From a virus (taxonomy: Duplodnaviria > Heunggongvirae > Uroviricota > Caudoviricetes): a stretch of 64,000 nt of DNA. The notes below the pieces were generated by a model, which worked only from the letters and a program-made list of their open reading frames with translations, did not search any database and was not told the DNA's origin. Both the position numbers and the translations under genes were made by a program. The first letter of the stretch is position 1. Each line of letters begins with the position of its first letter. The stretch lies in IMG/VR virus record IMGVR_UViG_3300020426_000391. One strand, given 5' to 3'. Of the stretch, positions 1-64,000 are shown in pieces.

Positions 1-1455
1 GTTCGAGCAGGTGCTGTTCCACGCGCCGAAGCCGCCTTCGACCCAGCTGTAGGAGCACGCCGAGTAGTCCGCCACTGTCTGCGTGGTCGGGGGCTTGGTC
101 GCGGGGTTGCACTCGCTGTTGGCGACGGTCGTGCCGTCCGAACGGCGGCAGGTGACCGTCTGGTTCTGCGTCTCGCTCGCGGTGCACGAGGGACCCGGAT
201 CCTGGAAGCCGCCCTGGACCCACGCGTAGGAGCAGGACGAATAGTCCTCGACCGTGCGGCTGGTGGCCAGCTTGGGCTTCGTGCAGAAGCTGTCGGCGAC
301 GTCGCGGCCGTCGCTGCTGCGGCAGGTGACGGTGCGGCTCTGGGCCTCGTTCGCCGAGCACGACGCACCCGGATCCCGCCAGGCGCCTGGCACCCAGTCG
401 TAGGTGCACGAATCGTAGACCGGCTTCGTCTCGCTGACGTCGGGCTTGGCACCGTCGTCCTCGAGGCAGCGAGCTGCCATGTCGTTCGTCACGGTTCCGT
501 CGCTGCGCAGGCAGTTCACCGTGCGCGTGCGGTTGGCGGTCGAGGAGCACTGCGAGTCCCATGCCCCCCACGTCTGCGGATCCCAGGAGTAGTCGCAGCC
601 CGAGAAGTCCTCGACACTCTGGGTTGCGGCCGGCCGCTCCGCTGCATCGCACTTGGTGTCCGCCTCGACATTGTCGTCGAGATCGCGGCGGCACCAGACG
701 GCGCGGGTCTGCGTCTCGTTCGCGGTGCAGCTGTCACCCGGATCGGTGAAGTCCTCCTCGGCGTCCCAGCTGTACGAACACGAGGAATAGTCCTCACGCA
801 CGTCGATCGTCGTCGGCTTGCTGCCGGCATCGCACTGTCCGTCGGCGACCTGGACCTTGTCGAGATCGCGTTCGCAGAACACGTCGCGGGTCCACTCCTC
901 GGTGGCTGTGCAGTTCTGGCCCGGGTCGGCGAAGGGATCGCTCGAGTTCCACGAATAGGTGCAGGTCGAGTGATCGACGACCGTCCGTTCCGTCGTGGGC
1001 TTGGTCCCGCTACAGAGGGCGTCGGCGACCTTCACGTCATCGTAGGAACGCCGGCACTCCACGGTGCGCTGCTGCGCCTCTGCGTTCGAACAGGAGGGAC
1101 CCGGATCCTGCCACTGGCCTTGGTACCAGTCGTAGGAGCAGCCCGTGTCGATGAAGGACTGCTTCGAATCCTCGGGCTTGGGCCCCACGTCGCGGCAGTA
1201 GGAATCACCGACCGGGCGCTCGTTCACGACGCACTGGACGTCACGGCGCTCCTCGTAGGGACCGCAGGCGTTCTGCGGCTGGACCACGTTGCCGTTGGTG
1301 TCGTAGATGAGGAAGGGACTGACCCGCCACTCCGCGCCCTTGGTCGGGACGATGAGGGGCCGCCGCATGACGACCTCCTGGGCACTCGCGGCCATCGGTA
1401 TCGTGGCCGTCATCACGGCGCAGGCCGCACTCGCAAGCAGAATGGCACGTCTCAT
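1..1455 (-). CDS. secreted Cys-rich tandem-repeat protein; start codon near 1455, C-terminus runs off the window edge
   Basis: My own minus-strand translation: MRRAILLASAACAVMTATIPMAASAQE signal peptide, then at least 7 repeats of about 60 aa, each with 4 Cys and the core C-x-Y-x-W...W-x-DPG-x-C-[ST]-A-x-E-x-Q-x-R-x-V-x-C-R. The ORF has no stop before position 1, so it is missing from the ORF track. Confidence 0.6.
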   Translation of the reverse strand, partial: MRRAILLASAACAVMTATIPMAASAQEVVMRRPLIVPTKGAEWRVSPFLIYDTNGNVVQPQNACGPYEERRDVQCVVNERPVGDSYCRDVGPKPEDSKQSFIDTGCSYDWYQGQWQDPGPSCSNAEAQQRTVECRRSYDDVKVADALCSGTKPTTERTVVDHSTCTYSWNSSDPFADPGQNCTATEEWTRDVFCERDLDKVQVADGQCDAGSKPTTIDVREDYSSCSYSWDAEEDFTDPGDSCTANETQTRAVWCRRDLDDNVEADTKCDAAERPAATQSVEDFSGCDYSWDPQTWGAWDSQCSSTANRTRTVNCLRSDGTVTNDMAARCLEDDGAKPDVSETKPVYDSCTYDWVPGAWRDPGASCSANEAQSRTVTCRSSDGRDVADSFCTKPKLATSRTVEDYSSCSYAWVQGGFQDPGPSCTASETQNQTVTCRRSDGTTVANSECNPATKPPTTQTVADYSACSYSWVEGGFGAWNSTCSN

Positions 1456-1548
1456 GGTCAGCACTCTCGTCCGAATAGAATCACTCTGTGCAGAGCATAG
1501 AGGATTTTCAGGATGAGAGAAGAGGAAAAAGGCCACACATCCGGTATG

Positions 1549-1956
1549 TTACGCGCAAGAACCGCACCTGATCTGATCAAGGGTCAGATATTTTTCTCGC
1601 GATTCAATGACATCCGCCATACTGCGGTAGCGGAAGCCGAGGGCCTTTTCGGTGCGATCGACACGCTCCACGTCCTGCCTCGCTTTCAGGATGATGTCCC
1701 CTTCGCCGGTATGGATCCAGGAGTCGACATAGCTTTCGCGCCATATGCGCGCATGGAGGCAGGCGAGCGCCAGTGCGTCCTTCGTGTCCCCGTCCATGGC
1801 GGGCTGGTCGTCGGCGAGGCGGAGCAGCAGGGATCGGTGCGCTTCGATGGTCTTCCGGGTCTCTTCCTCTATGGAGGGATCGTCGAACGCTTCCCTGTCA
1901 CTGATCGCGTCCATGACGATCGAGCGGAGGATGCGGCGCGGAGGCATCTTGGCCAT
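1549..1956 (-). CDS. hypothetical protein (about 135 aa)
   Basis: C-terminal part of track ORF 1549..2655. Internal ATG (MAKMPPRRILRS...) sits 3 nt after the stop of the upstream FtsK-like gene; codon usage is coherent. Confidence 0.45.
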   Translation of the reverse strand: MAKMPPRRILRSIVMDAISDREAFDDPSIEEETRKTIEAHRSLLLRLADDQPAMDGDTKDALALACLHARIWRESYVDSWIHTGEGDIILKARQDVERVDRTEKALGFRYRSMADVIESREKYLTLDQIRCGSCA

Positions 1957-1958
1957 GG

Positions 1959-3290
1959 TCAGGCCGCTCCCCGCATCTGAACGACGTTCCCGTCCTCCGC
2001 TTCGTCTGATACCGGGCAGTCTTCGGAGATGGCCTCCGCCATGAGCTGCGCGTCCCACGGATCCATGTAGCTGGACTGTGCGAACTGGGCTCCCCCGGGA
2101 ACTCCGCCGATGATCGCCAGCATGTGCCCGGCTCCCATGAGGTCCTCTGCGCCGGCCTCGTCTATGACGAGGTTGGAATTGACCTTCGAGGACACCCGCA
2201 GGCAGATCTTGTTGGCGATGTTCGCCTTGATCTTGCCGGGGATCGTGATCTTGTCCGGACGCTGCGTCACGAGGATCAGGTGGATGCCGCAGGCCCGGCC
2301 CTTCGCCGCGAGCCTGGCGATCAGGCTTCCGGTGTCCTTGCGGTAGTCGTCGTCGATCATGTAGTCCGCCAACTCGTCGTGGACGACGTAGAGGCGCGGC
2401 ATGACCCGGGCATCGTGCTCCTGGAAGGAGACTTCCTGCACGGGGCCGTCGGTGGCGACCTTCACCTTCACCTGGACCTTGTCGATCTCTCCGCTGCGCA
2501 CGCGCTCGTTGAACGTGTCGAGATCGCGGGCGCGCGCCCCGCCGAGCAGGGCGTATCGACGCTCCATCTCGGCGACAAGGTCGACGTATCGCTGACTGGA
2601 CTCGTCCATCTCGGTGACGATCCCGCCTTCGAGGTGAGGAAGGCTCTCGAGCCACTGGTAGTCGACGCCGGCCTTCGGGTCGATCAGGTGGATGCGCGCC
2701 ATCTCCGGGGAGTTGGTGGCGCAGATGTCCATGATCAGATTGGCCGCGAGCACGCCCTTGCCGCCGCCCGATTCACCGGCGATGAGGGTGTGCGGCCCCG
2801 AGACCGGCTGCCCGCCGAAGGGGTGGGCGAGGTTGAGGTAGAGGAGTTCACCGCTGTCCTCGCGCTCTCCGACCACGAAGCTGGTGTTGTAGTAGGGCGC
2901 GGTTTCCGCGAGCTCACGGCGCTGCCACAACAGACCCGTCTCGGTCACGTGGCGGCTGTCGCGCTTGACCATGACCGCGATGTATCCCTTGCCCGGACGC
3001 ACCGCGAGGATGTCGAGACCCCATGTGGTGTAGAGATAGCTGCGCTTCTTCTCGATGCGATCGACCGAGATGTTGTCGTTGCCCTTGAAGAGCACGAGTG
3101 CGGCATTGGGCGTCAGCCGGATCGACTTGATGTCGGCCTTCATGTGGTAGGAGCGGAGAGCCTCCTTGAGGGTCTCGGCGGTGTCCGAGAGCCACGCGTC
3201 GGCATTCGCCATCTCGCCGCCGTCGTGATAGTCAGCGAGAAGGGCCGGGACGCTCTTGTGGAAGGTTCCGGTCTGCGCGATCTTGGTCAT
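1959..3290 (-). CDS. FtsK/SpoIIIE-family P-loop ATPase (single ATPase domain, no TM segments)
   Basis: Walker A GESGGGKG, Walker B LYVVHDELAD, and HLILVTQRP typical of FtsK/HerA-like translocases. The N-terminal 170 aa are an unknown domain. Confidence 0.7.
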   Translation of the reverse strand: MTKIAQTGTFHKSVPALLADYHDGGEMANADAWLSDTAETLKEALRSYHMKADIKSIRLTPNAALVLFKGNDNISVDRIEKKRSYLYTTWGLDILAVRPGKGYIAVMVKRDSRHVTETGLLWQRRELAETAPYYNTSFVVGEREDSGELLYLNLAHPFGGQPVSGPHTLIAGESGGGKGVLAANLIMDICATNSPEMARIHLIDPKAGVDYQWLESLPHLEGGIVTEMDESSQRYVDLVAEMERRYALLGGARARDLDTFNERVRSGEIDKVQVKVKVATDGPVQEVSFQEHDARVMPRLYVVHDELADYMIDDDYRKDTGSLIARLAAKGRACGIHLILVTQRPDKITIPGKIKANIANKICLRVSSKVNSNLVIDEAGAEDLMGAGHMLAIIGGVPGGAQFAQSSYMDPWDAQLMAEAISEDCPVSDEAEDGNVVQMRGAA

Positions 3291-3377
3291 TGTCGTTTTC
3301 CCTTGCGATCAGTCATTCGCATGCGCACCCACGCATGGGTTCAGGTGGCGACCGAAGGGCCGCCACCTGTGTTGTGT

Positions 3378-4097
3378 TCAGAGCTTTCCGATGATCTCGG
3401 ATGCGTATTGCGGCGCCGCGAAGGAGGTGCCCGTAGCGAGAGTCGGCTGACCGTCGCGGTCGATGGTGGGCACATCCTCGCCGACGCGCCATACCATGCG
3501 TTCGCGCAGACGGCCGTTCATCCGGGCGCTGAATTCCGAAGGGCGACCTTCCGCGTCCAGCGACGAGACGATGTAGACGTTGGCATCCGCCTCCTTGAGG
3601 ATCATGCCGCCCAGCGCCACGCCGCCCTGATTGCCCGCGGCGAGAACCACGGCGATACCCTTGTTGGCGGCCTCGATGAAGAGGTCACGCGTCTCGCTGT
3701 GCATCCGTCCGCTGAGCGATGCCTGGATCACATCGACGTCCATGTCGATGGCCATGCGCAGCGCGCGTCGGATGGCGCGTTCGTCGACCTCGCAGATGTC
3801 GCCGCGGCAGCGGTTCTTGTCGACGCGCATGCCGATGAAGCGCACGTTCGGTCCGGTCCGCTCGGCGATGATGTTCGCGACCATCGTTCCGTGCGAGGAG
3901 CGCATCTCCTCGCGGGGGTCCTCAGGATCGTAGAGGTCGTAGTTGCCGTCGACGCGGCCCGTGAGCGCACCGACCTCGGTGATGCCCGTATCCAGGACGG
4001 CGACGGTGATCGTGTTCCTGGTCTCCTGCGCGCTGATCTGCGTCGGCATTGCCAGCAGGGCCGCGATCGCGATGATGATCTTCTTCATTTTTTCCAT
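3378..4097 (-). CDS. secreted subtilisin-like serine peptidase (S8 family), minimal 239 aa form
   Basis: Signal peptide MEKMKKIIIAIAALLAMPTQISA. Catalytic triad motifs VAVLDTGI (Asp), HGTMVA (His), GTSFAAP (Ser). Confidence 0.8.
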   Translation of the reverse strand: MEKMKKIIIAIAALLAMPTQISAQETRNTITVAVLDTGITEVGALTGRVDGNYDLYDPEDPREEMRSSHGTMVANIIAERTGPNVRFIGMRVDKNRCRGDICEVDERAIRRALRMAIDMDVDVIQASLSGRMHSETRDLFIEAANKGIAVVLAAGNQGGVALGGMILKEADANVYIVSSLDAEGRPSEFSARMNGRLRERMVWRVGEDVPTIDRDGQPTLATGTSFAAPQYASEIIGKL

Positions 4098-4172
4098 CCT
4101 TGCAGATTATCTGCCCTAATCGCTCCTCGGAGCATTTTCGGAAAGTCGTTTTCCACCGGCGGGTGTGGATGC

Positions 4173-4202
4173 AAAAAAAGGGCCGCCCGTCATGGGCGGC
4201 CC
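4173..4202 (-). terminator. rho-independent terminator downstream of tRNA-Arg (minus strand)
   Basis: GC hairpin gggccgcccgtcatgggcggccc preceded on the plus strand by a7, which is a T-run on the minus strand. Followed by the conserved GCATCC motif. Confidence 0.6.
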
Positions 4203-4213
4203 TTCTCTGCGTC

Positions 4214-4290
4214 TGGTGCGCTCGACAGGATTCGAACCTGTGGCCCCCGGATTAGGAATCCGATGCTCTATCCAGCTGAGCTACGAGCGC
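4214..4290 (-). tRNA. tRNA-Arg (anticodon CCU), copy 1, CCA encoded
   Basis: Reverse complement folds as a cloverleaf: GCGCUCGUAGCUCAGCUGGAUAGAGCAUCGGAUUCCUAAUCCGGGGGCCACAGGUUCGAAUCCUGUCGAGCGCACCA. Anticodon loop is UUCCUAA. Confidence 0.85.
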
Positions 4291-4320
4291 ATGGGAGATT
4301 TTCCTCTCCCTATCTGGTAT

Positions 4321-4518
4321 TCATCTCTCCACGGACTGACAATCGTATGCCGATTCCTCGTGGTATTGTCCCTCGTCAGTCCTGATGGTGAGCATGGCTC
4401 CTCCGTCGAGGTCGCGCCGGATATTGGTGACCGTTCCTTCGATGGCCTCATCGTTCCGGTCGACCCGCACGCGACTTCCGCAGTGGAAGTCGGTCTCGTC
4501 GAAGTCGATCATGATCAT
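4321..4518 (-). CDS. hypothetical small protein
   Basis: Track ORF 4321..4563; likely start at the internal MIMIDFDETDF just after the upstream stop. Confidence 0.4.
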   Translation of the reverse strand: MIMIDFDETDFHCGSRVRVDRNDEAIEGTVTNIRRDLDGGAMLTIRTDEGQYHEESAYDCQSVER

Positions 4519-4522
4519 CCTT

Positions 4523-4825
4523 TCAGGATTGCGTTTCCTCTTCCTCGTGGATCTCGACATCATACATGAACATGTTGATGATCCAGTCCGCTCCCTCGGG
4601 GTTGTGCATCTCCGCCGCGGTTAGCATGAGACAGGGGAATCGTTCGGGATCCTCGTCCCAGAGCTTCTGGTTCGGGATCGGTCTATCGTTGCCCTGCCAG
4701 GCGTAGCTGCGGCCCTTGAGGCTCTCTTGGTATTCGTCGAGTTCCTCGCGGTTCCGGAAGAGGACCGGGTTGCGGTAGCCGCCGATGGTGGCGGCGATGC
4801 GGGCGTCGTTGTCGAGGTATTGCAT
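4523..4825 (-). CDS. hypothetical protein
   Basis: Track ORF 4523..4867; plausible start MQYLDNDARI. Confidence 0.4.
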   Translation of the reverse strand: MQYLDNDARIAATIGGYRNPVLFRNREELDEYQESLKGRSYAWQGNDRPIPNQKLWDEDPERFPCLMLTAAEMHNPEGADWIINMFMYDVEIHEEEETQS

Positions 4826-4962
4826 GTGCGTATTCCTTGGTGCGGCCTCATCGGCCGTAGATCTCAAGGCACGCGGATCTTTCTGCTTCAGTCCACGTGC
4901 CGCTCAGGCGGGGGTGCGGCTGAAGCCATTTAGTCGAGAATTCATTTTTCCATCCTTCATGA

Positions 4963-5916
4963 TCAGGCTGCCTTCCTTCGGCTGGCCAGGTCGATGACCT
5001 CGAATTCATTGGTCTCGCGCAGGGGGTTCTCAGGCTCGTCCACGTGCCCCTTGGGGTCGATGTGGATGATCACTTCCGTATCGGGGAATTCCTTGGCGAG
5101 GTCCGCCTCGATGTTGTCAATGATGTCGTGTGCCTCGCCGACGGTCACGTCGTCCGGCATGTCGACGTGGAACTGAGCGAAGTGCGTCGAACCGCTGGTG
5201 CGGGTGCGCAGATCGTGCAGGTTGGAAACCTCGTGGTGCTGGGCCACGATCAGGATCAGCTTCTCGCGGCGTTCCTCGTCCCATTCTCGGTCCATGAGAT
5301 GGTCGATGGCCTCGCTCGCGGTGTGCCAGGCTCCGTTGGCGAGCCATGCGGCGATGGCCAAGCCGCAGAGGGGGTCGATCCAGGTCACGTTGGTGAACGC
5401 CTGCGCGCCCATGGCGACGATGACCGACAGGTTGAGCAGGAGATCGCTCTTGTAGTGCATGGCGTCCGCCTTGATGGCGATCGAGCCGGTTCGCATGACG
5501 ACGAAGCTCTGGTATCCGATGAGCGCGAGCGTGAGGGCGATGGCGATTCCCGAGGCGATGATCGCCGGTCCTGTCGCGATATGCCCCGACGTAGGTGATG
5601 CGAGCTCCAGCATTGCCGAATAGGCGATGAGCAGGGCGGCGGCGCCGACGAGTGCCATCTGCGCGGCGGCACCGAGGGCCTCTGCCTTGCCGTGTCCGAA
5701 TCGGTGATCCTCGTCGGCCGGCTTGGCAGCGTAGGCGACGGCGATGAAGACCATCACCGAAGCGGCGAGGTCCAGGCCCGTGTCCGACAGACTGGCGAGC
5801 ATGGCGGTCGAGCCGCTGGCGAAGGCTGCCCATCCCTTGACCGCGAGAAGCGCGAGGGCGGTGCAGACCGAAGCGATGGCGGCGGAGCGGGTCAGTGCCG
5901 AACGTTCCGTTGTCAT
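4963..5916 (-). CDS. cation diffusion facilitator (CDF) family divalent-metal efflux transporter
   Basis: Six hydrophobic helices, HYKSDLLLN and H/D metal-site motifs, and a C-terminal cytoplasmic domain typical of CzcD/FieF. Confidence 0.8.
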   Translation of the reverse strand: MTTERSALTRSAAIASVCTALALLAVKGWAAFASGSTAMLASLSDTGLDLAASVMVFIAVAYAAKPADEDHRFGHGKAEALGAAAQMALVGAAALLIAYSAMLELASPTSGHIATGPAIIASGIAIALTLALIGYQSFVVMRTGSIAIKADAMHYKSDLLLNLSVIVAMGAQAFTNVTWIDPLCGLAIAAWLANGAWHTASEAIDHLMDREWDEERREKLILIVAQHHEVSNLHDLRTRTSGSTHFAQFHVDMPDDVTVGEAHDIIDNIEADLAKEFPDTEVIIHIDPKGHVDEPENPLRETNEFEVIDLASRRKAA

Positions 5917-6038
5917 GGCTTTTTCCTTTCGAAATTCATGTTGTGCAGCACTCTCCCCATGGAGAGATCCCCGCTCCGTGTTCGTATGGTCGCATTTTCA
6001 GGATGGGATGGGAACATGCCGCGTGCATGCGGCATGCC

Positions 6039-6230
6039 TCAGGCGGAGATGTCCGTCACCTCGATGCTCTCGATCATCCCGCCGCGGGCGCCGTAGGCAT
6101 CGAGGACCGTCATGCGGTCCCCGAGCATGTCCTCAGCCGCCTTCTTCATGGCAGCGGGATCGCCCTGCAGGTCCTCGTCCATCTCGAGATCGAGGACGAC
6201 CTTGGTCTCGACGCGATACTTGACCTTCAT
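6039..6230 (-). CDS. hypothetical small protein (63 aa), last gene of the nucleotidyltransferase operon
   Basis: Track ORF, 13 nt downstream of the NTase stop. Confidence 0.4.
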   Translation of the reverse strand: MKVKYRVETKVVLDLEMDEDLQGDPAAMKKAAEDMLGDRMTVLDAYGARGGMIESIEVTDISA

Positions 6231-6243
6231 GTCCGTTCTCCTG

Positions 6244-7233
6244 TCAGGCTGCGATCTGTGAGAGGTGGCGGGGGAGGACGATCTCCGAGATCATCTTCTC
6301 GATCTCTTCATCTTCCGGCTTGGGCGGTAGCACGCTGTCGATCCGGTCGAGTTCGTCGACGAGGCCCTCGAGAAGGGGCTGGATCTCCGGATAGGCGAAC
6401 TTGCCGAGCTTGATGGCGAGCAGTTCCTCGGCATCGGGACGCGGAAAGGTGATGCTGCCCGTGAGCATGAGCTCGTGCGCCTGACGCGCGACGCGCACCG
6501 CGTGGCTGACGGCCTTCCAGTCGACCCCGTTGCTATCCTTGGCCTTGCGCGCCCGGTCACCGTAGTTCTTCCAGACGGCGCCGTAGATCTTGGAGGCCTC
6601 CTCCAGGTCGTTGCGCATCGAGACCTTGCGGTCGCAGCACTCGATGTGGAGCATGTCCGGCGTATGTCCCGAGGAGAGGACGATCATGTTCGCCATCTCG
6701 ACGCGCTCGGTGAACGCGCGGAGATCGTCCTCGATCACCTCCAGCCGGGTCTTGGGGCCGTGCTTCTCCTTGGCTTCGGCCAGAAGGACGACGAGCTTCT
6801 CGACCGCTTCCATGCGGCTGCCCTTGACGCCGTATTTCGCGGCCTGCTGCTTGCAGTATCCGACGAAGCCCTTGCAATCCGCATTGAGCAGTGTGCGTGC
6901 CTCGGCGCGCAGTGTCTCCCATTCCGGTGCGGCCTCGACGATGCAGTCGTCGGGAGCGAACAGGATCTCGGTCGCGACGCCGTCGCCCAGCGCCAGCATG
7001 CGGCAGAACTTCTCCACCGAGTAGGACTGGTGGTCCACGGCGTCACCTGTGTTCTTGCCGGCCGCGTTCTTCGCCTTGATCGATTCGTCGAACACGTTCT
7101 CGGGACGCTGGAGGAGGATGCCCCTGCCGCTGGGAAGATGGACACCCTTGTAATCCTCGTCCGAAGATGGCGTGCTCGTGCCGTACAGGTGCGAACCGTG
7201 AACGGTGGTGACGAGCTTTCGGAGCGGCTTCAT
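6244..7233 (-). CDS. Pol-beta superfamily nucleotidyltransferase (about 330 aa) with a C-terminal helical domain
   Basis: hG[GS]-x10-D-x-[DE] motif VHGSHLYGTSTPSSDEDY; further acidic residues at GDAVDH and FAPDDC. Likely start MKPLRKL at residue 32 of track ORF 6244..7326, directly after the upstream stop. Confidence 0.6.
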   Translation of the reverse strand: MKPLRKLVTTVHGSHLYGTSTPSSDEDYKGVHLPSGRGILLQRPENVFDESIKAKNAAGKNTGDAVDHQSYSVEKFCRMLALGDGVATEILFAPDDCIVEAAPEWETLRAEARTLLNADCKGFVGYCKQQAAKYGVKGSRMEAVEKLVVLLAEAKEKHGPKTRLEVIEDDLRAFTERVEMANMIVLSSGHTPDMLHIECCDRKVSMRNDLEEASKIYGAVWKNYGDRARKAKDSNGVDWKAVSHAVRVARQAHELMLTGSITFPRPDAEELLAIKLGKFAYPEIQPLLEGLVDELDRIDSVLPPKPEDEEIEKMISEIVLPRHLSQIAA

Positions 7234-7460
7234 ACGTAGACCCTGCGTGCTTCGCGTGCCGCGTGCTCGGCGCGTGCACGGGCCATGGTGGCCGACGCGC
7301 TCTCGGCTCGTTTCTTCAGCGCGCACGAGACGTGCTGCGTGAAGATGGCGGTGTAGTCCGAAGGCTTGCCGCCGAACTTGCGAGCTCGTTCCGCGGCCGA
7401 GGGGACGAGCTTGATGGGCTTGCTGCAGATCGTGCAGTGACCCTTGGGCGTCTTGCTCAT
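7230..7460 (-). CDS. hypothetical small basic protein, possibly Zn-binding (C-x2-C ... H-x3-C)
   Basis: Internal start MSKTPKGHCTICSKPIKLVP... in track ORF 7230..7706. Its stop overlaps the NTase start. Confidence 0.45.
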   Translation of the reverse strand: MSKTPKGHCTICSKPIKLVPSAAERARKFGGKPSDYTAIFTQHVSCALKKRAESASATMARARAEHAAREARRVYV

Positions 7461-7687
7461 TTTCCGTCCTTTCCGATGTCTTTCCAGAACGGCTGCCATC
7501 CGGAGCTGGTCTCCAGCAGCTGTTCGATCTCGTAGGCGTAGGCCGCCTGGGCTCCGAGGAGCCTCTGCCGCCTGATGAAGCGCCATCTCGGTGTCTTCTC
7601 GCGGCTGCGCTCGATCTCGTCGCGATGCTTCTCGAGGCGCGAGAGGATGACGCTCACGGGAAGCAGATGGTCGACCGGTGCTTCCAT
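7457..7687 (-). CDS. hypothetical small protein (77 aa)
   Basis: Internal start MEAPVDHLLPV... with upstream GGAAAGGGA RBS-like sequence. Overlaps the downstream gene by 4 nt. Confidence 0.45.
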   Translation of the reverse strand: MEAPVDHLLPVSVILSRLEKHRDEIERSREKTPRWRFIRRQRLLGAQAAYAYEIEQLLETSSGWQPFWKDIGKDGK

Positions 7688-7928
7688 GGCTGGTCCCTTT
7701 CCGCATTCTCGGGCATTGTGGCGATGATAGGATGGGTCACCCGCCATCTCGGCCTGCATTTCCGCTTGCGGTCGGCTGCAGGCTCCGGTGAACGAGTGAC
7801 CCCCGTAGCCGCATCCCCCGTCTCGCCCTGCTGTGCAGGGTCCGACGAAGGGATGCGCCCGAGCGAACGCCCCTCATGTCTCGCCCTGCAGTGCAGGGTC
7901 CGAAGAAGGGCGCGCTGTTCGTGTTGCG

Positions 7929-8333
7929 TTATCCGACCGTGGTGTAGACCGGTATGGAGAGCTGGTGCACGACGCAGAACTCGCCGCGATCCTCTGCGGC
8001 CGTAACCGTCGCATCCTTGTCCGGGACGTTGGGGCAGTAGACCGGCTGGTCCTCCTCGCCCTCGCATCCCATGAGGACGAGGTATTCGGTGTTGATGTCG
8101 ACCGGCTCGTCCGCGAAGTCCTCGATCATCGAGAAGTCCTCGATGTCGTCTTCGAGGATCGGCTGGAGGAGGTACTTGCCCTCCAGATCCATCTCGGCGA
8201 GCTTCGCCATGACCGCGCCTGCGGCGGCGAGGGTCAGGACCTCGAAGCTGGCGAAGTCGACGGGGCAGGTTCCATCGCCCTGGATGTTGTTACCGTTCTC
8301 GTCCGCGAGCTGGTATCCGATCAACTTGGCCAT
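7929..8333 (-). CDS. hypothetical acidic protein
   Basis: Track ORF with coherent GC3-rich codon usage. Confidence 0.45.
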   Translation of the reverse strand: MAKLIGYQLADENGNNIQGDGTCPVDFASFEVLTLAAAGAVMAKLAEMDLEGKYLLQPILEDDIEDFSMIEDFADEPVDINTEYLVLMGCEGEEDQPVYCPNVPDKDATVTAAEDRGEFCVVHQLSIPVYTTVG

Positions 8334-8486
8334 CTTGTATCTCCGTTGCTTGATGAGGATTACCCCGCACGCTTCGTGCGGGCAGGGCCGATGGCGGACG
8401 ACACGTAGCCGTGGCCCGTCGGATGCCGCGCGCCCATCGCGTGCGGGGTTTCCTTTTCCTCCCCTCCCGGGGATTCACATGTTCGC

Positions 8487-8765
8487 TTAGCTCATTAGCC
8501 TTCTTGCGAAGGCAGCCGCCTGCGACATCGTCTCCTGGTCGAGATCGAGCCCGTCGCAGGCCTTCTGTATCATGGTCTCCGCATCGCTGTGGAAGCGTGG
8601 GGACTGGCGGGTCTCTGTCCGCGTCTGGTTGCTCGTATTTCCGATGGTGCTTCCCGTTCGGGCGGAGCCGAGGGTGAGCGTTCTGCGTGTCCTCTCGCTC
8701 ATGCGCGAGACGTCCACGTCTTGGCATTCTCTATCATGATGTTCCCTGTGGTCTTGATCGCTCAT
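8487..8765 (-). CDS. hypothetical protein
   Basis: Track ORF 8487..8816; likely start MSDQDHREHH. Confidence 0.35.
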   Translation of the reverse strand: MSDQDHREHHDRECQDVDVSRMSERTRRTLTLGSARTGSTIGNTSNQTRTETRQSPRFHSDAETMIQKACDGLDLDQETMSQAAAFARRLMS

Positions 8766-8840
8766 CCGGCGATCGGAAGGATTACAGCAGGATGGACCTT
8801 CGGGTTCAAGGTCCATCCTGATTTTTCCACTGCGCGTTCC

Positions 8841-9545
8841 TCAGGCCACGCTGCGGCGGTCTGCGCCATTGGGCTTGAGCGCGCGGCCCATGTGCCGGCG
8901 CACGGCCGTCTCGGTCCAGTCGCCCGGAATGCCGGACCGCCTGGCCAGCATGGCGGAGAGCCTCTCGACCCTTCCGTCCTCGGTTCCCGTGCCCGTCCAC
9001 TCCGCAGTGGTCTGGACATCGGATTCGCTGATCAGCATGGACATCGCGAGACGCATGATCGCGGCCTCCGCGATAGGCCGGAAATTGATGTCCGATCCCT
9101 TGTCGTGCCTGATGACACGACCGACGTCGTAGGTGATCTGGCCCTGTTCGTCCCTCTCGCGCCCGTCCGGCAGGGTCAACACGACCATGCGGACGCCTTC
9201 GATGGTATGACCGCGCGCCGGCTCCATCGCCGAATGCGCGAGTGCGAGCGCGATGAGTGCGCGGCCCTCGACCGAATCGGGATCGGCGTCGATCAGGATC
9301 ATGGCGTCGCGTGCGGCGGTGCCGGTGTCGACCAGGATGACCCCGGGATGACCGGAGTCGCTGACTTCGGATGCATAGGCCGCTATGCCCTCGCCGTTAT
9401 CGAGATGCCGGATCGCGGTATCCACCGTGATGATCTCCGCACCGGAAAGGATGGCGAGACGCCTCGCGTCCACGGGCTTGTCGTCCCGGTAGGCGCGCCT
9501 CTTCAGGCGATCCGATTCGAGCAGGAGGTCGCTGAGCATGATCAT
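8841..9545 (-). CDS. hypothetical protein (234 aa)
   Basis: Track ORF. Confidence 0.45.
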   Translation of the reverse strand: MIMLSDLLLESDRLKRRAYRDDKPVDARRLAILSGAEIITVDTAIRHLDNGEGIAAYASEVSDSGHPGVILVDTGTAARDAMILIDADPDSVEGRALIALALAHSAMEPARGHTIEGVRMVVLTLPDGRERDEQGQITYDVGRVIRHDKGSDINFRPIAEAAIMRLAMSMLISESDVQTTAEWTGTGTEDGRVERLSAMLARRSGIPGDWTETAVRRHMGRALKPNGADRRSVA

Positions 9546-9598
9546 TGCGGGAGTTTCCTTGCTGGTTGTGAGGATTGTGAGGAGAGGTGATCGGATCG

Positions 9599-9964
9599 TC
9601 AGTCCATGTTGAAGCGACTCGCGTCCACGACCTGTCCTCGTCCGAAGCTGATGATCTCGGCGGTGACCCTGCGGTCCTTGCTGATCGTGTCGGCGAGCCT
9701 TTCGAGGGTCGAGAACATCTCGGCCTGGTCCGCGAAGCGGCGATAGGCGATGTCCTCCTCGAGCAGTTGCTCGGTGACTTCCTCACCGAGCGGGTCGAAC
9801 AGGGAGTAGCGGCTGCTGCTGCCGGTGTTCTGGCTCATGATGACGGTGATGATCTCATCGGTGCCCTGACTGACGGTCTGGGCGAGTTCGAGGATGCTCG
9901 AGGGCATGATGTCGGTCATTCGGGGTCCTTTTCCGTTTTCTTTCATCTCTGTTCCGATGGTCAT
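9599..9964 (-). CDS. hypothetical protein
   Basis: Track ORF; stop 4 nt past the start of the downstream gene. Confidence 0.4.
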   Translation of the reverse strand: MTIGTEMKENGKGPRMTDIMPSSILELAQTVSQGTDEIITVIMSQNTGSSSRYSLFDPLGEEVTEQLLEEDIAYRRFADQAEMFSTLERLADTISKDRRVTAEIISFGRGQVVDASRFNMD

Positions 9965-10467
9965 CCCATCATGTGGTCCAGTATCCCTGGCGCCGGAGCC
10001 TCGGGGCCTTCGATCCTCTCGCGTGCCTGGTCCCAGGTCATTCGCTCCTCGCGATGGTCGAGATGGTAGCTGACCCGGTCCTCCTCATGGACGAGGCTGT
10101 AGACCGCGCGGTCGCGATGGAACGGCAGATCGACGGCGCCGCCGAGGAGCAGGACATCATCGTTCATCTGCGCCCTGTGCGTCTCGATGAGCGCCTTGGG
10201 GAACGAGCCGTAGAGGGTCACGACGCTCTCGGTGATGTCCCACTTGGCCGACGGACCGGAGGTTCCGTTGAGATTGATCCTGCGTCCGTCGGGTCCGTCG
10301 TTCTGGAAGTGCAGTTTCCCGAAGACGTCGAAATCCATCGGAACTCTGATGCCGCCGCAGCGCACGCTCTCGATGATGCCCTTGAAGGTCTCGTATTGCG
10401 ATGGTGACTCGTTCCTGCCGCGCTGGAGGATGTAGGCGGCGAAATCGCCGACGAGTATGGTGCGCAT
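9961..10467 (-). CDS. hypothetical protein (about 169 aa)
   Basis: Track ORF 9961..10530; start moved to MRTILVGDF to clear the upstream stop at 10479. Confidence 0.4.
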   Translation of the reverse strand: MRTILVGDFAAYILQRGRNESPSQYETFKGIIESVRCGGIRVPMDFDVFGKLHFQNDGPDGRRINLNGTSGPSAKWDITESVVTLYGSFPKALIETHRAQMNDDVLLLGGAVDLPFHRDRAVYSLVHEEDRVSYHLDHREERMTWDQARERIEGPEAPAPGILDHMMG

Positions 10468-10478
10468 GGGGATGCCTC

Positions 10479-10793
10479 CTATTCGGACCGCATGGCCAGA
10501 TAGTGGTCGATATCCTTGATCTCTCCCCACGAGGCGTCTTCCTGGTAGGCCTTCACCCGATGGTGGAATGTCGCAAGATCGTCCTTGTGGATGCGGATCC
10601 GGTGGTAGTCCCCGCCCTTCTCGTCGAGATGCTTCCAGCGCAGGCCCTCTCCGAGATCGGGGCTCCTGAGGATGCCGCGCGCATAGTGACTGGCATACTG
10701 GTTCTGCCCCAGACGCCGATCCTCGTTGAAGGGGACGTAGCCGTCCTCGTCCGCCTTCCTGAGGTAGGGTTCCATCCAGTCCACCGCGCTCAT
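10479..10793 (-). CDS. hypothetical protein (about 105 aa)
   Basis: Internal start MSAVDWMEPYL. ATGA overlap with the upstream gene ending at 10790. Confidence 0.4.
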   Translation of the reverse strand: MSAVDWMEPYLRKADEDGYVPFNEDRRLGQNQYASHYARGILRSPDLGEGLRWKHLDEKGGDYHRIRIHKDDLATFHHRVKAYQEDASWGEIKDIDHYLAMRSE

Positions 10794-11242
10794 CGCGTCA
10801 TCGCCTTCATGGCGTCGATGCTGCCGCCGCGCTGGGCCGACCGTGCGATCATGATCATGGCGTGGCGATCTCGGCTCACGTCGTCGGCCACCAGGCCGCC
10901 CGATGGGTAGGCACCGATGAGATCGACTGCGGCCCGCATCCGCGCGGCCTCCTCCCAGACGTTGCGCTCCTTGGCGTCGTCCTGCAGGATCGTGATCCGC
11001 GAAGGTGTCGCGGTCAGGTCGCCGTCCTCGTCCACGTCGCACACGATGGTGACCTTCCCCTCGTGGTTCCATGCCCGGTCGAGCGCTTCGTTGATGACGT
11101 CATCGCTGTCGTCCTCGTTCTCGCCCGTGATGATGAGCTGGGCCGTGTAGGCGAAGGGTCGCGATGCGTGGATCTCCGCGTAGCGGATGCCGCATTTCGC
11201 TCCGGTGTGGCGGAGCCATCCGGTGATGGTCGCTTTCGTCAT
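10790..11242 (-). CDS. hypothetical acidic protein (150 aa)
   Basis: Track ORF. Confidence 0.45.
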   Translation of the reverse strand: MTKATITGWLRHTGAKCGIRYAEIHASRPFAYTAQLIITGENEDDSDDVINEALDRAWNHEGKVTIVCDVDEDGDLTATPSRITILQDDAKERNVWEEAARMRAAVDLIGAYPSGGLVADDVSRDRHAMIMIARSAQRGGSIDAMKAMTR

Positions 11243-11526
11243 TCTTCTTCTTCCTCGTCCTGTCCCAGTCGCTCGATCTTCTCGAGGATCGGGATCATGT
11301 CGATCGCACGGCCCTCCATCTGCACCTTGACGGTGTGATAGAGGATGCCGCGTTCCATGCTGATGTTGTCCTGCAGGCCGTTGCGCCTGATGTCCTCCCG
11401 AAGTCTGGCTGCGACCTCGGAGGCTCCGCAGAAGCGGAGTATCTCGACGGGCACGGTTATGCGTGCCCGCTGCTCGGGCTTCTCGAGTATCATGGCCTTC
11501 GTGGTCGCCAGATTGTATCGTGCCAT
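11239..11526 (-). CDS. hypothetical protein (about 95 aa)
   Basis: Internal start MARYNLATTK in track ORF 11239..11898. Confidence 0.35.
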   Translation of the reverse strand: MARYNLATTKAMILEKPEQRARITVPVEILRFCGASEVAARLREDIRRNGLQDNISMERGILYHTVKVQMEGRAIDMIPILEKIERLGQDEEEEE

Positions 11527-11549
11527 GGGTTTTCCTTTCCCTGATGGGA

Positions 11550-12500
11550 TCACGCGGCGATGGCGTAGTGCCTCATGCCGTTCGTCTTCCATTCCCGGGT
11601 CTGCCGGTGGCGTCCGGTGTCGCTGTAGAGCGCGCGCAGACGTTCCATCTGGTGGCGCAGGTGACTGATCTTCTCGTTGAGCGCTTCGAGTTCCTCGCGA
11701 TCGGTGAGGCGGTCCTCGACATCGTCGTTCCTGCGCTTGAGGCGTTCGGCGACGCGGTTCCGCGCTTCCAGGTAGCTGTCGAGGCTCCGCTTGGCGTAGT
11801 CGGCGCCATCCGCAACGTGGATGCGGTGCTTGGGAAAGCTGCGCACGAAGCAGTCGATGATGTGCTCCAGCCGGTTGCGCGGCAGCCGGAAGAGCCACCG
11901 GTTGCCGCTGCGCTTCGTGTTCTGGACCTGCTGCACGAGAAGGCGGCGGCCGGCGGCGAAGGAGAAGCCGATCGTCATGACGTGCTCGCCCTTCCAGTGG
12001 ACGAGGAAGCCGAAGACGCCGTCGAGATAGGTGCGCGAATGTTCGGAATAACCGTAGTCGTTACGGCCCGTCGTCTGGTCGAGCGTGATCTCGAACTCGT
12101 CGCTTCCCAGGTCGAAGGATGCGAGGCCTTCCATGGCGGAGACGATGTCGTTCCATGCACCGCGGTCGTATCCCCAACGCCAGGTGGAGCTGTCGATCTT
12201 GCGGATGATGCGCAGGACCGGATCCTTCTCCAGTTCGCGTTCCACGTCCGAGGGGAGCGAGTTCTTGGGGAAGAGCATGGTCTTCGCGGTCTTGCCGGTA
12301 TCGAGCCTCCTGAAGGCTTCGATCGGGAGGTGATGAGCCAGTTCCTCGATGTCGTCAGTGTCGTAGTAGTCGAGCATGTACCTACGGAATTTATCACCGA
12401 AGATGCCCATGGCGTCGAACGAGCGGACGGGCTTGCGGTTCTGGTGCACGGGGACGCGGGTGAGGCCGACGTCGAGTGTGCTCAGCGGTGTGCCCTTCAT
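11550..12500 (-). CDS. hypothetical protein (316 aa)
   Basis: Track ORF. Confidence 0.5.
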   Translation of the reverse strand: MKGTPLSTLDVGLTRVPVHQNRKPVRSFDAMGIFGDKFRRYMLDYYDTDDIEELAHHLPIEAFRRLDTGKTAKTMLFPKNSLPSDVERELEKDPVLRIIRKIDSSTWRWGYDRGAWNDIVSAMEGLASFDLGSDEFEITLDQTTGRNDYGYSEHSRTYLDGVFGFLVHWKGEHVMTIGFSFAAGRRLLVQQVQNTKRSGNRWLFRLPRNRLEHIIDCFVRSFPKHRIHVADGADYAKRSLDSYLEARNRVAERLKRRNDDVEDRLTDREELEALNEKISHLRHQMERLRALYSDTGRHRQTREWKTNGMRHYAIAA

Positions 12501-12604
12501 TTTCCATCTCCTTCGAACTGTTCATTCGGACGCACAGTCCCGAAAAGGGGCATTCCCGGTTTTCAGGATGGACCTTCCTTAATGATTCGTTACCATTCGC
12601 CTTC

Positions 12605-12868
12605 ATGAGACGCCGCAGCCTTGTCCTGACCACCGAATCCGCCCGTCACCCCTTCCGGGCATCCCTTCCTCCGCATGTGTTCGTGGTGCCGAAGGTGGAG
12701 GCGGAAGTCGAGGCCGCGATGACGAGGAACGACGGACTGCGGTCCGCCCGTGCGATCGCGCTGCAGGCGTCGGAACGCCGCGCGGAGATTATCGGGGACA
12801 TCAAGGCCGTGTCGATCATCTGCTGCTTCGGCCTGCTCATGGCCTGGATGCAGCCCCCGGGATTCTGA
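12605..12868 (+). CDS. possible small plus-strand protein (about 87 aa) in an otherwise minus-strand region
   Basis: Internal start MRRRSLVLTTE... in plus ORF 12476..12868, inside a 425-bp gap between minus genes. Followed by hairpin gcggcccgccggaaggcgggccgc. Confidence 0.25.
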   Translation: MRRRSLVLTTESARHPFRASLPPHVFVVPKVEAEVEAAMTRNDGLRSARAIALQASERRAEIIGDIKAVSIICCFGLLMAWMQPPGF

Positions 12869-12926
12869 TCGGGCTCTCCTGACGGGAGGCCTTGCGGCCC
12901 GCCGGAAGGCGGGCCGCATTTCCCAT

Positions 12927-13466
12927 CTACAGCATTCCCAGCATGCCCTTGGCGCGCGGCTTGCCGCCGCCGAGCTGCTCCCGCAGCTTCATCAGCAGCT
13001 GGCCCAGCACGTTCGCGCCGCGATACGTGCCATCGCCCTGGGGCTTCGCGCCCCAGAAGGCGTCACGCATGCTCAGCTCCACGATCTCGCGATCGTCGGT
13101 GCTCAGCAGCTCGTCGACGAACCGGCGGTTGGTCGACTTCAGCAGCAGCGCCTGCCACATCAGCTCCACATTCACCTCCAGCCAGTCGGCGCGGCTCTCG
13201 TCCACGCGCGCATGTGCGACCTGCTTGGCGAGGAAGCCGTTGCCCGCCAGGCGGATCTCTTCCTGCAGCGCCGGCAGGTGCGGGAAGCGCTGGGCCTGGT
13301 ACCACGCTTCCGAGCTCGTCCAGCGCAGGCCCGTCGCCGGGTCGACGAACGGCGCGCCGCCGGCCATATTCCCCAATATCCCCAAGGGGTCGCGGGCCTT
13401 GCAGAATACCGCGGCACGGCCGTCCTTGCTCCAAAGGCGGCTCTTATCGCTCTCAAACTCTACCAT
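12927..13466 (-). CDS. NADAR (DUF1768, YbiA-like) domain protein
   Basis: Matches YbiA/NADAR conserved blocks: W-T-S-S-E-A-W-Y-Q-A-Q-R-F, and DAFWGAKPQGDGTYRGANVLGQLLMKLREQL. Start MVEFESDK. Confidence 0.75.
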   Translation of the reverse strand: MVEFESDKSRLWSKDGRAAVFCKARDPLGILGNMAGGAPFVDPATGLRWTSSEAWYQAQRFPHLPALQEEIRLAGNGFLAKQVAHARVDESRADWLEVNVELMWQALLLKSTNRRFVDELLSTDDREIVELSMRDAFWGAKPQGDGTYRGANVLGQLLMKLREQLGGGKPRAKGMLGML

Positions 13467-13581
13467 TTTCCATCCTCCTGATCTTGGCAGGAGCACATCA
13501 TCTTGAGAATCTTCAACGTGGGTTGAAGACTGTCCGGAGAGTTTTGTGGGAACGCGTTTCTGTTGGAATATGTGTTGTCGC

Positions 13582-13863
13582 CTACAACGGAAGCGCATCC
13601 AGTGACGGGTAGGAGGTCTTGCGCTCGATCGGCGAGCGATAGGCAGGTTCCGACACGACCTCCTGCGTGAGGCTGTAGACCGACCGGCTGGTGCCGAGCC
13701 CCGTGGCGCGGTGGATGTAGCCTTCCTTCACCATGGAGATGAGACAATCGGAGATCTCGGTCTCGTCGCATTCGAAGGCGGCAGCGAATTCCGAATCGCT
13801 TCCGCGGATGGCTCCGTGGGCGACAAGGGCGGTGAGGATGTCATCGCGCAGGATGGTTCGCAT
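13582..13863 (-). CDS. hypothetical small protein, possibly winged-helix DNA-binding
   Basis: Start MRTILRDDILTALVAHGAIRGSDSEFAAAFECDETEISDCLISMVKEGYIHR resembles a wHTH recognition unit. Confidence 0.35.
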   Translation of the reverse strand: MRTILRDDILTALVAHGAIRGSDSEFAAAFECDETEISDCLISMVKEGYIHRATGLGTSRSVYSLTQEVVSEPAYRSPIERKTSYPSLDALPL

Positions 13864-13921
13864 CGTGATACTCCCGTGTAGTTGCGGCATTCTCCCACAT
13901 CCATTTGAGGATGGGAAGCGT

Positions 13922-14083
13922 TCAGGCGCTGAGCAGCGCGCCCTTGGTCAGCGCCGCGCTGGGATTGCTCCCGTCGTCGTCAGGGCCGTTGTCGTTCATG
14001 GCGTTGTCGTTGCGGGCCAGGCGGATAAGCTTGCGTGCTGCGGCCCGGCTGTCGGCGACGATCCGGTTGCTGAAGGTGCCCAT
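13922..14083 (-). CDS. possible small protein (53 aa), below the track size cut-off
   Basis: My translation: MGTFSNRIVADSRAAARKLIRLARNDNAMNDNGPDDDGSNPSAALTKGALLSA. Starts just downstream of a terminator and promoter-like gap. Confidence 0.25.
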   Translation of the reverse strand: MGTFSNRIVADSRAAARKLIRLARNDNAMNDNGPDDDGSNPSAALTKGALLSA

Positions 14084-14142
14084 GGGATTTTCCTTTCACT
14101 ATGAGGACTTCGGCCATCCTCGTCCGACCCGGATGCGGATGC

Positions 14143-14168
14143 AAAAAAGGGGCGGCCTATACCGCCCC
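14143..14168 (-). terminator. rho-independent terminator (minus strand)
   Basis: Hairpin ggggcggcctataccgcccc with a6 upstream on the plus strand. Followed on the minus strand by GCATCCGCATCC. Confidence 0.55.
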
Positions 14169-14612
14169 TTCCTGCTTCGGATGGAACACCGCCCATGGCG
14201 TGTCGTTCGTCCTGACGATGTCCAGTATCTCTGCGTCCGGGTCCCAGTAGGGCTCCATGATGCCCATCTCTCCGATGATGTCCCCCAGGCTGCGTCCGGG
14301 CATCGAGGCGATCACCGTCGACGGTAGCCTGTGACCGAGGTCGATGTGGTGCTCGACGGGCGCGCTGGAGGAGAGGCTGATCTCCCTGACGCGGGTCCGC
14401 CCCACGAAGAAGAGGATCTCGTATCCCGTCAGACCGGTCCTGAGGCCGCTGTACCATGGTTCGATCTTCGATATCGTGAAGGGCGATTCGGTGAACTCCA
14501 GCTCCTCCTGGATCCTCTCGAGGAGCCCGGTGCGGATGCGTATCCGCTCCTTGAGGTTTTCCGGCGAGCACACCCGCTGCGTCAGATGAAGGACGACGGG
14601 TCCGAACCTCAT
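14157..14612 (-). CDS. hypothetical protein, paralog A1 (151 aa)
   Basis: Shares RFGP..L, GRSLGDI.G and WDPD..I blocks with 14865..15344. Confidence 0.5.
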   Translation of the reverse strand: MRFGPVVLHLTQRVCSPENLKERIRIRTGLLERIQEELEFTESPFTISKIEPWYSGLRTGLTGYEILFFVGRTRVREISLSSSAPVEHHIDLGHRLPSTVIASMPGRSLGDIIGEMGIMEPYWDPDAEILDIVRTNDTPWAVFHPKQEGAV

Positions 14613-14872
14613 GGAGCCAGTTCCGAGGGAACCAGCCAGCGACCGCTCTCATGGCGCGTCGGCATGCCGGATGCTCTGCGTTGACCGAGATCCTCGAGCC
14701 ATGTGTGCATCCAAGGATTGGGAGCGTAGCGGAAGGCGCGCGGCATCCGGTCGGGCTCGACGCCGTTGTGCTCGGCGACGATCGCGCACCCGGCCTCGCT
14801 CAGTGGGTGATCTGCAGCGGCCGCGGTGAAGCCCACGGCGCGGAATTCCTCCGGGGTCGGGACGTCAGGCAT
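14609..14872 (-). CDS. possible small protein (87 aa) between paralogs A1 and A2
   Basis: Track ORF bridging the two paralogs with ATGA-type overlaps. Confidence 0.3.
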   Translation of the reverse strand: MPDVPTPEEFRAVGFTAAAADHPLSEAGCAIVAEHNGVEPDRMPRAFRYAPNPWMHTWLEDLGQRRASGMPTRHESGRWLVPSELAP

Positions 14873-15344
14873 GGACGGATCCTCCGAGATAGTGGTTGAT
14901 CGACCAGGAGGGCACCCGCACGACCATGTGCGATGAGCCCTTGATGGTTGCTATGCCGGTGATCCGCTCATCCGGATCCCAGACACCGGTCATCCTCTCG
15001 AGGCCCGAGACGATGTCACCGAGGCTGCGTCCGATGGTGCCTTGAAGGACCGCTTCGGGAAATTCCGAGCGGATGAGGTGGCGGCTGGAATGATCGTCGA
15101 CCTGTTCGTAGAAGACCGTGTCCTTGACGAGCAGTCCGATCTGGTATCCCACATGCCCCATGTCGACGTCCACCAGTGGGTCGGCATTGAGATAGAGGAA
15201 GTCACATGGAGCACTCTTGAGGTTGACTTCGCCCGCATACTGCGGATTCTTCAGGAAGCGCCGCATGTGGTTCGTGCGCTCCACCGGATCGTCACTGGCC
15301 GCTTCGACGACCTTCAGGAGTGCGGGGCCGAATCTCCCCTTCAT
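14865..15344 (-). CDS. hypothetical protein, paralog A2 (about 159 aa)
   Basis: Internal start MKGRFGPALL; shared blocks with A1. Confidence 0.5.
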   Translation of the reverse strand: MKGRFGPALLKVVEAASDDPVERTNHMRRFLKNPQYAGEVNLKSAPCDFLYLNADPLVDVDMGHVGYQIGLLVKDTVFYEQVDDHSSRHLIRSEFPEAVLQGTIGRSLGDIVSGLERMTGVWDPDERITGIATIKGSSHMVVRVPSWSINHYLGGSVHA

Positions 15345-16354
15345 GCGATCTCTCCGAGGAGCTCGTCGATGGCGAGCACCCATGCATCCACGTCGGAGGC
15401 GTAGCGCCCGAGGTTCATGGGCGGGTTGAGTTCGATGGGAACGACCTTGCCGGTGTTCCTGTCGATGCACAGATCGAGGCTGTAGGCGAGGGCCCTGCCG
15501 TTCTCCGCGGCGAACTCCTTGCCGAAGGCTTCGGCGAACTCGCGATAGGCATCGAGCACGTCACGCGCGGTGACGACGCCCGTCCTGTTGCGCACCGGCT
15601 CCATCTTGGGATCGAAGACGTCCCAGTTGTCGAGCGGCGTGAAGGCCTCGACGCATCCCGCTCCGGTCACCGGGCGGTCGCCGACCATGAACATCCGGTA
15701 TTCATGGGTCGGCTCGATGACGCCCTGGACGCTGAAGTAGGGCGCGGTGTTGCCCTCGTACTGGATGGTGGACCACATGATGCCCTCGTCCTGGGCGCAG
15801 ATCTGCTCCCATGCGTCCTTGCCGGCCTCGATGGAGTAGCGCTGCGCCATCTCCTTCTTGATCGTCTTGATGAAGATCTCGCCCGCCTGCGGAACGATGC
15901 GCCGGATCGCTTCGGACACGGCCTGGCCGTCCGGTCGGACCAGTTCCATCTGACGTCCGGCGTGCTTGCGGAAGGTCTCGGAGGAGGCGTGCTTGCCGAT
16001 CGCGTCGAGCGCCTTCGTGCTCTGCAGCGGGAGCGAGAAGTCGATGCCCGTCGTGTGGTCGCTCCCCCGGATTCCCGAATGGAAGAAGGCGGGCTCGCCC
16101 TCGCCCGAGACGAGCGTGTCGGCGGATGAGCTGATCCAGACCGCGGGAGTGGATCCCATGATCTCGTGCTCGACCCCCAGCCGCGCGAAGGACTCGATGA
16201 AGCAGGCGTTCTCGACCCAGTCCTCCTTGTCACGTTCCTCGGGTCTGGAGTCCGGGAAGGCCGCGAGCCATGCGGCCGTGATCGCCGGTGCGTACTGCTC
16301 GGCACCGATCGGGTGGCTGTCGCGTCCCAGAGGGCGCATCAGATGCTTGGCCAT
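15341..16354 (-). CDS. ATP-grasp-like enzyme (about 337 aa)
   Basis: C-terminal GKVVPIELNPPMNLGRYASD resembles the ATP-grasp E-x-N loop. Start MAKHLMRPLG. Confidence 0.45.
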   Translation of the reverse strand: MAKHLMRPLGRDSHPIGAEQYAPAITAAWLAAFPDSRPEERDKEDWVENACFIESFARLGVEHEIMGSTPAVWISSSADTLVSGEGEPAFFHSGIRGSDHTTGIDFSLPLQSTKALDAIGKHASSETFRKHAGRQMELVRPDGQAVSEAIRRIVPQAGEIFIKTIKKEMAQRYSIEAGKDAWEQICAQDEGIMWSTIQYEGNTAPYFSVQGVIEPTHEYRMFMVGDRPVTGAGCVEAFTPLDNWDVFDPKMEPVRNRTGVVTARDVLDAYREFAEAFGKEFAAENGRALAYSLDLCIDRNTGKVVPIELNPPMNLGRYASDVDAWVLAIDELLGEIA

Positions 16355-16380
16355 GGGCCTTTTCCTTTCTCGTGGAATTC

Positions 16381-17175
16381 TCAGAGCGCGTTGTGGATCA
16401 CGACGTGCTTGTTGGGCTGCCGGTCGGCGCCGAAGGTGACGCTGACGGTGAGATCGTCCTTCTCGGCCTGCTCGATCTCGTCGATCCATTCGTCCCCGAA
16501 GGCGATGAACTCGCACATAGGGGCGATGTTCTTGCCGCCGTAGGAGGTCATGCGCCGGAACGAGACGATGGCGTAGCCCTTGCCAGTCTTGGCGACGCCC
16601 CGCCGCGTGATGCGCGGCTTGCCGGTGGCGCCCACAGGAAGGTCCTCGCGGCTCACCCTCGTGAAGCCCTGCTCCATGTCGCTGCGTGCGCTCTTCACCG
16701 AATTGTAGAGGTCATTGATATCCTTCTCGGTGAGTGGCGGTTCGGCCCGTGCATGCTGCCACATGCTCTCGCCGGCGGTCTCCATGAAGCTCGCGAACGC
16801 ATCGTTCCATGCGGCACTGAAATCGGGCTGCGGCTCGTAGGGGCGCGAGGTTCCGCCCTGTTGCTCCCAAGGATCGCGTGACCGGCCCGGTGTCGATGCA
16901 CTCTGCAGGCTGCCGGATTCCACGATGTCTCCCCAACTCGTCTTCAGCGCCGCGATCTCGCGACTGACGGCGACGATCATGCGGTCGCCCGTCTTGGTCT
17001 GGAGATGTTCGAGGACCCATTGCTGGGGCGTTCCGGTGAGGTGCCTGATCGCGCCCTTGCGGATGATGTCGACGATCATGAGCCCGGTCTTGCGCTCGAT
17101 GAGGTTGACGGCCGACTGGCGCTCGTTCTCGTGGTCGGAACGCAGCCGTTCGGCGATGCCGCGGATTATGCTCAT
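16381..17175 (-). CDS. hypothetical protein, paralog B1 (264 aa)
   Basis: N-terminus MSIIRGIAERLRSDHENERQSAVNLIERKTG parallels that of 17244..17861. Confidence 0.5.
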   Translation of the reverse strand: MSIIRGIAERLRSDHENERQSAVNLIERKTGLMIVDIIRKGAIRHLTGTPQQWVLEHLQTKTGDRMIVAVSREIAALKTSWGDIVESGSLQSASTPGRSRDPWEQQGGTSRPYEPQPDFSAAWNDAFASFMETAGESMWQHARAEPPLTEKDINDLYNSVKSARSDMEQGFTRVSREDLPVGATGKPRITRRGVAKTGKGYAIVSFRRMTSYGGKNIAPMCEFIAFGDEWIDEIEQAEKDDLTVSVTFGADRQPNKHVVIHNAL

Positions 17176-17226
17176 GTTCTTTTCCTCTCAGGGAAGGTGT
17201 ATCGCCTGCCCTGCGTCTGTGGATGC

Positions 17227-17259
17227 AAAAAAAGGCGGCCCGGTCAGACCGTAACCGCC
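17227..17259 (-). terminator. rho-independent terminator (minus strand)
   Basis: a7 then hairpin ggcggcccggtcagaccgtaaccgcc; GCATCC motif on the minus strand. Confidence 0.5.
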
Positions 17260-17861
17260 TCTATGTGTTCGTGTCTCACGCCCGGGTCACGCAGTGCTAT
17301 CGTGATCGGTCTTTCATCGTTGGCTGACCGGCGCACCCTCGCGGCGGCATCGCCGCGAGCGACGAACGGGACGAGTGGTCTGAAGGACCTGTCCTGGTGA
17401 TCCGCCTCCAGCATGTAGAAGACGACCGTCTTCCTCCCTTCGTTGTCCATGCCGGGCTCCCAGAGGTTGGGGATTCCCGTGATCTCGTCCGGCATGGCAT
17501 CCCGGCGGACGCCTTCCAGACCCGGCCGCTTGGCGGCCGGATGATCGCATCCGGTGCGCAGGTGCTCGATTCGTTCGGCGATGCCGAGGGAATCGCCCTT
17601 GGCGATGACGTTCTGCCAACTGACTCCGTTTCGTCTCAGGATCACCTCGAGAGCCTGTATCATGACATCGCCGCTATAGGTCTCCATGAGATGCAGTGCG
17701 ATAGCCCTCTCCTCGTGTCCGAGGCTTCGCCGCAGGCCTCGCCGGATGAGTTCGTCGACGTGCTTGCCGGTCTCTCGCTCTATCAGTCGCACTGCGGAGC
17801 GTCTCTCGTTCTCGGTGTCCGCACGCATCAGTTCGGAGAGGGCGGAAAGTCTGCGATCCAT
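17244..17861 (-). CDS. hypothetical protein, paralog B2 (205 aa)
   Basis: N-terminus MDRRLSALSELMRADTENERRSAVRLIERETG. Confidence 0.5.
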   Translation of the reverse strand: MDRRLSALSELMRADTENERRSAVRLIERETGKHVDELIRRGLRRSLGHEERAIALHLMETYSGDVMIQALEVILRRNGVSWQNVIAKGDSLGIAERIEHLRTGCDHPAAKRPGLEGVRRDAMPDEITGIPNLWEPGMDNEGRKTVVFYMLEADHQDRSFRPLVPFVARGDAAARVRRSANDERPITIALRDPGVRHEHIEAVTV

Positions 17862-17886
17862 TTTTTCCTCCCGTCTGTCGATCTCG

Positions 17887-18426
17887 TCAGGCCGCCGATC
17901 TCATCGCCAGTCCATGCGCCATGTAGGTGCTCTGGGACCAGGAAAGATCCCTTTTCAGCTTCGGGATGTAGATCGCATGCTCTCCCACGCTTCCCATCTC
18001 CTTTACCGGGAAGTCGGGAAGCCCCTCGGCCTGCATGACCTCGGAGAGGTTCATTTTCCCCTCTCGTGTCATCGTCATATGCCTCTGTCTCGTGGTTTCG
18101 GGCACGATGAGCGTCAGACCTCCTTCGGGGTCCAGCGTCCAACCATCGGCATGTGTCAGGATCATCCTCACCTGGCTCCTGACACCGATGCTGATATCGT
18201 CGCCTTCGTCCGTGACCCGTGTGCTCGCTTTCACGATGGCCTCGTATCTTCCATCCCGGATCACATGGACGGTCGATGTCTCGATATTGTCGATCTCCTC
18301 GTTGGGCGTGCACATGGTGAGGAGATTCTGAACCGATGCGATGAAGCGTTCTGTCTCGTCGCGGCCCGACTTGGCCGCGTAGCGCATCAGGATCCAGCGG
18401 GAGATCGCATCGGTCCTGACCGTCAT
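17887..18426 (-). CDS. hypothetical protein
   Basis: Internal start MTVRTDAISRW; ATGA overlap with the upstream gene. Confidence 0.4.
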   Translation of the reverse strand: MTVRTDAISRWILMRYAAKSGRDETERFIASVQNLLTMCTPNEEIDNIETSTVHVIRDGRYEAIVKASTRVTDEGDDISIGVRSQVRMILTHADGWTLDPEGGLTLIVPETTRQRHMTMTREGKMNLSEVMQAEGLPDFPVKEMGSVGEHAIYIPKLKRDLSWSQSTYMAHGLAMRSAA

Positions 18427-18890
18427 GCCGGCTCCCTGCGTGCCTCGATGGAGGCCTTCAATGCGCTCCACGTGATCGATGCATCCCGGTCCCAGTCCTC
18501 GAGATGGAAGACGGTGTAGCCCTCGTCGCGCATGATCTGGTACCCCAGGACGCGTCTCTCCTTCATCGAGCCGATGTCGATGAGCCTCGCGGCCAGCATG
18601 GCGCCCTCGGCGATCTCCGTGTCCCACCGCAGCATCACGGTGTGAGGAAAATGGACCTGTTCCACGAAGACTCGCGTCTCGTCGATCTGGTAGCCGTTGT
18701 AGTGGAGGAAGCCGGTCAGCTCATAGCCGTGAGCGCGGTCGTGCAGATGGACCTTGGTCCTGCCTTCGATGGTGAACATCCTCGGGCGCGCCTCGGTGAT
18801 CGCTGTGTCGATCTCTGCGACGGCTGCATCCCGATCGCCGATGTTCTCGATGATGTGCCGAGCGAGCGGCCCGACCGTGGGGTTCAGCAT
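18423..18890 (-). CDS. hypothetical protein
   Basis: Internal start MLNPTVGPLARH. Confidence 0.4.
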   Translation of the reverse strand: MLNPTVGPLARHIIENIGDRDAAVAEIDTAITEARPRMFTIEGRTKVHLHDRAHGYELTGFLHYNGYQIDETRVFVEQVHFPHTVMLRWDTEIAEGAMLAARLIDIGSMKERRVLGYQIMRDEGYTVFHLEDWDRDASITWSALKASIEARREPA

Positions 18891-19210
18891 ATCTCGATCT
18901 TCTGGAAGGGGTGGCGCAGGCATGCGGCCATGAGGCGTGAGAGCATGAGCGTCGAGGTGAAGATCGTGCCCCACTTGTTCTTCGCGTCGAATTCGGCGCG
19001 CATTGCATCCTCGTCCTTCTCGCACAGCATCTCGCTAAGGCGCTCGAGACCCGCTTCGATGTATTCGGCGGCTTCGGCCCCGGTCATGCCGTAGAGGCCG
19101 TTTATGCCGGCTTCGCGTCCGCTGTCTCCAGGGAGGATCTCCTTGAAGAGCGCGTGGGTGTTGTAGGTGTGGTTGAATTCCTCGTCAGCGATCGAGATGT
19201 CATAGGACAT
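18884..19210 (-). CDS. hypothetical protein (108 aa)
   Basis: Track ORF. Confidence 0.4.
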   Translation of the reverse strand: MSYDISIADEEFNHTYNTHALFKEILPGDSGREAGINGLYGMTGAEAAEYIEAGLERLSEMLCEKDEDAMRAEFDAKNKWGTIFTSTLMLSRLMAACLRHPFQKIEIC

Positions 19211-19220
19211 GGCGGTCTCC

Positions 19221-19766
19221 TCAGGCGCGTTGGTCTTCGGTGTGGACGGTGCCGCCGAAGTTCAGGCGGTTGTAGACCTCCTTCAGCGCATCCAAGCTGA
19301 AGTCGCGGTCGATCGTGATGTATCCCAGAGGCGTGTTGCGGAACCGGCGTTGCTGTGGCAGATCAAGCTCGTCCCAGCTATGCTCATTCTCGGTGCCGAC
19401 GAATATGCGCATGCCTTCTTCCATATAGGCACGCAGAGAGTAGAGCCTATGTTTTCCGTCGAGAAGATTATCCGCCTGAATCGGGTATCTCCCCGTTTCA
19501 GGATCCATCTGTCCTTCATCTGATACGACGATGGTGCCGATGGAGATTCCCAGCCAGACACTCTCCACGAGACGCCTCTTCTGGTCGGTCGTCCAGACGT
19601 CGGGTCGCTGGTATGACGGAATGTAGAAGTGCCCGAGTTGCTCCAGCCCCTGAACCGAGCCTTCGAACATCTTTTCGTATTTTGGTTCGCGTTTCCGCAT
19701 GAGATCTGAAATTGTTCTCGAGCTGGTCGTGCCGCGGATGAGCGGCTGGGGAAGAGTGACGGTCAT
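19221..19766 (-). CDS. DUF262 (ParB/Srx-like nuclease or NTPase domain) protein, short stand-alone form
   Basis: YQRPDVW....RRLVESVWLGISIGTIVV and LLDGKHRL correspond to the DUF262 QR and DGQQR signature blocks. Confidence 0.6.
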   Translation of the reverse strand: MTVTLPQPLIRGTTSSRTISDLMRKREPKYEKMFEGSVQGLEQLGHFYIPSYQRPDVWTTDQKRRLVESVWLGISIGTIVVSDEGQMDPETGRYPIQADNLLDGKHRLYSLRAYMEEGMRIFVGTENEHSWDELDLPQQRRFRNTPLGYITIDRDFSLDALKEVYNRLNFGGTVHTEDQRA

Positions 19767-20083
19767 CGTGTCGTGTCTCCTCGCAGGGTGGCGTAGGCCT
19801 GCTCATCATAGGGCTTGCACGAATACGTGCTCTGGTCCCAGTAATGCGTTCCGCTCCGCAGGAGTTCGGCTGCCTGCCTACCCTTTGCGAGCGTCGGCCA
19901 GGAGCCGATCGGGTGCCATGGACCATGGATGTCGGGCTCGAACCACCAGGGTCCGTTTTCCGCTATCCGTCTCATCCTCATGTCGAAGGCCCAGTGGCCG
20001 TCCTTCTTGCGCTCTGCGCGGATGAATTCTCCGCCGTGGAGGCCTGGCATGGTTCGCCGCATGGCGAGCGAATCGCTTCCCAT
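19763..20083 (-). CDS. hypothetical protein
   Basis: Track ORF overlapping the DUF262 gene by 4 nt. Confidence 0.4.
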   Translation of the reverse strand: MGSDSLAMRRTMPGLHGGEFIRAERKKDGHWAFDMRMRRIAENGPWWFEPDIHGPWHPIGSWPTLAKGRQAAELLRSGTHYWDQSTYSCKPYDEQAYATLRGDTTR

Positions 20084-20142
20084 GTTGGTCTCCTCGTTGG
20101 CATGGGTGGACGAGGGGAAGGTGGTCCTCCCCCTCGTCTGGT

Positions 20143-22587
20143 TCAGAAGCGCAGGTTCCAGCTGCTGACCGCGCGCACGTCACGGCCTTCGACGTCGCTC
20201 GCCGCACCGAAGCGGAAGGCGGAGCGTTCGCCGGTCTTCTCGTAGCCGAAGGTCAGCTGCGGAGCCATCCGGCCGCGCATGTCGACGGTGCGATCCTCGA
20301 AGGTGAGGCCGCGGATGCCGAGATCGTAGCCGTTGCCGACGGTAAAGGTCGCATTGCCCGAGAGCGCGACCAGCCGCTGAGCGACCCCGAAGCTCACGAG
20401 ACCGCCGAGGGCCTCGCGGCTGGCGGTGAGACCGAACCGTCCGCTGGTGATCGTGTCCGCATCGGTGAGCAGCATGTCGTCGGCCAGCTTCAGGCGCGTC
20501 GCGCCCAGGCTCGCATAGCCGTCGAACTGCCAGCGACCGAGGTCGAAGCCGCTCGCGGCCTCGACGAACACCGTGCTCGAGCCGTCACCGAAGCGCATCG
20601 CGCCGGCGCCGACCGGAGTGCCGAAAACCGTGCCGGTCTCGTCGACCAGTCCGAGCTTCAGCGAGGAGGGACCCTGCTGCCACTGGACCGTCAGGCCGTT
20701 GGTGGCGGTGTTCTCCTGGCGTCCGACGTATGCCGAGACCGCGAGGCGTCCCTCGCCCAGCTTGTGGCTCACGCCCATGCTGGTCTGCGCGAGCGGCGAG
20801 TAGGCGAACATCGCGTCCGAGGTTGGCGCGAGGCCCATGACATCGTCCATGACGTTGTCACCGGTGTTGTAACCGGCGGTCACGGTCGTGTCCTCGTTCA
20901 TGCGGAACGCGAAGGCGGCGTTCGACAGGTGGTTCCGGAGCACCGGATCACCGTTCGAGTCGCGGAACTGCGTCTCGAAGGCCGTGTAGCCGATCGAGGC
21001 CGAGGCCTTGGGACTGATGAAGCCGGTGGACCCGGCGTTCGTCTGCGCCTGGACCCGGCGCTGCAGCCAGTTGGCGTTCGCCTGGCCCGGACGGATCACG
21101 AGACCCGAGATGTCGCCATCGTAGTCGCGACCGTAGGCATCGAGGACGGTGACGTCGCTGTAGACCGATTCGATCGAGGACGGACCGTATCCGCCACCGA
21201 AGGCACCGCCCACGACCATCACCGAGTTGTCGATCGAACTCGAGGTCTTGCCGTTCGACAGCATCGGATCGACGGGCGACAGAGCGGCCTTGGCATCGAT
21301 CAGGCCGTGTCCGTAGATCTCGTCGACGCCCGCCTCGCCGATGTCGCGAGCGGTGTTGATGATCACGTTGCCGGCGTCCACGCCGGAGAGCTGCGGCCAC
21401 TTGGACAGGATCATCGCAGCGAGCGCAGTGACCTGCGGTGCGGCCGAACTGGTGCCGCCGAAGCCGACGATTTCGCCGTTCACGTCATGCGTGACGTTGC
21501 TTCCGACCGCAGCGACGCAGCGATCCATCGCCAGGCCGCAGTGGTTGGAGTAGCTCGCGATCTTGTATTCGGTCTGCGACGGCGCGAGAGCCACGACGAA
21601 CAGCAGCGCCTCGGCGTTTGCGTCGGTCATGTCCAGGTAGTTGCCGGGATTGTCCTGCACGTTGTTGCCCGCGCTATTGATCACGAGGCCACCGAATGCG
21701 GCATAGTCAGCCAGCACGTTCTGCATGATGGCCGAGGTCGTGGTCGGATCGCTGCGGCTCAGCGACATGTTCAGCAGCTTGATGTCGTTCGCGATGGCGT
21801 ATTCGATCGCCTCGTTGCTGCGGAAGCCGTACATGCGATTGCCATTCACCATCGCGTCGACCCGCAGCGAGACGAGCGTGACGTCCGGAGCGAGGCCCTG
21901 GACGCCCTGGCCGTCGTTGCGTGCACCGATGATCGCAGCCACCGGAGTGCCGTGGATCGAGGTCCCGTCCCCGCTGTTGGCTCCGCCTTCGCGGGGCTGC
22001 AGCTTGCCGTCGACGACGACGCCGCCGAAGTCGCGACTGAGCTCGCGATCGACCTGGCCTTCGAGCTCCGGAATGGCGTTGATGCCGTCGTCGAGGATGC
22101 CGACGAGGACGCCTTCACCGGTCCAGCCGTTGTCGAGCGCGTAGAGAGCGTTGATGTATTCGGCCGCGGTGTAGTTGCGACGATATTCGGTGTCGTCCTG
22201 GACCGAGCGCTGCGGCTGCTGGTCGCGGGGAGTGATCACGTAGCCCGCGGGCGGGGGCACCGGTGCGCAGTTCGGCTCGCACGACGGAGGCGTCGGAGTG
22301 GGAGTGGGAGTGGGTGCCGGAGTCGGAGTGGGCGTCGGCGTCGGCGTGGGTGCCGGCGTGGGTGCCGGCGTGGGTGCCGGCGTGGGCGTGGGTGCCGGCG
22401 TGGGCGTGGGTGCCGGCGTGGGCGAAGGTGCCGGAGTCGGAGCGGGTGCCGGAGCGGGCGACGGGGTGCCCACCGGAGGAGGGGGCGGAGCGGGAGTCGA
22501 CTGGACACCGCCGCCGCCGCCGCAGGCTGCGAGACTGGCGAGTGCGACCGTGCTGGCGGTCACGCGCAGGATCTGTGAAATCTTCAT
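20143..22587 (-). CDS. S8 subtilase autotransporter lipoprotein (814 aa)
   Basis: Lipobox LAACGG; long Pro/Thr/Ala linker. S8 triad motifs ILDDGI, HGTPVA, GTSSAAP. C-terminal beta-barrel-like region ending in an aromatic residue (WNLRF). Confidence 0.8.
22290..22475. repeat. tandem GC-rich short repeats (ggcgtgggtgcc units) encoding the PT/PA linker of the autotransporter
   Basis: Visible head-to-tail repetition of 6-12 nt units. Confidence 0.7.
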
Positions 22588-22599
22588 ATCGTTTTTCCT

Positions 22600-22733
22600 C
22601 TTGATCTGGAACTATGCAATTCCAGTTTACCTATCGTTAATTTCGGCTTTCCCTTTTGGACTTTTCCGGATGGCGTCCGTAGTTCTCGGATGTTTCCGGG
22701 CGCTCTCGGACTTTTCCGGGCGCATGGAGGAGG
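22600..22733 (-). promoter_or_regulatory. 5' leader of the autotransporter gene carrying three direct repeats CGGAAA(A/C)(G/A)TCC(G/A)A
   Basis: Plus-strand ggacttttccgg twice and ggatgtttccggg once, between tRNA-Met and the autotransporter start. Confidence 0.3.
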
Positions 22734-22809
22734 TGGTAGCCCCGGCAGGATTCGAACCTGCGACCTACCCGTTATGAGCGGGCAGCTCTTACCGCTGAGC
22801 TACGGGGCC
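22734..22809 (-). tRNA. tRNA-Met (anticodon CAU; elongator-type G1-C72), CCA encoded
   Basis: RC GGCCCCGUAGCUCAGCGGUAAGAGCUGCCCGCUCAUAACGGGUAGGUCGCAGGUUCGAAUCCUGCCGGGGCUACCA. A lysidine-modified Ile2 identity cannot be excluded. Confidence 0.8.
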
Positions 22810-22816
22810 GTATTGT

Positions 22817-23023
22817 TCAGGAGTGCTGAGCGAGAAGCAGGTCGGCTGCCTTCCCGCACGCGCGTCGTATTCGTTCTTCCCCGATTTCCGGGTGCATCGT
22901 CATCGTGCGATCGAGGATCGTCTGCGCTCTCGTTCCAGGAACGGCCGCGCGCGCCATCCGCACCACATCGGCGACGACCTCGATGTCATCGATCGTTCTC
23001 GTGGTGGCGGACATGGTCGTCAT
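22817..23023 (-). CDS. hypothetical small protein
   Basis: Track ORF. Confidence 0.35.
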   Translation of the reverse strand: MTTMSATTRTIDDIEVVADVVRMARAAVPGTRAQTILDRTMTMHPEIGEERIRRACGKAADLLLAQHS

Positions 23024-23075
23024 CCCATCCTCATATTGCCTCTTTCCCTTGTCGGGAAGAGGCTTTTTCTCCGTG

Positions 23076-23390
23076 TCATGCGGCGAAGGGCAGGTCCCGG
23101 CCGGTTTCGTTGTCGCGGAACAGGTCCCATTGGAAGCCGCCGTGGATGCGGATGTGCTTCTCGGCCTTCAGGTCCAGATTGTGCCGGAGATGCCGCGTGA
23201 TGTTCTCCTCGCGGATCTCCTCTTTTCTGCGTTCGGCTTCGGCACGCGCCAGCGCATACGAGGAGTGCTCGTCGCTCTCTTCCGTAGTCGCGCGCTGCAT
23301 GGCATCGTGCGCAAGGGTGCGGGCCCGTGTCATGGACTCGCCGCTGGTCACGCAATCCGTTGCTGTGTCCTTCCAGGGCAGATCTGCCAT
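23076..23390 (-). CDS. hypothetical protein
   Basis: Track ORF. Confidence 0.4.
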   Translation of the reverse strand: MADLPWKDTATDCVTSGESMTRARTLAHDAMQRATTEESDEHSSYALARAEAERRKEEIREENITRHLRHNLDLKAEKHIRIHGGFQWDLFRDNETGRDLPFAA

Positions 23391-23420
23391 TTTTCCGTTC
23401 TCCTTTTCGAAAATCGTCTC

Positions 23421-24032
23421 TCAGGCGTCTTTCGAAGATTCTATGAGATCCAGGATGATCCTGTAGATTATGATGTTGTGAGGATCGCTAGCCATGCTCG
23501 TCATAACGTCTTGCACGTCTTCCGGGGTGAACCGGTATTCCTCCGGGACGTAGCTCAGTCGCGGTATTCTCGTTTCCCGGACACGCGGCCCCGTCGTCAT
23601 GGATACGCGCTTGTTCGCGACACGCATGGCGACTTTCGCCGTTCCGCTATGCCCGGGTGAGATCTCGATCGTGGCTCTCGTGGCGATTCCATCTCCCGTC
23701 ATCGTCCGCAGTGCCGTTGAGGGGATGATGCGTGGCTCACGCATGTTCGCTGTCGCGACTCCGATCAGCAGGTCTCCGGCCAGCCCCCTGGCCAACAGTG
23801 CTGCCGATTGCTTTTCCGTGGCGCTGTAGAACCAGATCAGCATGAGGGCGATGGTTGCGAGCACTGTCTGCATGGTATCGAAGAGCGTTGCGGGGATTAA
23901 GGCGGAGGAGAGTATCTGCATCGCGAGGCATATCGTCAGGACGACGCTGACCGCCTGCTGGATCGTCGCGCTCCTGTTCCTGCGCCGGAGCGATGTCCAG
24001 CGCAGGTCGATCATCTCGCTGACGGGGTTCAT
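23421..24032 (-). CDS. hypothetical membrane protein (2 predicted TM helices)
   Basis: Hydrophobic stretches VSVVLTICLAMQILSSALIPATLF and LATIALMLIWFY. Confidence 0.45.
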   Translation of the reverse strand: MNPVSEMIDLRWTSLRRRNRSATIQQAVSVVLTICLAMQILSSALIPATLFDTMQTVLATIALMLIWFYSATEKQSAALLARGLAGDLLIGVATANMREPRIIPSTALRTMTGDGIATRATIEISPGHSGTAKVAMRVANKRVSMTTGPRVRETRIPRLSYVPEEYRFTPEDVQDVMTSMASDPHNIIIYRIILDLIESSKDA

Positions 24033-24646
24033 GTCTCTTCGCTGGTCACAGCCAGCGATCTCACGAGCCGGGCCTGGGTGGTCAGTCCCAGTTTGATGTT
24101 CTGGTAGGCGGCGTATTGTGCAGGGAAGTTGCGGCGCGCGACCTTCATCATCGGGATGATGCGCTCATCTGTGAAGTCCACGTAGGACAGCATCTTCTTC
24201 TGGTTGAACACACCGCCCATGGTGTGCTGGTTCATCAGCCTGTCGACGGGTTTGCCGATCGAGGCTATCGGGCATGCGGCCATCGCCTGATAGAGCATGT
24301 CCTCGTCGCGCTTGTCGCCGTTCTCGTCGATCTTGGTCATGCGCCATGTCGCGTCCGCGATCTGTTCGCCGAACCGTCCCGCGACCTCATGGCGCGATAC
24401 GGGGGTGTCCTCGATCGTATCGTGCAGGAAGGCCACCGCGATCGTGGCCTCCGGGAAGATGAGTCCGGGCAGGGTCGAGATGTGGATTGCGATCTCCGTC
24501 TGGTGCGCGAATTCGGGAGTGACATTGTCCTTTCGCGTGCCCTGGTGATGCTGCCGTGCGAATTCCATGGCTTCCAGTGCGACATTGTATCCACGCCCCT
24601 GCAGCCAGCCGCGCAGGAATACCGTCTGTTTCTGAAACTCGTTCAT
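24029..24646 (-). CDS. HD-domain (p)ppGpp hydrolase-like protein (small alarmone hydrolase, SpoT/Mesh1-type)
   Basis: H...HD motif AFLHDTIEDT with an upstream His (EFAHQTEIAIH). Size about 205 aa. Start MNEFQKQ. Confidence 0.65.
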   Translation of the reverse strand: MNEFQKQTVFLRGWLQGRGYNVALEAMEFARQHHQGTRKDNVTPEFAHQTEIAIHISTLPGLIFPEATIAVAFLHDTIEDTPVSRHEVAGRFGEQIADATWRMTKIDENGDKRDEDMLYQAMAACPIASIGKPVDRLMNQHTMGGVFNQKKMLSYVDFTDERIIPMMKVARRNFPAQYAAYQNIKLGLTTQARLVRSLAVTSEET

Positions 24647-24740
24647 GGCAGGTTTTCCCTTCTCTGATATATCTCTTGCACCCCCTGACACCGAGAGGGT
24701 GACGGGTCGTCCGATTCCCCCTGGGCGGCCCGTCTTCGCG

Positions 24741-25205
24741 TCAGCCTGGCTGTCCGATGCCTACCCTGTAGTAGGGTATGCCTTCCCATTCCTCGGACAG
24801 CGGCTCCTGGAGCTTGCGCGCCATTGCGACCGCCTCGGAGCGATCGCTAGAATGGCAGGTGACGCGCTTCAGGTTCGCGAACCGCGCCGGTTCTTCGAGC
24901 ATGAGGTGGAGGACGCGTTCGACCGCATCATGCCCGGTCGTCGTTCCCGATCCGAGATACCAGTCGAGGGAGAGGCGCTCGAGGCGGCCCGGCTCGAGGG
25001 TCCGCAGCAGTTCCATGAGCGCGGTGACGCTCTTGACCAGCGTCCATCCCTCGGGAGGTGCGCGTTCGTCGTCGAGATAGATCTTCACGCCGCCTTCGGT
25101 CGGAGGGGTTTCGCGCCGGAGGGCTTCCTGTTCAGCTTTGCGGGCGAGGAACTTCGCCGACGGCTTGCGCGGTTTCTTGGGAGGCTTGATCTTGAAGCCG
25201 CTCAT
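24741..25205 (-). CDS. hypothetical protein with a basic N-terminal tail
   Basis: Track ORF; KIYLDDERAPPEGW block is of unknown family. Confidence 0.4.
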   Translation of the reverse strand: MSGFKIKPPKKPRKPSAKFLARKAEQEALRRETPPTEGGVKIYLDDERAPPEGWTLVKSVTALMELLRTLEPGRLERLSLDWYLGSGTTTGHDAVERVLHLMLEEPARFANLKRVTCHSSDRSEAVAMARKLQEPLSEEWEGIPYYRVGIGQPG

Positions 25206-25494
25206 GCTGTCTTTTCCTCTTTCCGTGAATCAGGCATATTGCTCTTCATCAGATCAGGGCATCCTTGCTGACCAGTTGTTTTGCTTATGGTCTAACGGAA
25301 CGGCCTGTGACCATTGCCTGTCTCATCGCTGTAAGGCCAGTTCTTGAGGCAGCCGCCTGTATATCTGGATCCCATCCGGGAGCGATCGAGAATGAGAGCG
25401 TGAAGTGGCATGTGACACAGCTTGGGACGTGAGCCGCTATCATCGTATCCCATGATCATTTATGTGTCCTTCCTCTGGTCGACGGCAGACGCGT

Positions 25495-26919
25495 TCATGC
25501 TGCCTTCTTTTTCTCTTCCGTGACATTCGGAAGACCCGCCCTGTAGGCGGAGATGTGGGCCTTCACGGACCGGAGGATCGAGGCGTGGTGCGGCCGGTCG
25601 ATGCTCTGTCCGATCACTTCTGAGGCGATTGTCGCGCTGACCGCGTTCATGTCGGTCTTCTCGATGCCGAGGAAGCGCTTCAGCTGCTCTTCCGTCGGCC
25701 AGAGGAAGACACCATCCTCCGGTTCGATGACGATCGAATCCTTGGCCATGCGCGCCTGTGACTTGACCGGGGTGGGAATGGAGGTGGACTTGGGCGTGAT
25801 GCGCCGCAGCCGGCCGCATTCCTTGCCGTCGTTGAGCGACTTCGAGTGCGAGACGTCGCGGCACTGGTCGAGATCGTTCTTTACCACCGCCCAGGCATCC
25901 TTCTCGCGGTCCGTGAAGGGCTCTTCGAAGGCGAAGGGCGCATCGAGCTGCGTGAAGACCACGTAGGCCCGGCGCCGTGACGTCCATCCTCCGTAGAGCC
26001 GGGCGTCGCCCACGTGCTCATGGCACGTGTAGCCCCAGCGGCGCAGACGCAAGGAGGCGACCTTGTATGCGGCCGAATCGAGCATGCCGGCGACGTTCTC
26101 GAAGAGCACGACGGGCACGGCCAGGCGCTCGATCACGTTGAGGAGGTCGATGATCATGTCCTCGCTCGATGTCGCCTCCTCGTTGTGGCGCTCCTTCAGC
26201 TTGCCGGCCTTTAGCGGGGAATGGTCGTCGCATTGGGGCGAGGCGTGGAAGAGCATCACCGGGTTGCGTTCCATGGCCCGCTCGATCTCGTCGAGGACCG
26301 CGCTGGTGACGTCCTCGTTGAAGAGGGCATGCAGTGGGCCCGAGTTGGCGAGCGCGCACAGGGCGCCCGTCTCGGTGAGATCGGCCTTGTCGCGCGATTC
26401 CTGCGGTCGCCATTCGAGGACCGCGGAGACCGAGAACCCTTCTTCGCGCAGCGACATGAGATCGACGCCTGAGGTCAGTGCGGCGAAGGTCGACGCCGGA
26501 TCCGCTGTCTGGGCGTTGGCGATCGCTCGTTCGCTCATGGTCCGTAGCGGCGTGACGACCACGCGGCCGCGCTCGAAGCGCACATGGACCCGCGTGCAGT
26601 CGGAAGGGAAGCTCTCGTCGAGCAGCTTCTGCGAGGAGACCTCGAGCTGGGTCTCGAGCGGATTGTTCTTCCGACGCGGATAGCTGCGGGCATAGACCTT
26701 CTTGGTCGGTGCCTGCTCGAACAGGTCGTAGACGCGTTCGATCACCATGCCCTTCCCCTTGCCGAGACTGGTCTCGACGACATCGTCGCCCTTGTTGAAG
26801 TCGAACAGAGTCAGCAGGTTCGAGGAGATGGTGAGGATGCGGCGGCTGCCCTTGTGGCGGAAGGCGAGCTGTTTGGTCGCGATCTCGGGCACGTTCACCT
26901 TGACGAGTGTATCGGTCAC
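25495..26919 (-). CDS. DNA (cytosine-5)-methyltransferase
   Basis: PC motif FHASPQCDD (motif IV) and ENV motif VVLFENVAGM (motif VI). Extra 150-aa N-terminal domain. Confidence 0.75.
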   Translation of the reverse strand: MTDTLVKVNVPEIATKQLAFRHKGSRRILTISSNLLTLFDFNKGDDVVETSLGKGKGMVIERVYDLFEQAPTKKVYARSYPRRKNNPLETQLEVSSQKLLDESFPSDCTRVHVRFERGRVVVTPLRTMSERAIANAQTADPASTFAALTSGVDLMSLREEGFSVSAVLEWRPQESRDKADLTETGALCALANSGPLHALFNEDVTSAVLDEIERAMERNPVMLFHASPQCDDHSPLKAGKLKERHNEEATSSEDMIIDLLNVIERLAVPVVLFENVAGMLDSAAYKVASLRLRRWGYTCHEHVGDARLYGGWTSRRRAYVVFTQLDAPFAFEEPFTDREKDAWAVVKNDLDQCRDVSHSKSLNDGKECGRLRRITPKSTSIPTPVKSQARMAKDSIVIEPEDGVFLWPTEEQLKRFLGIEKTDMNAVSATIASEVIGQSIDRPHHASILRSVKAHISAYRAGLPNVTEEKKKAA

Positions 26920-26944
26920 GGGATTCTCCTTCGAAGGATGTGTG

Positions 26945-27466
26945 TCAGTTGCGGGGCGCTAGGCGCAGGCCGTTGCCCTGCCGGATGATGGGCCGGCCGT
27001 TCACGGCGAGGCAGCCATCGACGAGACCTGCGTGGATGGGGTGGTCATCGAAGGCGGTGTGGGTGTTCCTCGCGGACCCCCATTCGAGCACGAGCTCGTT
27101 CCGGTCCGTCCGGTTGATCTCGACCTCGGTCAGATCGCGATCATGGATCCGATCGTCGAGATGGCGTTTCATCACCCACAGTCCTTCGCCATGTGACATG
27201 ATGCGCGCCGGCCACCAGAGGAGACGGTCCTGTTCGGCGATGTGCACGCCCCGCAGGAGCTCGTTCTCGCCTGCCATGTTCGAGAGGGTCAGCCGGGCGA
27301 TCTCCCAGTGCCGTTCGGCCTGGACGATATACTGGACGTTCCGTTCTCGGTCACGTCTCTGGCCGCGCAGGCGTTCTTCGTATGGGATGTCCCACGCTAT
27401 CAAGCTCGGCCTCCTGCGCTGCGATCCGGGTTCGTATGCTGTCGGTCTCGACTCGTCTCCCGGCAT
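26945..27466 (-). CDS. hypothetical protein
   Basis: Track ORF. Confidence 0.4.
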   Translation of the reverse strand: MPGDESRPTAYEPGSQRRRPSLIAWDIPYEERLRGQRRDRERNVQYIVQAERHWEIARLTLSNMAGENELLRGVHIAEQDRLLWWPARIMSHGEGLWVMKRHLDDRIHDRDLTEVEINRTDRNELVLEWGSARNTHTAFDDHPIHAGLVDGCLAVNGRPIIRQGNGLRLAPRN

Positions 27467-27648
27467 GCCGGTCAGTCTGCGAGTTCTTCTTCGGCGGGCG
27501 TCAGGCCGACCTCGAGATAGGCATCGCCTTCGCTGCCGTCGTCGTTGACCTCGACGAGACTCAGGCCGCCTTCGTCGATCGCCACGTCCGCATCATCGGG
27601 CAGGGTGGAGAGCCAGCGTTCGATTTCCTTCTTCTTCATCATGGTCGT

Positions 27649-27891
27649 TCAATCCTTAGTGTAGATCTCATAGGCCGCGAATTCGTCATCGAATCCGAAT
27701 ACGGTGATGCCGACGCCCTCGAGTGTATCGCCATCGGCGGTATAGCGGGACTTCGCTTCATCGAGCGGAAGATCCATGTAGCATCGCATCACCCCCGTGT
27801 AGCCGATGGCGATCATCAGGTGCTTGTGGTCTCCCTTGATCTCGTCGCACATGACCTGTGTGACGTTTTCGGCGTCTTCGAGGAGCTTCAT
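27649..27891 (-). CDS. hypothetical small protein (about 80 aa)
   Basis: Internal start MKLLEDAENV. Confidence 0.35.
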   Translation of the reverse strand: MKLLEDAENVTQVMCDEIKGDHKHLMIAIGYTGVMRCYMDLPLDEAKSRYTADGDTLEGVGITVFGFDDEFAAYEIYTKD

Positions 27892-28601
27892 TTTCCGTTC
27901 TCCGTGTCTCGGGCGATCATTGCGTTGAGACCCTCCGCCTTGGTCAGCGGGAAGCCTGCGATGCGCAGGTGTGTCTTCATGTCGGTCAGCGATCCGCCCT
28001 CGGGGTAGTCGAATACCTGGAAGGGCGCGACACCGACTTCCACCATGGGCATGTCGCGCGGCTCGTTCCGCAGGAACTGGGCTGTGTCGCGCTTTACCAG
28101 CTCCACGAGCTTCTCCTCGTCGAGGGGGTAGGGTTCGATTTCCTTGCCGCCGGATTCGACGATACGCAGGCGTCCTGCTTCCATGAGCGAGCGCCCTTCT
28201 TCGGACGGATGGACCTCGAAGCCGTCCATCGTCCCGTGGTTGTGGAAGTCCATCATGGACTTCATCCTCGTGACCTCGTCGCCTTTCCATCCCGTCCTGT
28301 TCAGGTCGGTGAAGCTGGCTAGGATCTTGCGTTCGGCGAACCCCGTGTAGCCCTGCATCGAATGGATGGCGCGACCGATGAAGTCGATCACGACGATGCC
28401 GTAGCCGCTCGCCCGGAAGGGCTGGGGGCCGGCGTAGCTGTCATGACGCAGGGTCTCGAGCAGTGTTTCCCGTACCACCCTGTCGTCACCCGACAGGGTG
28501 GTCTCGTTCATGACCATGCGCGGGATGAAGTTGGTCCATCCGTCCACACAGATGGCGTCGCCGTCATTGAAGCGCGTTGCGATGTTGATGCTTCCGCCCA
28601 T
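27888..28601 (-). CDS. hypothetical protein (237 aa)
   Basis: Track ORF. Confidence 0.45.
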   Translation of the reverse strand: MGGSINIATRFNDGDAICVDGWTNFIPRMVMNETTLSGDDRVVRETLLETLRHDSYAGPQPFRASGYGIVVIDFIGRAIHSMQGYTGFAERKILASFTDLNRTGWKGDEVTRMKSMMDFHNHGTMDGFEVHPSEEGRSLMEAGRLRIVESGGKEIEPYPLDEEKLVELVKRDTAQFLRNEPRDMPMVEVGVAPFQVFDYPEGGSLTDMKTHLRIAGFPLTKAEGLNAMIARDTENGK

Positions 28602-28663
28602 GGTCTTCCTCGTGTCGTTTCAGGGACGAGGGCGCCGCGGTCATCCGCGACGCCCTCGTCGGT

Positions 28664-29527
28664 TCACTTGATGTTGACGAGTCCGTTCGCATCGCCGTCC
28701 ATGACGACGGTGTTCGCACCGGTCTCGGCGAACTTCATCAGCGCCTCGTTGTATTGCTGGCGCAGCAGCGAGGGCGTGATGGAGGCGGAGACGGCGCGGT
28801 TGGCTTCGGCTTCGCCCTGGGCACGGGTGACGGCGATCTCGGCTTGCTTCTCGGCGATCTCGAGTTCGACCTCGGTACGCTCCAGGTCCTTCTGCGCCTT
28901 GACCGCGAGCTGGATCGATTCCTCGATCGACTTGTCGGTCGTGACCGCGCGCAGGGCGACCTGCGTGACGGTGAAGGCGCCAGGGCTCAGCGAATCGAGA
29001 CTGCGCTGAAGGCGGATCTTGATCGCGTTCGTCAGTTCGTCGCGCTTCTGGTGGATGGTCAGGCTGTCGATCGTGGAGACGGTGTCGTAGATCGCTTCAC
29101 GTGCCTGACGCATCACGACGCCGTAGCCTGCGAGATAGACGCCTTCCTGCTCGTCATAGCGCGTCTGGCCGAGGAACTCGACATGGAGGTCCGCGACCCG
29201 ACCCGGATTGACCTGGTAGAACACGGAGACGTCGAGGTCCTGCAGCGAGAGGTTGTCGCCGGCCTTGGGCTTGAGGTCGATGAAGTCGATCACGGTCTCG
29301 CGCACGTTGTACTCGTCGACCGAGGTGACGAACGGCAGCTTGGGCACGAAGCCGGCCGTCGATTCCTCGAGGCTCGTCTGGCCCATCGTCTTCTTGACGC
29401 CGACGTTGCCGGTCGAGACGATGCTGAAGCAGCCCATCAGGGCGATCAGGATGACGATCGGGACGACCACCCATTTCACGATGCCGCCGACGCGGATTCG
29501 GGGAGTCTGGTCCATTCGTAATTGCAT
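28664..29527 (-). CDS. SPFH/band-7 (stomatin/prohibitin/HflC-like) membrane protein
   Basis: N-terminal TM anchor, SPFH core, and a C-terminal coiled-coil rich in E/A/Q. Confidence 0.65.
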   Translation of the reverse strand: MQLRMDQTPRIRVGGIVKWVVVPIVILIALMGCFSIVSTGNVGVKKTMGQTSLEESTAGFVPKLPFVTSVDEYNVRETVIDFIDLKPKAGDNLSLQDLDVSVFYQVNPGRVADLHVEFLGQTRYDEQEGVYLAGYGVVMRQAREAIYDTVSTIDSLTIHQKRDELTNAIKIRLQRSLDSLSPGAFTVTQVALRAVTTDKSIEESIQLAVKAQKDLERTEVELEIAEKQAEIAVTRAQGEAEANRAVSASITPSLLRQQYNEALMKFAETGANTVVMDGDANGLVNIK

Positions 29528-29567
29528 GTGTTTTCCTTCCTTTGAACTTGTTCGGGTATTCTTCCGG

Positions 29568-30686
29568 TCAGTCGTCCTGCCCGAATTTCCTGAGGAAGAC
29601 GTCGCAGTGCGTCTTCAGTATCGGTCGCATGAAATTGCCGAGCTTGGTCTGGCGCATGTCCTGTTCGCCGACAGCCCGGATGACGATTCCCTCGCGGATG
29701 TGCTTGGCATCGAGAGTGGTGTCCCCCTCGCGCAGTTCCTCGACCTTTGCCGCGTCGTACATGCCGCGCCACAGCACGGGTGCGGGCTGGATCCCGGCCT
29801 GCATGAGATAGCTGTCGATCTCGGTCTCGTTGAGCCAGCGCTGGCCCACGCGGATGTCGAATCCGCGCACGGATGGCTTGCTCTGGCCGTAGTGAAGCTT
29901 CTTGATGCCCGGCCCGATGGCTTCGGCGAAGAGCTGGACGGTCTGGTCGGCCGCGCGCATATTGTGGACCATCATGCCGAAGCGGCGGATGAGATCGGCG
30001 TTGCGCGCGGCGCGGATGACGGGCACCTTCTCTGAGGCCTCGCACTCGCGGAAGATGAGACCTTGTCGGGCGAGTCCCTTGGTGGCGATCGCGATCTGTC
30101 CGTCACCGTGAGCCCCTTCGACCGGTTCGTCACCGAGCCAGGTCATTTGGAGGCACTCGCCTTCGAGCTTCTCGGTGATGACGACCTCCGAGCCTTCCAG
30201 GAATTCGGGATAGGTCTTGAGTCGGCCGATCTGGTAGTCCACCTTGGCGCGAGCGACGGGCATGGCGATCTTCAGGAGTTCGGGGTCGATCTCCGGAATC
30301 CATTCGGTGATGCCGAAGTGGTCCGAGACGTCGGTGGTATCGGGCAGGTGCGCGAGTTCATCGGGCAGCTTCCACAGCAGCCCTGTCGAGAGCTGGCCGC
30401 GCAGGGTGACCGGCTTGATGACGTCGCCGCCGGGGCCGGAGAGGAGGCCCATCTCGGTTTCCTTCTGGGGATGCAGGCCCCAGAAGCCGTGCTCCTTGAG
30501 GAGATTCTCGGGCAGGCGGCAGCCCTCTGCCACGTAGACGACCCGTTCGCCGACGGCGAACCGCGGGCTGCCGTCGGGCAGGTTGTTGCTCACGGCGTCG
30601 TATCCGAGGACCTTGTAGGCTGTGAGCCGATCGGCCTTGGGGATGTGATGCGTGCCGGTGATGGGAAGAATGCGTGCGGTCGTCAT
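29568..30686 (-). CDS. ATP-dependent RNA ligase-like nucleotidyltransferase (Rnl family)
   Basis: Motif I EKLEG (KxxG), motif III LFAEAIGPG, motif IV REGIVIR (EGhVh), motif V TKLGNFMRPILK. Confidence 0.55.
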   Translation of the reverse strand: MTTARILPITGTHHIPKADRLTAYKVLGYDAVSNNLPDGSPRFAVGERVVYVAEGCRLPENLLKEHGFWGLHPQKETEMGLLSGPGGDVIKPVTLRGQLSTGLLWKLPDELAHLPDTTDVSDHFGITEWIPEIDPELLKIAMPVARAKVDYQIGRLKTYPEFLEGSEVVITEKLEGECLQMTWLGDEPVEGAHGDGQIAIATKGLARQGLIFRECEASEKVPVIRAARNADLIRRFGMMVHNMRAADQTVQLFAEAIGPGIKKLHYGQSKPSVRGFDIRVGQRWLNETEIDSYLMQAGIQPAPVLWRGMYDAAKVEELREGDTTLDAKHIREGIVIRAVGEQDMRQTKLGNFMRPILKTHCDVFLRKFGQDD

Positions 30687-30725
30687 GTTCTGTCTTTTTT
30701 CCGTTCGCTGTGATTGTCGTGGATC

Positions 30726-31265
30726 TCACTTCCACTGGGTGCGCCGCCATCCCTTCCAGCCGCGCGTGTCGGTGCGGCGCGAAAGGTCCCAGTCGGGATT
30801 GCTGCGCTTGCGCTTGAGAGCGATCCGCCGTCCGCAGACGAGGATCTCGCTCAGCTGGCTATCGTGGTCGTCTTGGTGGCGAATTTCCTTCAGACGGCAT
30901 TTTCGCGTCTTCCAGGGTCCGCCCTTGTAGGACCCGGTGCCCGGGATGGGCAGCCCGTGCTCGCGCGCGTGGCGCAGTTCCTTGCAGTAGCGGCTCTCTC
31001 GCCGGCATTCCGGCTCGCGGGGCCAGTCCGCATTGGTGACGATCCGCCCGTGGTCATCACGGGCGATGTAGCGGTTGGTGATGGTGTGGATCTCACCGTC
31101 GATGTCGACGATGCGCTCGACATGCTGACGGTGGAGAGGGAGGTGCAGTCGTCCGGCGAAGGTCCGGCGACGGATGGTGGGAGCGAAACGTCGCGCTTCG
31201 ATCTCGTCGTAGCTGAAGACGGTGCCGTCGATGTCGATGATGTGGATGGGATAGGCGATGTGCAT
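30726..31265 (-). CDS. hypothetical protein with a Cys/His cluster (possible Zn-finger nuclease)
   Basis: CRRESRYCKELRHAREHG. Confidence 0.35.
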   Translation of the reverse strand: MHIAYPIHIIDIDGTVFSYDEIEARRFAPTIRRRTFAGRLHLPLHRQHVERIVDIDGEIHTITNRYIARDDHGRIVTNADWPREPECRRESRYCKELRHAREHGLPIPGTGSYKGGPWKTRKCRLKEIRHQDDHDSQLSEILVCGRRIALKRKRSNPDWDLSRRTDTRGWKGWRRTQWK

Positions 31266-31404
31266 GGATCATGCTCCTTGTTGGTTCATAATCTCATGAT
31301 GATTTTCCTTTCTTCCGATGGTTGCCTGTTCTCGTTTCTCAGAGGAACCAGTTCTTCCTGATGCTCACGGACCAGCCTGTAGCACGGTCGTAGAGTACTG
31401 CGTC

Positions 31405-31725
31405 CTATCCCGTCTTGCCCCAGACGTATCTCTCGCCCTGATAGGGCAGTCCGTAGCGCCATGGACGCTGCAGCAGGATGATGCCCGGATTATAGACGGG
31501 CGGACTCGGCTTCTCCCTGACCCGACTATCCCGCGGATCTATGACGACCCGGCCGTCACCGTCGTAATTCCTGACGGGCACTCCGTCCTTGACGATCTCC
31601 TCGACCGGCCTCCCCTCGTAGCGAACGGTGGGCACCTGACCGTAGGGCTGCGCCTTGACGGAAGGGGCGATGCACATGGCGCAGGAGAGAATGATTCCGA
31701 TGTGTGTCTTCATGGACGCGATCAT
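31405..31725 (-). CDS. small secreted protein
   Basis: Signal peptide MIASMKTHIGIILSCAMCIAPSVKA. Confidence 0.45.
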   Translation of the reverse strand: MIASMKTHIGIILSCAMCIAPSVKAQPYGQVPTVRYEGRPVEEIVKDGVPVRNYDGDGRVVIDPRDSRVREKPSPPVYNPGIILLQRPWRYGLPYQGERYVWGKTG

Positions 31726-31740
31726 GCCCGCTTTCTCATT

Positions 31741-32091
31741 TCATGGACGTGAATCCTCGTCCGGCTGGTCGTCTTCGTTCCGTCTTTCGCGATCCTCATT
31801 GCATTTGCGATGGGCGGCGACGAGGTTCGGAGGGCCGTCGAGCCCTCCGTCCTCGAAGCGGATCACGTGCTCGAACGTGGCGAGCCAGGCAGCGGGTCGC
31901 CTGTCCTCCTCGCCATCGGGGACTTCGCCGAACGATCTCGAGCACCAGTGGCACAGACCATCCTGCTCCTCGATGAGCCGCTCCTTGAGTTCGGGCGGAT
32001 GTCTCAGGCGTATCCGACGCCCCCATGCATCGTATTCGGGTTCGTCCGGTCTCCGCCACTTGCGCTTGGGAGGCGGTCGTGTCGGCTTCAT
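31741..32091 (-). CDS. HNH endonuclease
   Basis: CHWCSR ... FEHVIRFEDGG ... NLVAAHRKCN. Confidence 0.75.
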   Translation of the reverse strand: MKPTRPPPKRKWRRPDEPEYDAWGRRIRLRHPPELKERLIEEQDGLCHWCSRSFGEVPDGEEDRRPAAWLATFEHVIRFEDGGLDGPPNLVAAHRKCNEDRERRNEDDQPDEDSRP

Positions 32092-33014
32092 GCCGCGATG
32101 GGCAGGCCGAAGTCCGATGCCAGATCGGGACGCATGCGCTCGACCTTGGGGAAGACCATGTTGCCGTTCTCGTCGAGGCCGTAATGGCTGACCTCGACCA
32201 CGTAGTGATCCATCATGGTCATGACGGCGTGGCGATCGAAACGCTTGTCGAACGATCCGACGCGACCTGCCTTCACCAGTTTGCCGTTCTCGTCGTAGCG
32301 TTTCACGTCGAGGCTGCCGGCGCCGAGCGAGGGATCGCCCTTGTTGGGGTTCCAGCCGGTGACGATGAGGTCCTCGGTCTGGCGGATCTTGACCTTCCAG
32401 GCCCGGCCGCGCTTGGTGTTGCCGTTGAGGTTGAGCGCGTGCGGCGCGGTACGATCCCAGAAGACCAGGCCTTCCATCTTGCGCCGCTCGATCTCGGCGA
32501 GCATGCCGTCGTAGTCGCGGATGTGCTCGAGATCGTATTCGACCCCCATCGTGGAGATCGGCATGGAATTGTAGACCTGCATGAAGTCCTTCACACGCTG
32601 GAAGCGATCCTCGTAGGGGTTGCAGGCATCACTGCCGTCGAGACGCAGCATGTCGAAGGGCGACACGAAGATCTCTTCGGGGTCATCGTTCAGCGCCCTC
32701 TGGAAGCTGTAGGTGCCCTCCTCGAGCGTATGGGCCTCGACGTCGAACATCCACCCTTGGGGCGCGCTCTTGAAGGCCCATACGACATGTCGCAGCTTGT
32801 CGGTCCAGTCGAGCGTGCCGTTGCGCGAGTAGATGCGGGTGTTCTCGCCGGCGGTGATGACATGAGCGCGGTTGCCGTCGCGCTTGCGCGTCCCGATCAG
32901 CTGGCCGCGCTGCCACATGCGGTTGAATTCTTCCGGTTCGATCGTCTGCACCGGCTTCTGAAGGGCCCAGCCCTGGGGGAAGAGGGTCATTTTTCCACTC
33001 CTGTGTGATTTCAT
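32088..33014 (-). CDS. ATP-dependent DNA ligase, compact phage/viral type (about 300 aa)
   Basis: Motif I TRKRDGNRAH (KxDGxR), motif III FDVEAH, motif IV EGLVFW, motif V AWKVK. Confidence 0.8.
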   Translation of the reverse strand: MKSHRSGKMTLFPQGWALQKPVQTIEPEEFNRMWQRGQLIGTRKRDGNRAHVITAGENTRIYSRNGTLDWTDKLRHVVWAFKSAPQGWMFDVEAHTLEEGTYSFQRALNDDPEEIFVSPFDMLRLDGSDACNPYEDRFQRVKDFMQVYNSMPISTMGVEYDLEHIRDYDGMLAEIERRKMEGLVFWDRTAPHALNLNGNTKRGRAWKVKIRQTEDLIVTGWNPNKGDPSLGAGSLDVKRYDENGKLVKAGRVGSFDKRFDRHAVMTMMDHYVVEVSHYGLDENGNMVFPKVERMRPDLASDFGLPIAA

Positions 33015-33044
33015 CCTGTATGCATGATCTGATGGAACAGGCCG

Positions 33045-33548
33045 TCAGGCCACGCTCTCCACGCCCGCTGCCGTCAGGACGTGCCGCGGCGCTCCTCTGT
33101 TGAGGGCTATCGACACCTTCCCGTCCTTCTCCTCGGCCCTGCTCGTCCACGCTCCGATGAGGTAGGGGTGATCGATGATATCGCTGGCCTTCATGACGAC
33201 GTCCCTGTCCGTGAGCTTCAGACGCAGGGCCTCCGGGACCATCTCCTTGCGTATCAGTATCCCTCCGCGTCCGAAGCTGTAGCCCTCGCCATCGTAGTTG
33301 GCGGCCAGGATCACGGTCCGGGAGGCGATCTTGCGGTAGTGGACCTCGACCGACCGCTTGGGCGACGGCCATTGGCACTTGAAGACCGTCGAGTCGTATT
33401 TCTCGACACGTCCGCACAGCTCATGCATCCTGCGGGCGGTCGTGCCGGTGTTCGTCTCGATCCATTTCAGCAGTTCGGCCATCCCTGCGTCGAGCAGGGG
33501 ATCGCGCATGCTCGCCCGCTGCATTCCCATAGCGACCGTCTGCCTCAT
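33045..33548 (-). CDS. hypothetical protein, paralog C1
   Basis: Shares DPLLD.GM..LL.W.E, IIDHPYL.GA and RHVLT..G.E with 33545..34018. Confidence 0.5.
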   Translation of the reverse strand: MRQTVAMGMQRASMRDPLLDAGMAELLKWIETNTGTTARRMHELCGRVEKYDSTVFKCQWPSPKRSVEVHYRKIASRTVILAANYDGEGYSFGRGGILIRKEMVPEALRLKLTDRDVVMKASDIIDHPYLIGAWTSRAEEKDGKVSIALNRGAPRHVLTAAGVESVA

Positions 33549-34018
33549 GTCATCGCCTCGATGCCCGTGGAAGTGAGGACGTGTCTCGCGGGTTCGCGGT
33601 AGATGGACAGGAGCAGGTTGGTGTTCATCTCTCCGTCGCCCGCCTTTGCCCCCGTGAGATAGGGGTGATCTATGATGGTGCTTGCATCAACGATGCCGTC
33701 TGGATCACATAGGACCGTGAGACTGGTCTGGGTGAGGGCCTTCCTCCCGATCACGAGCAGATCGTTCGTCAACGTCCAACTCTTGCCGTAGATGGTGGCG
33801 ATGAGGATCATCCTGCCCGAAGGATCTTCTGGATCGTCGCGGTGACTGATCTCGATCCAGTCGTCAGCCGACCTTTTCCTCTCATAGACCTTGGCGTTAT
33901 CCCCGGTGGTATCGAGGCATTTCTGATGGATGTCTCTCAGGATGCGCGGTCTGGTCTGTTCCAGCCATCGTAGTAGCGCGACCATGCCGTCATCGAGAAG
34001 CGGGTCGCTCCTCTTCAT
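33545..34018 (-). CDS. hypothetical protein, paralog C2
   Basis: See C1. Confidence 0.5.
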   Translation of the reverse strand: MKRSDPLLDDGMVALLRWLEQTRPRILRDIHQKCLDTTGDNAKVYERKRSADDWIEISHRDDPEDPSGRMILIATIYGKSWTLTNDLLVIGRKALTQTSLTVLCDPDGIVDASTIIDHPYLTGAKAGDGEMNTNLLLSIYREPARHVLTSTGIEAMT

Positions 34019-34536
34019 CGTGTCTCCCCTTCATCGATCTCGATGCAGTGGCGATCCGCATATTCCATGACGCACCTCCTCGTCCGCTCGTCGACCTCGC
34101 TTCCGATGCGTATGCCCGTCAGCTTGCCGTGCAGTTCGCGGATGTCTCCGATGACGAACGCCTCGTCAGGGTCGTCGAGCGATGCCTTCACTGCTCGGGC
34201 ACGCATCTCGGGAAGGCTCTCGACCGCCATGAGGCGGCGCCTGTCATAGGCGTCGGACATCAGGAATATCTCGTGTCCGTCGATGTCGCAGATGTGATTC
34301 GCGAGTCGGGTCCTGTCGACTGTGAAACCGATCCCCTCCCCGCTGTGCGCGTTCCAGTTCTTGCCGGGAATGCCGAAGGAGAGACCGGTCTTGGGGTATA
34401 TCTTGTCGAGACCGCTGATCTCATGGGGGATCCAGTGTCGCACGCGTCCGATCATGGCATCGCGCCTGACATACTGGGAGGCCGCCTTGTGATCCACCCA
34501 CCGTATGAGGTGTGATGAATCGAACGCCTGCATCAT
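34015..34536 (-). CDS. hypothetical protein
   Basis: Internal start MMQAFDSSHLIRW. Confidence 0.4.
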   Translation of the reverse strand: MMQAFDSSHLIRWVDHKAASQYVRRDAMIGRVRHWIPHEISGLDKIYPKTGLSFGIPGKNWNAHSGEGIGFTVDRTRLANHICDIDGHEIFLMSDAYDRRRLMAVESLPEMRARAVKASLDDPDEAFVIGDIRELHGKLTGIRIGSEVDERTRRCVMEYADRHCIEIDEGETR

Positions 34537-34874
34537 GCCTCGAGGATTTCCTGGATCTTGCGCTGCCCCTCGACGTAGGACTGGAAGCTCTCCCTGATCG
34601 GGGTCGCCCATGCCAGCGCATCCTCGCGGTAGGTGGTGTCCGGATCGTGGTATTCCGGAGCGGTCAGACCGGTCTCCTCGAGGATCGTCTCGGCCGCCTT
34701 GCCGATACTGCCGCCGAAGACCTCGTCATAGACCGCGCTCCAGTCCTCGTCGTTCCCCGCCATGTTGAAGGCGACGCCGCAGACCGAATCGAAGGCTGCG
34801 ATCTTCGAGATCGTGTCGAGGCGCTTGAAATCGGGCGTGGCGAGCGCCGAGGTTATGCCCTTGATTGCCGACAT
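34533..34874 (-). CDS. hypothetical protein (113 aa)
   Basis: Track ORF. Confidence 0.4.
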   Translation of the reverse strand: MSAIKGITSALATPDFKRLDTISKIAAFDSVCGVAFNMAGNDEDWSAVYDEVFGGSIGKAAETILEETGLTAPEYHDPDTTYREDALAWATPIRESFQSYVEGQRKIQEILEA

Positions 34875-34896
34875 GGCTTTTCCTTTCGATTGGGAT

Positions 34897-36354
34897 TCAC
34901 AGAAGGCCGAGCTGCTGAGGCCCTTCCTGCTTGCTGGTTGTCTGGGTGGTCTGCTGGACGGCTTCCACCGGTCCTGCTCCTTCGCCCCATCTACCGAGTT
35001 CCACGCCGATTGCCACTCCCAGCGCCCGGAAAGGTGCTGCGACGATCGACTGCCCGAGCATCTCGTGTGCTGTCGTGATGCCGAGACCCTCGATCATCTC
35101 CTCCGGGGTGCCTTTTATGCGGGCGTGCTCCACCGGGGTGAACTGGCGCAGGAGCTTCGGATCGGTGGGGTGACGCAGCTTGGGTTCTGTCGAGCGGATC
35201 TTGGCGTAGCCGCGACCGATTGTGCCGACCTTCGTGTCCTGCGGGCCCAGGATCTGCATCCGGAAGCCCTTGCCTGCTATGCGGTCCCGCGTTTCCTTGT
35301 CCTTCAGGTAGCGCATCTCGGACCACAGACCCGAATCGGGCGGGACGTCCTCGAGGATGTCACCGACGGTGATCTCTCCCTGACCGCCCTTCTCGATGGC
35401 CGAGAGGATGTCGGCCTTCATGCCCCGGCTGGTGGCGAGCAGGGCCATCCGGTGGCGATGTTCCAGGCAGTCGAAGTCTTCGCCCTTGAGGATGACGTGG
35501 ACGACGTCGTACTGCCATTCGCGCAGCTGGTTGCATAGGATCGAGAAGCTCGCGGAATCCGCATACTGGGGCACGTTCTCCACCAGGACTACGGATGGAT
35601 TGGTCGCGGCGACGATGGCGAGGAATCCGACGACGAGATGTCCCGCGACCGGATCGTGCTCGGGCATCGCCAGCTTCTTCTTGGATCGTCCCGCGATCGA
35701 GTGTGCGGTGCAGGGGATGCCTGCCTCGAGGATGTCCACCTCCTCGATTCGTCCGATGGCGTCGCGGTCGAAGGCGAATTCCTGCAGCGGCATGTTGATG
35801 GCGACGGTATCGTCATGCCAGGCAGGATTGCGCGCCGCGCACAGGTCCTGGTATTCCTGGTCGATCTCGACCGAGAAGGCGAGTTCGCTGGTCCTGCCCG
35901 CATGGGCGAGACCCTCGTGGATCGCGTGACTCAGGACACCAAGACCGGTCGAGACCGATCCGGCGCGCAGGGGCAGATGCGCATCGAGACGTGATTTCGT
36001 TCGTTGCTCGCGGCGCTGGCGCCGCGCCTCGACGGCGGAAGGCTCGATCGTCAGCGTTCCCTTGGTGAAGTCGATTCGCAGCGTCTCGATGCCCTCGAAA
36101 CTGCGCAGGATGCCGGCATTGGCGATGTCGATGATGGGATCCTCGTTGCCGCGACGCTTGCGCCGACTGACGGTGCGGTCCCCCTGCGCGTCTAGCGCTA
36201 GGACGATCCTCTGCGCATCGGCGTCGATCGTCATCCGGTAGCGGGACTGCGGAAGGAATCCGGCTGCCTCGAGCTTCCGCCCCTCGATCCAGATGCGTGG
36301 ATTGCCGCGCTTGTCACTGGCGAGCCTGGTGGTGGAGATCGCGTTGGCGTTCAT
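34897..36354 (-). CDS. DNA (cytosine-5)-methyltransferase, second copy of the family
   Basis: PC motif GIPCTAHS and ENV motif VVLVENVPQY. Start MNANAISTTRL at residue 70 of track ORF 34897..36561. Confidence 0.7.
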   Translation of the reverse strand: MNANAISTTRLASDKRGNPRIWIEGRKLEAAGFLPQSRYRMTIDADAQRIVLALDAQGDRTVSRRKRRGNEDPIIDIANAGILRSFEGIETLRIDFTKGTLTIEPSAVEARRQRREQRTKSRLDAHLPLRAGSVSTGLGVLSHAIHEGLAHAGRTSELAFSVEIDQEYQDLCAARNPAWHDDTVAINMPLQEFAFDRDAIGRIEEVDILEAGIPCTAHSIAGRSKKKLAMPEHDPVAGHLVVGFLAIVAATNPSVVLVENVPQYADSASFSILCNQLREWQYDVVHVILKGEDFDCLEHRHRMALLATSRGMKADILSAIEKGGQGEITVGDILEDVPPDSGLWSEMRYLKDKETRDRIAGKGFRMQILGPQDTKVGTIGRGYAKIRSTEPKLRHPTDPKLLRQFTPVEHARIKGTPEEMIEGLGITTAHEMLGQSIVAAPFRALGVAIGVELGRWGEGAGPVEAVQQTTQTTSKQEGPQQLGLL

Positions 36355-36542
36355 CAGAATTCTCCTGGATAGATGGGTGTGTCGCGATTGGGACGTGGCG
36401 TGTCCTCGTAGATCGGGACGACGCGTGGATAGCCGCGGTTCTGCATGGCCTTGCCTCGTCGCACGAGAAAACGGCCCGCTCTCTCGAGAAGGCGTCCGAA
36501 TCGATCGATCATGTCGTGGTTCCTGGTTCTGTGTGCTGTCAT
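36354..36542 (-). CDS. possible small protein (62 aa) translationally coupled to the methyltransferase
   Basis: Track ORF ending in an ATGA overlap with the MTase start. Confidence 0.3.
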   Translation of the reverse strand: MTAHRTRNHDMIDRFGRLLERAGRFLVRRGKAMQNRGYPRVVPIYEDTPRPNRDTPIYPGEF

Positions 36543-36574
36543 GTTCGCCGGCGGTCGTCATGCGACCGCCGGGC

Positions 36575-37054
36575 TCATTGTGTGATGGGGTGCGGGACGG
36601 GCTCGTCGAGCTGCAGGCGCATCCTCCAGTTCGCGCTCCCGCGTCGCCGCAGCGAGACGACGACCCTTTCGGCGAGATGGGGAAGGGCCACGATCTGGTC
36701 GACCGTGCGTCCGGTCACACTGGCCTGTATGCATTCGGGCAGGTCGCGCAGCACGATCTCGGTCTCCCTGATCCTCCAGTCGTCGCTCGTGATCTCCGCA
36801 GAGAACCGGTGGAGATGGAAGTCGTAGGAGATCTGGGTCCGCGTCCCCTTGCCGAAATGATCGGGAAGCCCGTTGAAGAACATGACCTCCTGCGGAGCGT
36901 TGAGTATGCCGTACCTGTTCGGGCGCTTGTTGCCGATCCGGTCGTGCAGCTTCATGGCGAGATCGTGCCATGCGCGTTCGATGCCGATCTCGATCAGCGC
37001 GGCATGGGCATTGGGGAGGGCCGTGATCGGCGTGCCCGGCTTGCGTTTCGGCAT
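36575..37054 (-). CDS. hypothetical protein
   Basis: Track ORF. Confidence 0.45.
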   Translation of the reverse strand: MPKRKPGTPITALPNAHAALIEIGIERAWHDLAMKLHDRIGNKRPNRYGILNAPQEVMFFNGLPDHFGKGTRTQISYDFHLHRFSAEITSDDWRIRETEIVLRDLPECIQASVTGRTVDQIVALPHLAERVVVSLRRRGSANWRMRLQLDEPVPHPITQ

Positions 37055-37070
37055 CGCGTTTTCCTCTCGC

Positions 37071-37643
37071 TCAGGGATTCTCTTCGTCTAGGAGCTTCAC
37101 GTAGGCGATACCGGCATTGCGCCATTCGCCCATGGACCGGGGGATATCCGCAATGGCTCCGTCCCTGTGGCTGCCCGACAGGATCAGGATGGCCCCGTCT
37201 CCGCTCAGATCGATGTCCTCGATGCACCGGCCTTTCAGGTAGTGCAGATCCATGATCTCGGTCGCCGGGAAGGATCCCTCCGTCAGTCTTTCCCGGTATG
37301 CGTGGAGAATGCTCGATGGTGTCCCGATCACGCTGATCGTGTCGTCGTCGATCCTCCACTTGAGCGGTGCGGAGGCCGAGGTAAGGCGTGCATGGAGCCA
37401 GGTCGTCTCCTGTCCCGGGTCCTTTTCGATCCGCCATTCGATCTTGCGCGTCGAGCCGCTGATGGAGCCTACCGCGTTCCTGATGCGGTTATCGATGCCG
37501 GCATGACGCAGATTGTCCATGGCGTTGCTGCAGGTCATCATCGCCTGCCTGGGGGCGCTGGCGGCCTCGATCATGAGGAGATGGTGTGCGGCTCTCGTCA
37601 GTAGCACAGGTCCGCCTCCTCGTGGGTCAGCAGGAGGTTCCAT
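37071..37643 (-). CDS. hypothetical protein (true start probably at an internal Met near 37540-37575)
   Basis: Track ORF; the upstream gene ends at 37598. Confidence 0.4.
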   Translation of the reverse strand: MEPPADPRGGGPVLLTRAAHHLLMIEAASAPRQAMMTCSNAMDNLRHAGIDNRIRNAVGSISGSTRKIEWRIEKDPGQETTWLHARLTSASAPLKWRIDDDTISVIGTPSSILHAYRERLTEGSFPATEIMDLHYLKGRCIEDIDLSGDGAILILSGSHRDGAIADIPRSMGEWRNAGIAYVKLLDEENP

Positions 37644-38080
37644 TCGTGATCGAGCAGGTACAGGGTCGAGCCCGCTCCCGCGTCCACGACCCTGGTGATC
37701 CGGACCCCGTCGAGGAGCTCCATGTCGACGACCTCGCGTGCATCGAAGCCGGCGGATGCCCTAGCCTGGTGCTGCGTGCGTTTCGTCTCCGGCACGCCGT
37801 GTATGGTCATCGAATGGGCATCGATGGCGAGGATGGTCGTGAGGTAGGTCACCGCCAACGTGACCTTGTCCATGTCCGCCTCGAGGAAGAACTGCAGCGT
37901 GGCATCGCCGCAGGGCATGGAATGGATCATGGCGGTGATGGTATCCTCGCTGGAACCATCCAGTTCCTCGTCGATCCTGGCGAGCAGCGTGGCGTCGAGC
38001 TTTCCATCATGCCTGCGGCCGATGTCGAGCATGCGCTTCGTCCCCCGCGTCATTCCGATCTTCATGGATTTTCCCTTCAT
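37598..38080 (-). CDS. hypothetical protein
   Basis: Track ORF. Confidence 0.4.
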   Translation of the reverse strand: MKGKSMKIGMTRGTKRMLDIGRRHDGKLDATLLARIDEELDGSSEDTITAMIHSMPCGDATLQFFLEADMDKVTLAVTYLTTILAIDAHSMTIHGVPETKRTQHQARASAGFDAREVVDMELLDGVRITRVVDAGAGSTLYLLDHEWNLLLTHEEADLCY

Positions 38081-38116
38081 CCGTGTTCCTGCTGTCTCCC
38101 GATCCGTGTCGGGCTC

Positions 38117-38620
38117 TCATTTCGTCCATCCCTCGACGACTGGCAGATCCGTGGCCGGCCTGTCCGCACACGGCGCCAGGTCGAGGATCATCCGATTACT
38201 CATTCCGGTGCGTACTGCGATGACGCTGCGGTTCTCGAGGACGCCGAAGGGGCCGTCCTCTATGACCTTCCGGACATCGAACGGGACCTTCCCCGACAGG
38301 GAGGTGATGATGGTGCTGGGCACTCCGGGGATCGTCACGAGATGGCTCTGGATGGTGATGTTCCCGGAAGGGTCGGTGATCAGCCAGCGCGCATCGAGAG
38401 TGGCGACGCCATCCTCGACCGTGACGGCGTATTCGAGGTCGTATCGACCGGACTTCTCGCGCCTGATCATCCTCGGACCCTTGCGCTGCCCGCTCGCCAT
38501 CTCCCGGGCGACGTGATGGGCGTCGAGCGTGATGCTCTTGCGGGCTCCGTGGTCCTGAGACGTGCTGTGTTCGAGGGCGAGGCGCGCCCAATGGGTTACG
38601 AGGACCTTCACCGGCATCAT
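38117..38620 (-). CDS. hypothetical protein
   Basis: Internal start MMPVKVLVTHW. Confidence 0.4.
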   Translation of the reverse strand: MMPVKVLVTHWARLALEHSTSQDHGARKSITLDAHHVAREMASGQRKGPRMIRREKSGRYDLEYAVTVEDGVATLDARWLITDPSGNITIQSHLVTIPGVPSTIITSLSGKVPFDVRKVIEDGPFGVLENRSVIAVRTGMSNRMILDLAPCADRPATDLPVVEGWTK

Positions 38621-39153
38621 CGGATGGTCTCGGCGGTCTCGGACCACGTGGGCCATTCACGCACCTGTGCGTGCGTCACATAGGCGATCTGCAGCCAGAT
38701 CTTGTCGCGGTCGGCATCGATGTGGCCTTCCGTGATGCTGCGCGCGTCATCCGTCATGAACGAGACGACGTCCTTGACGAGCAAGTCGCCTTCCTTGGCC
38801 TTGGATAGTGTCGAATTCATCTTGGCGTGAGGCATGCCGACGATGGAGATGAGAGCTTCACCGATGTAGGTGGCACCGCCATCGAGCGTGATCTGGCCGC
38901 AGAGGGCCGGCACGCCGTCCTGGAACCTCGCTTCCAGTCGGTATTCGATGCCCGCCTGCTCGTGGACGTAGTTCTTGGCGCCCATTTCCTCGCAGCGATT
39001 GGCGATGGCGTCCTTGATCGCCGAGAAGGCATGCCGCCTGTCCGTAGCGGAGAGGCCCTTCAGGACGGAAAGGACCTTCCGTGCGACTGGCCCGACATGT
39101 GTCGGCGCTCCGGCGTGAGTCGAGGTCCTCTTCACATCCAGTCCCCTGTCCAT
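38617..39153 (-). CDS. hypothetical protein
   Basis: Track ORF. Confidence 0.4.
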   Translation of the reverse strand: MDRGLDVKRTSTHAGAPTHVGPVARKVLSVLKGLSATDRRHAFSAIKDAIANRCEEMGAKNYVHEQAGIEYRLEARFQDGVPALCGQITLDGGATYIGEALISIVGMPHAKMNSTLSKAKEGDLLVKDVVSFMTDDARSITEGHIDADRDKIWLQIAYVTHAQVREWPTWSETAETIR

Positions 39154-39653
39154 GTCCTGAGGCCATCGTGGGTCAGCGCCCCGGCCCTGTTATCGCTTCT
39201 GAGGTCGGACACCAGGAGAGCGAACCAGGGCGGTCCCTCGTCGTATTCGTCGTGATCCTCGTCCGTCTCCACTCCGGTGTAGCGCATGCTCTCCCAAGGA
39301 GCCGTCATGACGGCTCCCACCTGTCCGAGAGTGCTTCCGACCTTGCTCGCGAAATCCATCTTGAACGACTCGGGGATGTCCTTCAGCCAAAGACGGCCGC
39401 TCGACATCTGCCATGCGGAAGTATCCAGATTGAAGAGGAGATCGGCATCGCCGTTCTTCAGGATCATGTTGCAGGAGAGACGGATGTCCCCGATGGCCAC
39501 TTCCGACAGATGGATGATCTTCTGGATGCCTCCCTGATCGCTCGTGAATGCATTGTGGGCTGACCTATGGATCTCCCTCTCGAGACCGGGGAAGCGATCG
39601 CGCGCCATATGGAGCCCGATCGCGCCGAGCAGGGATACGGGGAATGCGTTCAT
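39132..39653 (-). CDS. hypothetical protein
   Basis: Track ORF. Confidence 0.4.
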   Translation of the reverse strand: MNAFPVSLLGAIGLHMARDRFPGLEREIHRSAHNAFTSDQGGIQKIIHLSEVAIGDIRLSCNMILKNGDADLLFNLDTSAWQMSSGRLWLKDIPESFKMDFASKVGSTLGQVGAVMTAPWESMRYTGVETDEDHDEYDEGPPWFALLVSDLRSDNRAGALTHDGLRTWTGDWM

Positions 39654-39993
39654 GTCGGCGCTCCTACGCGAAGATGAGACTGATGGCGCAGCCGGTTACG
39701 ATCAGCGTGCGAAGAGCCTCGACGAGGCGGCCCCTCATGTGATCGCGTGACGTCGTGTCCAATACTGTCTGGATGATGCCCATGTTCGGGTCCTTTTCCT
39801 TCATTCGGATGTCCTCCCGCGTGGAGCGAGAAGAAAAAATTCCTGTCCGTCGTATTTTCCGCTGGACACGGATTCCCATCCTGCATATCATTCGCCGCAT
39901 GTTCACGAAGACCATCCTCTCGCAACGATATTTGCGACTATCGGAATCATCCCTTCAGGGGTGAGGTCTTGACGCGCCTCACCCCGTTAATAC

Positions 39994-40079
39994 GGAGGGT
40001 GGCGCAGGATGGCTGCAAACCGGATTCGAAACCCGGGCCTACCGAAAGGTAGAGAGTTCGACTCTTTCACCTTCCGCCA
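39994..40079 (+). tRNA. tRNA-Ser-like, anticodon CGA, type II with a non-canonical D-arm
   Basis: GGAGGGU acceptor pairs with ACCUUCC-G-CCA. Anticodon arm CCGGA UUCGAAA CCCGG, variable hairpin CUACCGAAAGGUAG, T-arm GAGAG UUCGACU CUUUC. The D region cannot be folded canonically. Confidence 0.45.
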
Positions 40080-40090
40080 GTTCACATGAA

Positions 40091-40126
40091 GGCGTCAGTT
40101 CCCCTCTCGGGATCTGACGCCTTTTT
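40091..40126 (+). terminator. rho-independent terminator inside the tRNA array
   Basis: ggcgtcag...ctgacgcc hairpin followed by TTTTT. Confidence 0.5.
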
Positions 40127-40151
40127 CGTTTCATCGCTTTCAAGGTTCAAC

Positions 40152-40241
40152 GGGTAGTCAAAGCCATACTGGATTTGCGCAACCGGACTGTAAATCCGGT
40201 CCTCGAAAGAGGGGGAGGTTCGATTCCTCGGCTGCCCACCA
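40152..40241 (+). tRNA. tRNA-Tyr-like, anticodon GUA, type II with an aberrant D-arm (possible pseudo-tRNA)
   Basis: Acceptor GGGUAGU/GCUGCCC with two G-U pairs, A73, CCA. Anticodon arm CCGGA CUGUAAA UCCGG, variable hairpin CCUCGAAAGAGG, T-loop UUCGAUU. Confidence 0.4.
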
Positions 40242-40277
40242 AGTTTAGGAGAATGAGTATCGGATGCATGCAATGAC

Positions 40278-40360
40278 GCGAGAGTGGCGGAACCGGTAGA
40301 CGCGCCCGCTTTAAGCCCGGGTGTCCTCGTGGCGTGGGGGTTCGAGTCCCTCCTCTCGCA
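40278..40360 (+). tRNA. tRNA-Leu (anticodon UAA), no CCA encoded
   Basis: GCGAGAG UG GCG GAACCGGUAGA CGC. Anticodon loop UUUAAGC with G37, long variable arm, T-arm GGGGG UUCGAGU CCCUC, acceptor 3' CUCUCGC-A. Confidence 0.7.
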
Positions 40361-40379
40361 TCATTGCCGATAACGGATC

Positions 40380-40465
40380 GCGGAGTTGGCGGAACTGGTA
40401 GACGTCCCTGCTTCAAACCCAGGCGCTCCGGATGGAGCGTGAGAGTTCGAATCTCTCACTCCGCA
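40380..40465 (+). tRNA. tRNA-Leu (anticodon CAA)
   Basis: GCGGAGU UG GCG GAACUGGUAGA CGU. Loop UUCAAAC, variable hairpin GCUCC GGAU GGAGC, T-arm GAGAG UUCGAAU CUCUC. Confidence 0.75.
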
Positions 40466-40492
40466 CCGGTCGTCCTTTCGATTTATGAGATT

Positions 40493-40581
40493 GCCCGATT
40501 GGCGAAGCTGGTAGACGCGCTGGATTCAGGATCCAGTGTCCCGTGAGGGACGTGCAGGTTCGAAGCCTGCATCGGGCACCA
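40493..40581 (+). tRNA. tRNA-Leu (anticodon CAG), CCA encoded
   Basis: GCCCGAU UG GCG AAGCUGGUAGA CGC. Anticodon stem-loop CUGGA UUCAGGA UCCAG, T-arm GCAGG UUCGAAG CCUGC, AUCGGGC-A-CCA. Confidence 0.8.
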
Positions 40582-40599
40582 ATATACAGGACGGTTCAA

Positions 40600-40686
40600 G
40601 CGACCGTGGCGAAGCTGGTAGACGCGCGACGTTGAGGTCGTCGTGGGAGAGATCCCGGGGAGGTTCGAATCCTCTCGGTCGCACCA
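40600..40686 (+). tRNA. tRNA-Leu (anticodon GAG), CCA encoded
   Basis: GCGACCG UG GCG AAGCUGGUAGA CGC. Anticodon stem-loop CGACG UUGAGGU CGUCG, T-arm GGAGG UUCGAAU CCUCU, CGGUCGC-A-CCA. Confidence 0.8.
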
Positions 40687-40696
40687 ACCGTCCTGA

Positions 40697-40770
40697 TGCT
40701 CCTTCGGCTAATGGTAAGCCGCCTGACTCTGAATCAGGAAATCGGGGTTCGACCCCCTGGGGAGCATCCA
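40697..40770 (+). tRNA. tRNA-Gln (anticodon CUG), CCA encoded
   Basis: UGCUCCU UC GGC UAAUGGUAA GCC. Anticodon stem-loop CCUGA CUCUGAA UCAGG, T-arm CGGGG UUCGACC CCCUG, GGGAGCA-U-CCA. U1-A72 is typical of Gln. Confidence 0.75.
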
Positions 40771-40846
40771 GTTTCCGGCCCGCCTTCTCACTGGTGAGCG
40801 GCCGGACGAGCGGTGGGGGTCGCCGGATGGGCGGCCCCCGCTCGGA

Positions 40847-41338
40847 TCAGATCTTCTTCAGGATGGAAGGCATCCGCTGGAGGGGGCCTATCTTCCTCTC
40901 GGAGATGCAGCTGACCTTGCTGACCGGAACCGTCGGGACCTTTCCGCGGCCGATCGTCGTCGGGCATTTGATGCAGCACTTCGGGCGCGACCCCTTGAGC
41001 TTGTCGATCGCTTCATCGACGATTGAGGTCGGAAGGACGGATCCGTCATGAATGGTCTTGCGCTTGTGCGCTTCCATTCGCATGGCGTCCTTGATCTTCT
41101 TGCGTTGTACATCGGTGAGAGCGGTCCGTCCTGCGTCGATGCTGTTATGGACCGCCTTGACCGCGGACGCGGCGACGGACGGCCTGTCCTGCCTGGTCTC
41201 TTCGGTCTTGAGATTGATCTCGCTCCTCACCTGCTCTTGTTGGGATGCATCCTGCGACTGCGCGATCGCCGGAGCGGAGACGCCGGCAAGGGTCAGGGCG
41301 GTGGCGATGGCTAGCTTCTTCATGCTGGTTCCTTTCAT
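40847..41338 (-). CDS. secreted hypothetical protein (163 aa)
   Basis: Signal peptide MKKLAIATALTLAGVSAPAIA; Cys pairs near the C-terminus. Confidence 0.5.
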   Translation of the reverse strand: MKGTSMKKLAIATALTLAGVSAPAIAQSQDASQQEQVRSEINLKTEETRQDRPSVAASAVKAVHNSIDAGRTALTDVQRKKIKDAMRMEAHKRKTIHDGSVLPTSIVDEAIDKLKGSRPKCCIKCPTTIGRGKVPTVPVSKVSCISERKIGPLQRMPSILKKI

Positions 41339-41443
41339 TCCTCGGAGAGAATCGAATTCCTCCCACCGGTCTCTTAGGATCGGTATGATGATACCCCAAG
41401 CACGAACTTTCCGAGTGAATGCAAATGGTTGTAATATGGCCCG

Positions 41444-41896
41444 TTATTTTTTCGATGCAGGGAGAATGACGGTGTCTCCTTCGCGCAGGCCCATCTGCGC
41501 GCTTTTCCCCGCCTCCAACTCCAACACTGCGATAACGGGCCTCTCGGGTGATACGTGCCTGAGGTCGCCCGGCTGCCGATCCGGTGCGACAAGGGATATC
41601 GTTCCGTCTTCCTCGATGAAGATCATGTCGAGAGGAATGAGCGTGTCCTTCATCCAGAACTGCGGGACGCGCGGTGCATCGGAGAGGAAGAGCATCCCGT
41701 CATGCGGGCCGATATCCGGCCTTCCCATGAGACCGGTCGAGATCTCGTGCGGATCGTCCGCGAGCTCGACGGTGAGATCGATGTGACCGGACGGTGTCAC
41801 TACGGCGATATCCACGGAATCGAGTGTATCCTGGCTCTGTGCACAGCATGAGAGAAGGACCGACAGCGCGGTCAGTATGAAGGCCCGTGGAATCAT
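41444..41896 (-). CDS. DUF192 (COG1430) family secreted protein
   Basis: GLMGR ... DGMLFLS ... FWMKDTLIPLDMIFI..DGTI matches the conserved DUF192 blocks. Confidence 0.65.
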   Translation of the reverse strand: MIPRAFILTALSVLLSCCAQSQDTLDSVDIAVVTPSGHIDLTVELADDPHEISTGLMGRPDIGPHDGMLFLSDAPRVPQFWMKDTLIPLDMIFIEEDGTISLVAPDRQPGDLRHVSPERPVIAVLELEAGKSAQMGLREGDTVILPASKK

Positions 41897-41952
41897 GCGC
41901 TATTCTAGGATGCGGGGGCTGGCGAAACAAAGCCGCCGACCCCCGCATGAAG

Positions 41953-43302
41953 TCACTTGTGCGTCTTGTAGGCGACGTGACGATATGTGCTGTAACTGGA
42001 GCACCGAGCCTGACCGTAGAGCCTCGCTTCGATCTGGCTGCACAGGGAAGTGCTATCGCCATTGCGGTAATAGCTCCTCCAGACGAGATTGGGCGTTCCA
42101 TCCCATGTCCGCTGCCAGGCGGTCCCGATGTAGAGGCTCTCATCCTGTGTGAAGGCCATGCCGGGAGCGGTCTCGTATTCGGTCGCATAAAGAGCACCGA
42201 TGCTGGTGATGTTCGCGCCCGACATTCCGTCGGCCTTCCACTTGTCGATCGCCTCGCGGTTCTTGCGGAACCAGTAGGCGATGTAGTCGGCCTTCTCCAG
42301 GACGCTTGCATTGCCCGCGGGAATCGGTCCGGTCCACAGGGGTATGTCCCCCTCGGGCGCGCCTTCGCTCGTGTTGTAGATGGGCTGGGTGTAGACATGC
42401 CAGACATAGTAGTTCGAGTTCGGTAGTCCGGAATCGGCGGCAGTCACGGCTCTTGCCAGATCACCCTTAGCACCGATGCCGGCAGAGCCGTCGAAATCGG
42501 CGATCACGATCGTCGATCCGTCTGGAGCACCATGCATTCTCTGCCATGCCCGCGTGACCCCGATGTAGGATATCTCGGGCCAGGAGGGCGGCATGCTGTA
42601 GAGGAAGCCGGCATCGTAGAGCGACTTGGTCGACGGGAAGGATCCCGAGCCTTCGTCGATCCAGGCATCGGCAGCGGCCTCGACCTGCCGGATGTAGCAT
42701 GCCAGCCACGTCCCGCGAACGTTCATCGCGGCATTTGCTGCCGGCTGGGCGCCGCATATGTCTGGCTGCGTGAAGCGCACGGGAGCCTGCGGACCCGTAT
42801 CCACGGGACCTCCTCCGGTCGCCACCTCTCCTATGCAGCATGGCTCACGGCCTCCGAGCCTTCCGTCCGGGGAGTCGGACCCGTCGCAGCGATAGACACC
42901 GGTCGCGGTGTTCGCCTTGGGAAGGTCGAGCTGTTGCCTCGCCTTGAGGCAGATGTTCAGACTTTCCTCGTGATCCGTGGGGCCGAGCTTGGCTCGTATC
43001 ATGCCGCCGTCGTAGTCGATCGCCCAGCGGTCGACCTCCATCGTCCGTGTCCCGATCGGCTGGTAGTCCAGATAGCCGGCCGATATCAATTCCTGCACCG
43101 GGTCGCCGCTCGTCGGATAGTGACCCTCCTGACGGTAGTAGAGCTCTAGTGCCGCCTCCATCTGTGCACCCTCGCCGACCAGGCGGCCGGCTTCCGCCTC
43201 GATCCGTCCGTTTCCGAAGGCGTCACCACCATAATACAGGATGAAGAGGACCGAGGCAGCTGCCAGCAGGACACCTAGGATGACGAGAGTGATCGTGGTC
43301 AT
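41953..43302 (-). CDS. membrane-anchored extracytoplasmic protein (about 449 aa), Cys-rich
   Basis: N-terminal TM MTTITLVILGVLLAAASVLFILYY, then a large Cys-containing domain. Start adjusted to MTTITLV. Confidence 0.5.
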   Translation of the reverse strand: MTTITLVILGVLLAAASVLFILYYGGDAFGNGRIEAEAGRLVGEGAQMEAALELYYRQEGHYPTSGDPVQELISAGYLDYQPIGTRTMEVDRWAIDYDGGMIRAKLGPTDHEESLNICLKARQQLDLPKANTATGVYRCDGSDSPDGRLGGREPCCIGEVATGGGPVDTGPQAPVRFTQPDICGAQPAANAAMNVRGTWLACYIRQVEAAADAWIDEGSGSFPSTKSLYDAGFLYSMPPSWPEISYIGVTRAWQRMHGAPDGSTIVIADFDGSAGIGAKGDLARAVTAADSGLPNSNYYVWHVYTQPIYNTSEGAPEGDIPLWTGPIPAGNASVLEKADYIAYWFRKNREAIDKWKADGMSGANITSIGALYATEYETAPGMAFTQDESLYIGTAWQRTWDGTPNLVWRSYYRNGDSTSLCSQIEARLYGQARCSSYSTYRHVAYKTHK

Positions 43303-43438
43303 GGCATTTCCGTCGATGGAATAGAAGGATAGCCGTGTTTTTAGGATGAATGGACTTCGTCCCGCAACCACCCGAGGAGGGGTTTATGCTTGCGCATGCG
43401 GAAATGTCCGAAGGCTCTCGTCGGGCGAGTGCGGATGC

Positions 43439-43477
43439 AAAAAAGGGGTGGCATTCCTCTGAATGCCACCCCTTTTG
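43439..43477. terminator. bidirectional rho-independent terminator
   Basis: a6 - ggggtggcattcctctgaatgccacccc - tttt; GCATCC motif on the minus-strand side. Confidence 0.6.
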
Positions 43478-43483
43478 CTGTAT

Positions 43484-43561
43484 TGGCGCGCCCTAGTGGA
43501 CTCGAACCACTGACCTACGGTTTAGAAGACCGTTGCTACTATCCAGCTGAGCTAAGAGCGC
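43484..43561 (-). tRNA. tRNA-Arg (anticodon UCU), CCA encoded
   Basis: RC GCGCUCUUAGCUCAGCUGGAUAGUAGCAACGGUCUUCUAAACCGUAGGUCAGUGGUUCGAGUCCACUAGGGCGCGCCA. Confidence 0.75.
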
Positions 43562-43571
43562 GTTCCGGCCG

Positions 43572-43862
43572 TCATGCGGCCTTGGGAATATCTTTCTCGA
43601 CGACGCCTGTCACGGTCACGGCTTCTCGGCCGGTCCAGCGCATCGTGAGGGTCAGCGCGTCGCCGTCGTTAGCCTGCGCCTCGAGGAGGGCCTTCGCGTT
43701 CTTCCCCTGCGCGATCAGGGAGACCATTCGGCTCTCCTTCTTGAGCTGGACGTTCATCACGCCCTTGGCCATCGGGTTGGCATCCGTCCCGTCCTTCTTG
43801 AGATACTGGATCGTCACCTTGTTGGTGCTCTCGGGGCCCTTCTTGCCCTTGGTGTAACGCAT
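43572..43862 (-). CDS. hypothetical small basic protein (96 aa)
   Basis: Track ORF. Confidence 0.4.
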   Translation of the reverse strand: MRYTKGKKGPESTNKVTIQYLKKDGTDANPMAKGVMNVQLKKESRMVSLIAQGKNAKALLEAQANDGDALTLTMRWTGREAVTVTGVVEKDIPKAA

Positions 43863-43874
43863 GTCTTTTTCCCT

Positions 43875-44051
43875 TCAGACCAGGATGTTCAGTATCTGCC
43901 CGCTACCCCCGGAGATCGGCCGTGTGACGATCGGATCGTCCCTCAGCTTCGCCTGACGGGCCATGCCCTCGTCGATGACCTTCGCGCGTGCACGGCTGAG
44001 CGCCTGCACATTGGCGTACGCCTGGGTGGTATAGTCTCCGAACAGTGCCAT
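43875..44051 (-). CDS. possible small protein (58 aa), below the track cut-off
   Basis: My translation: MALFGDYTTQAYANVQALSRARAKVIDEGMARQAKLRDDPIVTRPISGGSGQILNILV. Confidence 0.25.
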   Translation of the reverse strand: MALFGDYTTQAYANVQALSRARAKVIDEGMARQAKLRDDPIVTRPISGGSGQILNILV

Positions 44052-44075
44052 GACTGATCTCCTGGTGGATGAAGA

Positions 44076-44152
44076 TGGTGCGCTCGACAGGATTCGAACC
44101 TGTGGCCTCCGGATTAGGAATCCGATGCTCTATCCGACTGAGCTACGAGCGC
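44076..44152 (-). tRNA. tRNA-Arg (anticodon CCU), copy 2, CCA encoded
   Basis: Same cloverleaf as copy 1 with 3 substitutions (cctccgg vs cccccgg; ccgactg vs ccagctg). Confidence 0.85.
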
Positions 44153-44185
44153 GTGCGAGAGATTTTTCCTCTCTCGAATTCTGAT

Positions 44186-44446
44186 TCAGGTCCTCGGACC
44201 CCTGTCGGAAGGTCTGAAGTGCGTGGGTCTGTAATGCCGTGGGATCGGCTCTGATCCATGTCGCGTCCACGGCGAGCGCCAGGCCTTCTTGCCCTCGTCG
44301 AAATAGCAATCAGGTACGCGATACTCGTCACGCGGGAGGCCGGAAGCGGATGTGCGCACGATCCACAGGTCCACCCGCGAGGAGCGTCCGTCCCTGGGCG
44401 CCTCGGAGATATCCCGCCAATCGTCGTGCACCGCTTCCTGCGTCAT
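44186..44446 (-). CDS. hypothetical small protein (86 aa)
   Basis: Track ORF. Confidence 0.35.
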   Translation of the reverse strand: MTQEAVHDDWRDISEAPRDGRSSRVDLWIVRTSASGLPRDEYRVPDCYFDEGKKAWRSPWTRHGSEPIPRHYRPTHFRPSDRGPRT

Positions 44447-44467
44447 CGTCCTTCTCGGTTTTTTCGA

Positions 44468-44553
44468 ATGGAGGCCCAGACAGGATTTGAACCTGCGTTC
44501 CTTTCGGAAACCATGGATTTGCAGTCCAGTACCTTACCGCTCGGTCACCGGGC
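44468..44553 (-). tRNA. atypical type II (long variable arm) tRNA with anticodon GCA and discriminator U73, CCA encoded
   Basis: RC GGCCCGG UG ACC GAGCGGUAA GGU A CUGGA CUGCAAA UCCAU GGUUUCCGAAAGGAAC GCAGG UUCAAAU CCUGU CUGGGCC U CCA. Confidence 0.6.
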
Positions 44554-44599
44554 CCCTTCGATGCGACCTTGTAGGATGAGGTCGCGAATTGTCAAATGC

Positions 44600-45250
44600 C
44601 TACCAGCGTTCTCCGCAGATGAACGCCATGTTCCCGGCTTGCGGACGGATCATGAGATTGCGTTCCGCCATGATCTCGAGCCCCCAGGTCTTCTCCTCCA
44701 GGCCGGGAACGCGCTGGACGCGCAGCTTCAGGCCGAGTTCCGGCACCTCGATGATCTCGGTGGGGATGAGCTTGCCCTTGAAGGGGCCATGCTGCCGCCA
44801 TACGACGAACTCCTCGGGCTCGCCCTGCGGTTCGCCGAAGGCCTTCTCGGCCTGCTTGATTGCGCTGTCACGGGACTTCTCGGCAGAGGCGATCCGGTCT
44901 GCCGCCCACTTGGGCAGACGCTTCATACGCCTTTCCTCCAGTTCCGCGGCGTCCAGCCTGGCATCGGGCACGTCCGGTCCTTCGATGTCGAGGTTCTGCG
45001 CGGCGTCTTCGAGAACGGTCTTCAGATCGAATCCGTCGATCGCGTCGATGAGCTCCTCGAGCGCTCCGTGGTCCATGGCCATGATCTGTCCGTTGTCGCC
45101 TTCACGCGCTCCATCGCTCATGTTGTCGAGCGATTCGCCGAGATCGTCGCGGATGCCACGCAGGTCGTCGAGAGCGGCCTCCATGGTCGTTCGCGCTGCC
45201 GCGATCGCTTCGAGAGCCTTCTTCGCCTTCGCGCTGCGCTGCTTGTTCAT
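44600..45250 (-). CDS. hypothetical protein (about 216 aa)
   Basis: Internal start MNKQRSAKAKK; ATGA overlap with the upstream gene. Confidence 0.4.
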   Translation of the reverse strand: MNKQRSAKAKKALEAIAAARTTMEAALDDLRGIRDDLGESLDNMSDGAREGDNGQIMAMDHGALEELIDAIDGFDLKTVLEDAAQNLDIEGPDVPDARLDAAELEERRMKRLPKWAADRIASAEKSRDSAIKQAEKAFGEPQGEPEEFVVWRQHGPFKGKLIPTEIIEVPELGLKLRVQRVPGLEEKTWGLEIMAERNLMIRPQAGNMAFICGERW

Positions 45251-45645
45251 GTCTGCTTCTCCCTGTCCCTCATTCGGGTTCCGCGCGTGATGGCGTTCGA
45301 ATCCGTCTTGCTCATCGGCCCCATGATGGCGCATGTCTGTGTCGGGCCGGCAAAGACCGTCCTGCCCTGGTCCCGCACGATCTCGACGTGGACGCCACGT
45401 TTGCGCGCTCTCTCGACGACCTTGGCCAGATGGTCTTCATCATCTACCTCGATGCATATCTTCGGTTGCCCGTCGGCGAGATACTGGTTGACGAGAAGCG
45501 GCTTGTCGATGGCGAGGCGGACGCCCGCCGAGAAGGCCGCATGTGCTGCCTGGACCTCGGACTTGCCTCTGGTCATCTCGTCGAGGTCGCCGCGGAACGC
45601 GAGCACCATCCTCATTTCCGCGTGGTTCTCCGCTTTCTTGTCCAT
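45247..45645 (-). CDS. peptidyl-tRNA hydrolase, PTH2 family
   Basis: RMVLAFRGDLDEMTRGKSEVQAAHAA, GQPKICIEVDDEDHL and DQGRTVFAGPTQTCAIMGP align block by block with archaeal/eukaryotic Pth2. Confidence 0.7.
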   Translation of the reverse strand: MDKKAENHAEMRMVLAFRGDLDEMTRGKSEVQAAHAAFSAGVRLAIDKPLLVNQYLADGQPKICIEVDDEDHLAKVVERARKRGVHVEIVRDQGRTVFAGPTQTCAIMGPMSKTDSNAITRGTRMRDREKQT

Positions 45646-46091
45646 CAGGCCGCCTGCTTCCGTGCTGCACCCCAGGGCTCGGGTTCGAGATTGTGGACCT
45701 CGACGCCGTAGAGGACGGCCTGGAAGAGCGCGATCCTGTCCTGCTTCCGCAGGAGATTGAAGCGTTTGGCCAGATATGTCGCCGTGAGGAACAGCCGGAA
45801 GAATTCGTCGCTCTGGGTGGTGATGAGGTTTATCTCGCCCTTGCGCCAGGAACGGAAGCCACCGGCGTCGTTTCCCGTGTAGAATTCGGGTGAACCCTCT
45901 TGGCTGAAACCAGCCTCCTGAAGTTTTTCGACTGGAACTTCTCGAACCAGCACCAGCCAGTCTTCGTCGGTATCCGTTGGCGCCGGATCACAGGTCACCC
46001 TGCTGCCGACCGGTTCCGCGTTGGCCAGCACGTCCGCGAGAGCCTCTGCGATCGTCTCGGGCAGCTTGGGGTTGACCGTCTTTTCCATCAC
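45645..46091 (-). CDS. hypothetical protein (148 aa)
   Basis: Track ORF immediately downstream of serS. Confidence 0.4.
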   Translation of the reverse strand: MMEKTVNPKLPETIAEALADVLANAEPVGSRVTCDPAPTDTDEDWLVLVREVPVEKLQEAGFSQEGSPEFYTGNDAGGFRSWRKGEINLITTQSDEFFRLFLTATYLAKRFNLLRKQDRIALFQAVLYGVEVHNLEPEPWGAARKQAA

Positions 46092-46100
46092 CTTCTCCTC

Positions 46101-47366
46101 TCAGCCAATTGCTTCCCTGTTTCCCATGTAGGGTCGCAGGGCCTCGGGGATGGCGACGCGTCCGTCTTCGAGAAGATTGTTCTCGATGATCGCGACAAGA
46201 GCGCGTCCCACGGCGAGCCCGCTCCCGTTGAGGGTGTGCACATGACGCGTCTGGCCGTCCTCTCCACGATAGCGGGCGTTCATGCGCCGCCCCTGGAAGT
46301 CGCCGCACCAGCTGATGCTGGCGATCTCGCGGTAGGCGTTCTGTCCCGGCATCCAGACCTCGATGTCGTAGGTCCGGCGCGCCGCGAATCCCATGTCGCC
46401 TGCACACAGCAGGACGACGCGGTAGGGCAGTTCGAGCCTGTCGAGGATCCGGCAGGCGTCGGCTAGCATCCTGTCGTGTTCCGCCTGCGCGTCCTCTTCG
46501 CGGCAGATCGTCACCAGCTCGACCTTCTCGAACTGGTGCTGCCGGATGTATCCGCGCGTATCCCGGCCGGCGGCGCCTGCCTCGGCGCGGAAGCACTGAG
46601 TCAGCGCCGTCAGTCGCATGGGCCTCTCGAGATCTACGATCTGTTCTCGCACGAGATTGGTGAGGCCCACCTCGGCGGTCGGGATGAGCCACCGGTCATC
46701 GGCGGTCACGAACAGGTCCTCTTCGAACTTCGGGAGTTGCCCGGTGCCTTCGAGGACTTCACGTTTCACCAAGAGCGGGATCGCCGTCTCCTGGTAACCG
46801 GCCTCGTCCGTCTGGATGTCGAGCATGAACTGGCCGAGTGCGCGCTGGAGTCGCGCCATCTGGCCGCGCAGCACTGTGTTGCGTGTGCCGGCGAGGAGCG
46901 TGCCCGCCTCGAAGTCCATGCCGAGTTCGGGGCCGAAGTCGGCATGGTGCCTGCCGGCCTCGCCGGGATCTCCTCGGCGGGCGATCTCGACATTGTCGTT
47001 TTCGTCCGCGCCGTCAGGCACATCCTCGGCCGGAATGTTGGGTAGATTGAGGAGATGTTGGTGCTGCTGTGCGGGGATGTCGTCCTGCTTCAGGTCGTAT
47101 GCGGCGATCCAGTCCTTTGCTTCCGTCACTTCCCCCTTGAGGCGCTCGGCCTTTTCGGTGTCGCCGGCCTTCATCGCCTCGCCGATCTGCCTGCTCTTGG
47201 CGTTGCGCTCGGCGAGGCGCTTCTGCTTCTCAGTCTCGTTGTCACGCAGGGCCCGGTCGAGGACGAGCAGTCGCTTGACCTGCTCTCCGGCGTCGGGAAC
47301 GCCCCGACGCGTCAATCCGTCGACATATGTCTGCGGATCGGCCCGCATTGCCTTGATGTCGTGCAT
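46101..47366 (-). CDS. serS: seryl-tRNA synthetase
   Basis: Full-length class II SerRS, including TGQLPKFEEDLF, CFRAEAGAAGRDTRGYIRQHQFEKVE, GDMGFAARRTYDIEVWMPGQNAYREIAS and HTLNGSGLAVGRALVAIIEN. Near-colinear with E. coli SerS. Confidence 0.95.
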   Translation of the reverse strand: MHDIKAMRADPQTYVDGLTRRGVPDAGEQVKRLLVLDRALRDNETEKQKRLAERNAKSRQIGEAMKAGDTEKAERLKGEVTEAKDWIAAYDLKQDDIPAQQHQHLLNLPNIPAEDVPDGADENDNVEIARRGDPGEAGRHHADFGPELGMDFEAGTLLAGTRNTVLRGQMARLQRALGQFMLDIQTDEAGYQETAIPLLVKREVLEGTGQLPKFEEDLFVTADDRWLIPTAEVGLTNLVREQIVDLERPMRLTALTQCFRAEAGAAGRDTRGYIRQHQFEKVELVTICREEDAQAEHDRMLADACRILDRLELPYRVVLLCAGDMGFAARRTYDIEVWMPGQNAYREIASISWCGDFQGRRMNARYRGEDGQTRHVHTLNGSGLAVGRALVAIIENNLLEDGRVAIPEALRPYMGNREAIG

Positions 47367-47378
47367 GGGATTTTCCTT

Positions 47379-47903
47379 TCAGATTCCCTGTTTCATGGCC
47401 GCCAGGGTCAGTCTGTCGACTCCCACGGCCCAGCCGCATCCGTTCTCGTAGCTTCCGCCGCCGGCGATCTGCTTCTGCGCACCGAGTGCTTCCACCCGGG
47501 CCTCGAAGCCGTTGCGCGAGTAGTAGGAGAGACCGCGCACGGCGTCTCCGTCGATGTCGCATTCGACGCCTGTCGCCTTCAGGGCGCTGACGAGCAGGTC
47601 GCGGCATTCGTCTTCGTAGTAACCGGGCCCTAGGACTTCGATCCCGAACTGGGTGAATTCGCGGTAGCGCCCGGCCTGCGGCCGCTCGTAGCGATAGCAG
47701 CGCTGCTCGTAGAAGACCCGGATCGGCTTCGGGAGCGACTTGCCCCAGCGTTCGCGGTATTCGCGCTGCAGGAGTGCGGTTGCCTCGGGAATGAGCGTGC
47801 AGGGGCGCCCGCCCTTGTCGTCGAAGGTCCACATCTGTCCTTCGATCTCGCGTCCCGACCGGTCGTACCATACGTCCGGTTCGGCGATCGCGGGGAGGAT
47901 CAC
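47379..47903 (-). CDS. HisRS-like class II aaRS catalytic-core fragment (about 174 aa); lacks the insertion and anticodon-binding domains and has a non-ATG (GTG) start
   Basis: Motif 1 region MWTFDDKGGRPCTLIPEATA, motif 2 YRYERPQAGRYREFTQFG, HisA-like RGLSYYSRNGFE, motif 3 GGGSYENGCGWAVGVDRL. The upstream in-frame sequence runs into a TAG without an ATG. Confidence 0.55.
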   Translation of the reverse strand: MILPAIAEPDVWYDRSGREIEGQMWTFDDKGGRPCTLIPEATALLQREYRERWGKSLPKPIRVFYEQRCYRYERPQAGRYREFTQFGIEVLGPGYYEDECRDLLVSALKATGVECDIDGDAVRGLSYYSRNGFEARVEALGAQKQIAGGGSYENGCGWAVGVDRLTLAAMKQGI

Positions 47904-48024
47904 CTCCGAGAAGCCTTCATTGATGAACCGACCTCCGGAGAGAATCGACGGTGCTGCGGAAGACGGCCGCTTCGCGGCCCTGGATGATGCGAGTGCCCTT
48001 GAGCATGATGATGTTCCTTCTGTC

Positions 48025-48246
48025 CTATCGCCTTGCGCCGCGCGCAGGCCTGTATTCGATGCGGCAGCGACTGCCTATCGGCATGATGCACTTGTCGCCG
48101 CTTCCGGTGTTTCCGATGAGGATGGGCTCCTGACCCGCGTCCTCCATGGCCTTGGCCGCCTTGCGGAGATGTTCGAGTGCGGCTTCGAACCGCAGACGTG
48201 CTGCCGTGCCCTTGGGGCCCAGGCGTCCTGCTTCATGGATGTTCAT
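48025..48246 (-). CDS. possible small protein (73 aa)
   Basis: Track ORF; not assignable. Confidence 0.25.
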   Translation of the reverse strand: MNIHEAGRLGPKGTAARLRFEAALEHLRKAAKAMEDAGQEPILIGNTGSGDKCIMPIGSRCRIEYRPARGARR

Positions 48247-48476
48247 GAGTCTGTCTCCAGGAATGTGCCGCGTTCGTGATAGCGGACGCCGGCATTGCCC
48301 TGCATGCGGATCTCGCCGCGGTCCATGGGGCCGGTCCAGCCGGATACCACCGGCTCGATGCCGAGTGCATTTAGAGCGAGGGTACAGCGGTCGACCTCGG
48401 CCATGGCGGCCTCGAATTTCGCGCGGGCTTCCGCGACGCGCGGATCCCGTGCAGACTTGTCTTCGATATCGAACAT
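48243..48476 (-). CDS. possible small protein (about 77 aa) downstream of tRNA-Gly
   Basis: C-terminal part of track ORF 48243..48674 (the N-terminal part overlaps the tRNA). Start MFDIEDKSARD. Confidence 0.3.
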   Translation of the reverse strand: MFDIEDKSARDPRVAEARAKFEAAMAEVDRCTLALNALGIEPVVSGWTGPMDRGEIRMQGNAGVRYHERGTFLETDS

Positions 48477-48494
48477 TCTCTTGTCCTTGTGAGT

Positions 48495-48568
48495 TGGAGC
48501 GGACGACCGGATTCGAACCGGCATTCTCAGCTTGGAAGGCTGATGCTCTACCATTGAACTACGTCCGC
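48495..48568 (-). tRNA. tRNA-Gly (anticodon UCC), CCA encoded
   Basis: RC GCGGACGUAGUUCAAUGGUAGAGCAUCAGCCUUCCAAGCUGAGAAUGCCGGUUCGAAUCCGGUCGUCCGCUCCA. Confidence 0.85.
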
Positions 48569-48655
48569 CTCTGGCCCTTCCGTCATCGGAAAGGCCCATT
48601 GGTCTCTTGGAAGGGCGTTTTTCCCTTCTCGGATATTTCTTGTCTCTCCGCCCCC

Positions 48656-49201
48656 TCAGGGGCGCTTTCCCCATCCGTGGAGGATGTTCTCGATCTCCTC
48701 GCGAGGGCTTTCCTGGAGGATGATCTCGATGCTGTTGTTGGCGCCGTTCCCGGCGATCGTGTGATGAGACATCGCAAGGCCTTCGAAGTAGGGGACATCC
48801 ACCACTTCGCGGATCGGCCTGCCATCGGTGATCTGACCCGTGAGGCTCTCCGGCACGTCGTCCAGGCGCACGAGTTCGCTCTGCGCGCTCATCTTCCTGC
48901 AGGAGACGCGTCCCTGGAGTATCATTCTGCGTTCGAAATCGCCCTCCTCGAGTTCCATGAACGTGAGCGAGAGTGATAGCGTGAATCCGTCTTCACCGGA
49001 TCCCCGGAGGACCTGGAGCTTGACCCAGTCCTGGTCCGCTTCGGCGATCTGCTCGCTGGCGTTGTTGATGGCGCGCACCAGGCTCGTGCGGTGCTCTACG
49101 GGAAGTCCCTTCATGATGGCACGGGCGAGATGATCGGTGAGGATGGGGATGTAGTTGTCGTTGCCTTCCGGAAGACCGATGTCGTAGGCGATCATTCCCA
49201 T
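48656..49201 (-). CDS. hypothetical protein, paralog D1
   Basis: MGMIAYDIGLPEG ... VVDVPYFEGL parallels D2. Confidence 0.45.
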   Translation of the reverse strand: MGMIAYDIGLPEGNDNYIPILTDHLARAIMKGLPVEHRTSLVRAINNASEQIAEADQDWVKLQVLRGSGEDGFTLSLSLTFMELEEGDFERRMILQGRVSCRKMSAQSELVRLDDVPESLTGQITDGRPIREVVDVPYFEGLAMSHHTIAGNGANNSIEIILQESPREEIENILHGWGKRP

Positions 49202-49725
49202 CCCTCCATGACATCCTGCCAGACGAGCGGCTCCCACCTCCCGAGAGAGGCGAGGAGATTGTTCTCCGTGATCTTGGTCGTTTCGATGACGCGCCCCTCG
49301 AACAGAGGGAAGTCGACTATCTCGGTGATGGCCTGTCCTTCGATGCCTCTTGCGATGAGAGCCTCCGGAAGACCGGAGAACAGCACGCTGTTGGCGCTGA
49401 TCATAACGCCGGCCGAATACATCTCGACTGTTCCCTCGATGAGGGCCCCGTCGAGGTTCCCGTGCTCATCCTCGGTGTCGCGTATGGTGCATTCGATCGA
49501 CATGCCCTCACCATCGTCTGCGGCAAGGATTCGGATGGGGGCGTTCGAGCCGTTTCCATACTGGTCGTTGCACCGGTCGTAGGCGAGGCAGATGCCGCGT
49601 ATCACGCTTGGCACGAGCTCATCAGGGATCCGATCGAAGAGCATCCTGGCGACGGCGTCGATCTTGAGCAGCTCCCAGTCCGGTTCTAGTTCCTTGGGAG
49701 GGCCGATGTCGTAGGTCATGCCCAT
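49192..49725 (-). CDS. hypothetical protein, paralog D2
   Basis: MGMTYDIGPPKE ... IVDFPLFEGR. Confidence 0.45.
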   Translation of the reverse strand: MGMTYDIGPPKELEPDWELLKIDAVARMLFDRIPDELVPSVIRGICLAYDRCNDQYGNGSNAPIRILAADDGEGMSIECTIRDTEDEHGNLDGALIEGTVEMYSAGVMISANSVLFSGLPEALIARGIEGQAITEIVDFPLFEGRVIETTKITENNLLASLGRWEPLVWQDVMEGWE

Positions 49726-49753
49726 GTTCCGTTTTTTCCTTCGGTGTTCTTCG

Positions 49754-50278
49754 TCAGAATGGCTCTGCGATATGAGGAAGACCGGCGACGCTCGGCGACG
49801 TGCTCAGTCTCAGACGGGTGATCTCGCCCGCGATCTGGATGCCTTCGATGTGCCGTTCCCCGAGAATGTCGATATCCACATGTTCCTTCAGGAGGCCTCC
49901 GATCGCGATACCATTGCTCCAGGTCAGGGGCATTCCCATCAGGGTTAGTCCCGCCTCGTGGATGACCCATCCCCTGTCCTTGTCCTCGATCTCTCCCGTC
50001 AGCCTGTATGTCCCGCTGGGCTCGTCTCCATGGAGGAGAAGCGTCACACGCCTTCCCGATTGCCAGCCGCGCGCGATCGTCTCGAGCGTCTGCCAGCAGT
50101 GCCGAGTGGCGAGGTCCTCGTATTTCAAGCGTATCGTCCTCACCAGCGTGGCCCTGTCCTCGATCGCTATGCGTGACATTATCTCGGAGGCGACGCGCAT
50201 GGTCCTGTAGATGCTCTCGTCGAAGGGGCGGACGGGTTCGGCGCCTATGTCGAGGCCGTCGCGGATGCTAGATGGCAT
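49754..50278 (-). CDS. hypothetical protein
   Basis: Internal start MPSSIRDGLDIG. Confidence 0.4.
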   Translation of the reverse strand: MPSSIRDGLDIGAEPVRPFDESIYRTMRVASEIMSRIAIEDRATLVRTIRLKYEDLATRHCWQTLETIARGWQSGRRVTLLLHGDEPSGTYRLTGEIEDKDRGWVIHEAGLTLMGMPLTWSNGIAIGGLLKEHVDIDILGERHIEGIQIAGEITRLRLSTSPSVAGLPHIAEPF

Positions 50279-50555
50279 CCCGTGGACTCCCTGTCGGAGG
50301 AGCGTCTCGCTGGTCTCCGCCCTCCTCGATCGGCTCACCGTCCTCGTCGACATCGTAGAAGAATCCCGGCTGGACATGGTCCTCTGCCATGTTTGGCCGG
50401 TCTTCCGGACATGGTTCATCTCCCTCTTGCGATGACCCCCCGGTATCGGGCTCCTGTGATGCGCGGCCGTATGTCGGGGTTTCCAGACATCGCGTGGACT
50501 GGCAGGCCGAGAGCGCCAGCGGAAGGATGATGACGGAGATCTCGAGACCCTTCAT
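50268..50555 (-). CDS. small lipoprotein (about 95 aa)
   Basis: MKGLEISVIILPLALSAC lipobox-like; acidic mature part. Confidence 0.4.
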   Translation of the reverse strand: MKGLEISVIILPLALSACQSTRCLETPTYGRASQEPDTGGSSQEGDEPCPEDRPNMAEDHVQPGFFYDVDEDGEPIEEGGDQRDAPPTGSPRDAI

Positions 50556-50989
50556 GGCGTCTGTCCTTGTTCCTGATTGGCAGTTGGGGAATTCAATTCG
50601 TCCAGTTCGAGGAGCGTCTGTTCCGCGGGTGTGAGTTCGGGATTCAGGGATCCGCCCGAGCGCTTGACGTCGATGCTCTGCACGCAGTCCGTGCTTCTCG
50701 ATCCGATCATCCATTCCCGGGATATGGTGAACTGCTCCATCGTCCACGGACCTCCGCGCTCGTGGTACCAGTCCATCATGTCCGCGTATGCTCTCATCGC
50801 ATTCTCGAATGGAACGCGCTGTTCCTGCAGCGCGTCGCCGATCTCGGCCAGCCTGCGTCCCATGGGCGCCAGGGGCATCAGGGGTTCCTCATCGGCATCA
50901 CGTTCCAGGAGTCTCCCCGGATCGCTCGAGGCCAGATCTCTATCCGATTGCCTGATCCGGATGATCGTCCGCTCTTCGAGCCCGATCAT
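50552..50989 (-). CDS. hypothetical protein (start uncertain)
   Basis: Track ORF; overlaps the upstream ORF by about 50 nt, so the true start is probably internal. Confidence 0.35.
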   Translation of the reverse strand: MIGLEERTIIRIRQSDRDLASSDPGRLLERDADEEPLMPLAPMGRRLAEIGDALQEQRVPFENAMRAYADMMDWYHERGGPWTMEQFTISREWMIGSRSTDCVQSIDVKRSGGSLNPELTPAEQTLLELDELNSPTANQEQGQTP

Positions 50990-51395
50990 CCGGATCAGGC
51001 TCGATGTACGGAGGTAGTCCGAGCGTTCCGACGGGATCGTCGGATATGCGCTGCCTGAGCGTCTGCGGCAGATGCCCTTCTATGATGATGTCGCCTTCGC
51101 GGTATCCCCATTCGCGTCCTTCGATCACGAGATCGATGAGAACGGTCTGCGAACCGTCATCGATGCCCCTGCTGCGGAGCTCGATTCCGGTCCATCCGCC
51201 TCCGAACCCGCCATTGTCGAGGTCCGTGAGCTGGAGGGGCAGGAAGTTCCGTACGCTCACCGGGGACGAGCCACCGCGCCACATGTCCTGCAATCCGACA
51301 TGGAGCTGAGCCTGAAATATCTGCACTCCGACGGGATGCAGGCGTGTCAGGACTTTCCACGCCATCTCGGTGGCGCGATATCGGACCTTATTCAT
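50940..51395 (-). CDS. hypothetical protein
   Basis: Track ORF. Confidence 0.4.
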   Translation of the reverse strand: MNKVRYRATEMAWKVLTRLHPVGVQIFQAQLHVGLQDMWRGGSSPVSVRNFLPLQLTDLDNGGFGGGWTGIELRSRGIDDGSQTVLIDLVIEGREWGYREGDIIIEGHLPQTLRQRISDDPVGTLGLPPYIEPDPDDRARRADDHPDQAIG

Positions 51396-51781
51396 TCGAA
51401 GTCCTTGGTCCTCCCCGCCACGCCGAGTTCGTCGACGATGGCCTGTTCGCTGTCATCGCGCTGGTTGGGCTGGAAGTAGTATTTGGCGTTGTTGCGACAG
51501 AGGTGGCTGAACATGGTCTCGCGTTTCTCGATCTCCCGGTCGTCCGCTCCCATGGGGTTGCTTCCGTCATAGCAGAGCGAGATCTTGACCAGGTCGCCCT
51601 TGTCACGTGAACTGGGCGCCAGGACGTCCTTGATGACATCGATCTCGAAGCGCTGGAGATCGGCCTCATCGGCCGGATATGCCGCATCGATCTCGGCGTC
51701 GTAGAACTCCTGCGAGTTTCCGTCGGCGTCTTCGCCCTCGTAGGTGAGGATGACGTTCGCATTCGCCTTGAAACGGTTCAT
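51392..51781 (-). CDS. hypothetical acidic protein (about 129 aa)
   Basis: Internal start MNRFKANANV. Confidence 0.4.
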   Translation of the reverse strand: MNRFKANANVILTYEGEDADGNSQEFYDAEIDAAYPADEADLQRFEIDVIKDVLAPSSRDKGDLVKISLCYDGSNPMGADDREIEKRETMFSHLCRNNAKYYFQPNQRDDSEQAIVDELGVAGRTKDFE

Positions 51782-51932
51782 TGTGTTCTCCTTCAGATGA
51801 TGACAATCGACATGATGATGGCGAGCACCAGTCCGGCCAGCAGTCCGTCGAAACCCTGCTTGGCTCGACGGGCCGTTCCGTATCGGGCTCGGTGATAGGA
51901 TCTGCGGTAGGCGTTTCTGCAGGTCCTGTAGC

Positions 51933-52169
51933 TCATGCTTCCACCCCGATGAGGCCGAGCATCGTGATGCCTTGATCCGTGAGCCAGGCCTCGTGTCCCG
52001 ATCCGTTCCGCGATGGTTCGGGTTCAAGGACCAGACCTTCGCTTTCGAGCTCCAGGAGTACGGTCTCGTCATCGTGGACCGCATAGGGGCCACTGGGCCT
52101 GTCCCTTCTGACGTCCTCGAGGCAGCGTAGCGCCTGGGTTCCGATCTGATCGGGATCGAGATGCGTCAT
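51933..52169 (-). CDS. hypothetical small protein
   Basis: Track ORF. Confidence 0.35.
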   Translation of the reverse strand: MTHLDPDQIGTQALRCLEDVRRDRPSGPYAVHDDETVLLELESEGLVLEPEPSRNGSGHEAWLTDQGITMLGLIGVEA

Positions 52170-52314
52170 TTTTTTCCTCCTTCACGGATGCCTTTCCTCC
52201 TTCGTGAAACTGGCGGATTTGCAGCTCGTCGTAATTTCAGGATAGAATTCGGAAATGGATGGTTGATTCTACAAATGACCGGTCTCTTCCGGTCCTTACG
52301 GGGAAGCGAGTAAC
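52170..52314. promoter_or_regulatory. divergent intergenic region, relatively AT-rich, likely carrying promoters for the plus-strand receiver gene and the minus-strand gene block
   Basis: The only divergent gap in the window. Local AT enrichment: aatttcaggatagaattcggaaatggatggttgattctacaaatga. Confidence 0.35.
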
Positions 52315-52680
52315 ATGAGCGGACGAGGTATCCTGATAGTCGAGGACGAAGTCCTCATCTCGATGAGTCTCGAGGACGCTCTGCATGACTGGGGGTACGA
52401 TGTGGTCGGCATCGCCCCCACGCTTGACGCGGCCTTCGGGAAGCTCTCATCGACTTCCTTCTGCGCTGCCATCCTCGATATAAATCTCGGTCGCGATCTG
52501 GTATGGCCGTTCGCCCGTGCCCTCATGGGCAGGGGGATAGGCTTCACGTTCCTGAGTTCCGATTGCGAGCGCGACGACTTTCCGTCCGATCTCGCTGGTG
52601 CTCACCGCATGTGCAAGCCCTTCGAGGAACGCCATCTGCAGGTGGTAATGAGGTCTCTCGTCCTTCCTCGTTGCGCCTGA
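52315..52680 (+). CDS. single-domain response regulator (CheY-like receiver)
   Basis: ILIVEDE acidic pocket, phospho-acceptor Asp in AAILDINLG, conserved Lys in CKPF. Confidence 0.8.
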   Translation: MSGRGILIVEDEVLISMSLEDALHDWGYDVVGIAPTLDAAFGKLSSTSFCAAILDINLGRDLVWPFARALMGRGIGFTFLSSDCERDDFPSDLAGAHRMCKPFEERHLQVVMRSLVLPRCA

Positions 52681-53712
52681 TCAGCCGATCGCCCGCGAGT
52701 TGATCCCGAACTGGCAGAGCAGTCCGGTCTCCAGCCATTCCAGCATGAAGTCGACTCCGGAGTTTGAGCTCATCCGCTTCATCAGCTGATGCCCGCTGCC
52801 GCTGTCTCCCGGGACTATCGGCACACCCGAATCCTCGCTCCATGTGAAGGTGAGAATGCCCTCCTTCTCCTGGCATTCGATCCTGACCGTTCCCTGGTCC
52901 TCGGAGAGGGCTCCGTATTTGAGGGCATTGGTCGAGAGTTCGCCGAAGATGAGGGCCATGGTCGCCAGGGCCTGTGGCCCTACGGTCGCCTCCGGCATCC
53001 CGGAGATAGTCACCTGCCTGCTTCTGCCCGTGGCCGCCAGGATGGACTGGATGGCCTCGTTCAATTCCACCGGCTGGTTGTCCCGTGCCGAGAGGATGTC
53101 CTGTGAGGTCGAGAGGCTCATCATCCGTCGGTTGAAGGATTCCATGAAGCCCTTGGTGTCATTGTGATCTCTGGCGGTCATGGCGGCCAGAGATCTGATC
53201 GCGGTGATCTGGTTCTTCAGGCGATGCCGCATCTCCCGTGAGATGAGGTCCCGCTCCTCCGCGGTGTTCCTCGCCTCCTCGAGCATGGCCTGGGACTGCA
53301 TCTGCTCGTTCCGGATGCGCGTTATGTCGCGTGACACGGCGAGGGCGCCGCTGACGCCCTTCTCGTCTTCGATGCTGGTCACGGTCACATCCCACCATGC
53401 ATCCTGACCGTTGCGCGGTCGATACGCCTCGAAGCGGTGCCGCCTCCCGTCGAGCGCCTCCTCGAGTCCGATCTGGACACTGGTCCGCGCCGTCTCGGGC
53501 CATTGCATGACCCAGCCTTCGTCCGTCTCCTCCTGGTCTCCGCAAGGGTTAGCATCGGAGGAGTTGGTGGCGATGACCCGCCCGTCCATGCCGATGATCT
53601 CCACGCAGTCACTGCTGCGCATCAGGGCTTCTTCTATTCTGTTCATTCTTTTCCGTCCGGATTCACTTGCTTTATGGATAACCAGCGTCGGGTCGTTCTG
53701 CAATCGTGTCAT
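52681..53712 (-). CDS. PAS-domain HWE-family sensor histidine kinase
   Basis: H-box HRLKNQ (HRxKN) typical of HWE/HisKA_2 kinases, ATPase block ELSTNALKYGA, N-terminal PAS-like region. Convergent with the receiver gene. Confidence 0.75.
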   Translation of the reverse strand: MTRLQNDPTLVIHKASESGRKRMNRIEEALMRSSDCVEIIGMDGRVIATNSSDANPCGDQEETDEGWVMQWPETARTSVQIGLEEALDGRRHRFEAYRPRNGQDAWWDVTVTSIEDEKGVSGALAVSRDITRIRNEQMQSQAMLEEARNTAEERDLISREMRHRLKNQITAIRSLAAMTARDHNDTKGFMESFNRRMMSLSTSQDILSARDNQPVELNEAIQSILAATGRSRQVTISGMPEATVGPQALATMALIFGELSTNALKYGALSEDQGTVRIECQEKEGILTFTWSEDSGVPIVPGDSGSGHQLMKRMSSNSGVDFMLEWLETGLLCQFGINSRAIG

Positions 53713-54626
53713 CTTTCGAATTTAACCTGGACGTGCTTTCCCATCCATGTCGTGCCGCGATTGCACTTCGATATCCTCAGACCTTCGAAGGGTCTGATCC
53801 GACCTCCTCGACCATCCGTCATGTTGACGGCGAACATCTCCTCGGCGTCACCTCCCATGTCGATGCCCTGCTGCAGGACGATCGGCAGCTTGGCGAGCTT
53901 GACCATCAGCCAGCCGTTCTGGAAGTAGATGCTCTCGTTCAGGTATCCGACGGCGGACATCCGGGATTGCCCGCGTCCCTCGATGCCGAGGACGGGTGGG
54001 TGGATGGAACCGGCCTCGCCCGTCCGGTTCGTGCTGTGGAAGACCAGACGATGTCGCATGATGGCGTCGATCACATCTTCACGAACGTCTTCCGGGATCG
54101 TTGAGAGTATCTTCTCCGCGACCGGATCTGCCTTCACGGGGTCCAAGGCGCGGACAGGTCGTCCGGGATCGTCGACGATGGGGCAGGAAGCGAGGTCCTG
54201 CAGGCTTATCTTGCGTTCGGCGTCGGAAACGGGAGGCTTCAGCGATTCCGGCCAGCAGGTGAATCCCTTGTCGTTGTTGACATAGGTGAGCTTGACGAAG
54301 GGAGGGGTCTTGCGCCCCTTGTTCGGGAGCATCAGGCGGAAGGTGAAGTCCCCGCCGCTCTGCGGGCAGATACCGCATGGATCCGCGAACCTGATCCTGG
54401 CCCACCCGGGCGCATGGGAGAGGTCGTCGGTGTGCTCCATGACGCCTTCGAGATATCGGCGCAGGAGATCGAGGAGTATCCATCGCATCCCGTTTCCGAG
54501 ACGCGGCCACAGCATGGCGAACTTGGGTTCCGCGATGAGTGGCAGATCGGAGGCGAAGCCGAGGACCGTTCTCGACTGCCGGATCGTCCAGCCATGGGCC
54601 CTTATGGCCTCTTCGACGGGGATCAT
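53709..54626 (-). CDS. hypothetical protein (about 305 aa)
   Basis: Internal start MIPVEEAIRAHGW. Confidence 0.45.
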   Translation of the reverse strand: MIPVEEAIRAHGWTIRQSRTVLGFASDLPLIAEPKFAMLWPRLGNGMRWILLDLLRRYLEGVMEHTDDLSHAPGWARIRFADPCGICPQSGGDFTFRLMLPNKGRKTPPFVKLTYVNNDKGFTCWPESLKPPVSDAERKISLQDLASCPIVDDPGRPVRALDPVKADPVAEKILSTIPEDVREDVIDAIMRHRLVFHSTNRTGEAGSIHPPVLGIEGRGQSRMSAVGYLNESIYFQNGWLMVKLAKLPIVLQQGIDMGGDAEEMFAVNMTDGRGGRIRPFEGLRISKCNRGTTWMGKHVQVKFER

Positions 54627-54910
54627 GGGCAGGCCTCTATCTCCACCTGCTTCCCGTCCGTGAGATCGATCACGATGATACCGTCCCTTGCGGCGATGCT
54701 GCTGATCCCCTTCCATCCGATGACGAACTCGTCGGCGATCTCGACTCCGTTGTCGTCCATCAGGAACTCCTCGCGACGTGCCGGGAGCATCTCGCCGTCC
54801 GGCCCCTTCACTATGGTCTGGGATGGCCTGCCGTCATCGGCCTGGCCGGCGATGGAGTAGAGGTGCTCCAGCGCCGACAGGAAGGCGTTCTTCATGGTCA
54901 TGATGCTCAT
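54623..54910 (-). CDS. hypothetical small protein
   Basis: Track ORF. Confidence 0.35.
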   Translation of the reverse strand: MSIMTMKNAFLSALEHLYSIAGQADDGRPSQTIVKGPDGEMLPARREEFLMDDNGVEIADEFVIGWKGISSIAARDGIIVIDLTDGKQVEIEACP

Positions 54911-54988
54911 TGGATGTCCTTGTCGCAGATGCGGAGAAGGCGGCCGTGGCCGCCTTCTCGTGATTGATGGTCGTGTGTGGAGGAGGGC

Positions 54989-55966
54989 TCATCCGTATCC
55001 GTGATGCTGCTGTCCCATGACCTGATAGGCTGCCCGATTCATCTTCAGCCTGGCCTTGGCGATCACCCCTCCTGTCTCCTGTCCTTCGACGGCCAGACCG
55101 TCATCTCCGTATTCGATTCGACGAGGGTTTCTCTCCAGGAGGAGGTCGCGTTCTCTGCCCTCGCTATGCCACCTGAGCTTCTTTCCGTCCATGGTCTCGA
55201 ATTCCATGAATCTCATGTCGGGGCGAGACCTGTGTCCCTTTCCGATGCTCTGGACGTTTCTTCCGGAATGATGAACGGTAGGGCCCATGATCCCGTTCGT
55301 GTCGTTGTATCCGAGCAGCTGGAGACCCTTGACCTGGTCTCCTTCCTTCATGCCCTGATCGCTCATGTCGTAGCGCTCGTAGAGTCCCTTCATCTCTCCT
55401 GGGCGATACTTGACCATGTGATCCATGCTCCGGTGGTAGGAGGGAGCCGGATACTTCATCTCGGGGTTGTTCTCCTTCCAGGCCGGCACCTCGACGTAGA
55501 GTCCTTCCTTGTCACACTTGATGAACTGGTGGGCCCTGCCTTCCTTGTCGAAGTGGACGCCTTCAGGATGATCGGTGAGACCTGCATCACGTTCTGGTCC
55601 TTCCGCATGCCAGTTGACCCGGCGCGGATTGTTCCGATCGAGCTTCGCGAAGGAGCGGATACCGGAGTGGATCCTGCCCTCGTTGTCGAGAGTCGAATCC
55701 TTCCAGCTGACGACTCTGTCACCCGGCTTCAGTCCGCCGTCGCGCATATCTAGGGACTTTCCGACCTTGGCGACGTGGCCCGGCCGATGCCTGGTCCCGT
55801 TCGCCTCGACGTAGAGACCCTCCTCGTCCCTTTCGACGACGTAGGAATTAAGGAGTGCGCGGTTGTGCCTGGGATGCTGCTTGCGCGCCTCGGCCTTTTC
55901 GGCTTCGAGGGCCCGTCTGGCCTCTGATGGAGGTGCTGCCATGTCGTTCATCGGAAGGTCCGCCAT
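54989..55966 (-). CDS. hypothetical protein with internal repeats (KEGLYVE-type)
   Basis: Repeated EEGLYVEANG / KEGLYVEVPA blocks. Start MADLPMNDM. Confidence 0.45.
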   Translation of the reverse strand: MADLPMNDMAAPPSEARRALEAEKAEARKQHPRHNRALLNSYVVERDEEGLYVEANGTRHRPGHVAKVGKSLDMRDGGLKPGDRVVSWKDSTLDNEGRIHSGIRSFAKLDRNNPRRVNWHAEGPERDAGLTDHPEGVHFDKEGRAHQFIKCDKEGLYVEVPAWKENNPEMKYPAPSYHRSMDHMVKYRPGEMKGLYERYDMSDQGMKEGDQVKGLQLLGYNDTNGIMGPTVHHSGRNVQSIGKGHRSRPDMRFMEFETMDGKKLRWHSEGRERDLLLERNPRRIEYGDDGLAVEGQETGGVIAKARLKMNRAAYQVMGQQHHGYG

Positions 55967-56033
55967 ATGAAGGTGTGGATCGTTCCGAATTGTGCACCTT
56001 GCCCTTGTTGGGGTCAATGCATTTGAGGATGGA

Positions 56034-56540
56034 TCAGGCGGCCATCGAAAGCGGGATGGCCAGGGTGGCCGGAATGCCGGCACTGATTCGCAGGTGCTCG
56101 ATCGTTCCGGTGACGACGAGCATTCCCGGTCTGGCGATGACGCCGACGGGTTCGTCGATGCCTATCCAGCGGCACTGGTCGCAGGCGTCGGCATCGACGC
56201 AGATGTCGATCTCGGTGAATGCGATGTGTCCGGTCTCGGTCAGGAAATCGCCCAGATCACGATGTCCGTCATCGGGATGGAATACACCCGCATGGCTGGA
56301 CTTGACCCCGGTCACACGACCCCATGAGCCTGTCTCGGGGTCCTCGAGTTCGAGCGTATAACCGTTGTGGGGATCGATTCCTCTTGCCTCCAGTGCCGCG
56401 AGAAGACGCTGGAAGAGCCCCGGCTTGAGATAGCGCCCGGGATCCCCGATCTGGTATCTGTTGTCCTGCTTGACAGGATGCACGGCGATGCCTCCGCTTG
56501 CCAGACTGGCATTGTCCCTCATTCGGTCCGGATTTGCCAT
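56034..56540 (-). CDS. hypothetical protein
   Basis: Internal start MANPDRMRDN. Confidence 0.35.
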   Translation of the reverse strand: MANPDRMRDNASLASGGIAVHPVKQDNRYQIGDPGRYLKPGLFQRLLAALEARGIDPHNGYTLELEDPETGSWGRVTGVKSSHAGVFHPDDGHRDLGDFLTETGHIAFTEIDICVDADACDQCRWIGIDEPVGVIARPGMLVVTGTIEHLRISAGIPATLAIPLSMAA

Positions 56541-56572
56541 CCTGATTTTCCCTTCCTCTGGATCATTCGCCC

Positions 56573-57334
56573 TCACCCATGGCGATGACGCTCCATCGCT
56601 AGGTCCTGGAAGTCGCTCCATGTCGCTATCCACCATGGATCCTCGCCGGCGGGTGGCTCCTCGATCGGGACGAGATCACCCCAGACGGTCAGCCTCGTCG
56701 TTCCTTCGTTCGGTCGGTCGACTGCGGAGGAGATGAGCAGATCAGCGATGTCAGCCGGACAGTCCATCACCTCGGCGAGAGATCGTCCGACGATCCCGGT
56801 CCTCGTGGTGTCGGTCATGGGCTGGACATCGAGACTCGAGTAGGTTCCGCGCGCACGGATCTTCAGACCGTTTCCGAACCGCAGCATCTTTACCTCGAGA
56901 TGGAGACCCGTCTTTTCTCCGAGGAGATGTTCCTCCCTTTCTTCGGGTCTCCATGCCGGGCTCCGGGATTCCTTGACGATCTCCTCGGGGCTGTAGGAAC
57001 TCCTGTCGATCGCGAACCCGACGAGCGGGTGGACGCCTGTCGCCCAGAGCGGTGGCGGCCCCTGGAAGCGGTCATGGGCGTGCTGCAGTGCCAAGTGTGC
57101 GCGTGCCAGAACGCCGAGGATGTGCTCGATCCGATCGATCTCCATCGCGCAGTCCTCGTCCAGGTGTTCCGGACCGGGGCTCATCGTGAGAGGCCACAGT
57201 GGAAGACGCGGAGTCTCCACATGGATGTTCACGTGCGCTATGCGGTTCTCGATCGTCGCGAACGACGGGTCGAGACCGACTTCGTCGCAGACCCTTTTTG
57301 CCGTGGCATCGAGGATCGTCTGTATTTCCTTCAT
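56573..57334 (-). CDS. hypothetical protein (about 253 aa)
   Basis: Internal start MKEIQTILDAT, just downstream of a terminator. Confidence 0.45.
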   Translation of the reverse strand: MKEIQTILDATAKRVCDEVGLDPSFATIENRIAHVNIHVETPRLPLWPLTMSPGPEHLDEDCAMEIDRIEHILGVLARAHLALQHAHDRFQGPPPLWATGVHPLVGFAIDRSSYSPEEIVKESRSPAWRPEEREEHLLGEKTGLHLEVKMLRFGNGLKIRARGTYSSLDVQPMTDTTRTGIVGRSLAEVMDCPADIADLLISSAVDRPNEGTTRLTVWGDLVPIEEPPAGEDPWWIATWSDFQDLAMERHRHG

Positions 57335-57358
57335 GCGATGCTCCTCCGGATGCGGACC

Positions 57359-57385
57359 AAAAAAAAGCGAGCCACATCGGCTCGC
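57359..57385 (-). terminator. rho-independent terminator (minus strand)
   Basis: a8 then hairpin gcgagccacatcggctcgc; GCATCC motif on the minus strand. Confidence 0.55.
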
Positions 57386-57405
57386 AGGTCTCGTGTTTTT
57401 CCTTC

Positions 57406-58242
57406 TCAGGACCCGGTGTCGGTATTGATGCCCGCACTGGTCATGACGCGTGCCATCAGTTCGAACGCCTCCTCCATGTCGATGGTGGGGCTGCGGATGC
57501 TGAGTTCCGTGCTTTCCCGTGAGAGGACATGTCCCGTGATGATCGCTTCCACTTCGTCGAATCCCGGAATGGAGATGAGCTGGTGCAGGGGACCGTTCTT
57601 CTTGGATGTGAGGACCGTCTCCGGGATGCGCCTGTTCACCCGTAGTCGGTCGTTGGTCATCCGACCGACATCTCCGAGCCTGAACTCGGGGATCAGGATG
57701 CGCTTCCCCGGAAGTCGGAACTCCTCGTGAGGCCTGTCGGCCCCCCGCCATCTGAGCTTCTCGTCGTTCTTCCGGTGTTTCCAGCCGCGTGGAGTTATCG
57801 TTGCGGCACAGCGTCTGCTCACTGGATACCCGAGATGATCCCTTACGCTCTTCCAGCCGGCACTTCCGTCTTCCGCCCTGTAGGTCGCGATGAGTGCGGC
57901 CGAAGTCGCATGGATGGTGAGATTCCTCCGCTCTTCGATGACGCTGGCTGCTGCCGCCTCGAAGCTGGTCATGGCCAACTCCAAGGCCTTTTCTGCATCA
58001 TTTCCGTCGAACGGGATGTTGCCGAAGTCGAGATCGACGTCGATTCGGGAGAGATCCCTGATGAGCCGAATCGTGAGTCCCTTGGCTATGCGGTCACCGT
58101 GATCCCAGCACTGGGTCCAGATGGTCTCCACGTCGAGTCCCATGTGGGCCGGAGGGAGGCACCGATCGGCGGCCTTTCTCACTGCATCCTCGGCGAAGGA
58201 GGGATCGAAGGGAGGCTCGAACTCCCCCTCCTCCTCAGCCAT
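57406..58242 (-). CDS. hypothetical protein (278 aa)
   Basis: Track ORF. Confidence 0.45.
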   Translation of the reverse strand: MAEEEGEFEPPFDPSFAEDAVRKAADRCLPPAHMGLDVETIWTQCWDHGDRIAKGLTIRLIRDLSRIDVDLDFGNIPFDGNDAEKALELAMTSFEAAAASVIEERRNLTIHATSAALIATYRAEDGSAGWKSVRDHLGYPVSRRCAATITPRGWKHRKNDEKLRWRGADRPHEEFRLPGKRILIPEFRLGDVGRMTNDRLRVNRRIPETVLTSKKNGPLHQLISIPGFDEVEAIITGHVLSRESTELSIRSPTIDMEEAFELMARVMTSAGINTDTGS

Positions 58243-58621
58243 TCGTCGTCAGCCTCTCGATGAGGGCCTTCTTCTTCGCGTCGGTCTGTCCGTTGCGCTT
58301 CCACAGCTTCTTGACGCTTCGCGAGATCTTCATCTCCTGCCAGGTGCTCTTGGAGAGGGATCGCCCGTTCGCCCTCAGGCTGCCGTAGCTTGCGGCCTTG
58401 AAGACGTCGTCTGCCGCCTCGATGGAGCTGTCGCACTCGACGGTGAAGGAATCGGGGTTGTCACGGACTCGTTCGAGATAGATCCTCACCAGTTCGGTAT
58501 CCTCGGGATATCTGCGGCGATGGATGAGGTTCCCGATGGTGAGCGGGAGGACGATCACCGGCAGCACGAAGACCAGGATGATCAGACCGAGGAAGGCGAT
58601 CAGCTCGAGGATGATGTTCAT
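58235..58621 (-). CDS. small membrane-anchored protein
   Basis: MNIILELIAFLGLIILVFVLPVIVLPL TM segment. Confidence 0.45.
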   Translation of the reverse strand: MNIILELIAFLGLIILVFVLPVIVLPLTIGNLIHRRRYPEDTELVRIYLERVRDNPDSFTVECDSSIEAADDVFKAASYGSLRANGRSLSKSTWQEMKISRSVKKLWKRNGQTDAKKKALIERLTTNG

Positions 58622-59493
58622 TTGCGTTTTTCCTTCGTTATGCGGTCGTTTTCCGTCCACCGGTCGATGTCGATGAAGGCGGCCTCCCCGCGTTTATAGG
58701 AGGCGATGTCGATCCAACTCCGGTTCCCCCATGTCAGCGGCTCCTTCAGGATCGTGTGGCCATGGAAGACGTGATCGATGTTCTCCACGATGTCCGAGGG
58801 GCGGGGCCGTGACCTGCTTGCGTGTTCGTGCTTGATGCGTCGGATCTCATCGCGCTCCCACATGGCGTCGCTGGCGATGAAGCCGTCCGGACCCTGCTCC
58901 TGCAGAATGCCGGTGAACGGGTTCCAGTCGAGCCTGCCGTGGATGCGTCGCACCTCACCATGGACGATACCGATCCTGTTGCCGGCGGGAGTTGTGATGG
59001 TGAGCGCTATGGGTGCCCCGCAGACGGCGGCGACGATTCTGCGCCCGCGCCGGTCCATGAGGAGGTTGCCGTCCGCATCCCTGTCGTCATCATCCCCGTC
59101 TCCGTCCTGCGGGAGATGATCGAGGATCCAGCTGCCGCCGTTCCTTATGAGATCGACCGGACTGATGCCTCCGTTCCTGGGACGCACGGCATCCTCGAGC
59201 ATCTGCTCGTGATTGCCCTTGACGAAGACGAGGTTGTCCGTATGCCGATCGATGAACTTGGCGACCTTCGTCGTGTGATCTCCTCGGTCCAGCCAGTCCC
59301 CGAGACCGATCATGCGATCTCCGGCCTCGTGATCGTAGTCGACCTTTTTCATGGCACGCCGGATCGGATCGATGTTCCCGTGGACGTCTCCGAACACGAA
59401 GATCCTCCGTGCGGATCCGTAGTCCAGTTCGATATGGGCGGACTGCTGCTCGAACGTGGCCGCGGCGTATGCGGGCTCGTCCTTGTTGTTCAT
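58618..59493 (-). CDS. metallophosphoesterase (PPP-family Ser/Thr phosphatase, lambda-phosphatase-like)
   Basis: GDVHG, GDWLDRG and GNHE motifs. Confidence 0.8.
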   Translation of the reverse strand: MNNKDEPAYAAATFEQQSAHIELDYGSARRIFVFGDVHGNIDPIRRAMKKVDYDHEAGDRMIGLGDWLDRGDHTTKVAKFIDRHTDNLVFVKGNHEQMLEDAVRPRNGGISPVDLIRNGGSWILDHLPQDGDGDDDDRDADGNLLMDRRGRRIVAAVCGAPIALTITTPAGNRIGIVHGEVRRIHGRLDWNPFTGILQEQGPDGFIASDAMWERDEIRRIKHEHASRSRPRPSDIVENIDHVFHGHTILKEPLTWGNRSWIDIASYKRGEAAFIDIDRWTENDRITKEKRK

Positions 59494-59506
59494 TGCTCTT
59501 TTCCTG

Positions 59507-60361
59507 TCACATGGTCATCCATGAATCATCGAAGCCGTCGGGCGCCTCCGCCATTGCCTCCTCGCTCGGATGCAGGGTCATGCTCAGAACCGTCTCTCCA
59601 TCATGATCGATGATGCGTCGGACACTCTGGATGAGGACATCCTCGTTTCCCTCGATGAACGGCGCATCGACCACCTCACCGATCCTCCTTCCCGGAAGTG
59701 CCAGCGTCACCGCTTCGGGCAGTGGCCGCTTGATCTCCAGTCTCACCGTGCGATCGGTCTGGTTCGAGAACAGCTTCACATCGCGCGACGCGTTCTGGAT
59801 CCCGGCGCACACCGCGTATCCGTCTATGAAATACCATTCGCCGACATCGACGCCCTTCGGCGGGTGAAGCGTATTCATGTATGCCGCTTCACCTTGTATC
59901 GAGAGATCGCATCCCTCCTTTTCGAGCCATCTCTTCGTGACCGAGTGGATCGTATGCGTCCAGGGGTCTCTCTCGCAGGTTCCCCGGTGCGATAGCATGG
60001 CACGATATCGACGCGTCGCACGGATGGACCGCTCGACATAGGATCTGAAGAGATGTTCGCCCTCGAATGCGTCACGTGGCTGCTGGATCTCGCTATGCCT
60101 GTCGGCCCTCCTGCGAAGGAGTTCCTTGAGATTGACGGTCTCCTTGGGTTCGATGTTAGTCGGCGTCGAAAGGACTAGCGTGACGTTCTTGCGGCATTCG
60201 TTGGATGGCGCGCTGCGCACGAGTGTCACGGATGATTCGTTGGTCCTCTCGATTGAGATGTCATGATGCTCGAGTCCGGCATCACGGAATCGCCGGGATA
60301 TCTCGGCGTCGAGATCGGTGGCGAAGTCGCCCGTGCGGCGATCTGCTTCCTGGATCTTCAT
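59507..60361 (-). CDS. hypothetical protein (about 284 aa)
   Basis: Internal start MKIQEADRRTG. Confidence 0.4.
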   Translation of the reverse strand: MKIQEADRRTGDFATDLDAEISRRFRDAGLEHHDISIERTNESSVTLVRSAPSNECRKNVTLVLSTPTNIEPKETVNLKELLRRRADRHSEIQQPRDAFEGEHLFRSYVERSIRATRRYRAMLSHRGTCERDPWTHTIHSVTKRWLEKEGCDLSIQGEAAYMNTLHPPKGVDVGEWYFIDGYAVCAGIQNASRDVKLFSNQTDRTVRLEIKRPLPEAVTLALPGRRIGEVVDAPFIEGNEDVLIQSVRRIIDHDGETVLSMTLHPSEEAMAEAPDGFDDSWMTM

Positions 60362-61458
60362 CGTCTTTTCCACCACTCCTTCCTGGCAGGAACCGCCTCG
60401 TATCTCCGCTCGGGCCAGAGAAGCGCTGTAAGATCCCCGCCGAACACGCATCCGGTGTCGATGGCGATGACGTTGTTCAATTCGCGTGGGGCGTCGTGGA
60501 CCACATGACCATGCACGACGGTGGCCTCACCCGTGTATTCCTCCGCCCAGTCGATCGAGAGCGGGTATCCATCCGCATCGACGCCGCCGCATTCGGATGG
60601 CTTTCCGTAGAGGGCGAAGCTGTGCGCTCCCCCTGTCATGCGGCCTTGATACTCCTCATCGATGCCGGCATGGGCGACGACGAGACGCCCACCGTCCAGA
60701 AGATAGTGTGCTTCTGCAGAGAGCATCCATGCTCCCCAGTCCGCACGCTCCTCATGAGTCATGCCAGCGAACTCGTCGATGGTCGGCTGTTGTCCCGGAC
60801 CGACCTTGACATCCCTGCCGTTCAACCATTTCCCGATCTTGGCGTCGTGGTTGCCGAGGACACGCAGACCTCCTTGCTCCTCCAGGCGGCGAGCCATTCG
60901 CATGACGGCCAGATTCATGGGTCCGCGATCGACCAGGTCCCCGAGCAGGACGGTCCTCCGCCCGCTCTCGTGCTTGCGGATGGAGGTGTGGAACTCGTCA
61001 GGACCGCCTTGCTCCCATCCGCTCTCCATGTAGCCCAGCCTCTCGAGGAGATCCCCGAATTCCAGCGCGCATCCATGGATGTCACCGATCAGGTCGAAAG
61101 GTCCCTCGTCGCTGCGCCTGTCGAGAGCCATCGGCGCGAAGCGACAGGGAAGATCGATCCGTTCGGCGCATGCCTCCCACTTGTCTTCCAGGACATACGG
61201 GACGAAGCCCTTCTTGCGCGCGCGCGATGCTATCGCCTTGACGGTCTTCTCGTATGGCAGTGCCATCGTGACCATGAGACGCGGATTGGAATCCAGGAGT
61301 TCTCCCAGCTTCACCAGCGACTCATCGGGTCTCTGTGCGTCCCATTCGTAGATCACCGGCTCGCCCCAGAGAGACATTGCCTTCAGGACCTCTGCGCGGT
61401 TTCCGTCGGGGAGTGTCGACATGACGACCGATCGTTCACAAGGCGTGGTGGTCGTCAT
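60358..61458 (-). CDS. metallophosphoesterase with an N-terminal extra domain
   Basis: GDIHGC, GDLVDRGP and GNHD motifs. Start taken at MTTTTPCERS to clear the upstream gene. Confidence 0.7.
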   Translation of the reverse strand: MTTTTPCERSVVMSTLPDGNRAEVLKAMSLWGEPVIYEWDAQRPDESLVKLGELLDSNPRLMVTMALPYEKTVKAIASRARKKGFVPYVLEDKWEACAERIDLPCRFAPMALDRRSDEGPFDLIGDIHGCALEFGDLLERLGYMESGWEQGGPDEFHTSIRKHESGRRTVLLGDLVDRGPMNLAVMRMARRLEEQGGLRVLGNHDAKIGKWLNGRDVKVGPGQQPTIDEFAGMTHEERADWGAWMLSAEAHYLLDGGRLVVAHAGIDEEYQGRMTGGAHSFALYGKPSECGGVDADGYPLSIDWAEEYTGEATVVHGHVVHDAPRELNNVIAIDTGCVFGGDLTALLWPERRYEAVPARKEWWKRR

Positions 61459-61471
61459 GGATTTTTCCCTT

Positions 61472-61705
61472 CTAATGCTTGGTCGATACTCCTGTCCCGT
61501 CACGGGAGGAATCATCGAAGAGGTCCTCGACACTCTGGCCGAGGACCCTCGATATTCTCATTGCACTGCGCAGCTTCGGAAGCCCGGCTCCGCGTTCTAT
61601 CGTGTTTATGGCCTGACGCGACAATCCCACCTTGTCACCGAGCGCTCCCTGGGAGAGACCGGCATCCTGCCGCGCCTGGATCATGAGGGTCCGTGTCTCG
61701 CCCAT
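61472..61705 (-). CDS. XRE-family HTH transcriptional regulator
   Basis: LSQGALGDKVGLSRQAINTIERG helix-turn-helix. Confidence 0.8.
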   Translation of the reverse strand: MGETRTLMIQARQDAGLSQGALGDKVGLSRQAINTIERGAGLPKLRSAMRISRVLGQSVEDLFDDSSRDGTGVSTKH

Positions 61706-61712
61706 TTCGGCG

Positions 61713-61964
61713 TCAGGCCGCCTTGGCGACAGGGATCCGAATCTTGGCGAGAATCACGTCCGACAGGTCCGCTACGCCTTCGAGACCGGCGAACTCGCCG
61801 CAGTTGACGATGACGTCATGCTCGTCCTCGACGCCGGCCACCATCGAATACAGACCCAGCGAGTCGATATCCATGTCCTCGAACCTGGTCGCTCCGTCCA
61901 GCGGGCACCGGGTGCCTTGTTCCCGAAGATGCCGATGGATGCTCTCGATTACCGCTTCCTTCAT
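61713..61964 (-). CDS. acyl/peptidyl carrier protein-like (phosphopantetheine attachment site)
   Basis: DSLGLYSMV matches the DSL serine motif of PP-binding domains. Confidence 0.55.
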   Translation of the reverse strand: MKEAVIESIHRHLREQGTRCPLDGATRFEDMDIDSLGLYSMVAGVEDEHDVIVNCGEFAGLEGVADLSDVILAKIRIPVAKAA

Positions 61965-62033
61965 GTTCCCCTCCTGCTTGCCTTGTGGGAGCGATGTTTG
62001 TGCATCAGAAGCAAGTGGTTGTCGAGACTGTTT

Positions 62034-62492
62034 TCAGGATGGATTAAGATTGTCCACCGTTGGGCGGGACCGCATGAGGATGTCGATGGCGCTGTCCGCA
62101 TCGTCTGCCGTGATGCCGACATCCGGATCGATGGCTATCCGGTCGTGATGCGGAAGCGCGAAGTCGTCGTCTATGACGACATGTCGGCTTATGTGATTCG
62201 CGGCCATGTGGGCGTCTATTTCTTGTCCGCGGACGGGAAGGTCCGGATCGAGGTCGTCACCCCTGATGAAGGGGGTCCGGTCCGGACAGGATCGGGTGAT
62301 GAACCCTTGGAGACCGAGATCGGAGAGCAGGTGGAGGACGTCGTCGCTTATGCGCCGTTGTGAGCTCACCACGATCATGCAACCGGTGGCTCTGCATATG
62401 TCGGCGACGTATGACGCCCTGCGCCTGACGTCGGGGTCGTCGTTTCCGTCTCCCGGTAGGATGAGGACGCCGTCTATGTCGAGATAGATCAT
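62034..62492 (-). CDS. HAD-superfamily hydrolase-like protein (about 152 aa)
   Basis: Motif I MIYLDIDGVL (DxDG[TV]). Start at residue 128 of track ORF 62034..62873. Confidence 0.5.
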   Translation of the reverse strand: MIYLDIDGVLILPGDGNDDPDVRRRASYVADICRATGCMIVVSSQRRISDDVLHLLSDLGLQGFITRSCPDRTPFIRGDDLDPDLPVRGQEIDAHMAANHISRHVVIDDDFALPHHDRIAIDPDVGITADDADSAIDILMRSRPTVDNLNPS

Positions 62493-62515
62493 GGTCCTTT
62501 TTCCCTTCTGTTCGT

Positions 62516-62722
62516 TCAGTTGCCGGCGGCGTGCTCCTCGCGATGCTTGCGGATGGAGCGTTCTTCGCCTTCCGACATTATCTCCCCGACCTTGTGCATG
62601 GACTGGTCGATCACCCATCGCGCGGTCTCGCTGAAGAGGGCCAGGACCGCGAAGATCATGAATATGAAGGCGAGCATGATCGCGCAGAGCGACATCATGC
62701 AGACATCCTTGAGTTGTTTCAT
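62516..62722 (-). CDS. small membrane protein (about 68 aa)
   Basis: MKQLKDVCMMSLCAIMLAFIFMIFAVLALF. Confidence 0.4.
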   Translation of the reverse strand: MKQLKDVCMMSLCAIMLAFIFMIFAVLALFSETARWVIDQSMHKVGEIMSEGEERSIRKHREEHAAGN

Positions 62723-62781
62723 GTTCCTGTTCTCCTTGGCTGGATGATAGTAGTCTTGGTCGAGGAGCACCATCCTGAAAA

Positions 62782-63750
62782 TCAGGATACGGGATATCGC
62801 GTGCCGAAGCAGAGACGGGTCTCGTCGTCACCCCGGTTCGTCTCGAGGAAGATCGTAGAGATCTCGTTTCCACGTCCGTCCCTGTTTCTCTCGTTGCGCA
62901 TTATCCCGCGCACCCTGAGTCCCCACCCGTGGAGACGCGTGTCATTCACGACCTGCTCCAGACTCTTTCCGGTGAGACTGAGGACGGTGGATTCGGGAAT
63001 GGCCGGTATATTGAGCTTCAGGACCGACCCCTCGATGCTGTAGCGCGAGTTGAAGCGGCAGTTGCTGGTGATCCTGATACCCTCGTAGCACCTGCTCGAA
63101 CCGATCTCGGTCTTCGCGATGGCGGAGTATGTCTGCTTGTCGTCATATTCCCAGTGGGCAGTTCCTGAGATCATGTCCTGGCCTGGCTCCGAGAGACGCT
63201 CATGTCCCTTTCGGATGAACGTAAGGGCACTTCCTGCGGGCATGCGGCGTTCGGCGAGAGCCGCTGCGATCTCGTCCCTGACCGCGTCGGCGGTGGACAT
63301 GTCCTCGCCCTTGCCCTTCATCCCCTCGAGCGCGAGGACCCATGCCGTGAATCCGTCCGTCTCGATGATCTCCCCGCAGACGCAGCGTCGGAGTTCCTTC
63401 TCGTATCGGGCGGCGATACCGTCATGCCATGGGTGATACCCTTCGTCCACGCCGGGAAGCCTGAAGCACTGGGATATCTCCCATAGGGATTCCCGTGGTC
63501 TCTCGTAGTCGATTCGCAGAGGATGGACGATGTCGTCGTCGAGCTTGAGGACGTTATGACCGTTCTCGATGTCCATGGTGAAGAAGGGGACGACCGCGAG
63601 GATGCCGTTCTGGTGGAGGACCTCGAAGGGATCCTCGATGTCCTCGTGCTTCTCGACGTATCTCTGGAGTGCGCGGGCCTTCCTGTCCAGATCCGTGAGA
63701 ACGTCCATGCGCGCGACTATCTGGTCACGCGTGCCGACTGATGGGCGCAT
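62782..63750 (-). CDS. hypothetical protein (about 322 aa)
   Basis: Internal start MRPSVGTRDQIV. Confidence 0.45.
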   Translation of the reverse strand: MRPSVGTRDQIVARMDVLTDLDRKARALQRYVEKHEDIEDPFEVLHQNGILAVVPFFTMDIENGHNVLKLDDDIVHPLRIDYERPRESLWEISQCFRLPGVDEGYHPWHDGIAARYEKELRRCVCGEIIETDGFTAWVLALEGMKGKGEDMSTADAVRDEIAAALAERRMPAGSALTFIRKGHERLSEPGQDMISGTAHWEYDDKQTYSAIAKTEIGSSRCYEGIRITSNCRFNSRYSIEGSVLKLNIPAIPESTVLSLTGKSLEQVVNDTRLHGWGLRVRGIMRNERNRDGRGNEISTIFLETNRGDDETRLCFGTRYPVS

Positions 63751-63810
63751 GGCTGTCTCCTTTTTGGGATGGAGCGTTGAAGCGGGCGTTGCGACGCCCG
63801 GATGGATCAG

Positions 63811-64000
63811 ACCTCGGCTTTGCCGCGGCCCTGGTAATGTGGGCGAGTGGCTGCGACGGGCTGGTAGATGTCGGGATCGGCCCCGGGCTCCCAGGGGAAG
63901 CGATGCCCGCAATCGGCATAGACGATCTGCAGCCACGTGGGTGGCGTCCCCCATTGACAGCTCAGGACCTGCGTGGCCACGAAGCTGGCGAAGGCGTCGT
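63811..64000 (-). CDS. C-terminal fragment of a protein whose gene continues beyond the window
   Basis: My translation: ...DAFASFVATQVLSCQWGTPPTWLQIVYADCGHRFPWEPGADPDIYQPVAATRPHYQGRGKAEV, stop near 63811. Confidence 0.4.

Follow-up and report, generated by a model that had tools for sequence, protein, structure and literature searches.

Phage tRNA arrays are routine in themselves. The question raised by this one is what its two irregular leading members are, whose array it is and what it does for its owner. The window, the 64,000-nt stretch of DNA analysed here, carries seven tRNA genes on the plus strand within 777 bp (39994–40770); they are separated by spacers of 10–72 nt and flanked by minus-strand genes (Table 1). 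We consider it likely that this is a cluster of a marine jumbo phage, 266 kb or more in size, and that it combines five canonical tRNAs with two of the 8/4 type and belongs to a decoding set owned by the phage. Nothing else at the locus is as informative as the 8/4 shape of both leading tRNAs, which was missed in the original prediction.

ARAGORN called six plus-strand genes in the array, Tyr-gta, Leu-taa, Leu-caa, Leu-cag, Leu-gag and Gln-ctg, with the limits listed in Table 1, and gave no call for the Ser-CGA-like gene at its head. The Rfam model RF00005 recognised, at its gathering score, the four Leu genes and Gln only (43.8–53.7 bits). The seventh gene is backed by orthologues and covariation, with compensatory base changes in the homologues: ARAGORN calls tRNA-Ser(cga) in the sister contig L033 and in Erythrobacter phage XM05, and over the three sequences covariation is seen in three of four D-stem pairs and two of four variable-stem pairs. 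Seven tRNA genes had been predicted; the majority were called by both programs (ARAGORN 6/7, RF00005 5/7), the Ser-CGA gene being added through its homologues. All four leucine anticodons claimed (UAA, CAA, CAG and GAG) were called by ARAGORN and Rfam alike, and the array does run against the prevailing orientation, the flanking genes and the six other tRNAs called by ARAGORN in the window all lying on the minus strand.

Conservation within the array is highest in Leu-UAA and Leu-CAA, each 94% identical to its counterpart in L033. Against the same contig, Leu-CAG shows a compensatory change in the anticodon stem, Leu-GAG is compensated in three stems (anticodon, variable and T), and Gln-CUG has one such change in the acceptor stem. 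At the level of sequence, the four Leu genes and Gln-CUG are thus canonical tRNAs that purifying selection maintains.

Table 1. Features of the tRNA array and of its context in the window.
Feature	Position	Strand	Remarks
RNA ligase, RNA or tRNA repair context	29568..30686	-	Pfam RNA_ligase and PHROG RNA ligase
Sigma-70-like promoter candidate, TGGACA-17-TATCAT	39863..39891	+	about 100 nt upstream of first tRNA
Leader hairpin	39958..39985	+	10-bp stem, invariant loop UGACGCG(C); fold -22 kcal/mol
tRNA-Ser(CGA), compact class II	39994..40079	+	G73; CCA encoded; assigned to 8/4 tRNA-Ser family
Intrinsic-terminator-like hairpin and U tract	40088..40129	+	between Ser and Tyr genes; -25.8 kcal/mol, z -6.3
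tRNA-Tyr(GUA)	40152..40241	+	8-bp acceptor, 4-bp T and 6-bp anticodon stems; A73; CCA encoded
tRNA-Leu(UAA), canonical class II	40278..40360	+	C31-C39 mismatch; CCA not encoded; 47.9 bits
tRNA-Leu(CAA), canonical class II	40380..40467	+	C31-C39 mismatch; CCA not encoded; 43.8 bits
tRNA-Leu(CAG), canonical	40493..40581	+	CCA encoded; 53.2 bits
tRNA-Leu(GAG), canonical	40600..40686	+	CCA encoded; 47.4 bits
tRNA-Gln(CUG), canonical	40697..40770	+	CCA encoded; 53.7 bits
Two adjacent GC-rich hairpins	40774..40844		between array end and convergent minus-strand gene 40847-41338
Peptidyl-tRNA hydrolase PTH2	45247..45645	-	context gene
Seryl-tRNA synthetase (SerRS), full length	46101..47366	-	Pfam Seryl_tRNA_N and tRNA-synt_2b

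The two leading genes are non-canonical class II tRNAs with an 8/4 acceptor branch. ARAGORN draws the Tyr gene in this form, and its minimum free energy fold is likewise 8/4: C8 pairs with G79, whereas the fifth T pair of a 7/5 arrangement would be G-G. Its variable arm is long, with a 4-bp stem and a GAAA loop. Bacterial TyrRS recognises A73, G34-U35 and a long variable arm; A73 and the long variable arm are features of tRNA-Leu too. The GUA anticodon, A73 and the long arm are all present in the window's gene, which would fit charging by TyrRS. The Ser gene, taken alone, folds as a cloverleaf (-36.1 kcal/mol, z -2.5) whose variable arm is long (5-bp stem, GAAA loop), but its sequence is compatible with 7/5 and 8/4 alike and the assignment to 8/4 is decided by family comparison alone. 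The eighth acceptor pair is formed in 17/17 sequences of the 8/4 Ser family (GC in 16, CG in one) and the fifth T-stem pair of a 7/5 tRNA in 5/17; the acceptor, T and anticodon stems of these 17 sequences contain many compensatory double changes, and CCA is encoded in every one of them. A search of IMG/VR with a pattern for the compact Ser gene gave no match.

The irregular D-arms noticed earlier in the first two genes are real. In the Ser gene the D stem counts 4 bp and closes a 5-nt loop, against the long D stem and tetraloop of typical allo-tRNAs; relatives of this gene have 4 bp with a tetraloop (L033) or 5 bp with a tetraloop (contig L087). The Tyr D stem is degenerate, having 4 bp, a bulged C and one mismatch. 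We attribute these irregularities to both genes being 8/4 rather than 7/5 tRNAs. The 12-bp acceptor branch split 8/4 instead of 7/5 also accounts for their covariance-model scores below threshold; the Tyr gene gave no RF00005 match at the gathering score and departs from the canonical 7/5 cloverleaf. Against the 8/4 Tyr family model R1, in whose training set it was included, it scores 70.3 bits.

The best-scoring Rfam model for both genes is bacterial tRNA-Sec (RF01852), with which they share a longer acceptor stem, a long variable arm, a compact D arm and, in the Tyr gene, a 6-bp anticodon stem. A tRNA-Sec identity was rejected, however: the scores, 25.3 bits (Ser) and 29.8 bits (Tyr), fall short of the 47 bits required, the anticodons read CGA and GUA rather than UCA, and the branch has 12 bp, not 13. 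The closer match is with the 8/4 tRNA-Ser and tRNA-His already published from alphaproteobacterial phage clusters (Mukai 2017, Nucleic Acids Res 45:2776, PMC5389517). These, too, have a 12-bp branch split 8/4 and an extended variable arm, are detected only by the tRNA-Sec model and below its threshold, and are sited in tRNA clusters of alphaproteobacterial phages. In the D arm, where theirs pairs a short loop with a regular stem, the likeness is less certain. By its sequence features, including G73 and a serine anticodon, the window's Ser(CGA) is a member of this 8/4 tRNA-Ser class. The array differs from the published cases in having no 8/4 His and in its second 8/4 gene, which reads Tyr codons and carries A73. 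The main text of that report gives Ser, His, Cys, Sec and many-anticodon allo-tRNAs as 8/4 identities, with no tyrosine there, and we did not find 8/4 tRNA-Tyr(GUA) in the searchable literature.

The Tyr gene has many relatives. An 8/4 tRNA-Tyr(GUA) is present in 50 IMG/VR contigs. Of 36 distinct copies, 34 escape ARAGORN; Rfam, in a scan of 15 loci, misses 14/14 tested. In an alignment of 26 sequences, 96.8% of the cells are paired and double changes occur at 20 of the 23 pairs. The eighth acceptor pair is formed in 21/26 (UA in 18, CG in two, GC in one) and the fifth T pair of a 7/5 tRNA in 0/26; A73 is found in all 26 and an encoded CCA in 25. The D arm is mostly a 5-bp stem with a 5-nt loop; the search pattern itself prescribed the anticodon-loop and D-arm motifs, whose invariance within the family is therefore uninformative. 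With an 8/4 Tyr sequence as query, blastn against INPHARED gave no match at E <= 1e-5, and the matches gained at E <= 10 were confined to the anticodon arm. Among arrays of at least 10 tRNAs, 32/34 have no Tyr gene besides the 8/4 one, and the six phage arrays to which ARAGORN assigns 19 of the 20 amino acids all lack only Tyr, the gap being filled by 8/4 Tyr. These comparisons define 8/4 Tyr(GUA), as far as sequence can, as a large phage family that fills the sole missing amino acid in otherwise complete sets. A second Tyr type, represented by 13 distinct genes, is 7/5, lacks GG in the D loop and has a T loop of 8 nt. It occurs in L033 and in phages of Caulobacter (CcrColossus among them), Brevundimonas, Sphingobium and Rhizobium; its gene is unannotated in 15/15 cultured-phage records checked.

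Signals for transcription were sought around the array. The promoter candidate is the single such site in 38500–45000, and since 1.7 are expected there by chance it is weak evidence. The leader hairpin is 100% identical in L033; across seven lineages its stem is compensatory at four pairs and its loop invariant. The leader motif TCTTGACGCGCC was rejected as a general phage promoter (8 window matches with <=2 mismatches, 10.9 expected) and as a sigma-70 -35 box (no workably spaced -10 box in the window, none in relatives). The intrinsic terminator that had been proposed after the first tRNA was borne out. A stem of 11 plus 4 bp (40088–40124) is followed by UUUUUCGUUU, the predicted make-up of an intrinsic (rho-independent) terminator, and the core GCGUCAG...CCC...GGG.UCUGRCGC...UUUCGUUUCA is kept in 7/7 related phage lineages, compensatory at three pairs; a strict version of the hairpin pattern had no match on IMG/VR, which shows that this collection does not include the window itself. 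The loop of the leader hairpin is complementary to the 5' arm of the terminator and might modulate read-through. The Tyr gene lies directly downstream of this strong terminator with no promoter space between, which leaves the expression of the last six genes unexplained. Enclosed by the conserved leader hairpin and the conserved terminator, the Ser gene would be a separate expression unit, and Tyr, the four Leu genes and Gln may be expressed via read-through or a second start. The two hairpins after the array have no U tract; they fold at -50.6 kcal/mol (z -3.5) when read on the plus strand and at -41.3 kcal/mol when read on the minus strand, and would act as a transcription stop.

The window belongs to an element of marine metagenomic origin, 266 kb or longer (contig ERR599112 k127_115918), made up mostly of unknown genes and ORFans. 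It is probably an uncultured marine jumbo phage with an alphaproteobacterial host; its nearest relatives are phages of alphaproteobacteria. The possibility that the array is instead a tRNA operon of a bacterial chromosome or of a plasmid has to be weighed, as the 64-kb window and the 10 kb past its left end showed no capsid, terminase or tail gene, and the window includes genes of cellular type (HWE histidine kinase, cation efflux protein, FtsK and SerRS). We judge it highly improbable. The element is gene-dense and codes almost on a single strand, with scattered tRNAs, and identical proteins recur in several ocean samples; the closest homologues of the RNA ligase come from Brevundimonas and Caulobacter jumbo phages (33–37% identity). 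A pattern search of 185,579 reference genomes for the Ser-hairpin-Tyr unit gave six matches, none of them beside a tRNA and at least some inside coding-like sequence, so a chromosomal origin was rejected; the possibility of a conserved chromosomal locus, raised in the original prediction, found no support there. Occurrences of the conserved Ser-hairpin-Tyr unit were confined to cultured phages, viral contigs of IMG/VR and metagenome contigs; the fuller Ser / hairpin / Tyr / Leu...Gln unit is shared by the cultured Erythrobacter phages XM05 and vB_EliS-L02 and by viral contigs of IMG/VR. With no structural gene in the window or left flank, phage identity rests on these relatives, and a phage origin of the array is supported indirectly. 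If the array is a phage's, classical codon compensation would have it supply tRNAs for codons used more by the phage than by its host. Ser-CGA, Leu-GAG, Leu-CAG and Gln-CUG do decode common codons in the window, and the minus-strand tRNAs include Arg-CCU (two copies), Arg-UCU and Gly-UCC, which fit a use of AGG (16% of Arg), AGA (7% of Arg) and GGA (29% of Gly) that is high for a 62% GC genome. Even so, we regard this account as unlikely. Over 61 minus-strand ORFs of the window, UUA (3 codons, 0.3%) and UUG (29, 2.5%) make up 2.8% of 1150 Leu codons, a share too small for the codon needs of the phage to account for Leu-UAA and Leu-CAA, yet these are the genes most conserved; the earlier suggestion that the array supplies rare codons finds no support here. 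Four of the five usual Leu isoacceptors are present regardless of demand, and relatives carry near-complete sets covering 19–20 amino acids.

Doubt may also be cast on the leading two genes themselves, which could be relics, or tRNA-like RNAs with no part in translation (pseudogenes, processing signals or decoys soaking up anticodon nucleases), leaving protein synthesis to the five canonical genes. Both score under the Rfam tRNA threshold and the Tyr D stem is degenerate; the Tyr slot shares 60% identity with that of L033, near the spacer level (57%), and L033 holds a different Tyr type there, so the window's Tyr copy could be decaying. Three pairs in the anticodon stem of the XM05 Tyr gene are non-standard, and allo-tRNA-like sequences were inactive in E. 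coli (Mukai 2017, PMC7609411). Such a loss of function nevertheless appears quite unlikely to us, in view of the compensatory double changes in the acceptor, T and anticodon stems of 26 Tyr and 17 Ser sequences, the conserved discriminator and the CCA encoded in 25/26 and 17/17 of them, respectively; moreover, 8/4 Tyr is the sole Tyr candidate in arrays covering 19 other amino acids. That L033 keeps a Tyr gene of another conserved type points to replacement rather than decay. The two genes may still act as decoys. A translating 8/4 GUA tRNA might, in turn, be charged with serine or leucine and recode Tyr codons: SerRS charges 8/4 allo-tRNAs with non-serine anticodons regardless of the anticodon (PMC5389517, PMC7609411), the phage's own SerRS lies 5 kb from the array, and A73 and the long variable arm are shared with tRNA-Leu. 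This is very improbable. SerRS substrates have G73 or U73 (PMC5389517), as does the adjacent Ser(CGA) with its G73, whereas A73 is found in the window's GUA gene and in 26/26 family members, for which reason we do not class it as a serine allo-tRNA; the gene instead matches the bacterial TyrRS identity set (A73, G34-U35 and the long variable arm). As such arrays have no other Tyr tRNA, missense charging would leave Tyr codons corrupted and dependent on host supply alone. The window covers about a quarter of the genome, and a canonical tRNA-Tyr or a TyrRS may lie elsewhere in it.

Our preferred reading remains a decoding set owned by the phage. The array, a short plus-strand unit amid minus-strand genes, would form this set together with SerRS, PTH2, the six further tRNAs and RNA-repair enzymes. 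SerRS, 92% identical in L033 and in the same relative position there, could charge the compact tRNA-Ser, whose G73 is a SerRS identity element. Further genes of the window include a HisRS-like fragment, RlaP and phosphoesterases. A small paralogous protein family around the array was considered and rejected; BLASTP matched only 48656-49237 with 49192-49725. The set would sustain translation if the host tRNA pool were inadequate, depleted or cleaved, and its main job would not be to match phage codon bias.

Similar arrays are known from large and jumbo phages (vB_EliS-L02, XM05, phiCbK-like phages such as CcrColossus, T5 and mycobacteriophage cluster C1), in which tRNA genes are packed tightly on one strand with interspersed terminators, and the genome encodes tRNA- and RNA-related enzymes. 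L02 and XM05 also share the order Ser-CGA / hairpin / Tyr / Leu-CAG / Leu-GAG ... Gln-CUG, although L02 has more than 30 array genes against seven in the window. Unlike these arrays, the window keeps four adjacent Leu isoacceptors in an orientation inverted relative to the surrounding genes. Identity of cultured phages to the window is at most ~75% and confined to short stretches, and a megablast of 20 kb of it against INPHARED gave one 71-bp chance-like match only.

Phage tRNAs counter tRNA nucleases, and retron-Eco7 PtuAB depletes tRNA-Tyr (PMC10264068, PMC11555353). As in the case of T5 tRNA-Tyr and retron-Eco7 PtuAB (PMC11555353), a phage tRNA-Tyr heads a tRNA-rich region in the window, and, as with the anti-defence phage tRNAs of PMC11555353 and PMC10264068, the tRNAs are structurally unlike those of host type and an RNA ligase is encoded in the genome. 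In contrast to the anticodon-loop variants of PMC10264068, the window's tRNAs differ in acceptor/T architecture and D arm; their anticodon-loop changes are minor, namely 31-39 mismatches in Ser-CGA, Leu-UAA and Leu-CAA. Evasion of nucleases by the array, in line with the earlier idea that such arrays compensate for tRNA-targeting defences, is plausible and compatible with its non-canonical tRNAs and with the RNA-repair genes. We put forward only as a hypothesis that the 8/4 shape makes a poor substrate for tRNA-targeting nucleases.

A wider speculation, which we hold to be somewhat unlikely, is that phage tRNA-Tyr has repeatedly been rebuilt, its forms being swapped as cassettes in one slot, because tRNA-Tyr-depleting nucleases of the host or of competitors (PtuAB or colicin E5 type) recognise shape. 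If so, the odd tRNAs would be structural escape variants unlike every host tRNA-Tyr, and many phage tRNA sets reported as Tyr-less would be complete. Two architectures of one isoacceptor in the same slot of sister phages make escape from tRNA-directed immunity testable. Natural 8/4 tRNAs would now include the tyrosine identity, a natural test of whether such a geometry is accepted by TyrRS, EF-Tu, RNase P and the CCA-adding enzyme, and 8/4 tRNA-Tyr may serve as a scaffold in orthogonal tRNA design. The tyrosine tRNA of many phages has been overlooked by standard annotation, so that published counts of phage tRNA repertoires, and the avoidance arguments built on them, are biased.

The plus-strand array of the window is a real phage tRNA array of a well-known kind, with four leucine isoacceptors. 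Of the 12 tRNA genes that ARAGORN calls here, six make up the plus-strand run and six are on the minus strand; all four Leu anticodons of the original prediction (UAA, CAA, CAG, GAG) are called by both ARAGORN and Rfam. At gathering score Rfam recovers just the four Leu genes and Gln of the array (43.8–53.7 bits); relaxed Rfam gives Tyr 29.8 bits and Ser 25.3 bits, with the selenocysteine tRNA model only (threshold 47). The seventh predicted gene, Ser(CGA), is supported by other means. Its sequence alone folds as a cloverleaf of four arms whose variable arm is long, ARAGORN calls tRNA-Ser(cga) for its orthologues in the sister contig L033 and Erythrobacter phage XM05, and three compact orthologues have 97% of cells paired, with double-sided changes at three of four D-stem pairs. 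The array indeed runs against the prevailing orientation, as both the neighbouring genes and the six other tRNAs lie on the minus strand. The terminator expected after the first tRNA is found as a hairpin 3′ of the Ser gene (−25.8 kcal/mol, z −6.3) followed by a U tract. The irregularity noted in the leading pair is architectural: both genes are 8/4 tRNAs (8-bp acceptor and 4-bp T stem; the usual split is 7/5), and the Tyr D stem has four pairs only, with a bulge and a mismatch.

Features of the window and of related loci (window coordinates unless prefixed)
Feature	Position	Strand	Detection or remarks
Leader hairpin	39958-39985		
Ser(CGA)	39994-40079	+	cloverleaf fold, orthologues; no ARAGORN or Rfam call
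Terminator-like hairpin and U tract	40088-40129		
Tyr-gta	40152-40241	+	ARAGORN
Leu-taa	40278-40360	+	ARAGORN, Rfam
Leu-caa	40380-40467	+	ARAGORN, Rfam
Leu-cag	40493-40581	+	ARAGORN, Rfam
Leu-gag	40600-40686	+	ARAGORN, Rfam
Gln-ctg	40697-40770	+	ARAGORN, Rfam
Arg-CCU (two copies), Arg-UCU, Gly-UCC	4214-4290, 43484-43561, 44076-44152, 48495-48568	all −	
CAU tRNA	22734-22809	−	G1-U72, not initiator-like
tRNA-Cys(GCA)	44469-44554	−	86 nt, 7/5, U73, long variable arm UUCC-GAAA-GGAA
RlaP RNA-repair nucleotidyltransferase, RNA ligase, ATP-dependent ligase, two metallophosphoesterases	6244-7326, 29568-30686, 32088-33014, 58618-59493, 60358-61533	−	
Translation gene cluster	45247-47903	−	PTH2, 148-aa unknown protein, full-length SerRS, 174-aa HisRS-like fragment
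HWE-type histidine kinase with PAS domain, adjoining response regulator	52315-53712	kinase −, regulator +	
Second tRNA-Tyr type	CcrColossus NC_019406.1 68365-68450 (= L109:10366-10451); L090:1473-1556		

The window Ser gene can fold as 7/5, 8/4 or 9/3, since it has each of G8, G59 and C75, bases that are unchanged in its three closest orthologues. A covariance model neutral between the splits, run on the phage loci already collected, picked up additional compact Ser genes, their anticodons being CGA, UGA, GCU and GGA. Across this family (n = 17) the eighth acceptor pair is formed in every member (GC 16, CG 1), versus 5/17 for the fifth T-stem pair of a 7/5 split; this makes the family 8/4, and the window gene fits it. 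A 7/5 fold was also considered for the closest extra CGA orthologues, L087 (79.5 bits) and L056 (77 bits), and rejected, both having A at the window's G59. The family matches the (8/4) tRNA-Ser of alphaproteobacterial phage tRNA clusters, a class already published (PMC5389517). The orthologous slot in Erythrobacter phage vB_EliS-L02 (L02) and in the L009 group of IMG/VR contigs holds an ordinary 97-nt 7/5 tRNA-Ser(CGA) with the same flanking hairpins; thus the architecture has been exchanged within a conserved frame. Contig L010 carries two adjacent 8/4 tRNA-Ser genes (GCU and GGA; L010:3713-3800 and 3809-3896) without an ARAGORN call, and the same pair occurs in L009, L011, L013, L019 and L026, between Thr-ggt and Cys.

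The window Tyr gene opens with GGGUAGUC, eight bases that form the acceptor stem with GGCUGCCC; its T stem, GAGG/CCUC, could gain a fifth pair only as G-G. ARAGORN draws an 8-bp acceptor, a 4-bp T and a 6-bp anticodon stem. The layout recurs, with different acceptor sequences, in L02, XM05 and IMG/VR contigs L009–L014. For the L02-like form, a search pattern combining its D arm with its anticodon loop retrieved 50 IMG/VR contigs with 36 distinct tRNA sequences; the carriers span a wide GC range, and the gene often lies inside dense tRNA arrays. In the alignment of 26 distinct 8/4 sequences, 96.8% of cells are paired versus 36–45% with slid partners, and 20 of 23 pairs show double-sided changes. 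The eighth acceptor pair is UA in 18 sequences, CG in two, GC in one and unpaired in five. The extra T-stem pair of the 7/5 alternative is formed in 0/26, and this alternative was rejected for the family. Columns AAGCC, GG, GGCA and CUGUAAA are invariant by construction, being fixed by the search pattern; CUGUAA is still common to all of the window, XM05 and L009-group genes, which were found via a different pattern.

The bacterial TyrRS identity set comprises anticodon GUA, A73 and a long variable arm; in the 8/4 family A73 is present in 26/26, the long arm in all and an encoded CCA in all but one. SerRS substrates carry G73 or U73 (PMC5389517). The comparative argument from the arrays is stronger than that from identity elements. 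The 8/4 gene occurs at 51 loci (the 50 IMG/VR contigs and the L02 locus); ARAGORN calls ten or more tRNAs at 34 of them, and at 32 of these 34 it calls no other Tyr gene. Tyr is missing from 10 of the 11 arrays covering at least 17 amino acids and is the sole gap in all six scored 19/20. Tyrosine charging is thereby predicted from the identity set and the array gaps.

ARAGORN detects 2 of the 36 distinct 8/4 Tyr sequences, and Rfam at gathering score recovers none at the 14 positions checked, each within a few bases of canonical tRNAs. The 8/4 structures in the searchable parts of the literature are Ser, His, Cys, Sec and allo-tRNAs (PMC5389517). Mukai et al. (2017) folded by hand all tRNAs of their phage clusters, and tyrosine is absent from the main text of that paper (PMC5389517). 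Elsewhere in the searchable literature we found no natural 8/4 Tyr, the non-canonical Tyr tRNAs there being synthetic only. As far as can be checked, the widespread phage family to which the window gene belongs is undescribed and unannotated. In one IMG/VR contig with an 8/4 tRNA-Tyr there is also a GOLLD RNA (L017:8382-8832, 171.8 bits), and a tRNA lies within it at 8446-8519.

The Tyr slot is only 60% identical between the window and L033, and the adjacent spacer 57%. The L033 gene (L033:4788-4873) is 7/5, with a D arm GGGC-ACGAGUGA-GCCC lacking GG and an 8-nt T loop. It represents a second non-canonical tRNA-Tyr(GUA) type (T loop UGCRAAUU or CGCACAUA; 94.9% of cells paired, double changes in 13/23 pairs), which is present in 18 IMG/VR contigs and in cultured phages of Caulobacter (CcrColossus, CcrPW, CcrSC), Brevundimonas, Sphingobium and Rhizobium, and annotated in 0/15 cultured-phage records. 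L033 carries this conserved type where the window has the 8/4 one, the Tyr gene not being lost; thus the slot is a site of replacement between architectures. Such replacement argues for selection on the gene as against simple decay, and does not itself prove activity of the window copy.

The other five genes, all canonical, are 94% (Leu-UAA), 94% (Leu-CAA), 87% (Leu-CAG), 72% (Leu-GAG) and 84% (Gln) identical to L033. Their stem substitutions are compensatory, for example in the acceptor stem of Gln, in the anticodon stem of Leu-CAG and in three stems of Leu-GAG (anticodon, variable and T), and the genes are under purifying selection for structure. At the base of the anticodon loop, C31-C39 mismatches in Leu-UAA (40310-40316) and Leu-CAA (40412-40418) and an A31-C39 mismatch in Ser-CGA (40024-40032), all kept in L033, formally create 9-nt loops.

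Seven lineages share a conserved unit in which the Ser gene stands between the leader hairpin and the terminator. The leader stem has double-sided changes at four pairs around an invariant loop, UGACGCG, and the terminator core with the following UUUCGUUUCA is nearly invariant. In 7/7 lineages this loop (39968-39975) is complementary to the terminator 5′ arm GCGUCAG (40091-40098), and could form a leader–trailer or anti-terminator pairing that encloses the tRNA and competes with the terminator. A weak sigma-70-like site lies ~100 nt upstream of the Ser gene. The U tract is 22 nt from the Tyr gene, so the six downstream genes need read-through or an overlapping start; regulated read-through could be hypothesized.

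Contig L033 is a sister phage. Its array repeats the seven slots of the window, and on the minus strand the next tRNAs are again Arg-tct, Arg-cct, Cys and Gly-tcc; DNA identity over the array is 82%, and the SerRS, HisRS-like, PTH2 and DUF7239 proteins are 83–97% identical at matching relative positions. The array is also syntenic with those of the two cultured Erythrobacter phages. That of L02 runs Ser-cga, hairpin, Tyr-gta, Leu-cag, Leu-gag, Thr, His, Gln-ctg and onward, in a block of 32 tRNAs and a tmRNA; XM05 is similar. A degenerate pattern derived from the conserved hairpin found six IMG/VR contigs and, in metagenomes, 16 matches with four genuine relatives. In 185,579 reference genomes, none of its six matches has a tRNA beside it; some at least lie within coding-like sequence, and we take all six as chance hits. 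Identical arrays at chromosomal loci, the finding that was to speak against a phage array, were therefore not encountered at this sensitivity.

A comparison of the window (GC ~62%) with 50,697 phage records gave no near match, and the IMG/VR collection searched does not contain it. Marine metagenome contigs of 227,742, 169,395 and 265,950 bp encode residue-for-residue copies of the window's SerRS and FtsK-like proteins, several contigs with such copies being from Tara Oceans samples. Phage identity is indirect, because no virion gene was seen in the window. It encodes an FtsK-like ATPase, an S8 protease, two C5 DNA methylases and DUF192, and most remaining ORFs have no assigned family. The nearest counterparts of its RNA ligase are in jumbo phages of Brevundimonas and Caulobacter (33–37%); RlaP, the two ligases and the two metallophosphoesterases make up an RNA-/nucleic-acid-repair-type set. 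The translation gene cluster has tRNAs on its flanks and is kept in L033 (73–97% identity); its HisRS-like protein is a class II core fragment. HWE kinases are typical of alphaproteobacteria, and the one encoded here hints at an alphaproteobacterial host. At 48656-49725, two adjacent minus-strand ORFs of 193 and 177 aa form a paralogous pair, with 28% identity (E 3e-10); BLASTP gave no match for further small ORFs near the array that look alike by eye.

The suggestion that the array supplies demanded codons does not fit the two Leu genes for UUA and UUG (codon usage of 61 minus-strand ORFs, 14,055 codons). Leu codons are CUC 50%, CUG 37%, CUU 6%, CUA 4%, UUG 2.5% and UUA 0.3%. The codons in chief use are thus those read by Leu-GAG and Leu-CAG, yet conservation within the array is highest for Leu-UAA and Leu-CAA, whose codons hardly occur. 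The scattered Arg-CCU (two copies), Arg-UCU and Gly-UCC match AGG (16%), AGA (7%) and GGA (29%), which are unusually frequent for 62% GC. ATA makes up 10% of Ile codons, so the CAU tRNA might be tRNA-Ile2. tRNA-Cys is normally of short-arm class I; genes as long as the window's (84–86 nt) occur in L033, L019 and the L009 group.

According to published work, defences that deplete tRNAs can be overcome by phage-encoded tRNAs (PMC11555353, PMC10264068); retron-Eco7 PtuAB, for instance, depletes tRNA-Tyr and is counteracted by phage tRNAs (PMC11555353), and changes in phage tRNAs have been proposed to confer insensitivity to anticodon nucleases (PMC10264068). The altered Ser and Tyr architecture is compatible with such an escape, as are the mismatches at 31-39 of Ser-CGA, Leu-UAA and Leu-CAA. 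What the locus adds is that its leading two genes are 8/4 tRNAs, the Tyr gene coming from a widespread phage family that seems to be undescribed. Given the window's SerRS, PTH2 and RNA-repair enzymes and the near-complete tRNA sets of the array's relatives, we favour a decoding-set reading: the array may be part of a phage-owned decoding set that would lessen the reliance of translation on the host's tRNAs.

Follow-up and report, generated by a model that had tools for sequence, protein, structure and literature searches.

The question raised by this locus is which amino acid, if any, would be carried to the ribosome by a phage tRNA that joins the anticodon GCA and the discriminator U73 to a long variable arm. 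An extra hairpin arm is normally confined to serine, leucine and tyrosine tRNAs, and the combination of such an arm with GCA and U73 on a 7/5 tRNA is atypical for bacteria. The gene was analyzed within a stretch of 64 kb (64,000 nucleotides, hereafter the window), in which ARAGORN called a tRNA-Cys(GCA) of 86 nt at 44469-44554 on the minus strand, and not a tRNA with anticodon GCU or GUA. The initial annotation had placed the gene at 44468-44553, shifted by one base. Its base calls for the anticodon GCA, U73, the D loop and the hairpin all proved correct by the sequence, ARAGORN and Rfam, and the 7/5 tRNA combining these elements that it reported is genuine (ARAGORN; Rfam, 55.0 bits). Its overall interpretation held in part: a real, atypical 7/5 long-arm tRNA with GCA and U73 is present, but the body shared with Ser, Leu and Tyr tRNAs, the link to a nearby seryl-tRNA synthetase (SerRS), the codon reassignment and the pseudogene that it had also proposed were not borne out. 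Judged from its sequence and that of its relatives, the gene probably encodes a functional, separately transcribed phage tRNA-Cys that would read UGC/UGU and insert cysteine. The armed phage tRNA-Cys is real and conserved, and moderately surprising. Coordinates of the features discussed are collected in Table 1.

Table 1. Positions, strands and supporting evidence of the features discussed, numbered from the first base of the window
Feature	Position	Strand	Basis
Phage SerRS, 421 aa	46101..47366	-	Pfam PF02403 (Seryl_tRNA_N) and PF00587 (class II core)
DUF7239 gene, 216 aa, constant upstream neighbour of tRNA-Cys	44600..45250	-	Pfam PF23886
Promoter-like TTGACA-N14-CCTACAA; its end lies some 14 nt upstream of tRNA nt 1	44569..44595	-	conservation
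tRNA-Cys(GCA) gene with long variable arm; encoded CCA at 44469-44471, U73 at 44472	44469..44554	-	ARAGORN, Rfam, cloverleaf
Anticodon GCA (gene nt 33-35), loop CUGCAAA	44520..44522	-	ARAGORN, Rfam; invariant in all four variants
Variable region GGUUUCCGAAAGGAAC, 16 nt; 4-bp hairpin UUCC/GGAA with GAAA tetraloop	44497..44512	-	fold
449-aa ORF, no family match	41953-43302	-	listed in minus-strand gene order
(8/4) tRNA-Ser(CGA): G1-C72, G2-C71, A3-U70, G73, CCA	39994..40079	+	sequence, fold, weak Rfam tRNA-Sec match

The Rfam tRNA model (RF00005) matched positions 44472-44554 with 55.0 bits (E = 7.9e-10, model positions 1-71, full model), well above the gathering score of 29 bits, and the gene outscored four of the five RF00005 matches to the long-arm tRNAs of the window (43.8-53.2 bits). 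The cloverleaf was 7/5 both in the ARAGORN drawing and in Rfam. Its acceptor stem comprises 7 bp (G1-C72, G2-C71, C3-G70, C-G, C-G, G.U, G-C) and is followed by U8 and G9. The D stem has 3 bp (ACC/GGU) with G13/A22 unpaired, the D loop being GAGCGGUAA; a D stem of this length, with positions 13 and 22 mismatched, is a hallmark of tRNA-Cys. The anticodon stem consists of a C27xU43 mismatch and 4 bp, and the loop CUGCAAA holds the A36-A37-A38 run that is typical for tRNAs reading UNN codons. On the 3' side of the arm a lone unpaired C can pair as C48 with G15, and a 5-bp T stem (GCAGG/CCUGU) carries the T loop UUCAAAU. The universal tRNA elements (U8, A14, G18G19, T-loop U54-U55-C56, G15/C48 and CCA) are present. 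Free-energy folding of the single sequence was not distinctive (z = -0.9), which is usual among tRNAs, and the gene is regarded as real because of its covariance-model score and its conservation among relatives, not because of free energy.

The affinity of the tRNA body was assessed with home-made isotype profiles built from IMG/VR phage tRNAs, against which the sequence was scored with its variable region stripped and its anticodon masked; 90-99% of the classifier's own training sets were sorted correctly. Scores were 46.3 bits against ordinary phage tRNA-Cys and 47.1 bits against long-arm Cys, compared with 30.5 bits for Ser, 25.0 for Tyr and 20.5 for Leu, and the masked, arm-less sequence is therefore not of the Ser, Leu and Tyr body plan to which the tRNA had been ascribed. 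A BLAST search of cultured phages returned a sole match, the class I tRNA-Cys (72 nt) of Rhodococcus phage Trina, with 89% identity over nt 8-43 (D and anticodon arms); in the alignment, the window tRNA-Cys amounts to that of Trina with 14 nt inserted into its variable region. An exact 31-mer of the gene was unmatched in IMG/VR, and no similarity above background was found to the window's own Ser, Tyr and Leu tRNAs (identity <=0.66). Since the body is Cys-like and shows no kinship to these neighbours, a tRNA-Cys appears to have gained an arm, rather than a tRNA-Ser or tRNA-Tyr to have changed its anticodon. As read from the alignment, the extra arm is a 14-nt insertion in an otherwise ordinary tRNA-Cys body.

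Individual identity elements were compared in the same way. The variable region is 16 nt with a hairpin, not the short class I loop of 4-5 nt found in tRNA-Cys. With tRNA-Ser the gene shares the long variable arm (a 4-5 bp hairpin), and of the tRNA-Ser set G73/G1-C72/G2-C71/A3-U70 it has G1-C72 and G2-C71 but carries U73 and C3-G70. It also lacks the enlarged D loop of tRNA-Ser (20a/20b), having GAGCGGUAA in place of the GAGUGGUUGAA-type loops of phage tRNA-Ser; a role of position 20b was reportedly described by Biou et al. in 1994. A73, which bacterial class II tRNAs combine with GUA (Tyr) or with the Leu tertiary set and which is present in 44 of 45 phage Leu genes and 20 of 22 Tyr genes, is U73 here, and GCA stands where tRNA-Tyr has GUA. 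The best clan match at the locus was RF00005, with no row for tRNA-Sec (RF01852).

Relatives were recovered through DUF7239, whose homologues (P0001-P0017, from 94% down to 66% identity in a search of 5.8 billion proteins) led to the syntenic loci L333-L344; the same protein used as bait in IMG/VR returned nothing. In every relative locus extending past DUF7239, a long-arm tRNA-Cys follows it directly, and GCA and U73 are invariant in these syntenic relatives, as the initial annotation had proposed to check. The alignment of the relatives (A1) contained four distinct tRNA sequences. Identity was 92-100% for the tRNA-Cys, 70-85% for DUF7239 DNA and 49-76% for the flanks, and the tRNA-Cys was conserved at least as well as most other tRNAs of related phages. 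The sole stem change was compensatory (A10-U25 to G10-C25). Outside the paired stems, an indel occurred at D-loop positions 16/17, A57 was replaced by G in the T loop, and U43 by A, which leaves 27:43 unpaired. The arm of one relative (L339) gained one pair (U.G plus C-G) and changed its loop from GAAA to GCAA, and that of another (L341) also has a GCAA loop; the hairpin was kept in all variants. Remaining stem pairs were invariant, with 95.9% of cells paired. The covariation statistic was weak for these four distinct sequences with one double change, being reached by 124 of 500 shuffles. Taken together, the pattern of substitution indicates that the gene is under clear purifying selection and that the arm is retained by selection.

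A promoter-like element lies immediately upstream of the tRNA (Table 1). Its TTGACA and TCATCCTA(C/A)AA parts were conserved in all relatives, the bases around them varying, and the full pattern occurred once in the window against 0.02 occurrences expected by chance. The -10-like part forms the loop of a covarying inverted repeat of 5-7 bp. No promoter was called at this position by a generic sigma-70 scan; we take the element to resemble alphaproteobacterial promoters. The tRNA-Cys thus has, on the evidence of this conservation, an apparent promoter-like element of its own.

The surrounding DNA has a G+C content of 60-65% and is packed with short minus-strand ORFs, mostly without family matches. 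Ocean metagenomes (Tara and others) yielded contigs of 228 kb and 266 kb that bear exact copies of the SerRS and FtsK-like proteins and were 100% identical to the window where overlapping; the source is a marine jumbo phage. When window proteins were looked up by exact match, the tRNA region was recovered as 100%-identical copies only, and no exact record was found for the ORF at the right end of the window. Twelve tRNA genes were called by ARAGORN. On the minus strand the gene order is HisRS-like core, SerRS, 147-aa ORF, PTH2, DUF7239, tRNA-Cys and tRNA-Arg(CCU), followed by two small ORFs, tRNA-Arg(UCU), the 449-aa ORF and DUF192, beyond which a plus-strand cluster holds tRNAs for Ser, Tyr, Leu (four genes) and Gln. 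The HisRS-like protein is a catalytic core of 174 aa. An RNA ligase, an RlaP nucleotidyltransferase and two metallophosphoesterases are encoded elsewhere in the window. DUF7239 is treated as context only. No function was obtained from PHROGs, Pfam or PDB for the 449-aa, 147-aa, 96-aa and 58-aa neighbours, and the 449-aa ORF is absent from three relatives in which the tRNA-Cys is present (L333, L335 and L337). A second, ordinary tRNA-Cys is possible elsewhere in the genome of at least 266 kb, of which 64 kb plus about 20 kb were read.

The SerRS gene invoked as a potential partner, said to lie about 1.5 kb off, is a full gene supported by Pfam and is 1.55 kb away. Its link to the tRNA-Cys was not supported, given that one relative (L339/L340) keeps the tRNA with both SerRS and the HisRS-like gene absent from the 20.6 kb read, and that an (8/4) tRNA-Ser(CGA) with G73 offers a proper substrate. 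This tRNA-Ser was missed by ARAGORN in the window; its orthologue was called as tRNA-Ser(cga) in three relatives (L333, L337 and L339). From its sequence features it is likely the cognate substrate of the phage SerRS, which is probably not the partner of the tRNA-Cys. With SerRS as bait, IMG/VR yielded two distant phages (45-53% identity), neither informative for synteny, one with an ordinary 75-nt tRNA-Cys 8 kb away and the other without. The same bait in JGI metagenomes gave 80 loci at 48-63% identity, apparently bacterial serS loci, in which the tRNAs were ordinary Val and Asn only.

Codon usage bears on the reassignment that had been suggested for UGC. The catalytic Cys in the GIPCTAHS motif of a C5 DNA methylase is encoded by TGC, as is the SPQC Cys of a second methylase; because serine at these positions would inactivate both methylases, UGC does not appear to be reassigned. 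Cys codons occur at 11.8 per 1000 in the phage (98 TGC vs 12 TGT).

The gene belongs to a wider group in phages. The pattern CTGCAAA-N19-32-GGTTCRANTCC matched at least 120 loci in IMG/VR, and among the matches listed ARAGORN confirmed 54 long-arm GCA tRNAs (48 distinct), of which 52 have U73 (46 of the distinct sequences). Most of the arms form hairpins of 3-5 bp capped by tetraloops. Distinct phage tRNA-Ser genes from the same loci have G2-C71 in 40/43, A3-U70 in 35/43, G73 in 33/43 and U73 in 9/43, whereas among the long-arm phage Cys tRNAs G2-C71 occurs in 10/48 and A3-U70 in 12/48, both pairs varying like those of ordinary phage tRNA-Cys. The long-arm GCA family thus retains U73 and not the SerRS acceptor set, which favours Cys over Ser for the window tRNA. 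By the profile classifier the bodies are mixed, 30 of the 48 being Cys-like and 18 Ser-like. One Ser-like example has the body of a cyanophage tRNA-Ser(UGA), with 86% identity to that of Synechococcus phage RB11-B, and its acceptor stem, discriminator and anticodon are replaced, which are exactly the identity positions. Across the IMG/VR loci, none of them looked freshly derived from a Ser, Leu or Tyr gene of the same locus (best identity 0.68), and a common IMG/VR long-arm type had no cultured-phage match by BLAST.

The frequency of the arm was estimated by a scan that accepted short and long variable regions, with counts taken from the first part of the scan; among the matches listed in IMG/VR, 96 tRNA-Cys genes were ordinary and 10 were long-arm (10/106, about 9%). 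Long arms were also found on phage Asn, Val, Thr, Asp, Ile-UAU, Lys, Met and other tRNAs with their usual discriminators, and about 3-13% of Asn, Lys, Ile, Met, Val, Glu and Pro genes were long-armed (IMG/VR, among the matches listed). The CTGCAAA-N19-32-GGTTCRANTCC pattern, applied to bacterial and archaeal genomes, returned mostly non-tRNA sequences, and the GCA tRNAs were mainly Sec-like or selC*-like; the Sec-like ones from bacteria had little resemblance to the window tRNA-Cys. That a variable-arm hairpin on normally arm-less tRNAs might be a general phage strategy, a non-host mark which evades tRNases and toxins or favours phage enzymes while leaving identity unchanged, is a tentative idea that we hold to be rather doubtful.

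For the window tRNA-Cys to act as proposed, a host CysRS (or an unseen phage one) would charge it through U73 and GCA. The two rank as the major determinants for CysRS, and in minihelices U73 is enough by itself (PMC9976931); long-arm tRNA-Cys (selC*) is also charged by a CysRS in vitro (PMC5389517). The acceptor end G1-C72/G2-C71/C3-G70, typical for bacterial tRNA-Cys, may aid charging. CysRS is a class I synthetase and the variable region of its bound tRNA should face the solvent, so that the extra hairpin would be tolerated. EF-Tu and the ribosome would then accept the armed tRNA-Cys as they do the long-arm Ser, Leu and Tyr tRNAs. Because anticodon, discriminator and body all specify Cys, no recoding is expected, and the effect of the armed tRNA-Cys on the genetic code is probably none.

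The leading guess for the arm itself, by analogy with other systems, is an anti-defence role: because of the arm, host nucleases or toxins directed at tRNAs would act poorly on the phage tRNA-Cys, and the translation of Cys codons could then survive abortive infection. Such a role is plausible because tRNases cut variable regions, a VapC toxin hits tRNA-Cys, and the genome has genes of RNA-repair type. Anti-phage systems are known to cleave tRNA variable regions, and the tRNA-Tyr of T5 resists through its distinctive variable loop (PMC13096335, PMC11555353); VapC4 of M. tuberculosis cleaves no tRNA other than tRNA-Cys (PMC13096801). The analysis identified no tRNase that an arm of this kind is known to block, and the arm could just as well create a new nuclease target.

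Other readings assign the tRNA a different fate. It could have a dual identity, with the phage or host SerRS serylating it through its arm so that UGC/UGU would partly be read as Ser. The long arm, G1-C72, G2-C71, C11-G24 and the one unpaired base 3' of the arm would suit SerRS, an enzyme that ignores the anticodon and for which, in E. coli, G73 has only moderate importance (PMC9976931); a phage SerRS is encoded nearby, U73 occurs in some phage tRNA-Ser (the 9/43 above), and the body is Ser-like in 18/48 of the long-arm GCA tRNAs of phages. Mistranslation of this kind is nevertheless unlikely, given a body that is Cys-like by 16 bits, C3-G70 instead of A3-U70, a D loop without the 20a/20b insertion, and a family that keeps U73 and not the SerRS acceptor set. 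The relative that retains the tRNA without SerRS in the 20.6 kb read, the catalytic Cys codons and the presence of a tRNA-Ser(CGA) with G73 for the SerRS argue in the same direction. A more elaborate route to cysteine, in which the phage SerRS would serylate the tRNA and Ser would then be converted to Cys on it, as in the Sec and Sep pathways, is very improbable; it draws only on SerRS, a long-arm GCA tRNA and unassigned ORFs such as that of 449 aa lying side by side. No SelA-, PSTK- or SepCysS-like gene was found nearby, and the tRNA stays constant among relatives where the 449-aa ORF (L333, L335, L337) or SerRS (L339) is missing.

The tRNA might instead act outside translation, as a decoy or sponge for a host tRNA-Cys nuclease or toxin, as a primer, or as the substrate of some phage enzyme. 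All parts required for translation, among them the anticodon loop, U73, CCA and T loop, are intact and conserved here, which is more than a decoy would require, and no conserved partner gene besides DUF7239 was found in the syntenic loci. We therefore give such a role a low probability, although the region is rich in genes of a fitting kind (RNA ligase, RlaP, PTH2 and the mini HisRS-like protein), some irregular tRNAs are charged yet unused in translation (PMC5389517), and at least one bacterial toxin targets tRNA-Cys solely (PMC13096801). As for the decaying Ser or Tyr pseudogene that had been envisaged, a point mutation in the anticodon would suffice for the loop, CUGCAAA being one substitution from CUGUAAA (Tyr) and from CUGCUAA (Ser). 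Decay can be set aside almost entirely, however, for a gene that is conserved beside drifting neighbours, has undergone a compensatory change, outscores most long-arm tRNAs of the window in Rfam, and resembles the window's Tyr, Leu and Ser tRNAs at background level only; U73 instead of A73 or G73 would moreover demand a second, coordinated change.

If, as preferred here, the gene is a working tRNA-Cys, then CysRS, EF-Tu and the ribosome accept an arm on a class I body, which would be useful for orthogonal tRNA engineering. For annotation, programs and readers may take long-arm Cys genes for Ser pseudogenes or for tRNAs with a recoding or suppressor role. For phage-host conflict, the arm offers the testable idea that a variable region has been remodelled to evade tRNA-cutting defences; should the arm have no anti-defence role, it would be a structural curiosity that leaves the genetic code unchanged.

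No description of a 7/5 long-arm phage tRNA-Cys was found in the literature searched, coverage of which was partial. The closest known system is the selC* tRNA-Cys (Mukai et al. 2017, PMC5389517), which is likewise of bacterial type with a long arm, U73 and GCA (or UCA), and for which cysteinylation by CysRS has been argued and partly shown (PMC5389517). It differs in its 8/4 arrangement, its A51a bulge and its D and anticodon stems, which are long and Sec-like, and it occurs in anaerobic bacteria beside selB*/cysS*, whereas the window tRNA-Cys is 7/5 and phage-borne, has the D arm of an ordinary tRNA-Cys and an anticodon stem of five positions, and lacks a selB- or cysS-like gene beside it. 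Neither the 8/4 branch nor the A51a bulge was found here, the acceptor stem being 7 bp, the T stem 5 bp and the D stem 3 bp. Marine alphaproteobacterial phages are known to carry (8/4) tRNA-Ser, tRNA-His and allo-tRNAs (PMC5389517). Allo-tRNAs resemble the present case as long-arm, non-standard tRNAs in phage clusters, and the window itself has an 8/4 tRNA-Ser(CGA) and an 8/4 tRNA-Tyr; they are defined by a branch of 8/4 or 9/3 type, and their identity is presumed to be Ser, in contrast to the 7/5 branch and Cys elements of the tRNA-Cys. A long arm is also combined with an anticodon that is not for Leu, Ser or Tyr in the nev- and nov-tRNAs (PMC3333845, PMC4300185), which occur in nematodes and other eukaryotes. 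In nev-tRNAs, however, the body dictates Leu charging and Gly and Ile codons are misread, whereas the identity elements of the window tRNA-Cys agree with one another. Ordinary tRNA-Cys, such as that of Trina, has the same GCA, U73, 3-bp D stem with unpaired 13/22, G1-C72 and A36-A37-A38, and differs in a variable loop of 4-5 nt against the 16-nt hairpin region here. Phage tRNAs that escape defence, namely T5 tRNA-Tyr against Retron-Eco7 and Septu and T5 tRNA-Lys against PARIS (PMC11555353, PMC13096335, PMC10264068), are alike in logic only: each is a phage isoacceptor with its own promoter and a structure unlike that of the host tRNA at the region used by the nuclease.

IMG/VR phage contigs recovered by tRNA pattern scans (L003-L122 and L345-L448) carried long-variable-arm Asn, Val, Thr, Asp, Ile(UAU), Lys, Met, Glu, Pro and Gly tRNAs, each of which kept the usual discriminator of its own isotype. 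In loci unselected for arm length, long-arm forms accounted for roughly 3-13% of the genes of each of these isotypes. One long-arm GCA tRNA (L115:2462-2547) was compared with tRNA-Ser(UGA) of Synechococcus phage RB11-B (L450:295-381). The D arm, anticodon stem and T arm were held in common, but the whole acceptor stem was unlike, U73 stood against G73 and the anticodon differed, an apparent Ser-to-Cys identity switch as read from the two sequences.

An inverted repeat around a conserved TCATCCTACAA was located 5' of the Cys tRNA of the window (coordinates of features are tabulated below). The repeat covaried among relatives, with double changes in 3 of 5 pairs, and may act as an operator or form a leader hairpin. 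The 11-mer TCATCCTAAAA, also found upstream of the Cys tRNA, recurs at 43339-43349 (minus strand), 5' of a 449-aa ORF.

Window coordinates, strand and properties of the features described
Feature	Position	Strand	Remarks
tRNA-Arg(CCU)	4214-4290	-	~93% identity to second copy
RlaP nucleotidyltransferase	6244-7326	-	
RNA ligase	29568-30686	-	
tRNA-Ser(CGA)	39994-40079	+	(8/4); G73; CCA encoded in gene
tRNA-Tyr(GUA)	40152-40241	+	drawn with 8-bp acceptor, 4-bp T and 6-bp anticodon stems; A73
tRNA-Arg(CCU), second copy	44076-44152	-	
Inverted repeat	44555-44600	-	5-7 bp
PTH2 peptidyl-tRNA hydrolase	45247-45645	-	
HisRS-like catalytic core	47379-47903	-	174 aa; adjoins SerRS
PAS + HWE-type histidine kinase	52681-53712	-	121-aa response-regulator-like ORF adjoining
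Metallophosphoesterase	58618-59493	-	
Metallophosphoesterase	60358-61533	-	

For the tRNA-Ser(CGA), no ARAGORN call was returned in the window and the Rfam result was a weak tRNA-Sec match only (25 bits); its orthologues in three syntenic relatives (L333, L337 and L339) were called as tRNA-Ser(cga). The gene is preceded by a promoter-like TTGACGC-N10-GTTAATAC and followed, at ~40090-40125, by a hairpin and then a T run. The tRNA-Tyr(GUA) did not match the Rfam tRNA model and scored 29.8 bits against tRNA-Sec; no description of an 8/4 tRNA-Tyr was found in the literature examined.

Taken as a set, the RNA ligase, RlaP, PTH2 and two metallophosphoesterases look like a tRNA repair/rescue toolkit. 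Among the phage genes included in the codon count, AGG occurred 14.2 times per 1000 codons; together with the two tRNA-Arg(CCU) genes, this usage fits codon supply for a usually rare codon. Two relatives had IS605 OrfB/TnpB (Cas12f-like) insertions near the SerRS module at differing sites (L335:1247-2329 and L343:5988-7091), and these genes were absent from the window. As HWE kinases are typical of Alphaproteobacteria, the HWE-type kinase in the phage genome hints at an alphaproteobacterial host.

The HisRS-like protein matched HisRS proteins of solved structure in their motif 2/3 regions (E = 3.5e-24), and consists of a catalytic core without an anticodon-binding domain. It was more conserved among relatives (94-98%) than SerRS (83-92%), and was not present in relatives L335 and L339. 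An (8/4) tRNA-His has been tied to alphaproteobacterial marine phages by Mukai et al. (PMC5389517).

Follow-up and report, generated by a model that had tools for sequence, protein, structure and literature searches.

Peptidyl-tRNA hydrolases of the PTH2 family have been surveyed across jumbo phages by Iyer, Anantharaman, Krishnan, Burroughs and Aravind (Viruses 13:63, 2021), who described the phage proteins as archaeo-eukaryotic in type and not Pth1, and assigned them to RNA repair and ribosome rescue. A PTH2-like gene is also found in about 96% of cluster C mycobacteriophage tRNA arrays (PMC5966550). Bacteria normally use Pth1, a premise on which the original prediction for the present gene was correct, and bacterial Pth1 also detoxifies TacT-acetylated aminoacyl-tRNA, reversing the acetylation of Gly-tRNA (PMC9241777). 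The rarity of phage PTH2 that the prediction had implied did not hold up: we found PTH2 in at least 30 phage records, many of them annotated as such (Myrna gp36, Baka, phiM12/phiM7/phiN3, Atu_ph07, XacN1, SCTP-2, RaK2 and CcrBL9). We found no report in the searchable literature of a phage PTH2 being tested biochemically, so the gene described here is a candidate for the first such test. We consider it likely, with a probability of about three in four, that the product of this gene is an active peptidyl-tRNA hydrolase of PTH2 type from a marine jumbo or huge phage and belongs to a self-encoded tRNA maintenance set, an interpretation that already exists in the literature for the recurrent PTH2 of large phages.

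The gene lies on the minus strand at 45247..45645 (ATG at 45645, TGA at 45247; 132 amino acids) of the analysed stretch of 64,000 nucleotides, here called the window. When its product was compared with Pfam, it aligned with positions 1–110 of the 115 in PF01981 (PTH2); the E-value was 1.4e-22 and the score 80.5 bits, where the gathering threshold is 23. This match is far beyond chance; the profile search placed the protein firmly in PF01981 and indicated no other family, which bears out the PTH2 assignment made earlier. Phmmer searches of PDB sequences recovered human Bit1/PTRH2 (1q7s, 1.6e-13) as well as the archaeal Pth2 structures 2zv3, 1xty, 1wn2 and 1rzw, and a profile built from the clade recovered all seven PTH2 chains (2.4e-20 to 1.5e-15) and no other chain at E≤0.001. 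There was no match to the Pth1 family in Pfam, NCBIfam or the PDB at E≤1. The protein scored under the cutoffs of both NCBIfam archaeal Pth2 equivalog models, TIGR00283 (arch_pth2) and NF003314 (73.2 bits where 82 is required, and 78.5 where 126 is required), and would thus be classed by NCBI thresholds as a PTH2 family member and not as an equivalog; its NCBI/UniRef name is 'aminoacyl-tRNA hydrolase [uncultured Salinicola sp.]'. The dN/dS ratio against a 79%-identical homologue was 0.17, indicating that the gene is under purifying selection.

The PTH2 fold is a compact alpha/beta arrangement of a four-stranded sheet and four helices (PMC11202043). An AF2 model of the window protein (pLDDT 85, pTM 0.78) had a four-strand, four-helix layout (E10–18, H28–47, H49–57, E62–67, H70–82, E86–92, E102–111 and H113–120). 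When this model was searched against the PDB with Foldseek, the best 14 matches were all PTH2 and the next match had E>0.02, so that only PTH2 structures were matched; TM scores against the PTH2 crystal structures were 0.80–0.84 (target-normalised), with an rmsd of 2.3–3.1 Å. Furthermore, K28, Q32, H35, D92, G94 and T96 were invariant in two alignments, one of 22 close sequences and one of 21 distant phage sequences, and their counterparts by alignment in Sulfolobus solfataricus Pth2 (1xty) were K18, Q22, H25, D86, G88 and T90. K28, D92 and T96 are the predicted active-site residues. Two of these, K28 and D92, correspond to Lys18 and Asp86 of the S. solfataricus enzyme, which were reportedly identified as catalytic by Fromant and colleagues in 2005. 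The model also showed a disordered N-terminal extension of ten residues. The C-terminus of the window clade is basic and non-canonical (ITRGTRMRD, where canonical PTH2 has ITGxLKLL), suggesting that substrate preference could differ. From the fold and the conserved catalytic positions, together with the gene context below, we infer the enzymatic activity and biological role of the protein.

The PTH2 gene is translationally coupled to the phage genes on both sides. Upstream, the TGA of an uncharacterised phrog_15166 gene (45645..46091, minus strand; 147–148 amino acids) overlaps the PTH2 ATG by 1 nt; downstream, a 216-amino-acid gene (44600..45250, minus strand) has an ATG that overlaps the stop of PTH2 (ATGA); the N-terminal half of its product is acidic, and a DUF7239 region lies at the C-terminus. 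The pairing with the DUF7239 gene is kept in the related loci L001–L006, L022, L023 and L039, and the phrog_15166 gene stands beside PTH2 in L022 and L023 as well. The latter gene has homologues in 22 phage records. Some of these are small phages of Xanthomonas, Pseudomonas and Agrobacterium that were absent from the PTH2 matches, so the gene is probably not a dedicated PTH2 partner. PDB sequence searches with the two coupled neighbours gave chance-level matches only (antibody chains, EttA).

Beyond these neighbours, a full-length seryl-tRNA synthetase gene, serS (46101..47366, minus strand; 421 amino acids; Pfam Seryl_tRNA_N and tRNA-synt_2b; phrog_16140, 4.8e-139), lies 456 nt upstream of PTH2, and its product is 47–49% identical to the SerRS of Brevundimonas jumbo phages. 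A tRNA-Cys(GCA) of 86 nt (44469..44554, minus strand; ARAGORN; Rfam RF00005, 55 bits) lies 693 nt downstream; it has a long variable arm (class-II-shaped), U73 and an encoded CCA, and is conserved in L022 and L023. This is the 'atypical tRNA' of the earlier description, which had set the gene between that tRNA and serS; the placement is loosely right, but one gene intervenes on each side, of 216 and 147 amino acids. The window contains at least 12 tRNAs in arrays, among them tRNA-Arg(CCT) at 44076..44152, tRNA-Arg(TCT) at 43484..43561 and tRNA-Gly(TCC) at 48495..48568, all on the minus strand and found with ARAGORN and Rfam. Upstream of serS, a fragment of 174 amino acids resembling HisRS (47379..47903, minus strand; Pfam tRNA-synt_His) retains a partial class II core only, scores 128.8 bits against TIGR00442 (cutoff 286.75) and is missing in the close strain L039/L040. 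A scan for promoters and terminators found nothing on the coding strand, so co-transcription of serS, the 147-amino-acid gene, PTH2, the DUF7239 gene and the tRNA is plausible. Linkage to serS as a feature of PTH2 was rejected: L023 keeps the 147-amino-acid gene, PTH2, the DUF7239 gene and tRNA-Cys without serS, and more distant relatives have unrelated genes around PTH2.

The window PTH2 shares only 26–38% identity with any deposited phage PTH2 and belongs to a distinct clade, so far metagenome-only, with the C-terminal motif GPMSKTDSNAITRGTRMRD. A scan of IMG/VR with the single window protein recovered no relative, and a scan with the clade alignment recovered seven loci. Clade-specific motifs found no relative in 185,579 GTDB species-representative genomes, a result that concerns this clade and says nothing on bacterial PTH2 in general. 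A degenerate DNA pattern for DAGRTVFxxPT was found in only ten viral contigs, six of which were already in the set of relatives; these are too few for neighbourhood statistics, and we make no claim of enrichment for PTH2 neighbours. The genes around PTH2 differed widely from phage to phage, so gene context says little about the precise role of PTH2.

Elsewhere in the window we found further genes for RNA maintenance. The alarmone-hydrolase-like HD protein that the original prediction had noted at 24029–24646 is real: it lies on the minus strand, its longest open reading frame spans 24029..24691, and it matches Pfam HD_4 (E 2e-9). It carries the motifs HDTIEDT (HDxxED) and DRLMN (DRxxN), as in SpoT, small alarmone hydrolase and MESH1, and its PDB matches were the SpoT hydrolase domain, PaSAH and MESH1. 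Immediately upstream of it is a cREC_REC receiver-domain gene (24741..25205, minus strand; PF20274, E 2.9e-16), for which a role in processing cyclic phosphates was proposed by Iyer et al. (2021). The RNA-ligase-associated Pol-beta nucleotidyltransferase RlaP (PF10127) is encoded at 6244..7326 and an ATP-dependent RNA ligase (PF09414; TIGR02306, 1.5e-32) at 29568..30686, both on the minus strand. With PTH2, 12 tRNAs, RNA ligase and RlaP within 64 kb, the RNA-repair complement of jumbo phages set out by Iyer et al. (2021) is present. PADLOC gave no match for PTH2, HD_4, RlaP, RNA ligase or their neighbours.

Like archaeal Pth2 and human PTRH2, the window PTH2 would bind peptidyl-tRNA that has left the ribosome, or N-blocked aminoacyl-tRNA, and its action would make free tRNA available for recharging. 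It would be part of a phage set for tRNA supply and maintenance comprising the tRNAs, SerRS, RNA ligase, RlaP, cREC, the HD alarmone-type hydrolase and PTH2. Such a set might keep translation of phage mRNA going independently of host Pth1. It would be important under high drop-off, or where tRNAs suffer damage from host nucleases or toxins.

A possible, if somewhat unlikely, alternative is that PTH2 is a dedicated counter-defence enzyme that reverses host attacks directed at the acceptor end of tRNAs or at tRNAs bound to the ribosome, with general recycling as a secondary function. It might, for example, remove N-acetyl-amino acids attached by GNAT toxins of the TacT/AtaT type, or release peptides from tRNAs cut by anticodon nucleases, which RNA ligase and RlaP would then repair; PTH2, RlaP and the HD (SAH-like) phosphohydrolase would act in a common pathway. 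In favour of this, PTH2 in the related viral contig L011 ends in an overlap with the beginning of an RlaP gene, to whose product the window RlaP is 35% identical, and an HD_4 gene follows one gene further on. In phiM12 a RelA/SpoT synthetase-like gene lies 0.9 kb from PTH2, and in the window HD_4 adjoins cREC, with RlaP and RNA ligase also present. Precedents point the same way, namely the reversal of TacT acetylation by bacterial Pth, the removal by SAH enzymes of pyrophosphate that toxSAS enzymes place on the tRNA CCA end, and the activity of CapRel-type toxSAS in anti-phage immunity; the variant for cleaved tRNA was put forward by Iyer et al. (2021). However, the PTH2–RlaP–HD adjacency occurred in just one of the roughly 17 independent PTH2 neighbourhoods examined, the window genes for PTH2, RlaP and HD_4 are not adjacent (at 45.2, 6.2 and 24.0 kb, the latter two 21–39 kb from PTH2), and a literature search found no defence system countered by any Pth2. 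Both this reading and that of housekeeping tRNA maintenance need the same activity, so sequence cannot separate them.

The PTH2/RlaP/HD_4 cluster in L011 gives circumstantial support to a possible functional link between PTH2 and the HD protein, which the original prediction had paired. The chemistry of PTH2 is ester hydrolysis of N-blocked aminoacyl-tRNA, so PTH2 would not itself remove pyrophosphate from the CCA end, a step that would fall to the HD enzyme. A more specific proposal, which we regard as doubtful, is a dedicated phage pathway in which PTH2, RlaP and the SpoT-type HD hydrolase, together with cREC, restore the tRNA 3′ end after host immune attack. PTH2 would clear away the N-acetyl-amino acids or peptides that result from GNAT toxins or from stalled or cleaved tRNAs, the HD protein would take off 3′ (pyro)phosphates produced by toxSAS enzymes or nucleases, and RlaP would rebuild missing 3′ nucleotides. 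If true, this would be a counter-defence system against toxins that target the acceptor end.

It is improbable that the PTH2 fold has been repurposed here, either as a hydrolase for another ester, such as an ADP-ribose- or nucleotide-linked ester in NAD-centred conflict, or in a non-catalytic binding role like that of human Bit1/PTRH2 in signalling. The unusual C-terminus of the clade and the scores under the NCBIfam equivalog cutoffs would fit such a change, as would NADAR genes less than 10 kb from PTH2 in L007, L013, L017 and XacN1, with Nudix close by in L007 and XacN1. However, NADAR and Nudix are both common in jumbo-phage accessory regions, so their proximity may be incidental; all conserved PTH2 active-site positions are kept across very divergent phage homologues, and the window protein has no extra domain.

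The carrier is most likely an uncultured marine jumbo or huge phage, as opposed to a bacterial chromosome. The element comes from marine metagenomes and is very rich in ORFans and rich in tRNAs; nearly all genes lie on one strand across 64 kb, and most proteins have no Pfam or PHROG match. Contigs with an identical or at least 90%-identical PTH2 reach 227,742, 265,950 and 497,348 bp (range 0.17–0.5 Mb). The immediate neighbours of PTH2 are members of phage protein families, one of which occurs in 22 phage genomes; the earlier description of the context as phage-like was correct. RlaP, RNA ligase, cREC, NADAR, HD and two DNA methylases together are typical of the accessory genes of jumbo phages. 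Viral contigs of IMG/VR carry relatives, and in one of them the PTH2 locus adjoins tail-fibre or baseplate genes. We infer the phage identity from these features because no terminase, portal, capsid or other hallmark virion gene was found in the 64-kb window or the fetched flanks, where about 10 kb past the left window edge held further ORFans and no virion genes. That the gene is a laterally acquired PTH2 in a bacterial genome is very unlikely: the 'uncultured Salinicola sp.' database entry, the lack of a virion hallmark and the cellular-looking genes of the window (a CDF transporter, an HWE histidine kinase and a subtilase) would fit, but strand bias, tRNA arrays, unmatched proteins, phage-family neighbours, accessory genes, viral relatives, contig sizes and the absence of the clade motifs from the GTDB genomes all argue against it.

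The window PTH2 extends the documented phage PTH2 genes by a divergent marine clade and alone matters little; it confirms that large phages encode a tRNA-recycling enzyme of their own, and of the non-bacterial type. It is also one further data point tying PTH2 to RlaP and SpoT-type HD hydrolases; should the tie prove functional, it would point to a route by which phages repair the acceptor end of tRNAs.

Compared with known systems, bacterial Pth1 (Pth, PF01195) presumably carries out the same reaction on the same substrates as the window PTH2, but has no sequence or structural relationship to it. Archaeal Pth2 (1XTY from S. solfataricus, 2ZV3 from M. jannaschii, 1WN2 from P. horikoshii and 3ERJ from A. 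fulgidus) and human PTRH2/Bit1 (1Q7S) have the same fold at 25–35% identity; in contrast to them, the window protein ends in a basic tail where they have a hydrophobic LKLL, carries the ten-residue disordered N-terminal extension, and is encoded by a virus of bacteria and not by an archaeal or eukaryotic cell. The PTH2 proteins of jumbo and other large phages, for example RaK2 (Klebsiella), Atu_ph07 (Agrobacterium), XacN1 (Xanthomonas), phiM12/phiM7/phiN3/Phosso (Sinorhizobium), SCTP-2 (Salicola), and Myrna gp36 and Baka gp70 (Mycobacterium), are single-domain proteins of about 110–155 amino acids, like the window PTH2, and share with it identical invariant positions (K, Q, H, D-x-G-x-T and G-P). 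Their genes differ from the window gene in that the latter is coupled to a DUF7239 gene and, in the window lineage only, stands beside serS. As in the window, they reside in tRNA-rich large genomes with RNA ligase, RlaP, cREC, NADAR and HD-alarmone hydrolase, often near tRNAs or tRNA-processing genes.

The PTH2 gene was found to be a 132-aa ORF on the minus strand, running from an ATG at 45645 to a TGA at 45247, with a third-position GC of 0.80 that is in line with the window's other minus-strand genes. The TGA stop of the upstream 147-aa gene (phrog_15166 family, 45645-46091, minus) has one base in common with the PTH2 ATG, and the start ATG of the downstream 216-aa DUF7239 gene (44600-45250, minus) overlaps the PTH2 stop (ATGA). 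The same arrangement was returned by gene calls made independently on metagenome contigs, demonstrating that the gene boundaries of the original prediction were exact. Comparison with the 79%-identical homologue of L022, a close relative, gave a dN/dS of 0.17.

The assignment to PTH2, first read from sequence motifs, was borne out by profile, structure-database and fold evidence. A profile search (hmmscan versus Pfam) placed the protein in PF01981 and not in an unrelated family, with the whole domain covered (E 1.4e-22, 80.5 bits; gathering score 23) and no other significant Pfam match. Two NCBIfam archaeal Pth2 equivalog models scored 73.2 bits (cutoff 82) and 78.5 bits (cutoff 126), both under these strict cutoffs. 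When PDB sequences were searched with phmmer, matches of 1.6e-13 to 4e-8 were obtained to human Bit1/PTRH2 (1q7s), Ta0108 (1rlk) and archaeal Pth2 (2zv3, 1xty, 1wn2 and 1rzw). With a profile of the clade, the metagenome-only group of close homologues including the window protein, these strengthened to 2e-20 to 1.5e-15, and no family besides PTH2 was found among PDB sequences. An AlphaFold2 model made from 22 homologues (mean pLDDT 85, pTM 0.78) contained four strands and four helices; its top 14 Foldseek matches in the PDB were all PTH2 structures (target-normalised TM 0.80-0.84 for those solved by crystallography), the next match falling at E>0.02. Furthermore, K28, Q32, H35, D92, G94 and T96 aligned with K18, Q22, H25, D86, G88 and T90 of S. 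solfataricus Pth2, in which K18 and D86 were reportedly identified as catalytic by Fromant and colleagues in 2005. All six positions were invariant both in 22 close sequences and in 21 sequences covering very divergent phage PTH2s. At the C-terminus the clade carries a basic motif, GPMSKTDSNAITRGTRMRD, whereas canonical PTH2 proteins have ITGxLKLL.

The protein is labelled 'uncultured Salinicola sp.' at NCBI, and a PHROG match was obtained for only 7 of the 48 other window proteins scanned. The identical PTH2 protein occurred on at least 23 marine metagenome contigs, TARA contigs included, of up to 227,742 and 265,950 bp, and a cluster member of at least 90% identity lay on a contig of 497,348 bp. 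A search of 185,579 species-representative genomes with clade-specific motifs gave zero matches. Homologues of the 147-aa neighbour occur in 22 phage genomes, the nearest SerRS sequences are those of Brevundimonas jumbo phages, and PTH2 relatives were found on IMG/VR viral contigs, one of them beside tail-fibre or baseplate genes. Despite the Salinicola label, we infer that the gene comes from a jumbo or huge phage and not from a bacterial chromosome; this goes no further than inference because the 64-kb window and the flanking sequence examined showed no virion gene. As for the host, HWE kinases are typical of Alphaproteobacteria, and the PAS-HWE histidine kinase of this putative phage (52681-53712, minus) hints at an alphaproteobacterial one. 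The kinase and a divergent 121-aa receiver-domain gene (52315-52680, plus) form a two-component pair (52315-53712) conserved in L022, in L023 (another close relative) and in the marine metagenome locus L001.

The window has a GC content of about 62%, nearly all its plausible genes lie on the minus strand, and ARAGORN called 12 tRNAs. A further tRNA-Ser(CGA)-like gene, seen by eye at about 39996-40079 (plus; GGAGGGTGGCGCAGG...TTCGAAA...CCGCCA), stands directly upstream of a Tyr/Leu x4/Gln tRNA array; its counterparts in L022 and L023 were called by ARAGORN, but the window copy was not. In the direction of transcription, the genes around PTH2 are tRNA-Gly, small ORFs, a HisRS-like fragment, SerRS (46101-47366, minus), the 147-aa protein, PTH2, the DUF7239 protein, tRNA-Cys and two tRNA-Arg. 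The tRNA-Cys(GCA) (44469-44554, minus; L022 11092-11177; L023 11062-11149) is of class-II shape and 86-88 nt long, with a variable arm of about 17 nt bearing a GAAA-capped stem, and is kept shortly downstream of the PTH2-DUF7239 pair in all three related phages. U73 and GCA, the CysRS identity elements, are retained, as is an encoded CCA. In bacteria SerRS recognises its tRNA mainly by a long variable arm, and with a phage serS 1.5 kb away this tRNA may be charged with either Cys or Ser. The HisRS-like fragment (47379-47903, minus), directly upstream of serS, comprises 174 aa and only part of the class II core, and scores 128.8 bits against a TIGR00442 cutoff of 286.75. Either it was inserted recently or it is a remnant in decay.

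Gene order in L022 was as in the window. The HisRS-like fragment, present in L001 and L022, was missing from the L039/L040 strain, and L023 (67% identity) had neither it nor SerRS while retaining the 147-aa gene, PTH2, DUF7239 and the long-arm tRNA-Cys. In distant relatives the PTH2 neighbours were unrelated to the window's: NADAR, Nudix and an R2K ATP-grasp gene in L007, ankyrin genes in L009 and tail genes in L010. Adjacency to serS is thus a recent trait confined to this lineage, and no property of the PTH2 gene. Among deposited phages, PTH2 lies 3.4 kb from a CCA-adding enzyme in Myrna, near a phosphoesterase, NADAR and Nudix in XacN1, and near tRNA-Cys and tRNA-Met in Phosso; the Sinorhizobium phage phiM12 carries a RelA/SpoT-family gene with a synthetase (nucleotidyltransferase) domain 0.9 kb upstream (SmphiM12_365; L019 3211-3963). 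The others examined had only hypothetical proteins. Four independent phage loci had NADAR no more than 10 kb from PTH2 (L007 194-853, L013 4132-4560, L017 5008-5562 and L020 7809-8249), and Nudix lay near PTH2 in L007 and XacN1.

Elsewhere the window encodes an RNA-ligase-associated nucleotidyltransferase (RlaP), an ATP-dependent RNA ligase, a DNA ligase, two C5 DNA methylases, two metallophosphoesterases and, 32 kb from PTH2, NADAR (12927-13598, minus), for which the ORF was chosen by homology over a crude plus-strand call. Cellular-looking cargo is grouped at 1959-7326 and 19221-22587 (minus): an FtsK/SpoIIIE-like ATPase (1959-3290), a subtilase-like protease fragment (3378-4097), a CDF cation-efflux transporter (4963-5916), a GmrSD_N protein (19221-19766) and an 814-aa subtilase (20143-22587). 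The window's phage and one relative both encode very large proteins of 799-1046 aa that match TSP1_ADAMTS repeats faintly (L028 11923-15063; L007 10515-19772); in L007, three of them come directly after PTH2.

The best-supported reading is the plain one, a predicted peptidyl-tRNA hydrolase for tRNA recycling. As an ester hydrolase, PTH2 would act on tRNA off the ribosome, cleaving a peptide or N-blocked amino acid from its 3' end, and the freed tRNA would re-enter the charging pool; a phage-encoded tRNA supply-and-maintenance set including PTH2 would lessen reliance on host Pth1. The selected role could be general recycling under heavy phage translation. It could also be a specific counter-defence, directed either at peptidyl-tRNA remaining after anticodon-nuclease attack, as proposed by Iyer et al., or at N-acetyl-aminoacyl-tRNA made by GNAT toxins, a modification that bacterial Pth is known to undo.

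Cooperation with the SpoT-type HD_4 hydrolase (24029-24691, minus; HDxxED and DRxxN motifs retained) had also been proposed. The 3' pyrophosphate that toxSAS put on tRNA is removed by SAH-type HD enzymes and would not be removed by PTH2, so in chemical terms cooperation makes sense only if the labour is divided. A cyclic-phosphate-processing receiver domain, cREC_REC (24741-25205, minus), lies immediately upstream of HD_4, and this pairing suggests that the substrates of the HD enzyme may extend from free alarmones to RNA 3' ends. The most informative PTH2 neighbourhood is that of L011 (IMGVR_UViG_3300015214_000133; PTH2 48% identical), where PTH2, RlaP, an 89-aa ORF and HD_4 form a compact cluster (6496-8588), the PTH2 stop overlaps the start of RlaP (E 5e-57 to the window RlaP) and four tRNAs follow 5 kb downstream. 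IS605 OrfB/TnpB-like genes flank the cluster. This cluster and the window's cREC-HD_4 pair are circumstantial evidence for a division of labour, but each is a single instance. A PTH2-RlaP-HD pathway that repairs tRNA 3' ends as a counter-defence system seems improbable.

While its PTH2 identity stood, the rarity that the original prediction implied for phage PTH2 was overstated. A tblastn search recovered PTH2 from 30 deposited phage records, with identity to the window protein below 38% throughout; many are annotated peptidyl-tRNA hydrolase, one explicitly 'archaeal type', and some are uncultured phages of 460-595 kb. In BFVD, phages and giant viruses contribute more than 20 PTH2 models, and in cluster C mycobacteriophages about 96% of tRNA arrays have a PTH2-like gene (PMC5966550). 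Our literature search brought up no biochemical work on a phage PTH2. Iyer et al. 2021 (PMC7824862) described PTH2 across jumbo phages as archaeo-eukaryotic in type, distinct from host Pth1, and as probably cleaving peptidyl-tRNA linkages in ribosome rescue; their jumbo-phage catalogue lists RNA ligases, RlaP, cREC, NADAR, Nudix and HD-alarmone phosphodiesterase. Each element of the gene context had thus been catalogued before, and these records and surveys make the window gene, by its sequence, a correctly identified, divergent addition to the known phage PTH2s.
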